Part shown: piece after piece, positions 1-64,000 of the stretch | Layout: each line of letters begins with the position of its first letter | Numbering within the stretch: the stretch's first letter is position 1 | Assembly (NCBI GenBank): GCA_013265495.1 | Contig: MU057981.1 | Location: forward strand, 124,001 to 188,000 | DNA from: Vicugna vicugna | Taxonomy: Eukaryota | Direction of reading: 5' to 3' | Length of the DNA: 64,000 nt | Translations under genes and position numbers: made by a program | The notes under the pieces: model-generated | The model's input: only the letters and a program-made list of their open reading frames with translations | The model's database searches: none | Told to the model about the DNA's origin: nothing

Positions 1-19
1 AATCAAAGTCAATTCTGGG

Positions 20-250
20 CAAAGACAGTTCTAGTTCTTCCTTCCCAACCTGAATAGCTTTTATTTTCTGACTTATTGCAACAATGACTTCCATTTTGGT
101 GTTGAAAAGGAGTGGTAAGAGGGCATATTGTTCTTTGTTCCTGGTCATAGATGAGTTTCAAGTTTCTCATCGTTTAGTAAGATGTTAGCTGGAGGTTTTG
201 TGTATATATTATCAACGTGAGGAAGCTCCTGTCTATTGTCTATACTGTTT
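20..250 (-). mobile_element. Old L1 ORF2 fragment
   Basis: Degenerate antisense L1 ORF2 text (ttcttccttccc...gaaaaggagtggtaagagggcat..ttgttcctg...gatgttagctg). Confidence 0.6.
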
Positions 251-1589
251 AAGGTAAAACAGCTCAAACATTCTATTCCTAGTAGCACTTCTGCTGCAAA
301 CACAAAGCAAAACAACAGAGAGGGAGGGAGAGCTGTGAGCTCATTATAGCTCATGGTGCTTGACTCCTTCTTTTAACCCACCATGAATCCCTAACACTTC
401 AAATGTACTCTTTAAGGGATTTGCTATCTTGTTGCATAAATGTTCTGTCCTGTTCAAATTTATTTTTTTCTCAGTGTCTCATAGAAAGCTTTGCCACACT
501 TGATGTCCAGTACCTTTCTGTTGTTGGGGATTTATTGCTGAGTGAAATAATAAAGTGTAGTAATAAAAATATATGGTATAGAATTGATGATTGAATCACT
601 GATGGTTGCATTGTACTGTTTCCCAAGTACATTGGTTCTATATTTGAAGAAAAAAACCTGATTATGTATTGCAGCCCTTGGTAACTTTTTATTCCTGATG
701 GCTTGTGCACAGTCAACTAAATTATCTCAATAATAATTCCAATAGCTCTAATGTAATATGGGACAGAGATTCAAATAATTCACTTATGTTCTTTAGAGCT
801 TTTTTATTTACACTAGTAGGACATTTACAAAAGGGAAAAATCACTCTGTTTTTGTACAGATTCACATGTGGTCACTTCAAGGTTCTCCACAAGGCACTAG
901 GAGATACTTCATCCTATCAATAGATTGTTGTTATCTCTTTAGCCAATAAGAATTTGACTCAGAGATACCTAATAAATAATAAAACATAAATGTTACCTAT
1001 CCCTTGCAGCTGCAGAGGGCTATGGTGTTACTAGCTCAGTCTGTGAATCATGGAGATTTAAAAACTGAAGCTAGCTGGGCTTCTGTGAGCTGCACAGCTT
1101 ATTACTGAAGTGACTATTACAAATACAAAGTGAGTTCAGTTCTTACCTTCCTTCTGTTCAGATGACAAACATAGCAACATAAATGTATAAAAGACCTCCC
1201 TCCAAAATTTTGTTACATTGGAACCCCATTTGTGATTGATGAATTATAATGTACAGTATTTAAATCATTTTGGATAGTATCATTTTTTAATATACACCTG
1301 TAGGAGTTTCCAGGGTAAGGGCTGTAATATAGATAAGAACGGTCAGGAAACTCACTTTCTTCTTCCCACAACCACAAAGCACCCAGATTGTCAGATGGAG
1401 AAAGGAAGGTTCATAGTCAATTACCTGAGGTTTATAAGGCTAACTCTGCCATGCTAATTATGTCCTAAACAGTATCAACAAACTGTTCCTGTTAATCAAA
1501 AAACAACATATGTGTGTGTGTGTATTTCCTTAAATCAAGGGAGCAGAATAAAGTAGTGTAATAAAAAAGTGTGATGTGGAAACAGAATT

Positions 1590-1790
1590 AGTTTTGTAGC
1601 TCTGCCATATGCTTATTGTATGATTTTGGGCAAATTCCTTAACTGATTTAAATGTCAATACCATAGTCTTTAAATTGGCTTCCACATAGTTCTTAACATA
1701 CAGGGTTTTTGTGAGAATTAAATAAATGAATAATGTTAAGTTACTCAATATAGTGCTGGCCACATCAGCAGCATGCAGTGAATGTTAAGC
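1590..1790 (+). mobile_element. MIR SINE remnant
   Basis: MIR core-like text: gctctgcca...ttgggcaaattccttaac...gtttttgtgagaattaaat...agtgctggc. Confidence 0.6.
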
Positions 1791-2104
1791 AGAACTGTAA
1801 CTGCAAAATCCCAGTATTAATGCCAAAATTACTTAGTGATAAGTTTAAGAAATACAGAGTCTACCTTACATCTCAAAACTCTCCTGAAGAACAAAAAGGA
1901 AGATTTTAAGACATGAAGAGAGTGATTATATCCTTGCAAGGAAAGGCTTAATTGTACAGAGTTGTGAGTTACCCCCAAATTCATTTAAAAATCTATCAAC
2001 ATTTCTTTTTAGGTATTAGGAATTTATTTTAAATTTTGTCATAAAAACAAATGAGCTTTCCTCAATAAAATTATCCAAGGTAATCATTAGAAATTATTTT
2101 AATT

Positions 2105-2461
2105 CATTCTCTCTGCTTAAAAATACCATAGACTGTGCATCTTATAAACAGTAGAAAATGAGGTCTCACAGTTTTAAAGGCTGAGGAGTCTAAAACCAAA
2201 GGATGGCAGATCTGGTCTCTGGTGAGGAGCCACCTCCTAGACAGTTGTCTTTTGGCAGTGTCCTCACATGGTGGAAGCAGCAAGGAAGCATCAAGGAAGC
2301 ATCTCAGGCCTCTTTTATAAAGGCACAAGCTGCATCCATGAGGACCCCACCCTGATGACCAAGTCACCTCCCTAAGAGACCTATGTCTTAAAACCATCAC
2401 CTCAAGAGTTACAATTTCAACATACAAGTCTTGGGGGGACATAGACATTGAGACCATAGCA
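2105..2461 (-). mobile_element. MaLR solo LTR (MLT1A-like)
   Basis: Reverse complement starts tgctatggtctcaatgtctatgtccccccaagacttgtatgttgaa, matching the MLT1A start; ~355 bp. Confidence 0.8.
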
Positions 2462-3475
2462 CAAATGTAATTAAAATGTGTTACTGCTGGGTTAAATAAG
2501 AACTTTGTGTCAGAGTACACAGGAAAAGGAAAAGGTGGCCCCAGGGATGGCAAGAAGTGTTAAGACTGGCTCCCTGACAGAGGGCCTAACACTGGTAATT
2601 CACATCTGTAACTTTCACATCCCCGTTATAAATACTCTGAATTCAGTGGATAAGAAACACCAGCAAGTCACAGTAGCATGAAACAAGCTCTAGGGCAGTG
2701 TTCACATCAGAGTGCCTCTGCTTCACACACATCTGTCTTAAGCCATAGCTTTTTTTTTTTTAACCTATCATGTTGCCTTTTGCTACTTATCAAATCAGCA
2801 AAGTGTAAATCAACATACACATTTCCATTTTCCCTTCAACTTCTCTTTGGTTCTTTAGGTCTAAAAATGTGGGGAAGAGAGGGGTGGAGAGTTGAAAGAG
2901 TAATAAAGCTTCTATTCAACAAGCCAGGAGCTAATATTTAATATCATTCCAACTTGAGTGTCTTTTGTTTTAAAAAAAATCATCATCATCATTATCATAA
3001 AAGACAACTATAAGTGAAAATTTGAAGAAAATTAGACCTTTGTAACTAAAAATCAGTATCATTAACATAATTAAACATAACTGAGTACTGATTTAACCCT
3101 CTCTCCAAGACTCTAAAGGACAATAATAAATTAGAAATACCACAAGGAGAGAACAAATAGGAAAAAACTACAGCAGAGTGCTAGAGACACAGGCCTCCCA
3201 TGGGCCTGCTGTGGGCTGTCTGGCTGGGGTCTTGAAAAACCTTTAAAAAAGAAACTGCTTACTGCTCGATAGAGTAATTTGTGCTGTTTTTTTAAGAATC
3301 TCAAGTCTCCTGAGTCATCACTTGCCAAATTGACATTTGTTTTTCACTGTCATTTTAATGTGTGTACCTGTTGGGGCTCCAAAATGTTTTTTATACATAT
3401 ATATATACACACATACACACACATTTTTGGAAGACAAAAGTTATTGTTTCTCTTTATAGATTAAGAAAATCAAGA

Positions 3476-3985
3476 CACAATAGTCAAAAATTGGAAGCAA
3501 CACGTGTCTATCAATAGATAAATAAATTAAAATGTGGTCTATATATGTATATAAATACATATATAAATAATATACATATAAATAAACAAATAAATATGTT
3601 TATACATTTTCTTTCCTTTTTTTCCTTTCTTTAAAGAGGAAGGACATTCTGACAAATGCTGCAACATGGATGAAGTTTGATAACATTATGCTAAGTGAAA
3701 TAAGCCAGTCACAAAAGGACGGATGCTGTATGAGTCCACTTAAATGAGGCACCTGGAGAATTCAGACTTACAGAGACAGGAAGGGGAATGGTGGTGGCTA
3801 GGGACTAAGGGGAGGTGGAAATGAAAAGTTAGTGTTTAGTGGATACAAAATTTTAGTTGGAAACGTTGCAAAAGTTTTGAAGTTGTATGACGGTGATGGT
3901 TGCATTACAATGTGAATGTTCTTAATATACTTTAAATGGTTAAAATGGTAAATTTTATTTTGCATATATTATATAACACTTAAAT
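3476..3985 (+). mobile_element. Old L1 (L1MA/L1MB-type) 3' end
   Basis: gcaacatggatgaa...cattatgctaagtgaaataagccagtcacaaaaggac and ggtgatggttgca...aatggttaaaatggtaaatttta. Confidence 0.8.
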
Positions 3986-5450
3986 TAAATCAGCAGATAT
4001 GAATCTCGGTTCACAGATTCTGAAGTACAAGAAATTTAATTCTATTTCAAGCCCTAATTGATCCAAGGTGGCAAAAAATTTGCTTCAATCAATCACTTAA
4101 TCCTACCAGCTCCTTTCCCTCCTTCTGTTCAAGTGTCCCAGGGGAGGAAGCTCACATAGAATCAAGCTTTTCAGGATGTGAGGACCTACCTTGTCTTCAA
4201 CAGCTCTATCAGGTCAGTGCCTACTGAGATACCTCTCAATCCAGGACCATGCATATTCCAATTAAGAAGTCCCTTTTTTCACATATAAATCTGGCTTAAA
4301 AGAACCTCTGAGCACCTGGTGCAGCTGGGGTCTTGTTGCCCACCTAGGGAGGACTCAGGGTCCACAAGCAGGTCCTAAACCCTCCCAGCTCTCAAGTCCC
4401 TTAAACCTCTCTAGGCTCTTGCTTCCCCTCTTAAGCCCATGAAACTCTCATTATCTCTTCTCCATTTTTTGACCCTTTTCCAATACTGAAAAAAAATCCT
4501 TTTACTTTTTAAAAATCTGAACAGTACTGGGGGATATTTAGTAAAGTTTTGTGGAAAGGTCCTTTTTTCTCCCTTTAATTTTCTCCATACATTTGTGACT
4601 CTGGTCTCTAAATGTGAAGTATTTGGAACTTAAAAGTCAGAGCCTACCAGCCTTTTTCATGGTTCATAATGTTACAATCCCTCTCCAATGTAAGGAGCAC
4701 AGAATAGCACATCTGAAGAGGAATGGAAATGTTTGACAGAGAGAGAATGGGAGAAATAACTAACATGTGTAATACTCAACTGAACAAAACACTTAAGTGT
4801 TATTGAGTCATATTTGCACTTTTAAATGCAAAGTAACCACTCCAAATGTTCAAAAATTCAGAGCTGCAGAAGTCTTCATGCTGTACCCAAAGGCCAGGTA
4901 GCGCTGTGTGCCTTGGGTGCCAGAAATCATTCTTTTCTTGCTCATTCTCTTTCCCTTTCTTCCCTCTGCACTTCTCTGCTTTCTTTGGCTTTCTCTCCTT
5001 GCAGGTACTGTGAAAAACAGTGGAAAAAAGTTATTAAAAAAGGTAGACATTCTAACAAAAACTGTAATAGGTTTCTTTGGAAAAATAATGCAAAGAATTT
5101 TTCTATAACAGATGTTCCTCATATAGCACATGTGGAACATATATGGGTGAAGTATTGAGCCAGAATTTTATATTTAAAACTTCCAAAAATTTTTTCAGGT
5201 AAAATAAATAGCCTAATTTTACAGAAAAGGAAACAATGCTTCTGAAATTAAACATGTTGGGCAATTTTATTCCAGCCATTCAGCTATTAAGTGACATCAC
5301 ATTCCACTGCAGACCATTATGTCCTCAAATCTCACACTTATGAGGGAATTCTGTGTTTCCATTCACTAACACTCACAGTTTCATAAATTTATACAACACT
5401 TCATGCCTCTGAAAACATTTTGAAAATTTCTTGAGGCCTACAGCTATCAA

Positions 5451-5953
5451 ACCTACACTGCTGGTGGGAATGAAGCTTGGTGAAGCCATTACAGAAAACA
5501 GTATGGAGATTCCTCAAAAAACTAAAAATAGACTTACCCTATGATTCAGCAATCTCACTTCTGGGTATATATTCAGAAGGAACTCTAATTCAAAAAGATA
5601 CCTGCACCCCAGTGTTCACAGCAGCACTATATATAATAGCCAAGACATGGAAATAACCTAAATTTCCATCAACAGATAACTGGGTAAAGAAGTTGTGGCA
5701 TATTTATACAATGGAATAATACTAAGCCATAAAAAGTATAAAATAATGCCATTTGGAGCAACATGTATGGACTTAGAGATCATCATTCTAAGTGAAGTAA
5801 TCCAGAAAAAGAAATTTTGAGAGTTTGAGATTTGCAAATGTTAACCACTATATATAAAAATAGATTTTAAAAAGTTTCTTTTGTATAGCGCATTGTTCTG
5901 TACACCAGAAATTAAGCAAACAAATAAACATGTCTTTTAAATAAATAAAAAAA
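5451..5953 (+). mobile_element. 5'-truncated lineage-specific L1 3' end with internal deletions
   Basis: Matches the 3' end of the L1s at 8350 and 26875 (gaaaacagtatggagattcctc...gagtttgagatttgcaaatgtta); A-rich tail. Confidence 0.85.
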
Positions 5954-6899
5954 TCTAATAGCCCGGACAAAGTCCCCTGATGGCCTCCAGAACGGGTAAT
6001 TTTTCACAGGGAGGTAACTTGCTGCTTTTCTCACAGCCCTGCTGTCCATAGAATGGCTTCTAGGTCTCTATTATGGATTCAAGTGAGTTGGGTTTCATGG
6101 TCTATTCAAGGGTGCATGTATGTGTATGTGTGTGTGTGTGTGTACGTGGTTTTCAGGGATCAGCTGGCAAACAGAAAAGATATAGATTGACAATTAGCAG
6201 TCAAGATCAATAACTGAAACTGGATAATCTGACATCAAACAAACCTCACTTACCATGTTTTGCTTTCACATCTCTGACATTCCTAATACTGATGCTGTTT
6301 TCAGCATTCTGTTGACTTCCCCTAGGCATTTTGCCCTAAATTAAAATATATGGGGAAAAAATGAGCCATTTTGTTACAAGTTGAGTTGCTGACATTTTCT
6401 TCCTTTGACAAGTCCTGACTTATCTCCCAGCACTATCACATGTGTGCTAGTGTATTTTTCTGTGTATTGTCTCACTTTAAATGAGCTATAATCTTTTACA
6501 TCATAGTATTGATTATGCTTTTAAAAAAGATTCTCTAATTCCATTATACTTCCTGATCAACTTATATCATTTTGCATGAGAATTTTTCTTTTTCTTACCA
6601 GGCAAAATGTTTTTATTTTGCATTAGTCTATATATCATTTGCAGAATGTTGAATTATATCTCCAAGATTTATTTTGAAAAGTGTTAGTTTGCTTTTAAAA
6701 AAAGTCAGGCCATTTGACAATTTCAGTTTCTTTTCCTGATGTGTGTTTCTGCTTATTTACTGAGTACATACCAGAACTCATAGGCAGTGCGGAAGTTAAA
6801 ATCATATTAATCATTAATTAAAATGAAATTTAAAATAATGAATATTATTGTAACAATGTATATTAAGTTGTCACCAAATGCTAGACAGCATGCAAAAGG

Positions 6900-7120
6900 G
6901 CTTTATGACTCCTTAAGTAATAATAATAAACATTCATTGAATGTTTATGCCCTGAGGAATTTCAATTTTGTTTATATAAAGAACATATATCATTCTCAGG
7001 ATCACTCTATGATGCAGGTACTGCAATTATTCCCATATTCAGATAAGAAGTTAAGGCAAAGAAGAAACTAAGTGACTTGATCACAGATAGTAAGTGGCAG
7101 AGACAGGATTCTAAGCTTCT
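6900..7120 (-). mobile_element. MIR SINE remnant
   Basis: attattcccatattcagataagaagttaaggc...aagtgacttg...agtaagtggcagagacaggatt is the antisense MIR core. Confidence 0.65.
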
Positions 7121-8084
7121 TAATCACTGCAGTTTTTTGTAGGTATTGGTGTTTTTGTCATTGTATATTTTGCTTTACTATCTAGAAAGCACATAAAAGA
7201 TCAAAGTCTTCCAAAGGAAAGCACTTAAATTCCCATTTGCCCACAAAGCTTACCTAGAAGTTTACTTAGGAAGTTTAATCCCTCTTTCACAGCATCTCCT
7301 TTACTAGTTATGACAGAATAAGTCTCGAGTATTTAGTGTGTTGCCTCCAACCTCACAGCTATTTAAAAATATCAGAGCCACCAGTTTTGGGATACATTGC
7401 TGTACTGAAGGACTCAAATAGGAGTAAGGGGCTCAGCTTGTACCCATTTTTCCCTAATTTTGCCTTCAAGTAATTACTCTGTAATAACACTTACTTTTAC
7501 AAGTTTGTTCTGCCCTATATCTCAGGCACAATATTAGGTTCTACTATAATGATTATGATTTTGTCACCTGTCCTAGTGAACATTTTTATATTTTTTAATT
7601 GCCCTTGAAATAGTTCTTTCAGAAGTCTTTCAAACCCTATTAGACAATTACTTGATGATGGGAAATCTTCTTTTGTCTGTTTCACAATTACTCTTCAGTC
7701 TTTCTCAGAGTAGGAACTCAGTAAATGTTTGTTGAAATGAATTAAAAGAAATTGACCTGCAGTGATGGTAAATGGCTCACAATATACTATCATACATTCT
7801 TTAAAGTGTACTTAAGTCTAGAGGTTTGAGGATCTAGACAGATGAGAAATTTAGTTCTATATATATTTATTCAATGTTCTTACCATGTCTTTCTTTTTTC
7901 TTAAATGTACTCCCAATACATTTTGTTGAATTTACATATAATGAAATATGCATATCACAAGTGCAGAGTTCACTAAGCTCATTCAAAACTAACACATACA
8001 AATAAAATATGATAGTATTTCATCTGTGCACAGGAGGCATCTGAACAGATGTTGTAAAGAAAATTATTTTAATTAATACACTTC

Positions 8085-8347
8085 TGTTATGGGTTGAATT
8101 GTGCCCCCCAAAATTTATGTGTTGAAGTTCTTACTCCCAGTACCTCAGAATGTGATCATACTTGGAAATAGGGTCATTGTAGAAATAATTAGTTAAGAAT
8201 ACAGAAATAAAACCAAGTTAAGATTGGAGTTACACTGTCACAGCCAAGGAGAGAGACTTGAACACATTCTTCTCTAGTTCCTCCAGGTAGAAAATGGCCC
8301 TGCTGACACCTTGATCTCAGTATTTTAGACTCCAGGACTGAGACAAG
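8085..8347 (+). mobile_element. MaLR LTR (MLT1B/C-like), 3'-truncated by L1
   Basis: tgttatgggttgaattgtgccccccaaaatttatgtgttgaagt...cccagtacctcagaatgtga. Confidence 0.75.
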
Positions 8348-8349
8348 AG

Positions 8350-11300
8350 GATAGAAATTATTTCAAGCATCTTTTCTGACGATAATGTCATGAAACTAGA
8401 AATCAACCACAGAAAAGCAAAGGAGGACTAAAACAACATTATGGAGATCGAACAACATGCTACTAAGAAAACAATGGGTCAATGATGAAATCAAAGAAGC
8501 AATCAAAAAATACTTTGAAACAAACAACAATAAAAACACAATAACACAAAAGCTATGGGATGCAGCAAAAGCAGTCCTAGGAGGGAAGTTCATAATGATA
8601 CAGGCTTTCCTCAAAAAACAAGAATAATCTCAAGTAAACAGCCTATCTTGCCACCTAAAAGGATAAGAAAAAGAAAAGCAAACAAAACCTAAATTCATCA
8701 GAAGGAAGGAAATAATAAAGATCAGAGAAGAAATAAAATAGAGATTTAAAAAATAGAAAAAATCAATTAAACCAAGAGCTGTTGTTTTGAAAGAGTAAAA
8801 AAAAAAAATTGACACACCTCTGACCAGGCTCACCAAGAAACAAAGAGAAAGAACACAGATAAAATAAGAAAGGAAAATGGAGAAATTACAACTAATATCA
8901 CAGAAACACACACAAAAAAAGTAAGAGAATACTATGGACAATCATATGGAAACAAATTGGACAACGTAGATGAAATGGACAAGTTTCTGGAAACATGCAG
9001 TCTATGAAGACTAAATTAAGAAGAAATTGACCACTTGAACAGACCAATCATTACAAATGAAGTAGAATCAGCAATTTAAAAAAAAACTTCCCTACAAACA
9101 AAAGCCCAAGACTGAATGGCTTCACCGGGGAATTATACCAAACATAAAAAGAAGAGCTCATATCAGTCCTTCTCAAACTATTCCAAAAGACTGAAAAGGA
9201 GGGAGTGCTCTCAAACTCATTCTATGAAGCCACCATCCCCCTGATATCAAAACCAAAGACACAACAAAGAAGTAAAATTACAGGGCAATATCATTGATGA
9301 ATATAGATGCAAATGTCCTCAACAAAACATTAGCAAACAGAATCCAACAGCACATGAAAACGATCATAAACCATGGTCAAGCTGGTTCATCCCAGGGTTA
9401 CAAGGGTGGTTCATCATAAGCAAATCAATAAATATAATACACCATATCAACAAGAGAAAAGACAAGAATCACATGTTCATCTCAATGGATGCAGAAAAAT
9501 CATCTGATAAAATTCAACACCCATTTATTATAAAAACTCTTACTAAGGTGGGTAGAGAGGGAACATATCTCAACATAATAAAAGTTACTGATGACAAACC
9601 CACAGCCAGCATAGCACTCAATGGTGAAAAACTGAAAGCCTTCCCACTAAAACCTGGGACAAGATAAGGATGCTCACTCTCACCACTTTTATTCAGCGCA
9701 GTCTTGGTAGTCCTAGCCACAGCAATCAGGCAAGAAAAAGACATGAAAAGGAATCCAGATTGGAGAGAAGATGTAAAATTGTCACTTTATGCAGTTGGCA
9801 TGATAATATATATACAAAACCCTAAAAGCTCTACACAAAAACTACTAGAGATGGTAAAAGTATGGCAAGATAGTAGGATACAAGATTAGATAACATACAG
9901 AAATCAGTGCATTTCTTCACACTAATAATGAATTAGCAGGAAAAGAAAGTATAGAAGCAATTCATTCTAAAATTGAATCCAAAATAATAAAATACTTAGG
10001 AATAAATCTGAACAAGGAGATGAAACACTTATATATGGAGACTTACACAAAATATTGATTAAGGAAATTGAAGATGACTTAACAAAATGGAAGACAACCC
10101 ATGCACTTGGATTGGAATAATCAATATTAAAATGGCCACACTGCCCAAGGCAATCTACCAATTTAATATGATCCATATCAAACTACCCAGGGCATTTTTC
10201 ACAGAATTACAACAAATAATACTAAAATTTATGTTGAATCACAAAAGATCCAGACCTGCCAAAGCAATACTGAAGAAAAAGAATGAAGCTGGAGGAATAA
10301 CTCTCCCAAATTCAGACAATACTACAGAGCTACAGTAGTCAAAACAGTGTGGTATTGGCATAAAGACAAATATATGGATCAATGGAGCAGAATAGAGAAC
10401 ACAGAAATAAACCCACAGACCCACAGTCTATGACAAAGGAGGCAAGAGCATAAAATGGAGAAAAGACAGTCTCTTCAGCAAGTGATGTTGGGAAAACTGG
10501 ACAGCAGCATGTAAATCAATGAAGTTAGAGCACTCCCTCACCCCATACACAAAAATAAGCTCACAGTGGCTTAAAGCCTTAAATATAAGACAAGACATGA
10601 TAAACCTCCTAGAAGAAAACATAAGCAGAACATTCTCTGACATAAATCTTAGCAATGTTTTCCCTATGGCAGTCTACCCAGGCAATAGAAATAAAATAAA
10701 AAATTAACAAATGGGACCTAATTAAACTTATAAGTTTTTTCACAGCAAAGGAAACCACAAGAAAAACAAAATGACAACCTACAAAATGGGACAAAATATT
10801 TGTAAAAGATGAGACTGACAAGGGCTTAATTTCCAGAATATATAAATGGCTCATACAACTTAATAACAACAACAACAATAAATAAATAAACAATCCAATC
10901 CAAAAATGGGCAGAAGACCTAAACAAGCAATTCTCCAATGAAGACATACAAATGGCCAATAGGCACATGAAAAAATGCTCAATATCACTAATTATCAGAG
11001 AAATGCAAATCAAAACTACAATGATATACCTCATACTAGTCAAAATGACCATGATTCAAAAGTTCATAAAAGAGAAATGCTGGAGAGGGTGTGAAGAAAA
11101 AAAAAAAACCCTCCTACATTGTTGGTAGGAATGTAGTTTGGTGCAGCCATTATGGAAAACAGTATGGAGATCCCCCAAAAGACTAAGAATTACCATATGA
11201 CGCAGCAATCCCAGTGTTGGGCATATGTCCAGAGGGAACTTTAATTTGAAAAGATACATTCACCCCAGTGTTCACAGCAGCATTATATACAATAGCCAAG

Positions 11301-11835
11301 ACATGGCTGCAATCTAAATGACCACTGAAAAGTTACTGGATAAAGAAGTTGTGGTATATTTATACAATGGAATACTACTCAATGATAAAACAGTATAAAA
11401 TAATGCCATTTGCAGCAACATAGATGGACCTGAAGATTATCATTCTAAGTGAAGTAAGACAGGAAAAGAAAGAAAATACCATATGATATCACTCATATGT
11501 GGAATCTAAAAAAAAAAAAAAAGGACACTGGTGTACTCATCTACAAAACAGAAACATACTCACAGACATAGTAAACCATCCTATGGTTACCAGAGAAAGA
11601 GAGTAGGAAGGGACAAATTTGGGAGCTTGAGATTTACAAATATTAGCCACTAAATATAAAAATAGATTAACAAAAAAAGTTTTTTCTATATAGCACAGAA
11701 AACTATATTCAATATCTTGTAATAACATTTAATGAAAATGAATATGTGTATGCACACGCATGGCTGGGACATTACACTGTACAGAAGAAATTGACCCACT
11801 CATTGTAACTGACTGTAATTAAATTTTTAAAAATT
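8350..11835 (+). mobile_element. L1 ORF2 (end of endonuclease, RT, Cys domain) plus 3'UTR, defective
   Basis: ORF fragments [41 protein letters not shown] and [16 protein letters not shown]; many stops and frameshifts. Confidence 0.95.
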
Positions 11836-11844
11836 TAAGAAATA

Positions 11845-12460
11845 GGACAAAAAATCAGTGAGCTAGAAGAAAAACTGAGACACCTCTGGGACAATATAAA
11901 GCACACAACATTCACATTGCAGGGATCCCCGAAGGAGAAGAGACAGAGAAAAGGCCCAGGAAAATATCTGAAGAGATGATAGCTGAATATTTCCCTAATG
12001 TGGGTAAGGAAACAGTCACCCATCCCGGAAGTGCAGCGAGTGCCACCCAGGATTACCCCAAAGAGGAGCCCACCAAGACATATTATCCTTAAAATTTCAA
12101 AAATTAAAGATAAAGAGAGAATATCAAAAGTGTCAAGGGAAAAGCAACAAATAACATACAAGGGAACTCCATAAGGTTATCAGCTGCTTTTTCAACAGAA
12201 ACCCTGCAGGCCAGAAGGGAGTGGCATGATATATTTAAAGTGATGAAAGAAAAACCTACAGCTAAGAACATTATATCCAGCAAGGCTCTTGTTCAGATTT
12301 TTTGGAGAAATCAAAAGCTTTGCAGACAAGCAAAAGATCAACGAATTTAGCACCACCAAACCAGCTTTACAACAAATGCTAAAGGAACTTCTCTAAGCCG
12401 AGAAGGAAAGGCCACAACTAGAAACAAACAAACAAACAAGCTCACTGGTAAAGACAAATT
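11845..12460 (+). mobile_element. L1 ORF1 fragment
   Basis: ctctgggacaatataaagcac..acattcacattgcagggatccccgaaggagaag (LWDNIK..IHIAGIPEGE) and gaaaccctgcaggccagaagggagtggcatgatatattt (ETLQARREWHDIF). Confidence 0.9.
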
Positions 12461-13382
12461 TCAAATACATTCTCAAACCTGTCACATCTTGCCTCCCAGA
12501 GGTATTCATTCAGCAATACCGCATGTCTTCTTGGCCAAGTGCTGGGCTGGAGGCCTGTAATACACTGGAAACCAAGGCATAGACTCTGTTCCCAGGTGGC
12601 TGAGCCTCAGTTATAATAAAATACAGAGAAAGCTGTTGTAGGCAGAGTACCAGATAATTAAAATTATGACCTATCCCCTTCTCACAATTCTTAAAATCAT
12701 TATTCATTTTTCTTACCCTGATAGTCCTTCAGGATACACAGGATCTTAGCAAAGTTCCCCAGGGCAAAGCAGACTTAGTGCTGGGCAAGGGAGACATTGT
12801 GGACCCCACCCTGGCTGTGCTGAATAGGAGAATTTCCCTTTGACTCCCACTGAGACCTACTGCCCACATTCCACTGTCTCCTAGGTATTCAGGGATAACC
12901 CCACTGTCTTGTGAGCACGTCAATTGCTACCCAAAGATCTACATTGCACATACAGAAGGCAACGTGTTTTAAAATTTTTCTGCTACTTTACATTGATTGT
13001 CAAAGTATTTTACTTAAATTCAGATGTTTACAGATGGTTGAGGGAAGAGAGGAAGAAAGACAAGTGGACATAGATGGGGTTGGACACAGAATTTCACATG
13101 TCTAGGTGTCACAAGAGACAACTTCCACTCAGTGGCTCACCTTATATTTGTGACTTAGTAGACTTACTTTAGCTTCCACATGAGGTTGAAGAAGAAAAAC
13201 ATATGTCTCTCTCTCTCTATATATAGACATATGCTTTTATAAATATATATAGGTATATATACATTTATACATCATATATATATACCCTAAAGAAATTCTT
13301 AGTTTATGAAACATGTTCTGATGAAGGTTAAATTAGAAAAGACCACTTTTGCAGAGTGGAGTGTTTCTCATAAGCAGTTACA

Positions 13383-13400
13383 CAGCGCCCTCTGGTGGCC
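13383..13400 (-). promoter_or_regulatory. CTCF-binding motif
   Basis: Minus strand reads GGCCACCAGAGGGCGCTG, essentially the CTCF core consensus. Confidence 0.65.
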
Positions 13401-14104
13401 TTGTGAGAAATGGCATGAGTGCTGCTTGGCTCCATGGATTTGTCAGACAACATTCACACTGAGACAGTATCAGTCTTGCTGTTAGAAGAAACCAAATTCT
13501 GTAAGTCAAAGTTTTGGTGGTCCCTTGTAGTGGAAGTCCTTGTCTGGACCATGACATAACAGGGCACTTCCTAAGTACAATGTCTCAGGGAGTGTTGGTG
13601 GAGTACCTGAGTCAGGCCCTGGGTCCAGAGCAGAGAACAGAGAGGAGGTCATTGCCTCACAGGACCGGAAGGGAGAGGCTGGGAACATGCTGGGGTCACT
13701 TGTCCACAACCCAGCTCTGTGTGTCTGATACATAGAAAGTAGTCTATCCAACAAAGGACATTTATGACATTTTGATGTTTATATTAACACTAAAACATAA
13801 ATAAAAAGTAGAAATCTATCACACAACATATTTATCTAATTTCACCTAAGTTTCTGTAGAACTTGAAAAAATGAGACCACCCTATATTACCACTTTTTCA
13901 GATAAGTTATTATCACATCCATTTAAAACTTTAGAAAACATGAATTTAATTGTTGCATAATATTCCTATAATCCTTTTAATTAAAGGACCTGTTTCTATT
14001 GTTCCTGCTCCCAGCTTCCTCCACAACTATGTATTGTTCTTCTTTGAAATTGGAGCCAAATTCTACCCTACACAGGCAGGTTCTAAATCTAGGATCACTC
14101 CCTG

Positions 14105-17100
14105 AACTTCCTGATCATGGTCTCTATCCTTTTCTCCTAGGATGGCAAGCACTTCACACCATGTCTTCTGTCCTTCTGTGGATTCAGAGGTTTGCTCAGA
14201 TCAGAATTCTCCTCAATCAGTTCCCAACCTGCTCTCTGCACGGTGCTTGACCTGTACTAAATTCTCAGTCAAGACCTGGAAACAGTAAATCTAAGTGAGT
14301 TTGCATTATTGCTGATGTCACCCTAAACCTAGATTTAAATCCTGGAAAATAATCAGTGTTATCTTGAAGCAAAAGGACTGGTTCATTATTTGCAAGGTTT
14401 GTAAACCAGGTACACATCACCTTGGCCTCTAACTCAAAGTGTGTTCCTGGGTGGTTGAGGAGTTGAAGGATTTTTAAAAGCAAACCCCACAGAATATATT
14501 GGTGGGAGACTTGCAAGGGGATTGGAAGGCCTTTGCAGACTGACTACAGGTTCTTGTAGATGGACCCCAAGTTTTCCATGATTGACTGACATCTACTTAA
14601 AGGCTTTACCAAGTGGGACCCTTAGAGTTTTGTTTTGTGGCTTTCTAAGAACTCTGGAGTATTTTACTAAACCCCAGGTCTGTCACGAGCTACACAGTGT
14701 CTCATGTTTCCCACACTTCCAACTGGCCAAGGGATGTTTGGGATTCTGCACTGAAGGCATTTTCTGGAGGCGAATTTGGCTTTGCATTCAGACTTTGATG
14801 TGATGATTTTTGGCCAAGTCCTACAAATTGACACAAAGCCTGTGCTCCTACTCCTAACCATGAAGTTGGAGCTTCAGCCCAGGCAGCTCTTCCTTCTGGT
14901 CTTCTGATCTCTGTTTCATCTGCTCCCAGTTAAATCAGGGCTTCTGTCTTTCCTCTTCTAGGGAGAACTTGGAACTTCTTCCCTCTGAGGACCCATGTTC
15001 TCTGCATCAGGGGCTCCATATCTGTGCAGAGAAGAGAGAGGCTGCTGATCATGAACACACTCAGTTACCTCAGACATTGGGATCACTCTGTCCTTACTTT
15101 GATTAGACATGATGGCCACTCCTTTTTCCCCATTTGTGGCTTTGGGCCAAAGGTAGAGCTCCTTCCCCTGCAGAAGCTGAAAGGCAAAGATGCCACTCCT
15201 GGAAGCCGGAGCAGGGGTGGTACAGAGGGTCCCTGCGGGGGCAGCCTGAGGGGTGGCAGGGCCTATGAGTAGCTCCCAGGGGCCCTGGCATGAGGCTCTA
15301 AACTTCCTGCCAATTCTCATGCACCTGATATATTTTCTTAAGGCTCTTTCTACTCATATGAGCTCACCTGGGTGCCACTAATGTTTTGAAATTCCCTCTG
15401 GTGGATTACACCTAGGACACTGCTTTTAAGTCGGTGGCCTCCCTTATTTTTAATTAAAAAATTTTTTATTTGATGCAAAAAACAATGATAATCACTATTC
15501 TTATATATTATACAGACTGACACAGCAGGCCACAAGTAATAAATTATCTGTGATAAGAATAATCAGGACGTGTATATTCATAGACACATAAGGAACACTG
15601 GGAGTCCCAGCACTGCAGGTGAGGGGAGTCGGGACAGTCTGGCTAATACTGACAGCAGTGCCCTTTGCTCCGGCTCTGGAGCTGTCTCAGACAGGAGAGG
15701 TGTAGCTGGCTCTCGGTCTCCAGATGTTTCCACAGTGGGTTCCGGAGCTGGTGCTGTACTTCCAAGAAGGGAAACTGTCATCAGTCTGACTGCTTTTCCA
15801 CATGTGTCCCAAAGACAGGAAAGTCCTCACTGACAGTCAGAGATGTCTCAGTCCCAAATCCCAAATCCAGGGGGTGTTCTCAGACTGCAGTCCAGGGGAA
15901 CAGTGATCTAAGCCTCCTATTGCTCCTGGCCCTGTCCCAGCCTTGGGAGGCTCTGCTCTATCTGGTCCAGGGCTTTCCCCTTCCCACTCACCCCATCACA
16001 CAACCTGCATCCTCTTCACAATCACCTGCTGCCTCTAGGCTCCAGGTGCTCCAGCTGTACCAGGAGAAGCTGGGCCTGGTGCCCCAGGTCTGGGCTAAGC
16101 ATGCTGAGCTCTATGTAAGCCAGTAGCATCTTCAGGAAGGGGAGTCCTGGGGGCTGGTGGAAATCCTCTGGGCACTGGTGCAGCCAGGTGCCCAGGATGG
16201 AGGATTTGGCCGGTGGGTAGCCATGGGGGCAGCAAAGTCAGAGGCCTGGCCTTGCCTTCCACACTGCACTCCCAGGGATATGAGCATTTTTGCCATTGGC
16301 TCCTCCTATCCAGAGGCCGGTTCTACTCAATGTCCCGTCTAACATGGCAGTCTTGCCAGAGGCAGGTCTGAGCATAGAGGAGAGGTTTCTACAAGACTTT
16401 GGTAGTGACAGCCCTTTATCAGTGGTGTGACAACCTCCCCACATCTTCAGGGATGCCTGACACACTGATCTGTCCCTCTCTGTGCCCCTCCCCATTGGAT
16501 GTCTCTTCCATGAGGACAGGCAGGCTGTCTCCTCTGGGCACTACTCTCTTGGGAAGACAGGAGCTGCTCTATGAGCACCTGACCCAGGAGGGAAAAAGCA
16601 GGCTGTGTCTCCCACTGAGAGTTCCCATGGGCCTCCTCACAACTCAGATTTCAGCTTGTGCACCTACCTGCTGTCTAACCCTTCAGGGCCCCTGCCTGGG
16701 TCTCCTCCTGCCCCTGCCACTCACCTCCCATACGGCAGGCTGAGCCATCCCCTCAGACTCACTGGGTCCCCTGAGCACCAGCTGAGTCCCCACCATTGAG
16801 GTTCCACCAGGCAGAGAGCAGGCTGCTCTCCACCTCTTGTGTGCTGGGTCCCAGGGAGGGGATGGAGGCAGGGCTGAGACAGAGAGGGAATGGCTGTGCA
16901 TTCTCTGAGGGGCTGACTCTGTCCTCTGACATCCTGAATGCTCCTCACAGCACCAAAGCCTTGTCCATGGCCCTCTGGTCCTCCTTTCTTCTTTGCCAGG
17001 CTAAGCCCTAAGATTTCTGCTCTCAAGCCAGAATCATAAGTTGTATGGGGCCATGGTTTTGCCTGCTCCTTCCCATTGACTAAGCCCCAGCTCCATGCTG

Positions 17101-17490
17101 TTTTTGGAGCAGGAAACTCACTGTTCCAGCTGTTCCAGTGTCCACTGTACTCATCACAGTAAGGGAGGGCACAGCCCTACCTAGAGGAGAGCAGGAAGCC
17201 ACCTCATGGACTGTACTAAGAACACTACCTGGATGTGATGTCTAGTGTGACAGTGTGACTCCCGGCAGAATGGAAGCCCTGAATGCAGACCCGGTGTCTT
17301 CTTGATGCATTAAACGATGGTTTTTCCTAGAAAATCACCTGTCCTTAGTGGCCCTTCCTATATATTTGAAAAATGAGCTCAACCAACCCCATCACACAGG
17401 TCTGAGTGGATCTGGGGCCACACTGCTCCCCCCCCAAGGATCCCTGCTCTCACTCTCCTAGGACAGGGACACCTAATCAAATCACAAATC
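14105..17490. repeat. Left arm of inverted segmental duplication (partner 20680-23428)
   Basis: 14110-14240 is the reverse complement of 23300-23428, 15580-15860 of 22318-22600, and 17400-17480 of 20680-20770; paired ORFs 15578..15781(-) and 22396..22599(+). Confidence 0.95.
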
Positions 17491-19050
17491 CTTTTTCAAC
17501 TGTAAAGATGGATTTTCTTCTCAGGTGAGCATGAATCCAGCCACTCTATGCTGAATAAACCCATATCCTACCATAAGGAGCATAGCAATCTTGTAGGACT
17601 TGTCCCTTTTCTCTCAAGATGAAGATATCTGCCTTGTGGAAAGTAGTCCCAATTATTGCAAGGCAAATGTCCTTTTAAGTCCATGAAGAAACCCATCCCT
17701 TCCCAGATTCCTACTTCACACCAGACTAACTGCTTTTCTCTCCATAGGTAGGTTTCTTTCTCTGGCAAAGTGTGGCTTAGCGACTGTCCAGTGATTATAC
17801 AGGGATTCTCTTCCAAGCAGGTTTGAAAAATTTCTGGGGCTTGCACCGTTCGCTATGAGACTAAGCCTGGTGTTCTGGCAAGATAATTCCTACTTATTGC
17901 AAGTCAAAATTATTCCTAACTCTGGTGAAGTAACCCATCCATCTTTACACTGTGTTTTATGTTACCCTTGAGTTACTCTTTTTCTCAACATATGCGAATT
18001 CCCTCCTAAGAAGCATAGAAACCCAGGCACTCTAGAGCAATTTTTTTAATCTTATAATTAGTATGGCAAATATCATGAGATAATCCCTCTTATGGAGTTA
18101 AAAATCTCATTGCTCTTGGGAGAGTAATCCCCATTATTGGAAGCCAAATCAGGTCTTAACAGGGGTGAAGAAATTATCGATTATCATCATGAGATTATTT
18201 CCATTTGCAGTCCTGATTATAATCCCTTTTTACTGTAAATATGGGTTCCCTCATCACTTGAGAAGTAGCCAGGCACTCTCAGGTGATCACCCATAACCTT
18301 CTCCATGTGGTGCCAAATCCTATGAGTTTTTCCCTTTTGTCATGAGATTTAGCCCACTACTCTGGGGAAAGGAATTCTCATTATTGCAAATCGAATCTAT
18401 TCCCCCTTGAAGGGAAAAGATCACCCCATAGCCAGATTCAGTCCTTCATCACTCCTGAGTCTAAATCCATGTCTCTGTAAGGATGGGTTTTTTTTTTCTC
18501 AAGTGAGCATGAATCTAGCCACTCCCTGCTGAATATACCCATATCCTCCCATAAGGGACTCAGCAATCTCTCCAGTCTCTCAGGGGCATAATCCCTGTTA
18601 TTAGAATCCGACTGTGTTCGTAACACAGATGAAGGAATCATCATGGCTAATTATCCCCTTTTGCAGTCTTGAGAACAGATCACTTTTACTGTAAACATGG
18701 GCTCCCTTCTCAGGCTAGCTGTCGCCCAGGCACTCTCAGGTGGTCAATAATAATCCTCTCCCAGTGAAGAAAAATCTAGTGAGGTTTGCCATTTTCTCAC
18801 GGGATTTAGCCTGTTCTTCTGGGGAAAGTAGTTCACCTTACTGAAAATCAAAACTAATCATTCCCAAAAGGAAGAAATCACTCCACCAACAGATTCTGCC
18901 TTTCATCACTCCTGAGACTAACTCCTTTAGTCTGTAAGAATGGATTATCTTCTTGGGGGAGTGTGAGTCCAGCCTCTCTTGGCTGCATTAACCCATATCC
19001 ACTCACAAGGGGCTCAGCAACCTCGTAAGGTTTGTCCCTTCTCTTGGGAA
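17490..19050. repeat. Diverged satellite, ~243-bp monomer with a ~975-bp higher-order unit (orientation A)
   Basis: Anchor motif (c/a)ttattg(c/g)aa recurs near 17650, 17892, 18133 and 18379; tgtaa.gatgg...gtgagcatgaatc.agccactc recurs at 17501 and 18476. Confidence 0.8.
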
Positions 19051-19052
19051 TT

Positions 19053-20675
19053 AACTTGCCAGGACACCAGGCTTGGTCTCACAGGGAATGTTTCAAGTCC
19101 CATGTGATTTTCACACCTGCTTGGAAGAGAACCCCTGGATAATCAAAGGGCAGCGGCTAAGCCACACTTTGCCAGATAAAGAAACTCATATATGAGGAGA
19201 AAAGAAGATAGTCTCTGGTGTGAACCAGGAAAGATTCTGGTGATGGAAAATTTTCTTCACAGACTTAAGAGGAAATGTGCCTCAGAATCATTGTAACTAC
19301 GCTCCCCAGAGAAGGGGGCTTAGTCTCGTGAGGAAAGGTACAAGTACTTTGCGGTACTGCTGCGCCCCTTGTGAGAGGATTTGGGTTTATTCAACTGAGA
19401 GGCGCTGAATTCATGCTCACTTGAGAAGAAAACCCACCCTCACAGAGAAAAAGGAGTTAGTCTCAGGGGTGATGAAGGGTAGAATCTGGTGAAATAATGA
19501 TTTTTTTTTTTCAAGGAATAGATTTGATTTCCAATAAGAATTACTGTTCCCAGAGGAGGGGGGTGAATCCCTTGAGTAATGGGCAAAACATGTGAGACTT
19601 GGCTCCACCTGGAGGTGAATAGGGGTGATTACCTAAGAATGTCTGGGCTACTGTTTGCCAGAGAAGGAACCCATATTTACAGTTTTATTCTCAGTATTTA
19701 TTCTCAGGACTGCCAAAAAAAAAAAAAAAAATCTAGTGTTGATGATTTTTCAGCTCTGTTAAGAATAGACTCAACTTCCAATAACAGTGATTACTCTCCC
19801 AAGAGCAATGATTTTGTATCTCCAGAAATTGAAAAAAATCCATGAGATTTGTGATCCTAATTGTGATATGACAAAAAATTAATCTCCAGAGAGTGCCTGG
19901 GTTTCTACTTTTCTTAGAAGGGAAACTGTATATATTGAGAAAAAGAAATAACTGTCCTGGGTAAAGTAAAACCTAATGTAAAGATGGACGGATTACTTCG
20001 ATGGAGTTAGGAACAGTTTTGACTTGCAATAATTGGGAATTCTCTTGCCAGAACACCAGTCTTGGTCTCATGGTGAATGGTTCAAATCCCACGAGACTTT
20101 CAAACCCACTTGGAAGAGAATACCTGAATAATGACTCGACAGTGACAGTGGCAACCACATGTTGCAAATAAACTCTACATGCAGAGAAAAGGAGTTACAG
20201 TCTCTGGTGTGAAGTAGAAAAGAATCTGGTGAGGGATGGATTTCTTCATGGACTTAAGAACTTTATTTTGCTGTAATTGGGATTTCTCTTGCCACAGCAC
20301 TGGTCTTAGACATGTGACAAAAGGGACAAATCTTGTGAGATTGCTGAGCCCCTTGTGCGATATGTTTTTATTCAGCTGAGAGAGGCTGGACTCACACTCA
20401 CCTAAGAAGAAAATCCATCCTTACAGAGGACAGGAGTTAATCTCAGGATTGATGAAGGACAGAATCTGGTGATGGAATGATTTCTTCCCTTCAAGGAAAA
20501 TAATTTGACTTTTAATAATGAGAATTACTTTCCTCAGAGAAGTGGGCTAACTCCTGTGAGAGAAGGGCAAATCTCAGGAGACTTGGCTCCATCTGGAGAG
20601 GTTTAGGGGTGATTCCCTGAGAGTATCTTGGGCTACTGCTTGCCTGAGTAGGGAACCCATATTTACAGTTGATAA
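19053..20675. repeat. Same satellite in the opposite orientation (orientation B)
   Basis: cttgccaggacaccaggcttggtctca (~19055) is the reverse complement of tgagactaagcctggtgttctggcaag (17856-17882); this motif repeats ~990 bp later at ~20044. Confidence 0.85.
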
Positions 20676-20679
20676 AGTA

Positions 20680-23428
20680 TTTGTGGTTCCATTTGGTGTC
20701 CCTGTCCTAGGAGAGTGAGAGCAGGGGTTCCTGGGAGGGAGAAGTGTGGTCCCAAAAGCCCATCAGACCTGTGTGACAGGGCCGGCTGAGCTCATTCCAC
20801 ACTGATACAGGAATGCCAAGTAAGACAGGTGCTTTTCTAGGGAAAACCATCATTTACTGCATCGAGCAGACACCAAGCCTGCTCTCCAGGACTTCCATTC
20901 TACTGGGAGTCACACTGTCACAATAGACATCACATCCATGTAGTCCTCTGTACAATCATGTGACAGCTTCCTGGTCTCCTCTAGATATGGGTGCATCCAC
21001 TCTTACTGTGATGAGTAAGCAGACCCCAGGACCAGCTGAAAGTGAGTTTCTTTGATTGAAGGAGGAACTCCCTGGCCCCAAAACACTGTGGAGCTGTGAG
21101 CTCCATGAATGGGCAGGTGCAGGCAGAACCCTGGATTCCAAACATCTTATGATTCTGGATTGAGAGCAGAAGACCTATGGCTTCTCCTGGCAAAGAGGAA
21201 AGGAGAACTGGAGAGCTGTGGGGGCAAGGCTTTGGTGCTGTGAGGAGCATCTGGGAGGTCAGGGAAAAGAATCAGCACCTAAGAAACCCATAGCCACTCC
21301 CTCCCCATCTCAGCCCTGCCTCCACCCCCTTCCTGGGACCCAGAACAAGGGGTAGAGAGCAGCCTGCTCAGCCTCTGGTGGAGCCTCAATGGTGGGGACT
21401 CATCTGGTGTGCAGGGAACCTAGTGAGTCTCAGGGGACAGCTCAGGTGAGTGGTGGGGGCAGGAGGAGTCCCGGGCAGGACCCCTGGAATATCAGGCAGC
21501 AGGTAGGTGCAGGAGCTAAAGTCTGAGACATGACAAGGCCCACAGGAAGCCTGGGTGGGAGACTCAGCCTGTTCTTTCCCTCCTGGGCCAGATGCTCACA
21601 GAGCAGCTCCTGTCTTCCTGAGAGAGTAATGCCCAGAGCAGGCAGCCTGCCTGAACTCACAGCGCTGACATTCAGCGGGGAGGGGCAGTGAGAGGGACAG
21701 AGCAGTGTGTCAGAGCAGTGTCCTTGAAGATGTGGAGAGGTTGTCATACCACTGTTCAAAGGTTGTCACTTCTGAAGGCTTGTCACAGTCCTACCTCTGT
21801 GTCCAAGCCTACCTCTGCCAAGACTGACAGTTTAGATGGGACATGGATTAGAACTGGCCTCTGAATGACAGGAGCCAAAGGCAAAGAATCCCACAGCTCC
21901 ACAGGGCTGCCCTGGGAGTGCGTTTGGAAGGCAAGGCCAGGTCTCTGATTCTGCTGCCCCCTGACAACCAGCAGGGCCATGCCCTCCATCCAAGGTACCT
22001 GGCTGCACCAGTGTACAGATTTCCACCAGCCCCCAGAATTTCCCTGCCTGAAGATGCTACTGACTTACATAGAGCTCAGCATGCCTGGCTCAGACCTGGA
22101 GCACAAGGGCCAATTTCTCCTGGCACAGCTGGAGCACCTGGAGCCTAGAGGCAGCGGGTGACTGTGAGGAGGATGCAGGGTGGGTGATGGGGTGAGTGGG
22201 AAGGGGAAGTCCCTGGACCAGACAGAGCAGAGCCTCCCAAGGCTGGAACAGGGCCAGGAGCAATAAGGAGGCTTAGTTCCCCTGGACTGCAGCCTGGGAA
22301 AGCTATCTGGGGGTGAGATTTGGGACTGAGACATCTCTGATTGTCAGTGAGGACTTTCCTGTCTTTGGGACACATGTGGAAAAGCAGTCAGACGGATGAT
22401 AGTTTCCCTTCTTGGAGGTACAGCACCAGCTCTGGAACCCGCTGTGGAAACACCTGGAGACCGAGAGCCAGCTACACGTCTCCTGCCTGTGACAGCTCCA
22501 GAGCCGGAGCAAAGGACACTCCTGTCAGTATTAGCCAGTCTCTCCCGACTCCCCTCACCTGCAGTGCTGGGGCTCCCAGTGTTCCTTACGTGTCTATAAC
22601 TATTCAGTTCCTGATTATTCTTATCAGTTATTACTTACTATGTGCCCTATTGTGTCTCCCTGGGTAACATATGAGATTATCACTTTTTTTGGATTAAATA
22701 ACAATTTTACAAATTAAAAATATGGCAGGTCACCTGTTAAAGCAAGCGCCCTAGATGTGATCAATTGAGCTCATATGAGCAGAAACAGACTTAGATGAGA
22801 ATCTGCAGGAATCTCAGAGCCTTATGTCAGGGGCCTGGGAAGTGACCACAGGCCCTACCACCCCTCAGAGTCCCCCAGCTGTGACTCAATGCAGACCTAG
22901 GGTTAAGTTACATACTCTCAAGTTCTTAGAAAACCACAAACCAAAACTCTAAGTAGACTTCTGAAGCTGCTAAGGGTCCCACTTGGTAAAGCCACTAAGG
23001 AGATGCTCTGATGTCAGCCAATCATGGAAAACTTGGGGTCCATCTGCAAGAACGTGTAGTCAGTCTGCAAGGGCCTTTCATTCCCCTTAGAAGTCTTCCA
23101 ATTATATATTCTCTGGGGTTTGCTTTTAAACATCATTCAACCTCTCAACCACCTAGGAACACACTTTCAGTTACAGGTAAAGGCTGTGTATTCCTGGTCT
23201 GCAAGCCTGCAAAAAATAACCCTGATTCTTTTCCAGGATTTAATTCTAATTTTAAGAGAACATCAATAATAGTGCATAACTCATTTAGAGTTACTGTACA
23301 AAGAGCAGACTGGGCATTGATTGAGGAGCATCCAGATTTGGGAGAAGCTCTGAATCCACAGAAAAACAGAAGACATGGTGTGAACTGCCTGCCATCCTAG
23401 GAAAGAATGATAGAGATCATGATCAGGG
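20680..23428. repeat. Right arm of inverted segmental duplication
   Basis: Reverse complement of 14105-17490, lacking the ~550-bp segment 14680-15235; ends at an L1. Confidence 0.95.
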
Positions 23429-24217
23429 CAAAAAACACATGATCATCTGAATAGATACAGAGAAAGCATTTGATAAAATTCAACACCCATTTATGATTAA
23501 AAAAAAGAAAAACCTTACCAAAGTGGGTGTAGAGGGAACATATCTCAACATAATAAAAGCTGTTTATGACAAACCTATAGCCAGCATAGTACTTAACAGT
23601 GAAAAACTGGAAACATTTCCACTAAAATCTGGGAAAAGACAACATCGTCCACTCTCACCACTTCTATTCAACATAGTCTTGGAAGTCCTAGCCACAGCAA
23701 TCAGGCAAGAAAAAGAAATAAAAAGGATCCAAATTGGAAAAGAAGAGGTAAAATTGTCATTATATGTGAATGACATACTATATATAGAAAACCTGAAAAG
23801 TACCATTAAAAAAACCCCCAAAATTCTAGAGCTAATAAAAGAATTTGGCAAGGTAGCAGGACACAAGATTAACATACACAAATCAGTTGAATTTCTTTAC
23901 ACTAACAATGAATCAAGAGGAAAAGAAAGAAACAATCCCTTTTAAAATTACATCCAAAACAATAAAATACTTAGGAATAAATCTGACAAAGGAGACAAAA
24001 GACGTACAGGTGGAGAACTACAAAACTTTGATTAAGTAAATTAAAGAAGACTTAAAAAAATGGAAAGATAACCCATGCTCCTGGATTGGAAGAATCAGTG
24101 TTATTAAAATGGTCATTCTGTCCCAGGCAATCTACAGATTTAATGCAATCCCTATCAAATTACCCAGGACAGTTTTTACCAAACTGAAACAATAATCTTA
24201 AGATTTATATGGAATCA
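23429..24217 (+). mobile_element. L1 ORF2 (RT region), 5' part, interrupted by the MED24 retrocopy
   Basis: ORF 23493..23945 [21 protein letters not shown]...[25 protein letters not shown]. Confidence 0.95.
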
Positions 24218-26874
24218 AATAGGGAATTTCAGGGTTGGGGAAGGTGGAAGAAATGGGGGGGATCTGGATTCAGGTGGCAGCGGCTGAGGGACGCAGCAAG
24301 AGCTAAGGGTGTAGTTAGGGAATTGGAACCAGCTTAACTCCTTGCTGCCCATTTATCTTTGTATTAAGCCCCTTTGACACCTTCTTCTTAGTGCTCCAGT
24401 TCCAAGGATGGTTTAGGAGGGAAGAACCTGGCAGGATCCCTACTTTGCCCCCTTTCCCTTTTTTTTTTTGACTTTCTATTTCTGCCTCCTTTGCATTTTC
24501 CTGTGTCTTCTCCATTCCATATAACTCTACTCACTGCCCCCCACAGCACCCCGTTCTTTTCCTCAGAATCTCCTCTCCCCTTCTCTAGCTCGATTTCTTC
24601 TGCCTCACAGCTGACCACCACCAGCCTGGTCTCCTGAGTGAAATCATGAAGGTGGTGAACCCGAAGCAAGCTATTTTGCAAGCTTGGAAGGTGCAATGGA
24701 GTGACTACCAGTGGGCAATCAACATGACATTTTTTCCCAAAGGAGCCACCTGGGACATTCTCAACCTGGCAGAAGCACTACTGGAGCAGGCCATGACTGG
24801 ACCTTCCCCCAAACCTCTCATCCTGTCCTACCTGAAGTATGCCATCAGCTCCCCGATGGTGTTCTACTCCTCTGTCCTCACAGCTATCAGGAAGTTTGAT
24901 GACTTTTCCCGGGACCTGTGTGTCCAGGCCTTGCTGGGCATCATGGACATGTTTTGTGACCGACTGAGCTGTCACAACAAAGCAGAGGAGTGCATTGGGC
25001 TGTGCCGGGCCCTTCTCAGTGCCCTCTACCGTCTGCTGCGCCGTACCGCAGCCTCTGCTGAGCGGCTCCAGGACGGGCTGGAGGCTGGCACTCCTGCCGC
25101 AGCTGCCAAAAAGCAGCTTGCTATGTGCCTGCAGCGCCTGTAGAAGACCGTCAGCAGTACCAAGAACTGGGCCCTGCTCCACATGGCCAAACTAGAGGAG
25201 GCTTCCTCCTGGACTGCCATTGAGCAATGCCTCGAAGCCTGGGGATATCCTGGCTGGTCTCAGCAGCCCCCAGCTCTGAAGCCAGGCCTAGCAGTGCGGC
25301 ACACTTATCAGGAGCATCCCCACCATGCTGTCCATGCACTCGGAGCAGCTGCACAAGACTGGCTTCAAGTTCATCCAGAAAATCACCAATAATATCAAAG
25401 GGAAGGTTTGCAATCTGGCAGTGTGTGCCGTGGCTTGGCCGGTGGCCCGTGTGTGGATGCTGGAGCTGGATGACGTGAGAAGTCACTGCAGATGATCCGC
25501 CAGCTGGCAGGGCCACTGTACAGCAAGAATACCCTGCAACTCTACAATGAGAGTGTGGTGATCATGAGCTCCATCCTGGAGCACACGTGTGCTGATGTGT
25601 TGCAGCAGACAGCCATGCAGATCAAGTTCCCATCCATGGGCATGGACACCATGCCCTACTGGAACCTGCTGCCCCCAAAGTGACACATCAAGAAGGTGCT
25701 GATGGACGTTATTTGCCAAGGTACTGGAGAGGGGATGGGTGGACAGCTGCTCCATCCACATCTTTGATGCCCTATTGCACATGGGAGGCATCTACTGGTT
25801 CTTCAACAACCTGATTAGGGAACTGCTGAAGCAGATGCAGAAGGAGCACCTGCTGCGGGTGGTGGAGCTGCCCTACTCCATCTTCTGTCTGGACATGTGG
25901 CAGGGGACCCTGGTCCTGCTGGGCCACATCCTGCCCAGCCTACTCACTGACTCCTCCAAGTGGCACAGCCTCATGGACCCCCTGGCACCACTCTTGCCAA
26001 GCTGGCCATCTGGTGTGCCCTGAGTTCCTACTCCTCACACAAGGGGCAGGTGTCCTCCCGCTGAAAGAAGAGAAACTGTGAAGACATCGAAAATTACATC
26101 AGCCTCTTCCCATTGGACAACATGCAGCCCTCAAAGCTGATGTGACTGCTGAACTCCAATGAGGAAGATGCAAGTATCCTCTCGAATCTCACCAACTGAT
26201 CCATGAGCAGCTCCCTGTCAGCCTCCCAGCTCCACAAATTTAACATGAGACCCACTGAACCGAGTGCTGGCCAATCTGTTCCTGCTTATCTCCTCCATCC
26301 TGGGGTTGCAGCCCACACATGCAGTCTGTGCAGTGGTTCATGGAGCAGTGCATGGACTGCCTGGAGCAGGGCAGCCAGGGCACTGTCCTGCAGTTCATGC
26401 CCTTCACCACCGTATCAGAACTAGTGAAGGTGTCAGCCATGTCCAGCCCCAATGTGGTTCTGGCCATCACAGACCTCAGACTGCCCCTGGGCTGCAAGGT
26501 TGCTGCCAAAGCCATTGCTGCCCTCTGAGGGGCTTGGATTGGCTACCAGGGCTGGCAGGAGAGGGTCCCAGCCCCAGGCACCTCAGAAGGGAACCGTGAG
26601 GAGAGTTGAGACATCATTGGTCATAGCCACATGACATAACAGCCCTCGGTCAGTCGGTTTCCAGATCTTTCCCCTGCTCTTGACCTCTAAGAAGGCTCCC
26701 AGTCTCTTTAGTAATTTCCTCTCTCCACTGCCAGCACCTGGCTCCTTAGCTCAGGGCAGCCTTCCTGTTTTGCACCAGTCCCACCACTCCTCCCCTCCCA
26801 CAGGCAGCTTTACCTCTGAGGGACTGCACAGGTGCAGGGTCTGTGTGTATACATGTATATGTGTATATATGTAT
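24218..26874 (+). pseudogene. MED24: Processed pseudogene of Mediator subunit 24 (TRAP100); coding remnant 24646-26528
   Basis: Intronless; starts MKVVNPKQAILQAWK..WSDYQWAINM and ends VVLAITDLRLPLGCKVAAKAIAAL*; stops at 25141 and 25681, frameshifts, large internal deletion; 15-bp TSD atttatatggaatca at 24203-24217 and 26875-26889. Confidence 0.97.
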
Positions 26875-28371
26875 ATTTATATGGAATCACAAAAGGCTCA
26901 GAATTGCCAAAGTAATATTGAAAAAGAATGAAGCAGGAGGAATAACCCTCCCAGATCAGACAATATTACAGAGCTACAGGCATCAAAATAGCATGATATT
27001 GACATAAAAACAGACATATGGATCAATGGAACAGAATAGACAGCCCAGAAGTAAATCCAAAGACTTACAGTCAATTAATGTTTGACATAGGAGACAATAA
27101 TATACAATAGAGAAGACAGTCTCTTCAGCAAGTGATATTGAGTAAACTGGACAGCAGCATGTAAATAATGAAGACAGAACACTCCCTTCACCCCACATAC
27201 AAAAATAAACTCAAAATGGCTTAAAGACTTAAATATAAGACAAGACATGATAAATCTCCTAGAAGAAAATATAGGCAAAATATCCTCTGACATAAATCTT
27301 AGCAATGATCTCTTAGGGCAGTCTACCCAGGCAATGGAAATAAAAGCAAAAATAAACAAATGGGATCTAATTAAACTCATAAGCATTTGCACAGCAAAGG
27401 AAATGATAAGCAAAATGTAACAACAACATATGGAATGTGATAAAATGTATGCAAATGATATGACTGACAAAGGCTTGATTTCCAGAGTATATAAACAGAA
27501 CATATAATTTAATAACAACAACAAAACAACCCTATCCAAAAATGGGCAGAGCACCTAAACAAGCAATTCTCCAATGAAGACATACAAATGGCCAGTAGGT
27601 ATAAGAAAAAAAATGCTAAATATCACTAATTTTAAGAGAAATGAAAATCAAAACTGCAGTGACATATCACCTCACACCATTCAGAATGGCCACCATTCAA
27701 AAGTTCATGAATGATAAATCCTGGAGAGGGCGTGGAGAAAACAGAACCCTCCTACACTGCTGGTGGGAATGCAGTTTGGTGTAGCCATTATTGAAAACTG
27801 GAAATTCCTCAAAAAACCAAAAATAGGCTTACCCTATGATCCAGCAATCCCACTTCTGGGTATATATCTGGAGGGAACTCTAATGTGGAAAGATATCTGC
27901 ACCCCAATGTTTACAGCACCACTATATACAATAGCCAAGACCTGGCAGCAACATAAATGTAGCAACATTTGACTGGATAAACAAATTGTGGTATATTCAC
28001 ACAATGGAATACTGTTCTGCTGTGAAAAAGAATAAAATAATGTCATTTGCAGCAACATGGATGGACCTAGAGATCATCATTCTAGGTGAAGTAAGCCAAG
28101 AAAAGAAAGAAAAATACCATATATCACACATATGTGGAATCTTAAAAAAGAGAAAGGACACTATGAACTCATCTACAAAACAGAAACAGACTCACAGACT
28201 TAGTAAACAATCTTAGGGTTACCAGGGAAAGGGGGTGGGGAGAGATAAACTTGGGAGTTTGAGATTTAAAAATGTTAGTCACTATATATACAGACAGATA
28301 TTTTAAAAATGTTTCTTCTGTATAGCACAGAGACCTATGCTCAATATCTTGTAATAACATATTAATGGAAA
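26875..28371 (+). mobile_element. L1 ORF2 3' part and 3'UTR (continuation of 23429-24217)
   Basis: Resumes exactly after the TSD (atggaatcacaaaaggctcagaattgccaaag); [12 protein letters not shown] and MWYIHTMEY motifs. Confidence 0.95.
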
Positions 28372-28399
28372 ATCTGCTACAGCTACCACCTGACATAAA

Positions 28400-30838
28400 A
28401 GAGGAGAGTTAGTTATCCTGGGCTAGAACCCAGTCCTTCACAAGTCCTTGTCCACCACCTGAGAGCACTGAATCCTCCTCCCAGGAATAGGCTGACATGA
28501 ATACACATTTCCAGTGAACCTGGGTCAGCAGAGGCTGCCCCCCAGGACAGGCCACAGGGAGATGGGAGCAAGTCCACCTTCTCCCCCAGGGCAACCCCCC
28601 TCACCTGGCCACCACTGCCCCCTGACAGCACCTTGCCCACCTCCCGGGAGCCAACTCACCTGGGAACAAGTGTCCCAGGAACCTGGGGCAGCGGTGGGGA
28701 GAGAGGAGCTGCCCCTGATAAACTGGTATATTTGTACGTATCTCCTCTGCAATATGGCCTGGGGGCGGCCTCTGCTGACCCAGCTTCCCGGGATGCCCAT
28801 CTCTTGATTTGCCTGCTCCTGGGAGGCAGGCGCAGTGCGTTCTGGGGGTAGCAGCAATGGTAAAGGGGGGAATGGGGCTGCCCCGTGTGAATACAGGGAT
28901 TTGTTCCCACTTCCCGCTGTCACTGCTGCTGCCCCCCCACAGACTGCACTGCGCCTGCCTCCCAGCAGCAGGCTGACCTGTAACCTGTATCCCACCAACC
29001 TGGGGCAGTAGAGGCCACCCTAGGCCAAGCCACACGGGAGATGGAAGCAAGTCCACCTGCTCCCCAGGGGCAGCTACCCTCCCACCACCGCCACAGCCAC
29101 CTTCCCAGCTGCTGCTGCTGCTGCTGCTGCTTCTGCTGCCCCCTAACAGTGCTGCGCCCACCTCCCAGGAGCCAACTCACCTGGAAGCAAGTGTCCCACA
29201 AACCTGGGGCAGCATTTGCCCCCATCTCCCCTGCATCATGGCCTGGGGGCAACTCCTGCTGCTCCAGCTTTGATGGAGGAACCTTCCCAGGTCAGCCTGC
29301 TCCTGGGAGGTGGCCATAGTGTGCTCAGGGAAGTGATGGCAGTGGGTTAGGGGGGCTGCCATGCGAGCCTTTGGATTTGCTTCAATCTCCCCAGCAGCCT
29401 ATCTCGGGGGCGGCCTCTGCTGCCCCAGATTTGCGGGATGCACGTCTTGGGAACTGCCTGCTCCTGGGAGGCAGGAGCGGTGCAGTCAAAGTGCAGAGGC
29501 TGCAGAAGGGACGACGACGACAGCTGCAGGGGAGGGGGAGATGCTCCGGAGAACCAGTCGAGTTGCTCCAATCTTCCCCACAGCCTGGCCTGGGGGCGGC
29601 CTCTGTTGCCTCAGCTTCCTGGAAGGCAGGTCTCCCTGTCAGCCTGCTGCCCGGAATCAGGCACGGTGCGGTCAGGGGGCAGCGGCAACAAGTGTAGGAG
29701 GGATGCCTCTGCGACCCTGTCCATTTGCTCCCATCTCCCTGTGGCCTGGCCTCGGGGCGGCTTCTGCTGCCCCAGGTTCAGGGGAATCAGGCTACATGAC
29801 AGTCGGCTCCTAGGAGGCTGGGCGGTGAGGTCAGGGGGCAGCAGTGTTTGTAGAGGCTGAGGGAGGGGGGACGCCCTTGGAAAGCTGGTCCACTTGCTCC
29901 CACCTCCCCCGCTGCCTGGCTTTGGGGTGGCCTCTGCTGCCCTAGCTTCTCGGAATGCAATTCTCCCTGTCAGCCTGATCTTGGGAGGCGGGTGCAGCGC
30001 GGTCAGGGGGTGGCAGCGGCGGTGTCATGACTGGGGCTGACCCCGTGAAAGCCTGGGGATTTGCTCCCATTTCCCGCTGCAGCCGCCCCCGCACACTGAC
30101 TGCACCGTGCCCGCCTCCCAGGAGCAGCATGACCTGTAACCTGCGTCCTGAGAACCTAGGACACCAGAGGCCAGCACCAGGCCAGGCTGCAGGGGAGATG
30201 GGAGCAAGCAGACCGGAGCGTCTTGGGCAGGCCCCCTACCCCCGCCGTCAATGCCGCAGCCACCCCCAGACCCCTGACAGCACAGCGCAGGTCTCCCGGG
30301 AGCAAGGTAACCCTAAGACGTGCATCAGGTGAACCTGGGTAAGCAGATGCCGCCCCCAGGCCAGGCCTCGGGAGAGATGCGAACACATCCAGTGGCTCAC
30401 ACCTGGCAGCCCCCCTCCCACCGCCGCCGCCTCTGCCCCCACCCCCTGACCACAGAGCACAAGGCTCCTGGGAGCTGGCTGACCTAGGGCTGTGCCTCCA
30501 GAGAACCTGGGGCAACAGAGGCCGCCCCCAGGCCAGGGCACAGGGAATTGGGAGCAAATCTCCCAGCTTGCAAATGGCAGCACCCTGTTATTCCCGCCTC
30601 GAAAGCTGCCACAGATTTCATCGTCCCCACTACTCCCTGACTGGACCACACAGGCCTTAAGGGAGCAGTCTGACCTAAAGAGGAACCCAGAGCAGCAGAG
30701 GCCGCCCCCAGGCCAGGCAGCAGGAGAGATGGGAGCAAGTAACTGGCTCCCAAGGGACAGCCCCCATCCCCTCGCTGCCACCGCCAAGGCCACGGCCTCT
30801 GCCATCTTCCCAGCCCCCTCGCCCCACTGCGCCCATGG
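28400..30838. repeat. GC-rich tandem array, ~170-180-bp monomer in alternating-orientation blocks
   Basis: Core tggcctgggggcggcctctgctgccccagg is forward at ~28756, 29240, 29405, 29587, 29747 and 29917, and reversed at ~28525, 29005, 30165, 30342, 30512 and 30692. Confidence 0.85.
29108..29139 (+). repeat. (CTG)n microsatellite within the GC-rich array
   Basis: gctgctgctgctgctgctgctgcttctgctgc. Confidence 0.9.
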
Positions 30839-32382
30839 TCTTACTAAAGTGAGTATACAGGAAACATATCTCAACATTATAAAAGCTATTCATGACAAAC
30901 CTACAGTCATATAATACCCTACCAAGGGAGCTGAAAGCTTTTCCACTAAAATATGGAACCAGACAAGGGTGCCCACTCTCATCACTTCTATTCAATATAG
31001 TATTGGAAGTCCTAGCCATAGCAATTAGATAACAAAAAGAAATAAAAGGGATCCAAATTGGAAATGAAGAGATAAAATGTTATTATATGTGGATGACATG
31101 ATGCTATACATAGAAAACCCTAAAAGCTCCACATAAAAACTACTAGAGCTAATAAAAGAAATCAGCAAGGTGGCAGGATAAAACAGGAACATACAGAAAT
31201 TAGTGGCATTTCTTTACACGAAAGTAATAACCCCTTCTAAAGCTGCAAGCAAAAAAGAAATCTGACCCAGGAAGTTAAAGCCTTACACGCGGAGACGTAC
31301 AAAACACTGATTAAGGAAATTACAGAGGACTTAAAGAAATGGAAAGATATCCCATGTTCTTGCATTGGAAGAGTTAATATTGTTAAAATGGCCATACTGC
31401 CCAAAGCAATCTACAGATTTAATGCGAACCCTATCGTATCACATTTTTCACAAAACTACAACAAATCAACGTAAAATTTATATGGAATCACAAAAGACAC
31501 ACAATTACCAAAGCATTACTTTAGAAAGAGATCGAAATTGGAGGAATAACCCTCTCAGACTTCAGACAGTACTACAGAGCTACAGTCATCCATGGTATGG
31601 GTATAAAAACAGATGTATGGATCAATGGACCAGAAACAGAGCCCAGAAACAAACCTACACAATTTTGGTCAATTAATCTCTGACAAAGGAGGCAAGAACA
31701 TACAATGGAGTAAAGACACTCTCTTCAGCAAATTGTGTAGGGAAAACTGGACAGCTGTATGTAAATCAATGAAGTTAGGCTACTCCCTCACCCCATACAC
31801 AAAAATAAATTCAAAATGGCTTAAAGACTTAAACATAAGACAAGACACAATTAACCTCCTAGAAGAAAACATAGGCAAAACATTATCTGACATACATCTC
31901 AGCACTGTTCTCCTAGGGCAGTCTACACAAGCAATGGAAATAAAAGCAAAAAACAAACAGATGGGGACCTAACTAAACTTACAAGCTTTTGCACAGCAAA
32001 GGAAACCATAAGCAAAACAAAAAACCTCTGAAATGGGAGAAAATATTTGTTATACAACAGAATAACCAAGAAAAAAGCAACCCAATCCAAAAATGGGCAG
32101 AAGACCTAAACAAGCATTTCTCCAAGACATACAAATGGCCAATAGGCACATTAAAAAGTAATCAATATCACTAATTATCAGAGAAATGCAAATCAAAACT
32201 ACAATGAGGTATCACCTCACACCAGTCAGAATCGCCATCATTCAAATGTCCACAAAGGAGAAATGCTGCAGATTGTGTGGAGGAAAGGAAACCCTCCTAT
32301 ACTATTGGTGGGAATGTAGTTTGGTGTAGCCATTGTGGAAATCAGTAGGGAGATTTCTCAAAAGACTAAAACTAGACTTGCC
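30839..32382 (+). mobile_element. L1 ORF2 fragment, truncated at both ends
   Basis: [33 protein letters not shown] and LTPYTKINSKWLKDLN motifs; stops abruptly at aaaactagacttgcc with no 3'UTR. Confidence 0.95.
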
Positions 32383-32399
32383 AAAAGCTTTTGATCTCT

Positions 32400-33320
32400 G
32401 GGGCAGGCCGACCAAGCTCCCAAAGGCCCAGGTATCGCCCGTTATTCTGAAATGGAGGGTCCGGAGCGGCCTCCACTCGCCAGGCAGGTCCACCTACGCA
32501 GGATGGCCATGGTCTGAGGACCAGCCGGAGGTGCTCCGGGGTCTGTCCGGCGCCCTCTCACCTCCCATGGTTGCATCTGCTTTCCCAAATCCGTGTGTGA
32601 GCGGCAGTGAAGACACGGGGTTCAGGGACTACTAATGTGGGGGGAGAGAGCATCATGAACCAGGGCTGCGCGTCCTGCCCTGCCTCAGGGTACTAATGCG
32701 ACGCCTCTCCCGGGCCTCATCTACACTCCCCTACCTGTGCGCTTCCCCAACAGCACAGCCCAGGCCTCACCCGCTGGGTCCCTGACCTGCGCGCCCCCAT
32801 CAGTGCCCCCTTACCTGCCCAGCGGCCATACCAGAGGTGAGGGCAAGCGACGGCCCAGACCCCAGGCCGTGCTCCTCCTCGTGGAGCTGGTCCAGGAACA
32901 CCCGGCTCCCGCCAGCGTCCACACGCCCTGGGCGGGTTCAGGCGTCCGCCCGTCTGTGCGTCCGCGCGTGCGCGCCCCTCCCCCTCCCGCCCACGGCGCG
33001 GACGCTCGGGCGGGCGATGGGGCAGCCCCACCCCGCCCACCCACTGCTGGCCTGGGCTGGCTGGGTTCCCGTCCCCAAAACAGTCCCACCCCGGCACCTT
33101 CCAGTCCCTGCGCTCAACTAGATTCACCACCAACCATGAGCCAGGCCACACGCCTCAACCCCACTCCCCCTGCTTGCCTCCTCCCCACCGTCACTGCCCC
33201 CTCAATGCTTAATTGTGTATTTTTATACTCATAAACTTAGGCCAGTGGCCTTCACATTGGAGCACATCTCGGGGTACACAGAGACGGCGCAGGGCACGTG
33301 GGCACAGGGAACATGGGAGA
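32400..33320. promoter_or_regulatory. Orphan CpG island
   Basis: Dense CpG/GC text (e.g. gcgtccgcgcgtgcgcgccc) between an L1 and AT-rich DNA. Confidence 0.7.
32754..32900 (+). pseudogene. ALKAL2: Possible degenerate remnant of the first coding exon of ALK/LTK ligand 2 (FAM150B)
   Basis: Acceptor-like ttccccaacag, then frame ...PQAVLLLVELVQE resembling recalled ALKAL2 GQALLRLVVELVQE; same strand as and upstream of the SH3YL1 remnant, as in human 2p25. The match is short. Confidence 0.4.
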
Positions 33321-34883
33321 CAGGATTTCCAGATCTCCATTTCCCAAGTGTGTTACTCCTCAAAGCAGACCCGTGACATGAGGCTGTCCTGTCTGCTAGC
33401 CTTTCATGGGGGCTTTTTTCCCACTCGAATAAAAGCACCACCAAATCATCTTAATCACATGCACTACACTGTCCCCACAATGTAAGGATAATTATCCAGT
33501 TTGAAATATGGATGTTGATATGGTGTAGTTAGTAAGTCTGATGAGCAGTAAATACTTTTGCAGATTAGGTGATTTCCATTTTTGTGCTTTTAGCAAAACT
33601 GAAGGGGGACCTAATGACATAGTTATCTGAACTTATAGTAAGAGTAGTAATGTATATTATCATTATCATTATATATTAATTATTTCTAAAATCACATAGC
33701 TATCACCAAAATAAAAAGGTATAATAGTAATAGTTTATTACTTTATAAATAATACTTTATTATTGTTTTTTTTTTGATGATAGGTCACTATGTGATTTTT
33801 TTCATCTCTGTCTTGGATGGGATATAGAAGAATTCTGTTACATTGCTATAAAATATCTCATTCTTGCCCTCTCTAGTTTTTATAAAAATCAGCTTTCTTA
33901 GCACCTATGTCTTTAAAAAGGAACACTGAAATACAATTTGATGTTGAACTACATCATTCCAGAAACGAGAAATAGTCATCCTGTGTGTGAACTAATTCTT
34001 AAAAAGTCTTGCCTATATATTCGGATGCATTTCAAATAAAATTTTACTTTCATGTTTAGTAAATTAACAAATTCATAATATATTTCATGTTTTGATCAAT
34101 GAAATGAAACTCAATCTAAGTAATTAATATAGGATTGTATTATTTAAAATTTAAAAATAAACTTAAGCACAATTTTTGTCGTAGAAACCTACCTAAAGAT
34201 ATAATATTAATACATGAGTAAAAATATTTGGGACAAATGGAATGTATGGTTTGAAGTTTAAAAATGAACAGTATGTAATCTCTGACTATTAAAAACATGC
34301 TCACTGATTTTCTTTAATGAATGATGGTGAGTTCAAATCACTATCACCTAAGATCTATTTAGTCAGAAAAGGAGAAATATGATTAAGTAATTGATAATGA
34401 AATATGCTGAACATTATACCTTAAGCTTATATTCAACAATTTTAGGTATCAATTAAAAATATACTAGTGAGTATTGCTTAAAAATTATCTTAGCTGTTAA
34501 GCAAGCAAGGATGTTTGAAAATCACTGGCTCGGGGATTGCAGGGTTTTTTATTTGGGTGTTTTATAATCACTTCTGGAAAAAGATATGCAGATGTGCTTC
34601 TTGATGTGAAAATTTGAATTTCATCTCTGTTTTGAGAGAAGGGATCCAGAAAGCACAGCAGTGAGAACAGCCATAAAAGCCTGGGAGAGATAAGTGACGC
34701 TGCTGTAATGGCACGTGTGCCGGGGCTGGAGGCCTCAAAAGCAGTGACTGGAGAGCATGGTGTTTACATTAAGTCTTTAATGATACAATCAGGGGCATAA
34801 GCATCCACTTTTATCAAATAACTATAAATTATGGAAACTATCATGACTATTTTATTAAAATGGGGAAAACTGAATAATATTAT

Positions 34884-35265
34884 TGTGAGCTGGTGTTGAG
34901 ATGAGTTAAGGCTGTGGGACCCAAGGCCACGACTACAGAGCATGTTTGTAGTATGCAGTAAATAATTGCTCCATGTATGCATCAATTATATAAGATTTAG
35001 AACAAAGAAAGTAGAAGTATGCATGTGCTAGAGATATTCTGTAAGCCTAAAGAGCAAAGAAATTCAGACCACGCATGTGCTGACAGAAAACAGATAAAAC
35101 AGGACAGGTGCATCATAGGCGCGCACCTCCCTGTGGCAATAAAGTGTTGTTAACCCCATGGTGTCTCTGGCTGAAGTCTGTCCAGCAGTATGGCAACTCC
35201 TCGTGCATTTTTTCATTTGGGCCGCTCACCTCCTAGAACCCCACATCAGCCTCCCTCGGCTGACA
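34884..35265 (+). repeat. 5' LTR (382 bp)
   Basis: tgtgagctgg...ggctgaca; AATAAA near 35138. Confidence 0.95.
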
Positions 35266-35267
35266 CT

Positions 35268-35285
35268 TGGCGTAGTCGGCAGGAT
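35268..35285 (+). other. Primer-binding site, tRNA-Ser
   Basis: TGGCGTAGTCGGCAGGAT is complementary over 18/18 nt to the 3' end of vertebrate tRNA-Ser (ATCCTGCCGACTACGCCA). Confidence 0.92.
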
Positions 35286-35333
35286 GAGGTGAGTGCCCCT
35301 ACTGAAACCCCTGCCCCTGACGGGGATGCTCTG

Positions 35334-35822
35334 ATGGAAGCAAAGTGGCCCCCTACCTCTGTATGGTACCCGGTGGCAGCCTATTTGCTGACGTGGGCTC
35401 AACCTGAGGATTGGGATACAGTGGCGCCCCGGCCAGATGACGTCCGGAGGGCATTGGAGCTGTTAGAAAATAATGTCCCATTAGCCCACCGAGAGGCAGC
35501 CGGGAGGGTGGCCTAGATGTTCTTATCTGTTTTACGGCATGCTAGCCAAGACATGAGAGATTTACAGATGCAAGTGGAGGAGTTGCAGTGCAAAGAAGAG
35601 GAGCTTAAGCAGAGACCCAGCATAACAGAAAGATGTCTGCGTGGTCCTCACTCTGCCACCTCTGAGAGCAGCTATGCCTGTATAGCTCTGGTCCCACTGC
35701 CCCTGGGAGCGGTAAGCCCAACACCTCCCCCCATTCCACTGTGTCTACAGCCCGTGGTGAGACAGCAGATGGAAATGGAGGAGCCCATGGCTCAGGGGGG
35801 AATTCCTGCAGGGCCACGGTGA
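35334..35822 (+). pseudogene. gag: ERV gag N-terminal remnant
   Basis: VWYPVAAYLLTWAQPEDW...AGRVA*MFLSVLR resembles HERV-S gag; TAG at 35514 where Trp is expected; abuts RT with no capsid or protease. Confidence 0.75.
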
Positions 35823-35824
35823 GT

Positions 35825-38590
35825 GACACGACATTCCATCCCCCATACATGCCACGGTGCCAAATATAACAAATTTGATAGACCGACTGTCCTATAAACT
35901 GGGTACTTGTCACTATGTGGTTAACCTAACTAATACATTCTTCTCAATAAACATAGCCCCTGAGAGCCAAAAACAGTTTGCCTTCACCTAGAAAGGCAGA
36001 AAATAAACATTTGTTATGTTGCCACAAAAATATCTACACAGCCCTACACTATGTCATGGCCTGGTGGCCCAGGACCTGGCTACATGGAACAAACCAAATA
36101 CCATCCACTTGTTCCATTATATTAATGACATAATGCTAACCTCTGATTCTCTTTCAAATTTAGAAACCAGTGCCACAGCACTGCAAAAAGCCCTGGAGGG
36201 CTAGAGGTGGGCTGTAAACGAGGACAAAGTACAAGGACCTGGATATTCTGTCCAATTCTTGGATGTTATCTGGTCGGGTAAGACAAAAGTACTACCTAAA
36301 ACAGTAATAGACAAAATCCAGACATATTCCCGCCCTAAAACAGTTAAACAGTTACAGACTTATTTAGGTCTTCTAAAATACTGGCGGATATTTATTCCTC
36401 ATTTGGCCCAAAAGCCAAACCCCTGTATAAACTAATTAAAAAAAAAAGTCTAAAATTGGTCTAATGAGACCAAATATACATTTGTTAAAACTAAGAGAAC
36501 AGTGGCCCAAGCACAAGCACAAGCACTATAGATCCAGAAATCCCTTTCTGGTTAACAGTCCATGTAAACAATGATAGATATGGCTGAGACTTATAACAAA
36601 AACATGAACAGCAAAAAGTGCCCATAAAATTCTGGTCTCAGTTGTAAAAAGGGGCTAAATATCGTTGTTCTCTGATTAAAAAACAGTTGCTAGCAACTTA
36701 TACATCCTTGATTGCCACTAAACCCCTAACGGAGAGACAAGAGATCCAAGTACAGACCACATACCCTATTACAGGATAGATACAGACATGGAGAAAACAA
36801 CCCCGATCAAAAACTGCCCAAACCCCAACTCTAACGAAGTGGGGTGCTTATTTAAAACAGCGAGCCCAGTACACCGTTAGCCCCTTAACTACAGAGTTGC
36901 AACAGATATTAGGGCCTGTAAAATTTGTTGCGCCTGATGTACAGATACTCCCACAACAAGGGGTGGACCCTATACCCAGTCCCTTTTGTAAAAAAAAAGG
37001 GCCACCCCCAAAAACTACTTAATATACTGATAAATTGTAAGGGCAGTCCGCCCACTTGGGTTGCAGTAGCACTGCACCCTGCCACTAAAGCCTTCTGATA
37101 TGAGACCAGAAAAGGCCAATCCAGCCAATGGGCTAAGTTATAGACAGTATGGCTGATGTTGATAAATAAACCTAGCCCCTTACAAATTTATACAGATAGT
37201 TGGGCCATATATCGAGGCCTTACATTGTGGATACCCCAATGGGCCCTACAAGACTAAATAATTGGACACCGACCCCTGTGGAGACAACAGATGTAAAAAC
37301 AGTTATAAAACAAAGGCCAAAAAGGCCAATATACTGTTTACCACGTACTAGGGCAGCGCCCAGCCCTGGCACCAGACAATGATGCTGCTGATGTGCTAGC
37401 CCAACTCTGCCCTGTACAGGCTATGGTCCCAGGACCTGATATAGGTCCCTGGCTCCATAAAAAACTTGGTCATGTTAGCTCATACACAATGAGACAGGTA
37501 GCCGACTAGTGGGGCCTACTCCTGAACCACAGTAAAGCCAAAGATGCCATGCGGCAATGTCCATGGTGTGCTAAACCCCACCCGCACCGGCGGCGATGGC
37601 CCCAACAGATAAAAAAGATTGCACGAAAAATTCAGCCATTACAGTATGACAAATAGGTTACGTAGGCCCCTTTGCTCCAAGTACAGGCTTGCGGTACCTG
37701 CTGACAGCGGTAGACACCGCGACTGGTCTAGGTTTTGCTCACCATGTGCCCCAAGCTACACAAGACTCTACTATTAAAACACTAAAAGTTTTACAGACCT
37801 TCTATGGGACTCCCTTAAAAATACAAAGTAATAGAGGGACCCCTTTCACTGCCCAACAGACCCAAAAATGGGCCAAAAAAATAATATTAACTAGATATTA
37901 CATGTGCCTTACCGTCCTCAAACAGCAAAAATGATTAAATGGTACAATGACCTATTAAAGAACAAACTGAGGGCTCTCAAACCACAAGGGCGAGACTAAA
38001 ACAATGTCTTGCCACAGGCGATACGTCTTTTAAATAAACAACCTCGCCGTATGGGTATGAGCCCACTAAAAAAGTTATTACAAGAGACTATTCAGAGACC
38101 CAGAGTTGGGCCCGTACAGGATGCCTCCAATGTCTCAATAGTGGGACATGCATTAATATTACGTGCCCCCAGAATGTTAAACTCAAAAAAACAAGACACC
38201 TGGACATAAAAAAAATCAGGTCCAGACTAAAGGCCCCTGACTAGCCCTTTTAAAACCATGGGACAATGGGCTAGAAAAAGCCCTACAGGTAACCCCACGA
38301 GTGGGGAAATAGCCTTTTAATGTACAGGTTAAAAAACAAAAATGTCCCTACTTAAAAAAACAAAAGCCCTACGGCTTTGGACAATTCCACTAATAGCTCC
38401 TAAAGCTCTCCCAGAGTGTAACCAACCTAATGTGGGCGGGTTGTTATGGTACCACCGCCCAGGGCGAACAGCCCTTCCTGCCACTGTACTCTCACAAAAT
38501 AAAAAAGTGGCTTACATCCTCCCCAAAAAAAAAAAAAAAGATTTGCCAATCATGATGTCCACCTCTACTCTGTCCTTCCGTCCAGGGTAA
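35825..38590 (+). pseudogene. pol: ERV pol remnant (RT, RNase H, integrase, C-terminal extension)
   Basis: LPQKYLHSP (LPQG), HYIND (YIDD) at 36118-36129, *YTDK (WYTDG) at ~37020, HHCC zinc finger at 37450-37570, YLLTAVDTATG and IQSNRGTPF. Confidence 0.9.
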
Positions 38591-39735
38591 CAACAAATAC
38601 CATGTTCTCCTGAACACACACATTCGCGCAAGTCCACAATGTCTCTCACTGTTGGGTCTGTACTAAACTTCCTAGACGCAAAAGATGGACTGCCGTGGCA
38701 CCTCCACCCCGCGTCCAGAGCTAATTAGAGCACCTTGATTCAATAAAATGCCAACAGGACAGCAAGATCGCCCTGGGACTTGCGGCGACAGACTATTAAA
38801 AAAATACTCCAACGTGAGTGGGCAATGCCCCCCCTTATTAAAAAAACTATATAAAATAAGTAAAAATAGATAAATAATGTTCATATAAAAATAAAAAAAT
38901 TTAAGCCCACTCTATATTAAACAGTGGTTTGAACACGAGGCCCCAAACCGCACAATGGGGTGGCTCACAAAAGAGCTATGTACCAAAATTACTTATAATG
39001 TAAATGCCTCCACCTGATAAAATAAATGACCTCTAATTAACACAAAACCCACTGATTTCCTGCCACCAGGATATCTGTGGGCATATAACACCCACAGATG
39101 GTCGTATCTCCCAGCTAAATGGACAGGGTGCTGTACTTGGGGTAGAGCTTAATTGTCCGGACATACCCAAGCCCACTTTAACAGAGTGCCCCACAAATTG
39201 GGACCCACTGCACACCCGATGGCACCGGGAAAAGCGTACAGCTTGGTGGTTTTATCCTATGGCTCTGTTCCTGCCTGGTACTGGGACCATCAATGTTAAA
39301 TTACAGATAAAAGCTTTAGCTCAACACATATCAGCTGTACTAAATGTTACTAAAAGAGCTATAAAAAATTTGTTAAACAAGACTACCCAGATACAAAAGG
39401 TAGTCTTACAAAATAAAATGACATTAGATATTCTCACTAAAAGCCAAAATGACACATATACTATATTACATATTAAATGTTGTATCTATATACCAAATCA
39501 CCAAAAAAAGTAGCTAAAACACTACATAAAATAAATCAAAAATTAAATCACATAAATCACGTAACTCAAAAGCCCCTTAAAAATTAATGGTCATCCTTGA
39601 CGTCCTCCTAAAAATAGAGCCTAACTGTCCTGGCTATTGTTGCTGTTTGTGTATTAGTAAAATACTGTACTTTATATTGTTATTGTGGTCTTTGGACACA
39701 ATACTCAGCCCTGTGGGCTAGGGTTCCCATGACCT
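38550..39735 (+). pseudogene. env: ERV env remnant, gamma-type
   Basis: CWVC at 38650-38661, furin site REKR at 39226-39237, hydrophobic fusion peptide, ISD-like LQNKMTLDIL, decayed CX6CC, TM anchor at ~39620-39690. Confidence 0.88.
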
Positions 39736-39746
39736 AGGGGGTGGAA

Positions 39747-40168
39747 TGTGAGCTGGTGTTGAGATGAGTTAAGGCCGTGGGACCCAAGGCCACAATCGGA
39801 GCACTGAGATGAGTTAAGGCTGTGGGACCCAAGGCCACGACTACAGAGCATGTTTGTAGTATGCAGTAAATAATTGCTCCATGTATGCGTCAATTATATA
39901 AGATTTAGAACAAAGAAAGTAGAAGTACGCATGTGCTAGAGATATTCTGTAAGCCTAAAGAGCAAAGAAATTCAGACCACGCATGTGCTGACAGAAAACA
40001 GATAAAACAGGACAGGTGCATCATAGGCGCGCACCTCCCTGTGGCAATAAAATGTTGTTAACGGTGTCTCTGGCTGAAGTCTGTCCAGCAGTATGGCAAC
40101 TCCTCGTGCATTTTTTCGTTTGGGCCACTCACCTCCTAGAACCCCACATCAGCCTCCTTTGGCTAACA
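39747..40168 (+). repeat. 3' LTR (422 bp)
   Basis: Preceded by a purine tract (agggggtggaa); has an extra 45-bp unit and a 5-bp deletion relative to the 5' LTR. Confidence 0.95.
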
Positions 40169-40443
40169 ATTATTTTATATATTATTCAGAATTTAAACAA
40201 TAATAACCACAAATATTTGCTAAACACTTGTTTAAGTACATAATTATATGCAGTTTGACTTGTGTGGATTTAGGGAATGTTATTAACAAAAATTTGCTCT
40301 TCACAATGTGGTGAAATCACACAGCCCACGTGCTTCCAACGGGTCAGCATACCGAGCCCCAATTTAATTGATATGTTACTGGCACATACTTTCAGTTTTC
40401 TCATAGACATGTGAATAATTTAAATACTTCTTTCTTGTTTTAG

Positions 40444-40632
40444 GCAATTCAAACCAACCTACAGAAGTGACAGCACTATATTTCTTTGAAGGACAACAAC
40501 CAGGAGATGAATTTTCAAGCTGGAGACAGAATCACAGTTATATCAAAAACAGACTTGTGTTTTGATTGGTGGGAAGGAAAGCTCTGAGGTCAAACCGACA
40601 TTTTTCCAGCCAACTCTGTTACCATGAATTAA
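40444..40632 (+). pseudogene. SH3YL1: Unprocessed last coding exon (SH3 domain) of SH3YL1, disabled
   Basis: Acceptor tttcttgttttag; NQPTEVTALYFFEGQQPGD / NFQAGDRITVISKTD..FDWWEGKL*GQTDIFPANSVTMN*; frameshift after GD and in-frame TGA; followed by AT-rich 3'UTR-like DNA. Confidence 0.92.
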
Positions 40633-41344
40633 AGTTCATATTATTTCCTTCTTTGAGAATTACAAGAAAATTATTTCTACACACACAGGATTTACTATCC
40701 AGTTAAACAATGTTTAATACAAGTTCAAAAACTCTTCTGTTTATTCCATAAACTTTTATCCTCTATGTAAAAGATTTTGTTTTTCTTTATGTAAATGGTT
40801 CTTACGTATTTTTAAATACTTTCCACAAATTTTATTACATATACTATTTAATAGTTAATGTCTTCTAATTTATATGGTCACACTTCTTTTGTGTTCATTT
40901 TCAAAAATCTATTAACGTTTTATTTGGCTTTGTACATGATGACTTTAATTTGGGAAGCTTAAGAATGGGGCATGAATCCTAACTGGTTATTAAGTAATAT
41001 TCAGAGTTGTAGGTACTAGCTAGAATATTGATTCTTAAAATTACTTCTATACCTTCAAAAATTGCATATGTATGTTTCATGGACATATATGTAACATGCT
41101 ATTACAAAGATATTCAACCACTATTCATTAAAAAAAGATGACATCTATTAACTTTTCCTCTTTGTGAGGTTATGTTCATTTGCAGCAGTATAGTAAACTT
41201 ATGTTGACATGGTTCTCTTGTCCCTAAATAAATGTTTTTAAGTGTTAAGTTAATGTTTTGGTCTTGTTTTTCTTATTCACTTTTTGTAAAGTAACCAGAG
41301 GTCTGTGGTTGGTCTGCAACTCACCTCCATGATTATACTGCTAA

Positions 41345-44300
41345 ATTCTTTTTTCAGCTTTATAAACATAAAATTGACAAATAAAATAGTAAAAAATTTA
41401 AAGGTTCTGTGATTTGAAATACACAGTCATTGTGAAAGGATTCCTACTGAGTTAATGGACACATTCAACATCTCACAAATTTATTTTTATTTGATGAGAA
41501 CCCTTAAGTTCTCTCTTAGCAAATTTCAGTTATGGAATGCAACATTATAACTGTAGTCACCACACTGTACATTAGATTCCCAGAACATACTCCTCTTAGA
41601 AACTGGAAGTTTGTACCCTTTGATCAACATCTCTTAATTTTGCTGACCTCCCAACCCCTGGTCAACACCAATCTACTCTCTGTTTCTATTAGCTTGGCTT
41701 TTTTGAATCCCATTTGATACTACACAGTATTTGTCTTTCTCTGATTTATTTCATTTAAAATAATCCCCTCAAGTTTCATCCATGTTGTTGTAAATTTCAG
41801 GATTTTCTTCCTTTGTTTATATATATATATATATATCACATGTTCCTTATCCATTCATCTGTTGATGGACATTTAGGGTTTTCCATATATAATAACATGG
41901 CATCTGTAAGCAGAGATAATCTTACTTCCTCCTTTCCAGTTTGAATGCCTTTTATTTGTTTTTCTTGCCTAATTTCTCTGGCCATGGCTTCCAGTACAAT
42001 GCTGAATAGAACTGATGATAGTGGACGTCCTGATTGTTCCTGATCCTGGAGGAAATGTTCCCAGATTTTCACTGTAGAATATGATGTTAGCTGTGGACTG
42101 GTCAAACAAGAGAAAGTTGTTTAATCTCCACATATTTGTGAACTTTCCAGTTTTCTTCTTATAATTGATTTCTAGTTTCATACAATTGTGGCCAGAAAAA
42201 GATGCTTGATATGATTTCAATTATCTTAAATTCATTAAGACCTGTTTTGTGCCTACATAGGCTCTATCCTGGAGAATCTTCCATGTACACTTGCCAAGAA
42301 TGTGTATTCTGCTGCTATTGGATGGAATGTTCTATAAATGTCTGTTATGTCCAACTGGTCTGACACATTATATAAAGCCAATGTTTCCTTATTGATTTTC
42401 TGTCTGGATGATCTATCCATTGATGAAAGTAGGGTGTCAAAATTCCCCCCCCAAACACACATAATTATGTATTGCTATCTGTTTCATCTTTTAGGTCTGT
42501 TAATATTTGCTTTATATATTCAGCTGCTCCTATGTTGGGCACATGCATATTTACAAACATTATAGCCTCTTGTTGAATTGACCCCTTTATTATTATATAA
42601 TGACCTCTGTCTCTTATTACAGTATCTTGATTACAGTCTATTTTTCTGATATAAGTATAGTGATCTCTGCTTTCTTTTGGTTTTTGTTTGCATGAAATTT
42701 CTTTTTCTATTCCTTCACTTTCAGTCTGCATGTGTCTTTAAAGCTATTGAGTCTTTTGTAGGCAGCATATAGTTGGGTGTTTTTTTTTTTTTAATCCATG
42801 TAGCTACTCTCTGTCTTTTGATTAGAGAATTTAGTCTAGTCCATTTACACTTGAAGTAATAATTGATAGGTAAGGACTTACTATTGCCATTTTGTTCATT
42901 ATTTCTTGGCTGTTTTGTAATTCCACTGCCCCTACCTTCATGTCTTAGTGATTTGATAATTTTATGTAGTGCTATTCTTAATTTCTTTCTCTCCTTCTTT
43001 TGTATATCTACTGTATATTTTTGCTTTGTGTTTACCATGAGGTTTACAGAAAACATAACAGTCTGTTTTAAGCTGATAATAACTTTGTACCATATTAAAT
43101 CTCTGCATTTTTACTCTCTCCCCACATTTTATGCCTTTAACGTCACAAGTTATCTATTTTTACCTGTGTATTCATCGACAAATTATAGTTACTTCAATGC
43201 TTTGTTATTTAACCTTCATACTAGATTTATAAGTGATTTAACCACCAGCAACATTACAATAGGAGAGAATTCTGAATGTAACTCTATTTTTAATTTTACC
43301 AGTGAGTTTTAAGCTTTCATATGCTTTCCTGTTACTGATTTGCATCATTTCATTTCCTCTTGAAGAACTACATTTAGCATCTCTCGTGAGGCAATGTTAG
43401 TGGTGGTGAACTTCTTCAGCTTTTGTTTGTCTGTAAAACTCTTTATCTCTCCTTTAATTCTGAAGGACAGCTTTGCCAGGTAGAGGATTCTTGGTTGATG
43501 GTTTTTTCTTTCAGCATTTTGAATGCATATCACCCTGAGAGCTCTCTTCTGGCCTGTAAGGTTTCTGCTGAAAAATTCAGTGGCAGTCTTATGAGGGTTC
43601 TTTTGTCATAATAAGTTTCTTTTCTCTTGCTGCTTTTAAGACTGTCTTCTTGTCTTTAACTTCTAACTGTTGAATTATAATGTGTCTTAGTGTGGGATTC
43701 TTTAGATGCAGCTTATTTGGAATTCTGGGCTTCCTGGGTCAGGACGTCTGTTTCTCTCCCCAGTTTAGGGAAGTTTTCAGCCATTATTTCTTTGAAAAGG
43801 CATTCTGCCTCTTTTCCTTTCTCTTTTCCTCTGGAACTTCTATAATGTACATGTTCAACTGCTTGGTGGTTCCTGAAATTACCCTAAATGTCTTCACTCT
43901 TTATTATTTTTCTTTTTTGTTCTCTGCTTGAATAAATTCTACTGCCTTGTTTTCAAGTTTTTTGATCATTCATTTTGCTCAATCTAGTCTACTATTGAAC
44001 CTCTCATTTGAATTTTTCAGTTAAATTATTTTTATTCTATTTTTTAGTTCTATGATTGCTGTTTTGTACTTTTCAATAGTTTCTATCTCTTGTTGAAGTT
44101 TTCACTTTGTTCATGCATTGTTCTCCTGAATCAGTGAGCATCTTTATGACTGTAATTTTGAACTCTCTATCAGGTAAATCATTTCTTTCTATTTCAATAT
44201 GGTAAGCTTCTGAAGATTTATCTTGTTCTTCTGCTTGGAATATATTCCCCTACTTCTTCATTTTCCTTGACTCTCTGTGTTGGTTTCAGCACATTACATA

Positions 44301-45400
44301 AAACCACCACCTCTCCCAGTCTGGATGGAATGGTCTCATGTGGGAGTTGAACCCTGGTAGTCAGCCCAGCCTGAGCTCCCAGTTGTCTATCTTAAACCCC
44401 TGTAATTGTCCAAGCTGCTATCTTTGTTTTTAGTGGCTCCCAAGACCCATCAGTTTTCCAAAGGGGAAACTCTCGGTCAGTGCCTAAATGTAGGTTGATT
44501 GGAAATTGGACCCTCAGACAGGACTGAGAAAGTATGTATTGAAAGCTGTTCTATGGAGAAACTGGGAGATGAGTGTTTTCACTTGCTCACTCCATGCTGA
44601 GGTGTGGGGTGTAGCTGGGGGTATTCCTGTGTCCATTTAAAAAGTGCATCTTTGTTTCAGTCCTGTGGGACTCTGGAGTATAATTCCTGCAGGCCACCAA
44701 ACCCGGGTGATTGGGGACCCATCCCTCAAATGGCAGGTATAAAAGCTGGGGCACTAGATGTGTGGACAAGCTCCTTCCAGGGAGATGCTTGGTTTACTGT
44801 TGGAGTGAACCAGAGGGAGAAGGCAGGGCTCCAGGAGGGTCACAGCTGGCACCTGGGTGTGTGCTAATTAGATGCTGGGCCCCAGGCAGCCCTTTGCAAA
44901 GTCTGCAACCAAACCCCCTCCAAAGAAGTGGAAGAGGGAAGATGGCATTTCTACCTGCAACCTCTGAGCTGGGGCCTCGGGGAGTAGCCCAGCAGGTGCT
45001 GGTGCTCCCACTGGTTCCCTGTTTGCTGCATTCCTGGGGGACTGGTGAACACAGGCCCTGCTGACTTTAAGAGCTCAGTGACCTTGGATCTCGTCCCTTG
45101 GATGGAAGTCTTAAAGCTGGGGGGGTGTTAGTTGTTCAGTTTAGATCCCTTGCTCCACAGGGAGAAGCTGGGAGTTGGGGGTCCCCTCAATTGCAGGGCA
45201 CTGTGCTGGGGGTGGGGTGTATGGTGGGGGTGTGCCTTTCCTACCCCTTCTTATGGGGGTGTTTTCTGTTACCTAATGTGTAGGAATCACTCAGCCAGGC
45301 TCTGGGATTCTCGCAGAGGCAACTGCTCCATGAATAGCCATGTAGTCAGCGCCTCTGTGGTAGAAGGGAAATTCAGGAGCCTCCAAGTCACCATCTTTGT
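41345..45400 (-). mobile_element. Older L1 with 5'UTR, ORF1, endonuclease and 3' end; most of ORF2 deleted
   Basis: GNFDTLLSSMDRSSRQKINKET...DIYRTFHP (EN), QPRILYLAKLSFRIKGEIKSFTDKQKLKKF (ORF1), 5'-end caccatctt near 45390, L1MA-like 3'UTR at 41345-41890. Confidence 0.9.
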
Positions 45401-45459
45401 CCTTCTAACTTCTTTCTTGAACTCCAGACCCATATCTCCAACTTGGCATTTGGCAGCTC

Positions 45460-45578
45460 TATTCTGACATGTAATAGCATCTCAAACCTCACTTGTCTGA
45501 GGTAAAGCTCGCCCTTGCTTTCCCACTCCTAAAGCCTGCCCCTCCCACAGTGCCCCTCTTCAGTGACTGGAAATCCCA
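45460..45578 (+). mobile_element. L2 fragment
   Basis: taatagcatctcaaacctcacttgtc...aagcctgcccctccc..cttcagtgactggaaatcc is L2-like. Confidence 0.55.
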
Positions 45579-45580
45579 CT

Positions 45581-46101
45581 TGTTACTGAGTCCAAACTTA
45601 TTCTGCTTGCCACACAACAGGCCAATAAATCAGGAGACAAGGTGTTGGGGCAAGGACTAGTGACTTTATTTGGAAAGCTGACAGATCGAGAGGATGGCAG
45701 ACTACCTTGGAGAACCATCCTACTCCAGTCAGAATATGGTTTCCTTTTATACAAAAAAACAGGGGAGACGGTATGGTTGGTTGTTGCAAACTTCTTTCTT
45801 CAGGAATCTTTGTTCTTGCAGCCATCCATGTGGGTCAGGCCATGGTGTTCCCGTAAACCTCCAACAAAACAAAGGTAATTCTCTATTTTGCAACTTGCCA
45901 TCTCTACATAAGTGCAGAAGTGCTAACATCCTTAAAGGTCAGAGCCCTAATAATAGGCTCTCCTGTGCATTTCAGGCTAAAGGCAACACTGTTTTACAAA
46001 AGGTGCAGAGCTAGCAAGACTAAGCCTGGGAAATGGTGCACAATAGTTAAAGCCAAAGGAATGGATATAATATGGAGTCAGATTTGTTCTTTTCCATTAC
46101 A
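45581..46101 (-). mobile_element. ERV1-type solo LTR (MER41-like artiodactyl family)
   Basis: TGT...ACA termini; antisense AATAAA (actttattt) and TATA-like (ccttttata); ~520 bp; no clear TSD. Confidence 0.7.
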
Positions 46102-46128
46102 GGGGGACACAGTGAGAGCCTCCTGGTG

Positions 46129-46230
46129 ATTGGCTGGAGGCGTAGCCTGCTGAGAGCAGCCTGGCGATTGGCTGGAAGTGCTGTGGGGGTCACAGGGAGG
46201 CATTGTGATGCACCACAGATGGTTATAAAA
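46129..46230 (+). promoter_or_regulatory. Candidate Pol II core promoter: two inverted CCAAT boxes plus TATA
   Basis: gattggctgga at 46128 and 46166, TATAAAA at 46224-46230, gagATGG at 46264. Confidence 0.4.
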
Positions 46231-47439
46231 GCCACCCTGCTGCCGAGGTCAGCCATAGCAGAGATGGCCTTTCTGGTTCTCTTGCTGGTTGTGGCCATGT
46301 CCTCTACTGCCTTTTCCGTGCCCACCTTTGACTCACTCCATACCCAATCCTTTATCCCTGGACCCCTCACCCACACCGTGCACTCTAATGCCAGGATCCA
46401 CCTTCAGGCCCCTCTGTGAGCCAGCATGTCTGTGCACCCACACTCGGCACCTCCTGCAACTGCATGGGCTGGCCTGGCTCTTCTCCTTCTGGTTCCAGCC
46501 CCACAGCAGGGGATCAGAGTCAGCCATTGTTCCCAGATCCCTTTTCCACCTCTAGCACCACAATCTAGCCCCTTACTCACACTGGGGGACTCGGCAACAC
46601 AGAATGACAACTTCACTGTGCAGCCTGCTGGATAGTTAGATGTGGCCAAGGAGACAGGAGTTAGAGTCATGAAAGCCTCTAAAATATTCCTTACAGACAG
46701 CTTATTCTTCTTCCCTCCTTCCTGCTGTTGCTGGAATACAGTCGTGGCAGCTGGATTTGTACCCACCATCTTACTTCAGGAGGATGAAGGCCAAACCAGT
46801 GACAGCAGACCATTTAACGGGTTGTGAGGGCTGCAGAAATCAGATCTGCCACATCAACCATAAAGTGCCTGCCTTGGAATATATATGTAACAGAGAGAGT
46901 AATCTCACTTGGATAAGCCATTGTCATATGAAGTTTCTAACAGCAGGCTGTATTTATGACTAAGAGGTCAGCATTAACTCCATCCACAAGATTAGTAATA
47001 GTGTCAAAGCTAACCCACATTAATAACCAAGACCAAAGCACACAACCTTTCCCACAGGAAACATAACAGCCATCTGGGAAGATCAAACACCCAAACCTGA
47101 TTAAAAACAAAAACAGCAAACAACCTGGGACAAAGGATACTGACATCATAAAGATACTGCCTGAAATCCACATCCAATTCCAAACCCAGCCCTCAAGCCT
47201 CAGGCCATGATAAACATTACCTTAGGAGCAGACAGCTACATTGATCAGTTTTAGCCAGTGAAATAAGATACAAAGCCAGAAATCAAATGGACAAGTTTAT
47301 GAATACAGATCATACAAAATACCCCAGTGTCCTATAAAAGCTGTCTATAAACCTTAGTATGTTTATCTTGATTATCAAAATGTGACTTAGATATATTACC
47401 CCTAATAAACACTAGATATTTAAACAACAATTGTGAGGA

Positions 47440-48850
47440 CTCTGCTTTTTGGAAGGTGGACAAGTACTTTCCCCTATTCCACCTCTAAGTACCCTGAAAG
47501 TCCTGGATGTTACACGTGAAACAGTCATCTGAAGTTTCTGGAAGGCACAAGGAAGGAGGCAGAAACTCAGGACCAGGAATGGCATGGAGGTAACACCTGG
47601 GGCTGTCTCTTTGCCTCGCGTGTCCCACACTGAGAGCTGGAGATTCAGGTGGCCCAGAAACAGCAACAGGCACAACTGTGAACTCCAGCAACAGCCAGCT
47701 CTCTCTGGCCAAAGAATGAGAAGAGGGCAGCCTTGAGAAGAAAACAACTATACAATAACACTCCTACTCCAGGCAAACCATCAAAAAAAAAAATCTGAAA
47801 ATTTCCACCCTTCTCAGGCTGTGGTCAAGGACCAACCCCAGGCTGGGCTGTCAGAGAGGCCATGCAGAAAGCTCTACCTCTGATTTCAGCCAGCTGTTAA
47901 TTCATGACGCCACCACACCTTGCTCCACATAGTCAGTAAAAACTAACAGCTTTTTTATTCCTCTCTCCCAGTAAGAAGCCAGAACTCTCTCCTGCACAGT
48001 GGGAAGGTGGTACTCCCACCCCCATGAGCCCCAACAGAGGCCCAGTGTGGAGCTTCAAGTTGTACCCCAACCTGGCAGCATCAAGATGGTGGTACTTACC
48101 TTCCTTTGCTAAGTATAGCCTGGGAAACCAGCCAAAAGAAAAAATTCCACATAAAAGAGTATCATACATAATATCCAGGTTCCAGTCAGAAATCACTCAT
48201 CATACCAAGAACCAGAATGGTCTCAATGAATGAACACACATAATCAACAGACACCAATACCAAATGACAACAAGATTTTAAAGAAGTCATCATAAAAATG
48301 ATTCAATAAACAACTACAAACTTGCCTGAGAAAATGAAAAACAGAAACTATCAGCAAAGAAATACAAGATATAAAAAAAGATTCAAATAGAAATTTTAGA
48401 ACTGAAAAAAACAAAAACAAAAACAAAAACAAAAACACCCCTGAAATAAAAAGCTCACCAGATGGGAAGAACATCAAAATAGAGAGGACAGAGGAAAGCT
48501 TAGTGAACATGAAGAAAGAACAGTGAAAACTGCCCCAAATGAAACTGGAAAAATACTAACCTTGGGGACCTGTGGGACTGTAACAAAAGACCTAACATTC
48601 ATCTCAATGGAGTCACAGAAAAAGGGGAGAAAGGAAGTGGCTGAAAAAATATTCAAAGAAATAAAGGATGAAAGTTACCAAATCTGACAAAATACATAAA
48701 CCAGCACATTCAGGAAACAGAAAATTCTAAAGAGAACAAATAAATCTACTCCAAGACACAGTATAGTCAAACTTCAAAAAACTAAAGCAACAAACGTGAA
48801 GTAGTGAGGGTAACACCTAACCTACCAAGGTAAGACAAGTCAAATGACAG
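47440..48850 (+). mobile_element. Ancient L1 (L1MC/MD-type) 5' region and ORF1 remnant
   Basis: atatccaggttccagtcagaaatcactcatcataccaagaaccag; gggacctgtgggactgtaacaaaagacctaacattc; ccaagacacagtatagtcaaact. Confidence 0.7.
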
Positions 48851-48859
48851 CGGTTTCCC

Positions 48860-49575
48860 ATCACTCTCATACTAAAACCAGACAGTGATCACAGAAAAGA
48901 AAATTATAGGCCAGTGTCACCAATGAACATAAGTGCAAAAATCCTCAACAAAATACTAGCAAACCAACTCCAACAATTCATTAAAAGATCAGACACCATG
49001 ATCAAGTGGGATTTATCCCAGGGATGTAAGGATTTTTCAATATCTACAAATCAATAAATATGATACACCACATTAACAAATTGAAGTACAAAAACCATAT
49101 GATCATCTCAATAGATGCAGAAAAGCATAAGACAAAATTCAACATTTATTTGTGATAAAAACTCTTCAGAAATTGGGCATAGATAGGACATACCTCAACA
49201 TAACAAAAGCCATATACAACAAACTAAAGCTAACTTCATACTCAATGGTGAAAAGTCAAAAGCATTTTCTCTAAGATCAGGAACAAGACAAGGATTCCCT
49301 CTATCATCACTTTTATTCAACACAGTTTTGGAGTTCCTAGCCACAGCAGTTGGAGAACAAAAAGAAATGAAAGGAATCCAAATTGGAAATGAAGTAATAA
49401 ACTGTCACTGTTTGCAGATGACACAATACTCATATAGAAAATCTGAAAGACACAAACAGAAAATTACAAGAGCTCATCAAGGAATTCAGTAAATTTGCAG
49501 GAAACAAAATTAATACAAAGAAATCTGTTGCACTTCTATATACTAATGACAAAATATCAGAAAACAAAAATTAGG
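48860..49575 (+). mobile_element. L1 ORF2 RT fragment
   Basis: gaaaattataggccagtgtcac..atgaacataagtgcaaaaatcctcaacaaaatactagc; ctgtttgcagatgac (LFADD). Confidence 0.9.
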
Positions 49576-52500
49576 AGAGGTGCCAAGATGGTGGAGAGAC
49601 TCAAAGCTTGCCCTTTTCCACAGATACACCCAGAATTACATTTACAAAGCGAGTGAAATGCAAAGAACACCTACTGAACATGGGCAGAGCATCTCTCACT
49701 TCAAAATATAGAAGAATCCTCACAAAACCGGAGGGGGGGAGAAAAAATTTTGATGCAGGACCAGCACTGCAAGGAGGGAGCAGCGCAGGATGACAGGCAC
49801 ACTGATGTGGTGACAACCCCTCTCCAGCCAGGAGGTCAGCAGGGACATAAGTGGAGATTTTGAGGCTCAGAGGACAAAGTGACAGCTGCTTGGTGGACAG
49901 AACTAAGGGGCACTGGCATGATCCCCAGCCCTAGATGTGAGCCGGCAGGGACAAGCTGGAACTGGCTGCTGGAGACTGGTGCGGACCCCAAGCAGAGGGC
50001 TGAGGCCCACTGCACAGAGGCAGGGGCCCGGCAGCTTCACAGGCAGAACTGGGATTTGTTTACAGCTCCTGGCAGTGAGGGCAGATGTGCTCTATCTGGA
50101 CCCTTTGTGGATCCAGGCCTCTGGGACTAACAGGCACTGAGTGGAGCTCTGGCACACGGCAAGTGTGGGGATTTACAAGAGGCTGGCTTACCATATGTGT
50201 GTGGAGGTGGGGCTGGTGTCTGTGCTGACTCCGTAGCACACCACAGATTCAGGTGTGTGCCTGCATGCTTGCTACGGTGGGTCCTAGCACCTGACAGATT
50301 TGCACTGGTGGTTCCTGGGGCCCAGAACATGGGGGAGATCAGAGCAGGTGGCCAGCATTTCCACAGCTAAGGTGGGAACAAAGGCAGCATCAAGAGTACT
50401 TTGTAAGCCCATATAAAAAGTGACAGACACCACCACAGAGGGCACATCCCAGTGGCTATCTCCTGTGGAGGTGCACTCAGCAACTCTTCTCCCCAGCTGA
50501 AGCACCCCAACCACACCTGCCACACACCACAGCTCAGAAACGGGTCTAGCAGCCTCTTTTCCAGCAACAGGGGAGCAGACTCAGCCCCTGGCAAGGCTGT
50601 GACAACTACAGAACAAAAAAGGAGGCCATGCTCAGCAACGAACATAAGGGTAAACTCTGATCACCAAAACATCAAACACACCCCCAATCAAAGGGACAGC
50701 AGCCAACACACACAGGAGACAGACACAGCAATCATAAATACTAGGAACAGCCCTTACAACAAAATTATCAGCTACACAGTCTACACAGGAACACTCCCAC
50801 TTTAAATGAAAACCAACAAAAACTAAAACAGCCCTTCAAGACCACAGTAGATAACTGATACTCCTAAATGCACAGAGCCAGAGAAATATAAGTAAAATGA
50901 AGAAGAGGAACCACTCCCAACTAAAGAACAAGAGAAGTCCCCTGAAGGGAAGAAAGATGAGATAGACCTCAACAATCTACTAGATCTTGACTTCAAAAAG
51001 GGAGTGATAAAAACACTGCAGGAAATAAGAGAGACTATGAATAAGAGACAGAGAATACTATGAAAAGGAAATACAAACTATAAATAAGAGCCAATTAAAA
51101 ACAGGAAACTCAATGGCTGATAGAAGAGCTGGGCTAAATGTCATCAAAAGCAGATTAGATAAAGCAGAGGAATGAATAAGTGATTCAGAACACAGGATAA
51201 CAGAGCTCACCAATCAGAACAACAGACAGAAAAGCAAAAATCAATGAAAGCAATATATGGGACCTATGGGATAATATAAAGTGTGCAAACCTATGCATAA
51301 TAGGGACCCCAGAAAGAGAAGAAAGAGCAAACTGGATTTCAAAGGTACTGGAAGAAAGCATGTCTGAAAACCACCCAAATCTAAAGAAAGAAACAGATAT
51401 CCATGTACAGGAACCACAAGGGTCCCAAACAAAAACCCAACCTGACCTACACCAAGACATATTATAATTAAGATGGCCAAAGTTAAAGATAAAGAATTCT
51501 AAAGGCAGCAAGAGAAAAACAAAGAGTTAGTTACTAGAAATCCCCATAAGGTTTCAGCTTTCTTGCCAGAAGGGAGTGGTGAGATCCATCCAAAGTTCTG
51601 AATGAGAAAAAGCTGCAACCTAGGATATTATCTGGCAAGACTATCATTTAGAGTAGAAGGAGAGATAGAGGATTTCACAGAAAAGCAAAAACTAAAAGAA
51701 CTCAGCAATACTGAACCTAACAGAAACATTAAAAGGTTCTACTCTAAATAGAAAGGAAGCTGGATGCTACAGAAATGGGAAAACCATAGTTGGAAATTCA
51801 GCAACAAGTTACAAGAGAATAAACGTGAAGATGTAAAAAAGAAAAAGGACATCAAAGTAAAAAAAAGGTGGGAATGGGAGAGAGGAGCAAGAAAATATAA
51901 ATTTTTTTCTCTTTCTTTTTTTTTTCTTCATTATTCTTAGGATGTGTTGGATCCTATGTGACTAGCAGTCTAAAGGAAATAGATATAGTAATGGGTTGAC
52001 ATACTTGAAAAATAAGATAACCACAAATCAAAAGCATACAAAACAGTCACAAAACAAAACAAAAAGAAACAAACTCAAAATGGCTTAAAGACTTAAACAT
52101 AAGACAAGATAAAATAAACCTCCAGAAGAAAACATAGGCAAAACATTATTTGACATACATCTCAGCAATGTTCTCCCAGGGAAATCTACCCAAGCAACAG
52201 AAATAAAAGCCAAAATAAACAAATGGGACCTAGTTAAACTTATACACTTTTGCACAGCAATAGAAACTGTAAGCAAAACAAAAAACAACCCATGGAATGG
52301 GAGAACATATTTGCAAAAGATGAGACTGACAATGGCTTAACTTCTAGACTATATAAACAATTCATACAACTTAATAAGAAAAAAATAAACCCAATCCAAA
52401 AATGGGCAGAACTAGACAAGCAATTCTCCAATGAAGACATACAAATGGCCAATAGGCACATGAAAAAAATGCTCAGTATCACTAATTATCAGAGAAATGT

Positions 52501-53289
52501 AAATCAAAACTACAATGAGTTATCATCTCACACCAGTCAGAATGGCCATCATTCAAAAGTCCACAAACAATAAATGCTGGAGAGGCTGTGGAGAAAAGGG
52601 AACCCTCCTACATCATTGGTGGGAATGTTGTTTGGTGCAGCCATTGTGGAAAACAATATGGAGATTCCACAAAAGACTAAAATAAGACTTATCATTTGAT
52701 CCAGCAATCCCACTCTTGGGCATATATCCAGAGGGAACCTTAATTCAAAAATATACCTGCACTGCAATGTTCACAGCAGCACTGTTTACAATAGCCAAGA
52801 CACAGAAGCAACCTAAATGTCCACTAACAGATGACTGCATAAAGAAGATGTGGTATTTAGATATAACAGAATATTACTCAGTCATAACAAAGAATGAAAT
52901 AATGCCATTTACAGCAACATGGATGGGCCTGGAGATTATCACACTAAGTGAAATACGTCAGAGAAAGACAAGTATCATATGATATCACTTATATGTGGAA
53001 TTTTTTTAAAAAGATACAAATGAATTTATTTACAAAACAAAAACAGACTCACTGACTTAGAAAACAAACTTAGGAGTTGGGGATTAAAGGATACAAACTA
53101 CTGTATGTAAAACAGACAAACAACAAGGATTCACTGTAGAACACAGGGAACAATACTCAGTTTCTTGCTACCTATAATGGAAAAGAACCTGAAAAAGAAT
53201 AGACTATATACATGTACAACTGAATCACTATGCTGTATACCTGAAACTAACACAACATTGTAAATCAACCACATTTCAATAAAAAAAAA
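49576..53289 (+). mobile_element. L1 with 5'UTR, decayed ORF1 (from ~50897), ORF2 mostly deleted, 3'UTR and poly(A)
   Basis: 5' ccaagatgg (YY1-type) at ~49584; ORF1 motifs (gacctatgggataatataaag, gccagaagggagtgg); jump at ~52070 to aaactcaaaatggcttaaagac; aataaaaaaaaa at 53278-53289. Confidence 0.9.
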
Positions 53290-53747
53290 CCTCAATGATA
53301 AGCTCTAATTATCTTTATTCAAAGAAAATCTTCAACTCATCCCTCTTATCAAAATTAAAATGGGAAGCTTGAGCAGGACCAAATTATACTGGATGGGTGG
53401 TTACATATCTCTTCCAGCACGTGGCCCATGCTACACACACATCGTGTTTCCCTTCAGATACGAACGGCCCTGGCTGCACAGGAAGAGAGCCCTGCTGGGA
53501 CAAGTCCTTTGTGGCAACAGCTCCATCTCACCAGGAGGACACTGTTTTCAGAGGGGAGGGGACATAGAGTCATACACTTCAGATCTATTTCCTGAGAAAA
53601 GCTATGGAAAGAATAAATTCACCTGCAGTGTGGGAAACATGAGCAGGCCCCTAGGCAGAACTTCAGGTCCGAAGCAAGATGGACCAATGGTCACACTGGA
53701 ACCAGAACAACAACCGCCTGACCCCAGTTAAATGACCATCACTTCAC

Positions 53748-53998
53748 CTGCAATGAACTGCTTGTACTCAATGTCAGGGATGTTTCTGTTGAGACTTGGG
53801 AGATCAAAAACGTCATACCAGGGAATCCAGACCTGGTGGATGTCGGGGCCCTGCCAGTGGTAGAGGCGGCCCCAGGGGGGCAGCACTAGCACTGACTCCT
53901 CCATTTTCAGCAGGGTCTTCAGGAGGAAGGCGATGTGGTTACCGATGTCCCTGTGGAGGCTGAGGCCCTCTGGGGAGTTGACGTCACACAGAAGGTAC
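53748..53998 (-). pseudogene. POFUT2: Protein O-fucosyltransferase 2 exon 2, diverged unprocessed copy
   Basis: [17 protein letters not shown]...[56 protein letters not shown]; 251-nt exon with ctgccag acceptor and gtgaag donor; conserved PEGFN changed to PEGLS. Confidence 0.92.
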
Positions 53999-54244
53999 CT
54001 GGCAGTGAGCAAAGGAGAGTGGTCCTTCAGGGACAGGCCTCTGCACAGGAAACCCGGCTCCACACCCACAGCCCATGGCCGGGACTCCAGGCACATTCAG
54101 CAGCTTCTGGCTTGTAAGTGGAGGCACTGCCCACCCATCTCCGTGTGACCAATTACTTGGGAGTCCGGAAGTAGATGCAGAAGACATCTTGGCATCCGTT
54201 TAACACCTGCTAAACACCTGACTAGCACCTGAGCACCCAATCTC

Positions 54245-54717
54245 CAGGGGGTCTCAAACTTCTTGGTCTACAGACCCCTGTACACTCTTTAACAATTACT
54301 GAGTAATCCAAAAGGCTGCTGTTTATGTGAGTTAAATCTGTCAATAGTTCCTGTGTTGGAAGTTAAATAAGAACTTTAAAAAATGTATGAATTCACTTAA
54401 AAATAATAACAACCTACTACATGCTACCATTAATATTCTGAAACAAAAAATAAGTATATTTTTCAAAACAAAAATCATTAGTGAGAAGAACAGCAGTGAT
54501 TATTATTTCTGCAAATCTCTTTTTGGACTGGTGAGAGCTGAATTCTCCTATCTGCCTCTGCGTTCCCTGTTTTGTGATATTACAGGCCAGGTTTTCCCTG
54601 GAAAACCCCACAGGAAACTCGGGAGAGCAAGAGTGTGCAAAAAGCAGGTGACATTCTGGCTTTTCTGCGAAAATGGTCTTGTAACTCAGGGGCCCTTGGA
54701 CACACTTTGATAACTGC
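54245..54717 (+). mobile_element. hAT-Charlie DNA transposon remnant (MER119-like) in POFUT2 intron 1
   Basis: cag..gtctcaaacttcttggtct..agacccctgtacactctt ... cacactttgataactg terminal inverted repeats. Confidence 0.75.
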
Positions 54718-55099
54718 CACCCTATCCTAGGCAAGACTCCCTTACACAATAGCCAGACAAGGGTCCTGGCTTCTGTAATGAGTTACTGCCGCCACACCCC
54801 TCCCTTCTCTGTGTTAGTGTTCCCCACAACCTCTGTTACTGCAGATGAGGATGTAATCCTCATCTGGGGCCTCTAATCCCCGAAGACTGCCAACCTCGAG
54901 AGGGAGCGGCCCATCTACCATCCCTACACCCCGCACAGTCTATTTTGAGTCAAGCCCTTGATAACTGCTGATCAGCACTGACCCTGGTGTCTTATTCCTA
55001 AGGTTTACGCAAAGAACCAACATCTGGACGGAACTAAAATTTCCCTGCTGATAAGCAAGGCTGATAAACCACCCCACTCCAAAATTTGAATCTGCGGCT

Positions 55100-56100
55100 T
55101 TTCTAAACACCAGCAAGGCCCGGGGCCTTCCGCCTGCCCTTTCCGGGGACTCTGGGAGGCCGGGGCTGCCCAGGGCGACCAGAACTCGCGCTCCCGGCCC
55201 CAGCGCGGGAGGGGGAGGACAGCCCGAGGCTCTGCCCCAGCCCTGTCCAACCCGCTCCCCCGCACCACAGCCCCTCCCCAGCCGCCACCCCCACCCCGGT
55301 CCCTCCCCACCGCCCCCGCAGACTGCGAGGACGCACGTTTAACCGTCTGTGGGACGCCGCTCCTGACAGGATGTTGGCCACCGACTGACCAGGCCAGAAC
55401 TCGTCGCCCGAGGCCGAGGCCTGTGACCAAGCCGCCTCCCCCAGCAGCAAACACCGCGAAGACCGCGGACAGTTACCGGAGACCGTGCCCCGCCCTGGAA
55501 GCGCACGCCGGCATCGCGGAGCACGGCGCCCGTAGCCATGGCAACGCCGCGGGGCCCTCCCCAAGCGCTTGCGTCGAGCGTCCTCCCGAGGCTGGATGTC
55601 CCGGGGGCAGAACGTGCGGAGCCAATGGGGGCCGAGGAGGGGCCATGACGGGGGCGAGGCTTATGGGGGAGCTGGGCGGGGCCGGGGCGGGCGGGGTCGC
55701 GCGGACGTCCTCACCCGCAGGTTGTGCCGGTTGGAGGCTTGGGCGTGGCTGCCACCGGTGGGCGGGGCAGCGGGGGAGGGCACCCTCACCGGTAGGCAGC
55801 GCGGGTCTCAGCCTGGGCTCCTCTGCCTCCGCCTGCACCGGTCGTTTACCCGGACTGCGGGTGGGCAAGCTAGAGGACTGAGCCCAGTCCCGCAAGGCTG
55901 GCTTGGTAGGGCACCTGAAGCGCAGATCCGCCAGGCCCTCTGTGGGCCTTGAATTCGTGCTGCTGGACAGATTCCAAGAAGAGTCTGTCCCAAGAGAGAA
56001 GGTAGGACAGGAGGGCATCTGGGCGGGGGTACCAGATGCCGGGCTGGGTGCGGTCTCACGGAAGAACCACGATGAGAGGGCGCAGAGCGGTCTCTGTGTT
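55100..56100. promoter_or_regulatory. CpG island promoter with RFX X-box, CCAAT and GC boxes
   Basis: GTAGCCATGGCAAC at 55532-55545, gccaat at 55621, gggcggggccggggcgggcgggg at 55674-55696. Confidence 0.75.
55344..55460 (-). pseudogene. POFUT2: POFUT2 exon 1 remnant lacking a start codon
   Basis: [36 protein letters not shown] versus recalled human [36 protein letters not shown]; weak donor gttaaa; no in-frame ATG. Confidence 0.88.
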
Positions 56101-59100
56101 GGCCGGGCTAGGAATTTGGGGTACGGGGTGGAGATGGTGTGAGCCATGTTCTGTGGTCTCCTCAAGAACCCTCACCCCAGAGCAAGGGGCCCTGCTCTCC
56201 CCATCCTTTACTGCACCCCTTTCCTTCCCCAGCACCACCGCCCCTGCTCCCGGAGTGTCCCGTGACATCCCCCCACGCCAGGCACTGTCTCTGTTAGAGG
56301 TACTGAGCTCTAGGTGGTTCCATCCCGAGGGTGGGGGCTGTATTTAACCCATTAGGACGCCTGGAGCCTTTGTAGTTCCTGGTATGAAACCTCAGTCCAT
56401 AAGGCAGGGGTGCACAGAGGCCCTTCAAACAGGATTCCCTGCACAGCCCTCCCTGCCACACAGCCACAGCACTGCTGCCATGCCAGGCCATGCCAAGGAC
56501 CACTGGCCCCTCTCCTCCTGTCCCTGCTCAAGAGTGCACCTCCTACACTGCTGGGCATTTAGGGGGCCTTAGAAGAGCAGCTGACATTTTCATGGGCAAA
56601 TACTTGCTCTTTTGAGAAGATTTGAGCGCAAAGGGATGTAGGGTATGCTTTTTCTGTTGCCCAGTAACTGGTGACTGGGATGCAAACTGAAGCCAAAGCT
56701 GTTTTTAGAGAGAGCCACAAAACATCCCACAACCAAAGATCACTGTTCCCCAACAAAGGCAACACCACCTGGAGGGGGGGATCGCTCCTCCTGCTGGAGG
56801 TTGGGAGTTGCACCCTCCAGCTGGGACAGAGCCTGAAACAGCTCCAAACACACTAGGAGTTGCTTCTCAGAAGACCTGTGGTCTCCACTGCAGGTCCAGA
56901 TCCAGTGCCCAGGTCCAGCATGGTGACTCTGCTCCCGCTGTCCATTCTGGGAGGCCTAGGTGTCCTCCATGGCCCTTCCACCATTGTTTCTTTTGGAAAC
57001 ACCCCCCCAGATGAAAGGGGTCTGAGAACAGGAGAGCCCCGCTGGGTGTCAGCAGCCACTGCCCGGTGTGTGACCCCAGGGAGGGGCATCTCCTCTCTGT
57101 GGGCTCTGATCTCCCCTCCCCTCTCCCCTACCCCCACCCCTCTCCTCCCTCATTTCCTGATTGACCTCTGGATTATAGTCCTTACCAGGAATGACCTGGG
57201 AGAGGTTTTATGAGTCTTAAAGAAAAAAAAAAGAAATCTTTAGACAAATAACCAAAAGTAACGTCCATCTTTCCCAGGAAGTTCCTCTTTCCAATGTTTA
57301 AGGCTAGTTGACAGGGTGTCAAGTTGCCTAACCACTCATATCTGAGCAAATGTTACCTCTCCCTCCAGCTCCACGCAGCATCCACCAGTGGCATCTTGGC
57401 CACAAAAGGGCAAGAGAACTCTTTGCTCATGCCAGCTCAGCTTCAGAGGCAGTGGAGGCAGAGAGAATCAGGCCCACCTTGAGGCTTGGGGAGTCTCCAG
57501 CCACAGTCAGAGGAGCTGGGGTTTTTTAGAGCTGGCCCAGCAGGGAACCAGGCAAGGCCAAGTGGCCCAAGTCTTCCCTGCCCAGAGAGCCCCAAGAACT
57601 GCTCTGAGCCCCACTGCCCAGTCGGGCTTCCTGCAAAAAGAACCGAAGGATCCACACCTGAGAAGGCAGGAGGATGGTCCTTTGTCCTGGGGTCCCAGCA
57701 GGTGTGTCCTTTAAGACTTGGGGCCACGTCTCTTCCTTGTCTCCCCAGGTCTCTGAAGTTTCAGTGCTGAGCACCCTGGTGGGCAGGGATATGGGAACAA
57801 CTCTAAACTCTGAAGAGAGACAGAAAGACTCTTCTGGAAGCAAGGATTCCAGGGAGAGGCCTTGCTCAGAATTGGGGGACTATGTCCTAAGCAGACCACC
57901 AGGAGGTGGTGTGGGGCTGTGGGGTCCTCTTCAGAGAAGGGAGCAGACATGCTTCCTGGGGGGGACTCTGCTTTGTCCAGTTGTGGCCATTTATAAACAC
58001 CTCCCAGCCCACCTGTGGGTGGCCCCAGGGGTGGGGGCAGAGGAGGAGAGGGAAGGGGCAGAATTAGGGCCACCTAGCCCCACACAGGCTGCCAAGGGTC
58101 AGTAGGAACATCTCAGGGGTCAGGTGCAGGGGAGGAGGATGAGCCCTGAGAACATGCCAAGTTGTGCAATTAAGTGACCCCTGATCATGAGACACGGGCA
58201 GCCATCCACCCAAGGAGGGAGATGGAAATTTAGACCCAGGCTTTGAGACCCCTGAGAGGGGTTAGAGGGTCCCAGGAGCCCTGAGGAGCAGCTCTCCTGG
58301 GGGTGCAGACACCCCAATACACACATTTCTCATGGATGCTTTTTGGGGTGCAGAGTGAGTTACCAGGATCCTGGACTTAGTATGGAATCCTACCCCCTTG
58401 TTCATCATGATTCCCAACAATAAAGTCCTGTCATTTGTCCCTGGACATGCACAGGGGAGCTGATCACTGTGGGGGTCACTGCAAGATGGAACCTTCTGGT
58501 GTGGGCTCTGTGACCACAGAAATCCAGGATTTCTTAACAGGAGGACCTGAAGACCCTGCCTGCCAGGACCACACTAATGGGATGGCCAAGGAGCCTGTGG
58601 GACCCAGGCCACCAAGTGACCAAGTTGAGGCTGCCTGGCGGTTTTCTGGGGGTGTGCAGATTCCTGTGGTCAGCACGTGGGCCCAGCACTGGAGGATGGT
58701 CTGCCCAAAGAGGGCCTGCCCTCCTGATGATGGCTTCTAACACCTGCAGGGAAACTGCTCCCAGGGCTCCTGGAGGTCCATAGTGAGAGCGTGGTGACTG
58801 TCCTACCAGCCATGTGGGGTCACCTCATGATGCAGAGGCAGATCTCTTCCCCTTGGGGCCCAGTGGGCACCTGGCTTTGATCCTGCCTGTGTGCCCGGGA
58901 CACGCAGCTCCCCAGAGCTCCAGCACAGCCTGGGGTGTGGTCGTGCCGGGAAAGGGAAGGCCCAGGGAGGGGGCTCATTCAGGGACAGTGGCCACTCTGC
59001 AGGGATGCTGGACCTGGCGGCTATGCAGTGCTTCAGAACTCCCCTGGGCTGGTTTCCAACCTGTGGGGTGGAAGGTCCTCTCCTTCCTGGGGTGCAGTGG

Positions 59101-60301
59101 GGAGAACTAGATCCATTGTGAAAGTCAGCCCCGAAAATGGAGACTGTGCTACATCCATTCCTGGAAAGAAAAATCAGGCCCCTCCAGCCCAGGTGACTCA
59201 GAAAGTCATTCAGTAATGTTTGGGGTCCCCAGTTTAGGCTCTGAATTAGAGCTGAGCGGCTCAGGAGGCCAGCTCCCTGTCTGTGGCTCCAGGAGCAGAC
59301 TTTCTGCTGGGGGACAGGATCCTCACAAACACCTGTGTCTTTGTGGGTCACTCCCCTCTGACCAGCTGGGAGGCAGGGTGCAGTTGTGGGAAATCATGTT
59401 TCTGAGAGCAGAGGGCCGCCAGGTGGTGGGGGCACAGGAGACAGTGAGAATGAGTCTCACAGTCTCTCTGGAATTAAAACGCTGGCAAATATCAAAAAGT
59501 GCATAATTTATTTTATTGAACAGGCTGCTCATGTACGTTTGGAGGGCCAGGTTCAAGGACTCTGCATCCCTCCAGGACAATAGCCTCAAGGGAAGGACAG
59601 ACAGCAGGAGGAGGTCTGGTGTTCCTCCTGGGAATGAGGCAGAACAGGGATTTCTGCAGATTTGCAAGGAGACCCCACCCACTGAGCACAGGGTTACAAC
59701 CCCATGTGACCCCTGCCTTGTTTGACTTGGGCTCTGGGTCGGGCTGGATCATGGATCGTGTATTCTTCCAGCTGAGTTCCAGAAACACAGAGGGTAGACT
59801 TAGAGAGGCTGCTTTTGGAACCTGGTGTGGAGGTGGAGGGTCCTTTATCCTGAGTCCCCTCAGCCGAATCACTGTAGCTGAGTTCCAACACCCCCCAGGC
59901 CCCCAGGGTGGCCGTGGAGGGAGAGCAAGCCTGGCAGGTGACCCAGGAGTCCCACTACTTTGCCCCTCCCTTGTCTTTGTTCCCTTTCACCCTGGAAGTT
60001 GTGATTGTCTCATGTCATGGTGACAAGCAATCTCTCTTCTCTGTCAAATGGGGTCCCCACCCCCACTCAGCCTTCTCTCTGCATGGATGCTGAAGGACCA
60101 GGCTCACTTGAAGTTCTGAGCTTGAGCAGTAAGTTGGAAACAAAGAAACCAATGGAAACAAAGAAACAAGTCATTGTGGCAAAGCTCCCCACCACAGAGA
60201 AGCTGCCCTGAGTGGAAGGGAGCGTGTGGGCATGCCCATTTGTTTCCTGTCTCCCAGTGCTCTTTGCTTTCTTATTGCAGACCTGCATGGTTACAACAAA
60301 A

Positions 60302-60363
60302 NNNNNNNNNNNNNNNNNNNNNNNNNNNNNNNNNNNNNNNNNNNNNNNNNNNNNNNNNNNNNN
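60302..60363. other. Assembly gap (62 N)
   Basis: Run of N. Confidence 1.
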
Positions 60364-60879
60364 CGTACCGGTGATTGGAGTACCTTTCCAGTTTGGAAAC
60401 ATCTGGGCAGGCCCAGGTTTGCAAAATTCTTTGAGTAGTTACGGAGTTTTGCTTCTAAAATCTTTTATGGCTGTGTACTTCTGAGCTGAGGTTGTGCTGT
60501 GTAATTCTGAGCAGGGATTTTCTCAAACTGTTTCTCCCCTCTTATACCGGACATCCCTAAGTTCCAAGGGGGATTAGATATTAAGGAAGCCATGGAGTTT
60601 AGGAAAAGGATACAGATCTCATTTCCTTTTCAGCATCAGTGTACCTCCATCCTAGGCAGTATCGGTTATGTGTTATTGATAGGGGAACTAAATAGACACC
60701 AGATTTATAGAAAGTAGTGGGTCTTTAGGTACACAAGTTCATCTTTTCAACATTTTTTTGTAATGTTTGCAGTTTAAGATGACCATTCCTGAGAAACAGA
60801 CAGCCTCTTAGAATGAAATAGCATTTTCCCTGAACCATACTTAATTTTTATTTCACAGACAGCAGGAAGGGTAATCACA

Positions 60880-63385
60880 CATCACACATTTGGGGACCTC
60901 AGAGATAAGATGTAACTTTCTGGGAGCACACTCCCCATCTCCCCCTGCTGTGTTCACTGTCCCATTCCCCCTGAAGGCTCTTTTGTATCTTATGCTCATG
61001 GCTCCAGTAACTCTTTCTTCCTCCTCTTTCCACAGCTGGTAAGGTTACTTTTCTACTTTGACCAAGCAAACTGAAGCCAACAGAAGAGAACTTTCACCAT
61101 TAACTCCCAGCTCGCTTTCTAATGTCTGTGACCTCACTCTCTCTGCCCCACCTCTTATTACAGGTGACATCAAAAGCCAGTTCCTCCAAGAGTCCCCAGG
61201 GCCCCATCCCTCCCATCATCTCCGGGCTGTCACTCCCACAACCATCCTCTCTCTCTACCTCATATATTTTGTTCTCCTGCTAGTTGGCTCCTATCAGTAT
61301 ATAAACGTCCATCCTCTTAAATGAAACAAACAGCACTCCTTGACCCTAAGTCACCCCCACCAATTGCCACCCCTTGTCTTTGCAGCAAATCTTTAAGGAG
61401 ATGTTTAAACTCACTGTCTGCATCTTCTTTTCAGCCATCCCCTTTTACACTCACTCTGGCTTTTCCCCTGATCCCTCGTTCTATGGAAACTGCTCTATCA
61501 AGGCCATCAGTGACCCCACATTGCTAAATATACTGGTCAGTTTTCAGTCCTCATCATGCGTGGCCCCTCGGCAGCATTTGACCAAGCTCTTCCATCCCTC
61601 CTCCCCCGTGTTCCTGCTTTACTCGGCCTCCAGCCCATTGCTCTGTCTGCTTTCTGCTCTCAGTCCACTGGCTGGTCCATTGACAACGTTTCCACTTTTT
61701 TCCAAACAGTTACTGTGGGTGTGCCCCAGAGTTGGGTCCTGGGTCTCCCCCCTCTCTCTCTGCTGTTCCTTTGGTGGAAGCAACCAGCCTTGGAAATTGA
61801 CATGCCATCAATTTCTCGATTTGTCCAAAACTCCCTGCTTTGCCCTTTCTTTCTGGACCTGTCTCCCTGAGATTCATATTCTTTTTCTTTCATTCATCTT
61901 GCTTTCACATTCATATATATGTTCTACTATTAAATTATTTTCCCAAGTTTGGAATCAGTCCATATATATCATGTAAAATGCTCAAATCTATTATTTCCAC
62001 TAAGATGCTTATTCTAACTTAGAACTTTTCTGCATTTCTGTATTTATGTCAATAAAGCAAATAGTATTTCTACAAGCCTCATAGTTAAACAGTGTGTTTG
62101 TTTGGGGCTATTATGTAACATGAAATCATGATACATCAACATAGTCCTTTTTCATTTATTTTTATGTAACACTGAGGTTTTTGCACTGAAGACTGGTTTT
62201 ATGGAAATTTTACCTATGTTATGGACAGTCAGTTTATGTGAAAGCCCTCATTTCTACCCTTTTCTGATATATTTTCCATTTGGCTATATATAAAATATAC
62301 CTTGGCATGAAATAAAATTCCAAATTGATTCACATAATACAATTAATACATTTAAATTATATTTTTTAAATGTTAGAGAAAAAACAAACAAACAAACCCA
62401 GACTCCTCTACCTACTAGGCATTTCTGTGGCAATATCTAATAGACCCCTTAACCATGACATTGAAGAACTGAGATGATTCCAGCCCCTTTCCACCTGTTC
62501 AGCCCCACCTTGTCTCATCCCCTGTGGATGGAGAGGACATCCCTCCCATTGTCCAGGTCCAGATGTTGGAACCATGTTCTTTCTCTTTCTTCCTCTTACA
62601 CACACACAGCAAATCCAGCTTGTTAGAAAATTCTGGCTACTCTGTCTTCATTAATCACCTGCTCCCTGCTCCCCACCCTCCTAGGAGCCACCTTCAGCCC
62701 CTTCCTGGACACCAATAGCCTCCTACTTCCATCTTTGCTTTCCTACAATCTCTCATCCACAGAGTCAGTGGGAGCCTTTAAAAGCTTACATTGATGGGGT
62801 GGGTGTAGCTCAGTGGTAGACCACATGCTTAGCATGCGTGAAGTCCTGGGTTCAATCCCCAGCACCTACATTAAAATAAGTTACCCCCCCAAAAAACCCA
62901 AAACAAAAGCATAAGTTGGACTACATCACCCCTCCTCTCAAAACTCACTAAACAAGTCACCATTTCACTAGGAGCCAAAGTTGTCTGTCACAAAGGCCTC
63001 CAGGACCCGATGTGCCCTGCCCCTCGGCCAACACTCTCCCCCTCACTCTTGGGGCCTCTGGCTCTCGCTCTTCCTTCTTCCTTGGGCTCTATTCTGCTTC
63101 AAGGCCATTACTCCATGAGATCCACCAGGATTGCCTTATTTCCTCCTGCCTGCCTCCCACCCAAACCCATCACCCGAGTTTGCTCATATTACTCTTTTTT
63201 TTTTTTCCAAGCTCTTGCTACCTCCAACATGCTGCCTGTTTCCTCTGCTAAAACTCTGAACCCCCAGCGATGGGGAGTCGTGTCTATTTTGTTGACTAAT
63301 AAAGCCCAAGATCCTTGGGAATGGGTCTAGTTACTAGGTTCCCATAAGTAGTAGGAGCTTATACAGATTTGCTGAATGAATGCAG
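60880..63385 (+). mobile_element. L2 LINE remnant (RT region to 3' end), interrupted at ~61880-62390 and by a SINE
   Basis: SMETAL.K..SDPH...FSVL..R.PSAAFDQ resembles L2 RT STETAL..V.NDL...DLSAAFD; 3' tail tttgctgaatgaatg. Confidence 0.8.
62796..62908 (+). mobile_element. tRNA-Ala-derived SINE (camelid Vic-1-like)
   Basis: gggtgtagctcagtggtaga..catgcttagcatgc..agtcctgggttcaatccccagcacct with A/B boxes, A-rich tail and degenerate TSD aaaagc.ta..ttg. Confidence 0.85.
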
Positions 63386-64000
63386 AGGCCCTGGTCCAAT
63401 CCGATGGAGCACTTGTGTCCTGCTTAAAGAATAACTCTCCTTTCTACCTGAGAGGGGGTGACCACTTCCTTGGTGATGAAAGGCAAGATATTTTTGCTTT
63501 ATGCTGTTAATCTTAGGTGGGGAGACTGGGTGATTTTCATATATATTTTAAAATTTGATTCACTCTGCAGTTTGTCTTCAGTCTCTGTATCCTTTTGAGA
63601 AACTGTTTACGAATGATCATTCTTCCATCGGATTGAACAGGATCCAGGGGGAAGGACCAAGCCTGTACCATTGGCCGTCCTGTGTGCCGTGTCCTGTGAC
63701 CCACTGGATGCTCAGCATGTAAGGGAACCAACAGGAGTGAGTAAAGAGAAGGGAGCATCTCCTTATTGTGGTGGCTGCCCTCTGTCCTTGAGATTTGGGG
63801 AAGGGTTTACAAGTGCAGAGGGGAGAGGGCAGGGCCTCTGTGCTCTTCCTGAGTGCCCTCACCTTACCCATTCCCCTGGCCCCCTCTAGGCAGCCAAGCT
63901 GGGGAGCTGGGCCACCGGGGGATGTGCTGATCAATATTACACCTTCACCCCGAGTCCGGGGGTAGGGGCGGCCAGCACACCTGGTTGTAGACTCTGAAGG

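Follow-up and report, generated by a model that had tools for sequence, protein, structure and literature searches.

Most of the class III retroviruses known are remnants of great age that lack an env; the class duplicates 5 bp of target sequence on integration, in contrast to the 4 bp of gammaretrovirus-like class I elements. Within this class, ERV-S takes its name from its serine primer-binding site (PBS). Two published accounts give ERV-S/HERV18 an ERV3-type pol without dUTPase, a PABL-related class-I-type env and a Gag without zinc fingers (PMC5753468, PMC4724089), and galliform class III endogenous retroviruses have been tied to HERV-S in a third, which names ENS-3 as class III (PMC3482500). 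The provirus described here, at positions 34884-40168 of a 64,000-nucleotide stretch of Vicugna vicugna DNA (the window), adds a member to this virus type, which other mammals are already known to carry. We consider it very probable that it is a defective ERV-S-like provirus, combining a dUTPase-less class III/ERV3 pol, a zinc-finger-less Gag, a gamma-type PABL-like env and a tRNA-Ser primer, whose cDNA was edited before integration; pol, env, Gag and primer are shared in these respects by its camelid family and HERV-S (HERV18/LTR18), the latter matched by published description only. ERV-L (HERV-L, MuERV-L) is alike in its 5-bp duplication and in the broad pol clade, but has a dUTPase after the integrase and no env, whereas the camelid family has an env and no dUTPase.

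The provirus, like all features given below, lies on the + strand; its LTR termini are TG...CA, and it is flanked by the target-site duplication (TSD) ATTAT (34879-34883 and 40169-40173). The 5' LTR (34884-35265, 382 bp) contains a TATA-like TATATAAG at 34987, an AATAAA at 35138 and start codons at 35158 (in a CCCATGG context) and 35190. In the 3' LTR (39747-40168, 422 bp) a 45-bp tandem unit is doubled and 5 bp (CCCAT) are lost, a loss found in this LTR alone among the 40 examined. Besides these two indels, the pair differs by nine substitutions over 367 aligned sites (eight transitions, five of them in CpG context, and one transversion; K2P 0.0251) and by one additional difference within the repeated unit. 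The PBS TGGCGTAGTCGGCAGGAT (35268-35285) begins two bases 3' of the 5' LTR and is complementary to the 3' end of tRNA-Ser(AGA/TGA) with its CCA at 18 of 18 positions, although it includes two CpG sites; the host genome has 11 loci with the 15-nt core plus seven T-arm bases, all of them tRNA-Ser genes (ten AGA and one TGA). At the other end, the polypurine tract (PPT) AGGGGGTGGAA (39736-39746) directly adjoins the 3' LTR. Among the six sister proviruses used for comparison (L042-L047), three have an identical PBS, four have 5-bp duplications (TTTCT, CCCTC, CTCAC and GGTTG), and the PPT precedes the 3' LTR in three (L042, L043 and L047) and is altered in L045, the region not being visible in the sequence examined for L044 and L046. 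The serine primer site of two older family copies corresponds instead to tRNA-Ser(CGA), so that, in comparison with HERV-S, the camelid virus has used two serine isoacceptors and switched between them. Rfam gave no RNA family at gathering score within window positions 30000-45000. An earlier note made from the letters alone had reported an env-bearing, tRNA-Ser-primed provirus here with a perfect 18-nt PBS, an intact 5-bp TSD and LTRs differing by eight substitutions, several at CpG, and two indels; this observation is confirmed, with nine substitutions by our count.

The leader and 5' gag remnant (35190-35828) are 94% identical to L042, show no G-to-A excess and contain one stop (35514-35516), which is Trp in L046. 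They end at an internal deletion, whose junction was placed at 35829-35839 by BLAST against the six sister proviruses; all other genomic copies begin their match at 35840, and the missing 1190-1488 bp comprise the 3' part of gag, the protease and the first part of reverse transcriptase (RT). Neither this deletion nor the size of the G-to-A load described below appears in the earlier note. The N-terminally truncated RT, connection domain and RNase H follow at 35840-37405 with many stops, and Pfam recognizes RVT_1 (weak in this provirus, 6.5e-25 in one sister), RT_RNaseH_2 and RNase_H. The integrase extends to the pol stop (37406-38590), with an rve core at 37633-37919 (1.2e-8; sister copy, 7.8e-17), and the pol stop and env start overlap. 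In four copies, none of the 29 ORF pieces that follow RNase H hit a dUTPase (PF00692). For Gag, the zinc-finger motif C-X2-C-X4-H-X4-C does not occur in any of three frames read over the first 2400 nt of six copies, no Pfam family including Gag_p30 and Gag_MA was hit at E values up to 10, and no solved structure matched better than E 0.4. In a protein atlas, an Fv1 cluster ranked fourth for Gag (0.83), under the atlas's own reliability line, and is a lead only.

The env body (38586-39737) matches TLV_coat (4.8e-5; sister copy, 2.5e-10), which together with its motifs bears out that the provirus carries an env. It includes CWVC at 38650-38661, a cleavage site region at ~39232, an immunosuppressive-domain (ISD) stretch from 39409, a degenerate CX6CC, a membrane anchor and a stop at 39735-39737. 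Of the gamma-type motifs proposed beforehand, CxxC and a recognizable ISD are present, but CX6CC has Tyr in place of its first Cys; sister-copy env has CWVC, a furin-type site, ISD and an intact CX6CC. The named relatives are ERVPABLB-1-type Env proteins of ass (46%), sloth (40%) and bats (38-46%), which are similarly short (426-483 aa) and carry names assigned by an automatic pipeline.

In a tree of RT-RNase H, obtained by a quick search, with SH-aLRT as the sole support measure and a 29-row ingroup that includes ENS-3-named Pols and no HERV-S/HERV18, HERV-L, MuERV-L, foamy, gamma, beta or other class I/II rows, the family groups with mole, bat and galliform Pols (SH-aLRT 100) in a clade without dUTPase, which nests (SH-aLRT 98) among Pols ordered rve then dUTPase. 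Its sister group comprises galliform Pols (Phasianus, Tympanuchus) and a 1093-aa Pol, at 50-60% identity; the galliform proteins come from another host class and may correspond to the avian class III elements aviervIII/birddawg. The closest solved structure to the integrase is foamy integrase (3e-17); foamy viruses proper (Spumaretrovirinae) are nevertheless a poor fit to an env of TLV_coat type, a Gag without a Pfam family and an RT scoring 149 bits against foamy PR-RT. The class III assignment is supported, its basis being the domain architecture, the naming of ENS-3 as class III by others and the PDB score profiles. The proposed ERV-L-related pol is upheld as nesting among ERV3-type Pols in a tree without class I/II or foamy rows, and membership of the ERV-S group stands on the serine PBS, the 5-bp TSD, the pol without dUTPase and the PABL-like env, HERV-S itself being absent from the tree. 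Viral contigs scanned with the Pol alignment yielded 46 pattern matches, none of which was confirmed as a relative, and word-based protein searches gave no foamy or MLV entries. Gene model P0126, considered as a class I marker, was rejected: its RT is not MLV-like and its Gag_p30 lies 3' of the integrase, which makes the model chimeric.

Candidate family members in the host genome number 308 LTRs, 50 pol and 42 env regions, and 40 LTR copies scored, including the provirus's own two, are 92-100% identical to the 5' LTR. LTR-pair distances (K2P) in seven proviruses, this one included, form a graded series of 0.010-0.064, that is 1.0-6.4% against the 13-42% given for human class III groups (PMC4724089). 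In camelids, an env-bearing virus of ERV-S type continued to add germ-line copies late enough for LTR pairs to differ by no more than 1-6%. At substitution rates of 2.2e-9 and 1e-9 per site per year, neither of them measured in camelids, a K2P of 0.025 corresponds to ~5.7 and ~12.5 My, and we infer an age of ~6-12 My; germline infection within the last few million years, as first proposed, is optimistic as a date. The family is also less novel than the earlier note had it, which suspected an undescribed family with intact relatives and is in its overall interpretation partly supported: NCBI already holds gene models from the family in alpaca and camels, and no env or RT-RNase H copy scored outside the query locus was stop-free. 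The literature searched held nothing specific on camelid ERV-S. Vicugna pacos protein P0172 maps to the env of L045 at 95-99.5% (99.5% over 220 aa), whereas Camelus proteins reach only 89-93% anywhere in the host genome; the camelid host first proposed is thereby supported, as alpaca or a very close relative. Words from the locus were found in sequencing runs under four organism codes (coded labels, word shares only).

Both the class and the age of the element could be read differently. A class I (gamma/epsilon-like) retrovirus with a divergent pol would account for the gamma-type env and for an RT whose best structural match is MLV/XMRV (158 bits, 2.7e-45), slightly above foamy PR-RT (149 bits, 1.5e-42), with HERV-K and HIV structures scoring far lower. 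However, 158 bits is close to the foamy score, a Pol of ERV-L architecture (P0100) has an equal PDB profile, the TSD is 5 bp rather than 4 bp, zinc fingers, Gag_p30 and Gag_MA are missing, the latter two even at E 10, and the family nests among Pols with a dUTPase after the integrase, all of which makes a class I origin highly improbable. Likewise, the presence of the family itself in Camelus is what would be expected if the insertion were far older, from before the camel/llama split, and its LTRs looked young through gene conversion. Such an age is very unlikely in view of the perfect TSD, the 18/18 PBS with its two CpG sites, the modest non-G-to-A differences to the closest sister copies and the graded divergence of sister LTRs.

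The pol-env part of this ERV-S-like provirus carries an APOBEC3 signature. Against the six sister copies, 258-379 sites at provirus positions 957-4860 have G in the sister and A here, versus 21-56 in the reverse direction, while C/T changes are symmetric (20-43 against 12-67); a second count gave 266-389 versus 27-68, and the two together span 258-389 versus 21-68 over 3.2-3.9 kb; in the LTRs and leader, G-to-A changes (10-25) are not in excess of the reverse (7-21). A stands in place of ~35% of the plus-strand G's of pol-env, the edited fraction being ~3% at provirus positions 383-700 and 63% just before the PPT. By context, the fraction is 0.55 for GA, 0.33 for GC, 0.31 for GG and 0.24 for GT; since all four contexts are heavily edited, no single enzyme can be assigned. 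Among the new stops in frames open in L042, 22 of 23 are TGG changed to TAG, TGA or TAA. Several hundred G-to-A sites in ~4 kb and TGG turned to stops are likewise features of the ultra-edited LTR elements treated by Knisbacher and Levanon (2016), where the record element is a zebra finch ERVL with 353 sites in 4304 bp, mammalian editing is placed mainly in ERVK and ERV1, not ERVL, and alpaca and camel are absent from the main text (PMC4866542). The load is among the heaviest described for a mammalian class III element, and nothing specific on APOBEC3-edited alpaca retroviruses was found in the literature searched. Paleovirologists gain from the locus a natural, dated trace of restriction by APOBEC3 in Tylopoda.

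Many retroviruses are A-rich, and the sister copies are somewhat A-rich too, which would suit a native viral composition or a bias acting after integration. Yet the asymmetry is private to this provirus against every sister, ends at the LTR borders, converts TGG to stops and leaves C/T changes symmetric, so that such an origin is scarcely credible. We give more weight, while still thinking it unlikely, to a template switch or recombination that joined an unedited 5' part to a hypermutated 3' part of different history and thereby produced the deletion together with the jump in editing level. At provirus positions 701-945, comparison with four sister copies gives a G-to-A fraction of 7-10% (5 to 7 of 68-73 G's) and comparison with L045 and L046 one of 17-18%; directly across the junction, at 957-1100, the fraction is 30-38% (9 to 13 of 30-35), while identity to L042 is 94% in the 5' part and 85% in the 3' part. 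The APOBEC3 gradient known from HIV work, with little editing near the 5' end and much towards the PPT, also gives this low-to-high order, however; the increase could lie within the missing 1.2-1.5 kb, and the 3' LTR is unedited too, as the gradient predicts. It may be added that the step, from ~8% to ~37% (37-40% just after the deletion), falls exactly at the junction, where a simple gradient predicts one only if the deleted stretch held the rise.

In the editing model that we favour, viral RNA would have been reverse-transcribed from the tRNA-Ser primer, and the minus-strand cDNA, while single-stranded, would have been edited by a host cytidine deaminase, presumably of APOBEC3 type. Some 35% of plus-strand G's from the gag remnant to the PPT would thereby have become A, most often in GA context, with the LTRs escaping as the parts that became double-stranded soonest. 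Integration of this DNA with a 5-bp duplication would have followed, and a copy edited before integration would have been non-functional on arrival; for the host genome, the locus is an ordinary dead insertion.

Finally, the expression of env may involve a candidate 120-nt mini-exon within RT (36158-36277), in a different frame from RT, to which NCBI gene models map. A splice-donor-like GATGAG/GTGAGT (35283-35294), within which an exon would end at 35288, is conserved in seven of seven copies and coincides with the exon 1 end of the env gene models P0172 and P0177, and the U5 ATG (CCCATGG) is kept in at least 33 of 40 LTRs. For the mini-exon, the acceptor is present in five and the donor in six of seven copies, and the reading frame fits; in this provirus, the acceptor AG is lost (CAG to CAA). 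We tentatively suggest, from sequence features, that Env of the ERV-S/PABL-env lineage could be made from a doubly spliced mRNA, in which exon 1 may begin at the U5 ATG, span the primer site and end at the major donor, the RT mini-exon would be exon 2 and the env body exon 3. No specific report of spliced HERV-S env was found in the literature searched. The predicted mini-exon product is a hydrophobic signal-peptide core, making the locus a candidate example of a retroviral signal peptide encoded in overlap with RT. In PABLB-like Env from ass, sloth and bat, the N-terminal sequence can be aligned with this peptide, so that the arrangement would represent an old overprinting across mammalian orders.

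The provirus at window 34884-40168 belongs to a multi-copy family of moderately young age and of a kind already known; the copy itself is dead, deleted in part and heavily APOBEC-edited. Its LTRs, delimited as direct repeats by a repeat finder and pairwise alignment, lie at 34884-35265 and 39747-40168, have TG...CA ends and carry ATTAT on the outer side of both as a 5-base duplication. The primer site (TGGCGTAGTCGGCAGGAT; 35268-35285) starts two bases past the 5' LTR. The complement of its 15-nt core plus seven T-arm bases, searched exactly against the whole genome (2.03 Gb, 12,405 contigs), gave 11 matches, at all of which ARAGORN found a tRNA-Ser gene (10 AGA, 1 TGA), so the site is real and serine-specific. 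The LTRs, duplication and primer site described in the earlier note are thereby confirmed, with nine substitutions between the LTRs over 367 aligned positions (8 transitions, 5 of them in CpG context, and 1 transversion; K2P 0.0251) and two indels: a 45-bp unit present in two copies in the 3' LTR, and the five bases CCCAT, gone from the 3' LTR. Since 39 of the 40 family LTRs examined retain CCCAT, its loss is a private deletion. Different LTRs carry one or two copies of the 45-bp unit, which lies at their start (40 LTR copies, L001-L030 and L042-L046). Compared with six sister proviruses retrieved from the genome (6143-6770 bp), 1190-1488 bp are absent between positions 945 and 957 of the studied provirus, counted from its start; the missing stretch corresponds to 3' gag, the protease and the beginning of RT. 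The longest sense-strand open frame is 158 aa, and Pfam detects a piece of RT (RVT_1, E 4.9e-4, under the curated cut-off), the integrase core (rve, 1.2e-8) and a gamma-type transmembrane envelope segment (TLV_coat, 4.8e-5). The CWVC motif of env is found at 38650-38661 and the immunosuppressive-domain stretch is still discernible, while the CX6CC motif has Tyr in place of its first Cys.

The class of the family is best read from the natural open frames of the sister copies, in which Pfam finds RVP (weak), RVT_1 (6.5e-25), RT_RNaseH_2, RNase_H, rve (7.8e-17) and TLV_coat (2.5e-10). Among solved structures, the best RT scores are to MLV/XMRV (158 bits) and foamy PR-RT (149 bits), with lower ones to Ty3 (107 bits), HERV-K RT (84) and HIV-2 (~70); for integrase, the foamy enzyme is best (3e-17) and MMTV is the next named (1e-13). 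Partial Camelus pol models are 88-94% identical, and the nearest other Pols are those of mole (62%), a 1093-aa Pol (60%), leaf-nosed bat (57%) and pheasant-type birds (50-60%), followed at 39-44% by a tier of amphibian and fish Pols; three members of this tier were scanned for domains and show the ERV-L arrangement, RT-RNase H-integrase-dUTPase. A quick maximum-likelihood pol tree (36 rows, 743 columns), built without HERV18, HERV-L, MuERV-L and exogenous viruses, groups the family with bat, mole and galliform Pols (SH-aLRT 100), and this dUTPase-less clade sits among dUTPase-bearing Pols (SH-aLRT 98). Pols named ENS-3 by a source fall in the same 29-row ingroup, and an avian ERV paper calls Ens-3 'probably class III' in its excerpted text (PMC3482500). 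No dUTPase was detected in 29 downstream ORF pieces from four family copies, and no Cys-His box in the gag of six copies. The env of a sister copy, its two stops translated as X, was used as a query, and every named relative returned is an 'endogenous retrovirus group PABLB member 1 Env polyprotein(-like)', from ass (46%), sloth (40%) and bats (38-46%). Excerpts of PMC5753468 describe an ERVS lineage of ERV3 without dUTPase, with HERV18/HERVS as ERV3 carrying an ERV1-like env; those of PMC4724089 relate the HERVS env to PABL and state that zinc fingers are absent from HERVL and HERVS Gag. Compared by these published descriptions, the camelid family shares all of the listed features with HERV18/HERVS: an ERV3-type pol that lacks dUTPase, the ERV1-like, PABL-related env and the finger-less Gag. 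In kind, the earlier reading was right: a serine-primed provirus with an env, ERV-S-like, in a camelid host.

Within the genome, the 5' LTR retrieved 308 candidates, the pol part 50 and the env part 42; among the 40 scored for each, other copies are 92-96% identical in the LTR and at most 89% and 86% identical in pol and env, respectively. This high divergence of the interior relative to the LTRs is best explained, on the substitution pattern, by APOBEC3-type editing of minus-strand cDNA. Counted pairwise against each sister, with no consensus required, pol-env has 258-379 sites per sister at which a sister G is A in the studied copy, against 21-56 for A to G, 20-43 for C to T and 12-67 for T to C; the LTRs and leader show no G-to-A excess. 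The full pairwise matrix places the excess in the studied copy itself (266-389 against 27-68). Two sisters, L043 and L044, have smaller private excesses relative to L042 and L047 (133/45, 145/47, 125/53 and 134/59), with C/T about balanced, so editing struck the family more than once. Along the studied provirus the edited fraction of G is ~3% at positions 383-700, 7-10% at 701-945 (up to 18% against two sisters), 30-38% directly past the deletion junction and 63% in the final bin ahead of the polypurine tract, returning to background in the 3' LTR. Editing is highest in GA context (0.55), followed by GC (0.33), GG (0.31) and GT (0.24), and 22 of the 23 stops that break frames open in sister L042 are TGG changed to TAG, TGA or TAA. 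APOBEC3 enzymes acting on minus-strand cDNA are known to leave such a G-to-A pattern, which implies that the studied copy would have been crippled prior to integration. A comparable load was described by Knisbacher and Levanon, whose record 'ultra-edited' element is an ERVL of the zebra finch carrying 353 edited sites over 4.3 kb; in mammals, that study reports editing chiefly in ERVK and ERV1 rather than ERVL, and its main text mentions neither alpaca nor camel (PMC4866542).

Because the LTRs escaped editing, the LTR clock is still usable. LTR-pair K2P across the seven proviruses is 0.010, 0.025 (the studied copy), 0.027, 0.044, 0.056, 0.058 and 0.064. At mammalian substitution rates of 2.2e-9 and 1e-9 per site per year, the studied provirus dates to ~5.7 to 12.5 My, so that an insertion within the last few million years, as had been proposed, was too optimistic; the family as sampled spans ~2 to 30 My. 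Five-base duplications are legible at four of the six sisters. Three sisters have the primer site of the studied copy and one more a decayed form of it, while L045 and L046, which are older (0.044 and 0.064), have a different site just after the 5' LTR, the complement of which occurs once in the genome, in the sole tRNA-Ser(CGA) gene (L048, 1441-1522). With sites of the tRNA-Ser(AGA/TGA) type and of the CGA type, the family has therefore switched between serine tRNA isoacceptors.

The suggestion of an undescribed family with intact relatives was likewise too hopeful on both counts. In none of the six sister proviruses is the pol or the env frame complete. Genome searches scored 102 of 479 candidates for env and 88 of 1611 for RT-RNase H (483 aa), so their counts are lower bounds; among the scored candidates, no open env was found, the three colinear full-span matches carrying 2, 7 and 7 stops and the remainder being fragmented, and of eight full-span RT-RNase H matches the only stop-free one is the query's own locus. 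Other env-like frames in the genome, 30-38% identical to the family env over 200-330 residues and mostly stop-free within the match, belong to other ERV families. As to novelty, NCBI gene models from alpaca and camel map to the family. The top env hit is a named Vicugna pacos protein that maps on L045 in three blocks (97.7%, 95% and 99.5%), and models of the family from Camelus ferus and C. dromedarius reach at most 93% and 89%, respectively, anywhere in the genome, so the host is alpaca or a very close relative and not a Camelus species.

The alpaca and wild-camel env models (P0172 and P0177) align in three or four blocks, with the env start away from the env body. Exon 1 begins at a U5 ATG, spans the primer site and ends at the donor GAG|GTGAGT (window 35158-35288), exon 2 is a 120-nt mini-exon inside RT in another frame (36158-36277), and the last exon is the env body from 38586 onward, behind a pyrimidine-rich CAG acceptor; the corresponding blocks in L045 are 750-881, 2926-3048 and 5349-6008. 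The three pieces are mutually in frame in the window. Among the seven copies, the first donor and the env-body acceptor are kept in all, the mini-exon donor in six and the mini-exon acceptor in five, with a G-to-A loss in the studied copy and one sister. The mini-exon product of sister copies, ...TWIFCQILGCCLVG, aligns to the hydrophobic segment at the N-terminus of the PABLB-like Env models from ass, sloth and bat. Together, the predicted gene models and sequence signals suggest that RT is overprinted with an env signal peptide. It is unusual for coding sequence to run through U5 and the primer site. U5 contains two ATGs, one in CCCATGG context whose reading crosses the primer site and reaches the donor, and a second (35190) in a frame that, in three sister copies, continues uninterrupted into gag.

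A share of 0.55-0.65 of the words sampled from window 33400-41600 occurs in each of twenty public runs, which come from seven studies and bear four organism labels. As the flanks account for just 36% of this interval and no scored paralogue exceeds 89% identity to the edited interior, we infer from these matches that the runs must contain the studied provirus itself; the run with the highest share may be the assembly's own sample.

Elsewhere in the window, an uninterrupted 184-aa frame at 24589-25143 (+) aligns to positions 1-162 of Pfam Med24_N (E 5e-62), and because a single open frame covers this span, it suggests a MED24 processed pseudogene (retrocopy) ~10 kb upstream of the provirus. RT-like frames at 23451-23945 (+) and 9245-9667 (+) (RVT_1, 2.7e-15 and 1.2e-4) are not related to the provirus and are probably LINE or other retroelement remnants.

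Follow-up and report, generated by a model that had tools for sequence, protein, structure and literature searches.

Editing of endogenous retroviruses (ERVs) by APOBEC enzymes before integration is established (PMC2041998; PMC4866542; PMC6955324). Among the closest described cases are the polytropic murine leukemia viruses (MLVs) Pmv4 and Mpmv5, which were edited by mA3 at minus-strand TTC and display a 5′–3′ gradient of changes (Jern et al. 2007, PMC2041998). A vertebrate survey (Knisbacher and Levanon 2016, PMC4866542) defines an ultra-edited element by at least 25 G-to-A changes that make up the majority of its mismatches, and reports a GxA motif in the ERVs of cow, rhino and rodents. Its main text mentions neither camel nor alpaca; camelid genomes are included in the genome-wide strand-bias score of PMC6955324. 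The minus-strand target of artiodactyl A3Z2-Z3 proteins preferably has T at position −2, the preference at −1 is broad, and the pig enzyme favours GC (PMC1636497). Read-through yields a Z2-Z3 protein, cytoplasmic in location, in sheep, cattle and pig (PMC2612020). Literature searches on APOBEC3 and camelid ERVs, which covered journals other than subscription journals, gave no description of editing in the ERV-S-like family treated here, and the word APOBEC is absent from the consulted text of PMC8605555.

The phenomenon and its mechanism are textbook knowledge, and the locus described here is a new, unusually heavily edited example. It lies in a 64,000 nucleotide stretch of the Vicugna vicugna genome (the window; contig MU057981.1, positions 124,001–188,000 of the forward strand). 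In all likelihood it is an env-bearing ERV primed by tRNA-Ser that took up approximately 310–350 sense-strand G-to-A changes in one round of reverse transcription, when a host deaminase (probably A3 Z2-Z3) acted on single-stranded minus DNA, and that integrated dead and later sustained a deletion. The resemblance to Pmv4 and Mpmv5 extends to strand-specific G-to-A changes, a TTC optimum, nonsense changes, editing just before integration and, when the longer edited siblings are pooled, a 5′–3′ gradient across the group. Unlike these mouse gammaretroviruses, the window provirus is a camelid element that fits class III and is ERV-S-like, TGC is nearly as good a target as TCC, and editing shows a step at the deletion (compared with PMC2041998).

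Structure of the provirus and its family

The sequence at 34884–40168 (+ strand) is a single provirus with TG...CA ends, a pair of LTRs and the 5-bp target duplication ATTAT. Its features are the following.

34879..34883, + strand: left target-site duplication ATTAT, identical to the 5 bases at 40169–40173
34884..35265, + strand: 5′ LTR, TG...CA, unedited (G-to-A 0/66; 8/377 differences from the 3′ LTR)
35268..35285, + strand: primer-binding site, tRNA-Ser(AGA), whose complement is matched in tRNA-Ser(AGA) genes
35287..35835, + strand: 5′ part of gag, nearly unedited (G-to-A 4/139), alignable to other copies
35830..35850, + strand: junction of an internal deletion of 1.2–1.5 kb that took out 3′ gag, protease and the beginning of RT, placed by alignment to copies L014 and L018
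35840..38590, + strand: hypermutated pol with RT, RNase H-like connection, RNase H and integrase, placed by Pfam
38600..39738 (start approximate), + strand: hypermutated env with a broken immunosuppressive-domain motif (Pfam TLV_coat, 2e-5)
39736..39746, + strand: polypurine tract, spared (G-to-A 0/4 in 39730–39746)
39747..40168, + strand: 3′ LTR, unedited (G-to-A 1/67), 45 bases longer near its start when aligned to the 5′ LTR
40169..40173, + strand: right target-site duplication ATTAT, same as the left

The close match of the two LTRs had been noticed in an earlier reading of the sequence alone, and the 8 differences amount to 2.1% of the aligned bases, five of them being at CpG. This divergence corresponds to an age of 2.1 My (0.9–4.2) at the rate of PMC8605555 and of 4.8 My (2.1–9.5) at a slower rate. 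Integration would thus date from roughly 2–5 million years ago. The 45 bases at 39760–39804 of the 3′ LTR, which have no counterpart in the 5′ LTR, are flanked by short direct repeats.

The deletion comprises 1202 bases relative to L014 and 1485 relative to L018. About 10 bases at its junction are compatible with both sides, and contigs from sequencing runs span the junction in at least two of four runs.

With stops read as X, pol is matched by the Pfam families RVT_1 (4e-10), RT_RNaseH (3e-8), RNase_H (5e-6) and rve (1e-8). Pfam gave no family for gag, for the 3′ end of pol or for the SU part of env. A dUTPase match is absent from the three window frames and from the six frames of two less edited copies. 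The best PDB matches are a foamy-type RT at 53.3 bits and an MLV-type RT at 53.0 bits, and the search does not tell class I and class III apart.

HERVS-like viruses have a Ser primer site and a 5-bp target duplication. In the camelid family, 5-bp target duplications are found in all seven other copies with both ends mapped. The pattern of the complement of the primer-binding site has 11 matches in the host genome, and the four that were scanned are all tRNA-Ser(AGA) genes. Judged by its sequence, with a tRNA-Ser primer site, an env, no dUTPase and a 5-bp duplication, the window provirus fits an ERV-S-like element of class III. The class III elements HERVS/HERV18 likewise have env and are without dUTPase at the end of pol (PMC4724089). 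LTR pairs of human class III elements are 13–42% divergent (PMC4724089), whereas those of 18 camelid family copies (L011–L043) are 1.0–12.6% divergent. Thus the camelid ERV-S-like family was active much later than human class III elements. It is a long-lived, env-bearing and probably class III family, far younger than human HERVS, and the locus adds a young ERV-S-like family to the record.

Strand-specific G-to-A changes

A search of the host genome gave 45 matches, and 39 non-self loci were fetched as comparison copies. G-to-A changes outnumber both C-to-T and A-to-G changes in all 39 pairwise alignments; against L014 the counts are 389, 38 and 27, respectively. When seven single copies are each taken as the reference, the 347–389 G-to-A changes form 63–70% of the mismatches in every one, which places the window provirus among ultra-edited elements as defined in PMC4866542. 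The net load (G-to-A minus C-to-T) against these seven copies is 310–351. The highest values in the survey are 353, for a zebra finch ERVL, and 234 among primates and rodents (PMC4866542), however counting methods differ and “near record” is therefore approximate.

For a stricter count the reference state was taken only at sites where two real copies (L014 and L018) agree. Here G-to-A is found at 331/1079 sites, C-to-T at 21/960, A-to-G at 5/1012 and T-to-C at 5/938. Outside of CpG the values are 308/997 for G-to-A versus 10/877 for C-to-T (Fisher p = 1e-80), and in the same comparison p ranges from 1e-54 to 1e-77 with three further pairs of reference copies. Changes at CpG sites are roughly strand-symmetric (G-to-A 16/54, C-to-T 10/54) and are the ordinary ageing signal.

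The sequence-only reading had proposed hypermutation from conserved motifs broken by G-to-A changes, and these are present: YIND at 36118–36129, FT*KGRK* from 35983, LPQK at 36019 and *YTDK at 37020, to which the integrase frame adds SNRG, and env adds LQNKMTLD. The long A-runs it had pointed to are located at 36438–36447, 36990–36998 and 38525–38539, with one more at 38208–38215. The aligned stretches hold one to five G each in all five copies checked. Two findings had been named beforehand as contrary to editing, namely a family that is itself A-rich at these sites, and substitutions that are strand-symmetric and confined to CpG. Neither was found; sibling copies have G, and the changes are strand-asymmetric and lie for the most part outside of CpG.

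The same data bear on the explanation that the pattern reflects ordinary mutation since the virus integrated, or an A-richness of the whole family, or errors of sequencing or assembly. CpG decay is present, in the roughly symmetric form given above. However the non-CpG asymmetry at sites agreed by two copies shows that the family is not A-rich and that CpG decay is insufficient, and the LTRs differ by a small percentage. As to an artefact, at least half of the words of 35900–39700 are found in 20 of 24 sequencing runs, from 7 studies and under four organism labels, and the edited allele is therefore not an assembly artefact, although the assembly may have been built from one of the 20 runs. 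In all four runs that were examined, contigs of 300–513 bases match the edited allele, mostly with 0–2 other letters. In runs X21–X24 hardly any of the words are present, but this says nothing on absence. This group of explanations, ruled out by the G in siblings, the non-CpG asymmetry and the 20 runs, is given practically no probability.

In pol and env about one third of G has changed (304/860), on one strand only, and the 5′ part of gag is lightly hit, as had been claimed. Base composition follows this, with G at 15–21% and A at 32–36% in 35830–39735 versus G at 30% in 5′ gag. Per 300-bp bin, G-to-A changes amount to 21–45% in pol and 26–53% in env, with a peak near the 3′ end. The final 300 bp before the polypurine tract have 34/64, and positions 39440–39539 have 14/19.

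A gradient from the primer-binding site to the polypurine tract had been suggested as a check. The window copy does not show it. There is no positional trend inside its pol-env region (rho = 0.056, p = 0.10; p = 0.32 with context included), and editing rises in a step across 35830–35850, from 4/78 before to 20/59 after (p = 2e-5). The gradient is present in four longer edited siblings when these are pooled, as a 5′–3′ rise of edited GAA (rho = 0.22, p = 1e-4) that passes through the region deleted from the window copy. Taken singly, L011 and L019 show a significant rise, L037 a borderline one and L016 none; three unedited control copies are flat in the same test. The missing gradient in the window pol-env region, and its significance singly in only two of the four siblings, stand against the favoured account of editing by a host deaminase during reverse transcription.

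The spared LTRs and polypurine tract, together with the 5′–3′ rise in siblings, agree with an attack on minus DNA while it was single-stranded in reverse transcription, and support the earlier proposal that the virus was edited at that stage and integrated dead. C-to-U deamination would have occurred on the minus strand before plus-strand synthesis fixed the changes, likely within one round of reverse transcription. The edited DNA would then have integrated normally, with TG...CA ends and a 5-bp duplication, yet dead. The deletion appears to postdate editing. It may have occurred at or after plus-strand synthesis, and would have taken out the ramp that led from unedited gag up to edited pol.

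Target context and the probable deaminase

Editing differs strongly by trinucleotide, the context being that of the reference copy. Contexts with A at +2 are GAA at 61/64 (95%), GGA at 45/61 (74%), GCA at 41/58 (71%) and GTA at 10/33. The others are GAT 22/51, GAG 12/34 and GAC 8/42 (19%); GTG 18/52, GTC 3/25 and GTT 3/39; GCT 12/45, GCC 5/56 and GCG 1/11; and GGG 16/66, GGT 6/44 and GGC 9/70. The best minus-strand motif is TTC, followed by TCC and TGC. This is a near-saturated in vivo target table of 16 contexts for a camelid cytosine deaminase and therefore predicts in concrete terms what camelid A3Z1, Z2, Z3 and Z2-Z3 should show.

A logistic context model (564 sites, 207 edited) gives likelihood-ratio values of 157 for position +2 (p = 7e-34), 34 for +1, 25 for +3 and 11 for −1; positions −2, −3, +4 and +5 add nothing. 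GNA is edited at 125/166 sites versus 82/398 elsewhere. Sites with A at +2 and without A at +1 are edited at 69/108, and GA followed by a base other than A at just 32/103. The main determinant is thus A at +2 (plus-strand GxA, minus-strand T-x-C), and the GA dinucleotide is ruled out as the target. Of the earlier description of targets as mainly GA and GGA with some GC, the use of GGA and GC holds, and GA as determinant does not. The survival of TGG before T, also described, is borne out: 3/15 TGGT were turned to a stop-type triplet, versus 21/25 TGGA. The weight of +2, +1 and −1, with A at +2 as the motif, is shared with the ultra-edited ERVs of PMC4866542. Part of the GG signal may come from creep along G runs, since GG beside an unedited neighbour is edited at only 18/169.

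G-to-A slippage next to A when dCTP is low is a known error mechanism of RT, and it could in principle produce such changes with no deaminase. GAA is indeed the top target, and long A-runs were formed. Slippage requires A at +1, however, and the dependence of editing on +2 largely refutes it. Nor would a nucleotide-pool effect leave the LTRs and 5′ gag untouched. Slippage is considered extremely improbable.

The APOBEC2 exon of the host genome agrees with the Vicugna row of Dataset S3 of PMC6955324, and not with the Camelus row, at the four differing sites compared by eye, which supports a South American camelid as host. The genome has intact-looking catalytic exons of A3 Z1, Z2 and Z3, in this order, on contig C3401. 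The Z2 and Z3 exons are 6.8 kb apart, and the domain labels agree with Dataset S3 of PMC6955324. Between the A3Z1 and A3Z2 exons (C3401:191755–191901) there is a deaminase-like stretch, interrupted by two stops, that may be the remnant of an additional Z domain. The Z1-Z2-Z3 arrangement is like that of cow, sheep and pig, in which A3Z2-Z3 is a cytoplasmic double-domain enzyme (LaRue et al. 2008, PMC2612020). The camelid footprint, with T at −2 and a broad preference at −1, is also like that of the cow, sheep and pig A3Z2-Z3 proteins, termed A3F (Jonsson et al. 2006, PMC1636497; PMC2612020). The cow and sheep enzymes prefer pyrimidine-C and the pig enzyme GC, while the camelid footprint ranks TC first and takes CC and GC if T is at −2 (PMC1636497). 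By analogy a camelid Z2-Z3 read-through protein may be expected, and the deaminase is probably APOBEC3 of this double-domain Z2-Z3 type. The assignment is by analogy because the literature searches, subscription journals apart, found no assay or specificity of a camelid A3. The provirus shows that the editing load which a three-gene A3 locus puts on a virus, here a probable class III one, can match that of the top elements of the vertebrate survey.

Genes for AID and APOBEC1 are both present in the host genome, on contig C4372, and either enzyme could be proposed as the deaminase with the same timing and mechanism. GCA is heavily edited, and purine-C is an AID-like preference. The AID hotspot on the plus strand is GYW. 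This hotspot is not enriched, with 41/120 edited, no more than the average of 207/564, and GAA is edited almost throughout. RNA editing by APOBEC1 would add plus-strand C-to-T changes, and no such excess is found (10/877). The mouse study did not exclude APOBEC1 for its proviruses (PMC2041998). For the window provirus, AID or APOBEC1 is judged very unlikely, and APOBEC3 is retained.

Edited sibling copies and the insertion site

For each reference pair, 37 sibling copies were tested for editing. Clear editing is seen in L011, L016, L019 and L037 (p ≤ 4e-6), with GAA leading and at a lower dose than the window copy; GAA is edited at 25/55, 22/57, 46/64 and 23/33, respectively. L015 and L044 display some G-to-A excess without GAA enrichment (L015 6/64, 4/67) and were rejected as edited copies. 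The five edited copies can all be described by a single context profile, each with its own dose (LRT 19.1, 15 df, p = 0.21). An own profile for the window copy is thus unneeded overall.

Two enzymes or two rounds of editing may also be considered. Either a lightly edited parent, common with L011, was recopied and hit hard, or a TTC-specific A3 was accompanied by a GC-tolerant one. As to two enzymes, GC contexts in the window copy are edited at 2.0-fold the rate of its siblings (one of four post-hoc tests, p = 0.02). A second enzyme would account for this; the single profile that fits overall speaks against it. As to two rounds, the window copy pairs with L011 as its sister once A/G differences are left out (bootstrap 77/100), and they share 38–47 edits versus 30–39 expected under finer stratification (p = 0.002–0.004), an excess of 7–11. 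However a similar excess is found in pairs that are not sisters (window copy and L019, p = 0.007–0.08; L011 and L019, p = 0.006–0.10), and other derived changes common to the window copy and L011 number only 1–5. Independent events at common, unmodelled hotspots are therefore simpler, and inheritance of edits from a parent common with L011 is not established. Two enzymes or two rounds are compatible with APOBEC3 rather than opposed to it, and are thought unlikely. L011 has private A-to-G changes (8–9) in excess of T-to-C (1–2), although the numbers are small.

The edited copies range from 1% to 11% in LTR divergence. It is possible, though doubtful, that this late-active South American camelid ERV-S family logs one stable deaminase specificity over its whole history, set by the −2 base with TGC accepted nearly as well as TCC, and so records an uncharacterised camelid A3 between the cow and pig enzymes. 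The window copy, among the most edited mammalian proviruses on record, may on the same reading also log a second GC-tolerant enzyme or serial rounds.

Contigs from two runs (X1 and X6) join the flanks at 34878 and 40169 without the provirus, i.e. they display an empty site. Their 5′ flanks depart from the window sequence at 5/229 and 12/223 positions. The insertion site (34300–34883 and 40169–40480) is in an old segmental duplication with four paralogs (C2665, C5737, C3267 and C391) of 79–92% identity. Because the locus sits in this duplicated block, the empty site may represent an unfixed insertion allele or a younger paralog missing from the assembly. The two flanks are adjacent in all four paralogs, and the window copy is without approximately 4.3–5.4 kb near 34590 that the paralogs hold.

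By eye, the downstream flank beyond about 40440 looks like the frameshifted last exon of an SH3-domain gene, which may resemble SH3YL1. If so, the duplicated block would be a pseudogene. Elsewhere in the window, positions 28450–30740 are a GC-rich array of diverged repeats of 160–190 bp, and this array adjoins L1-like sequence.
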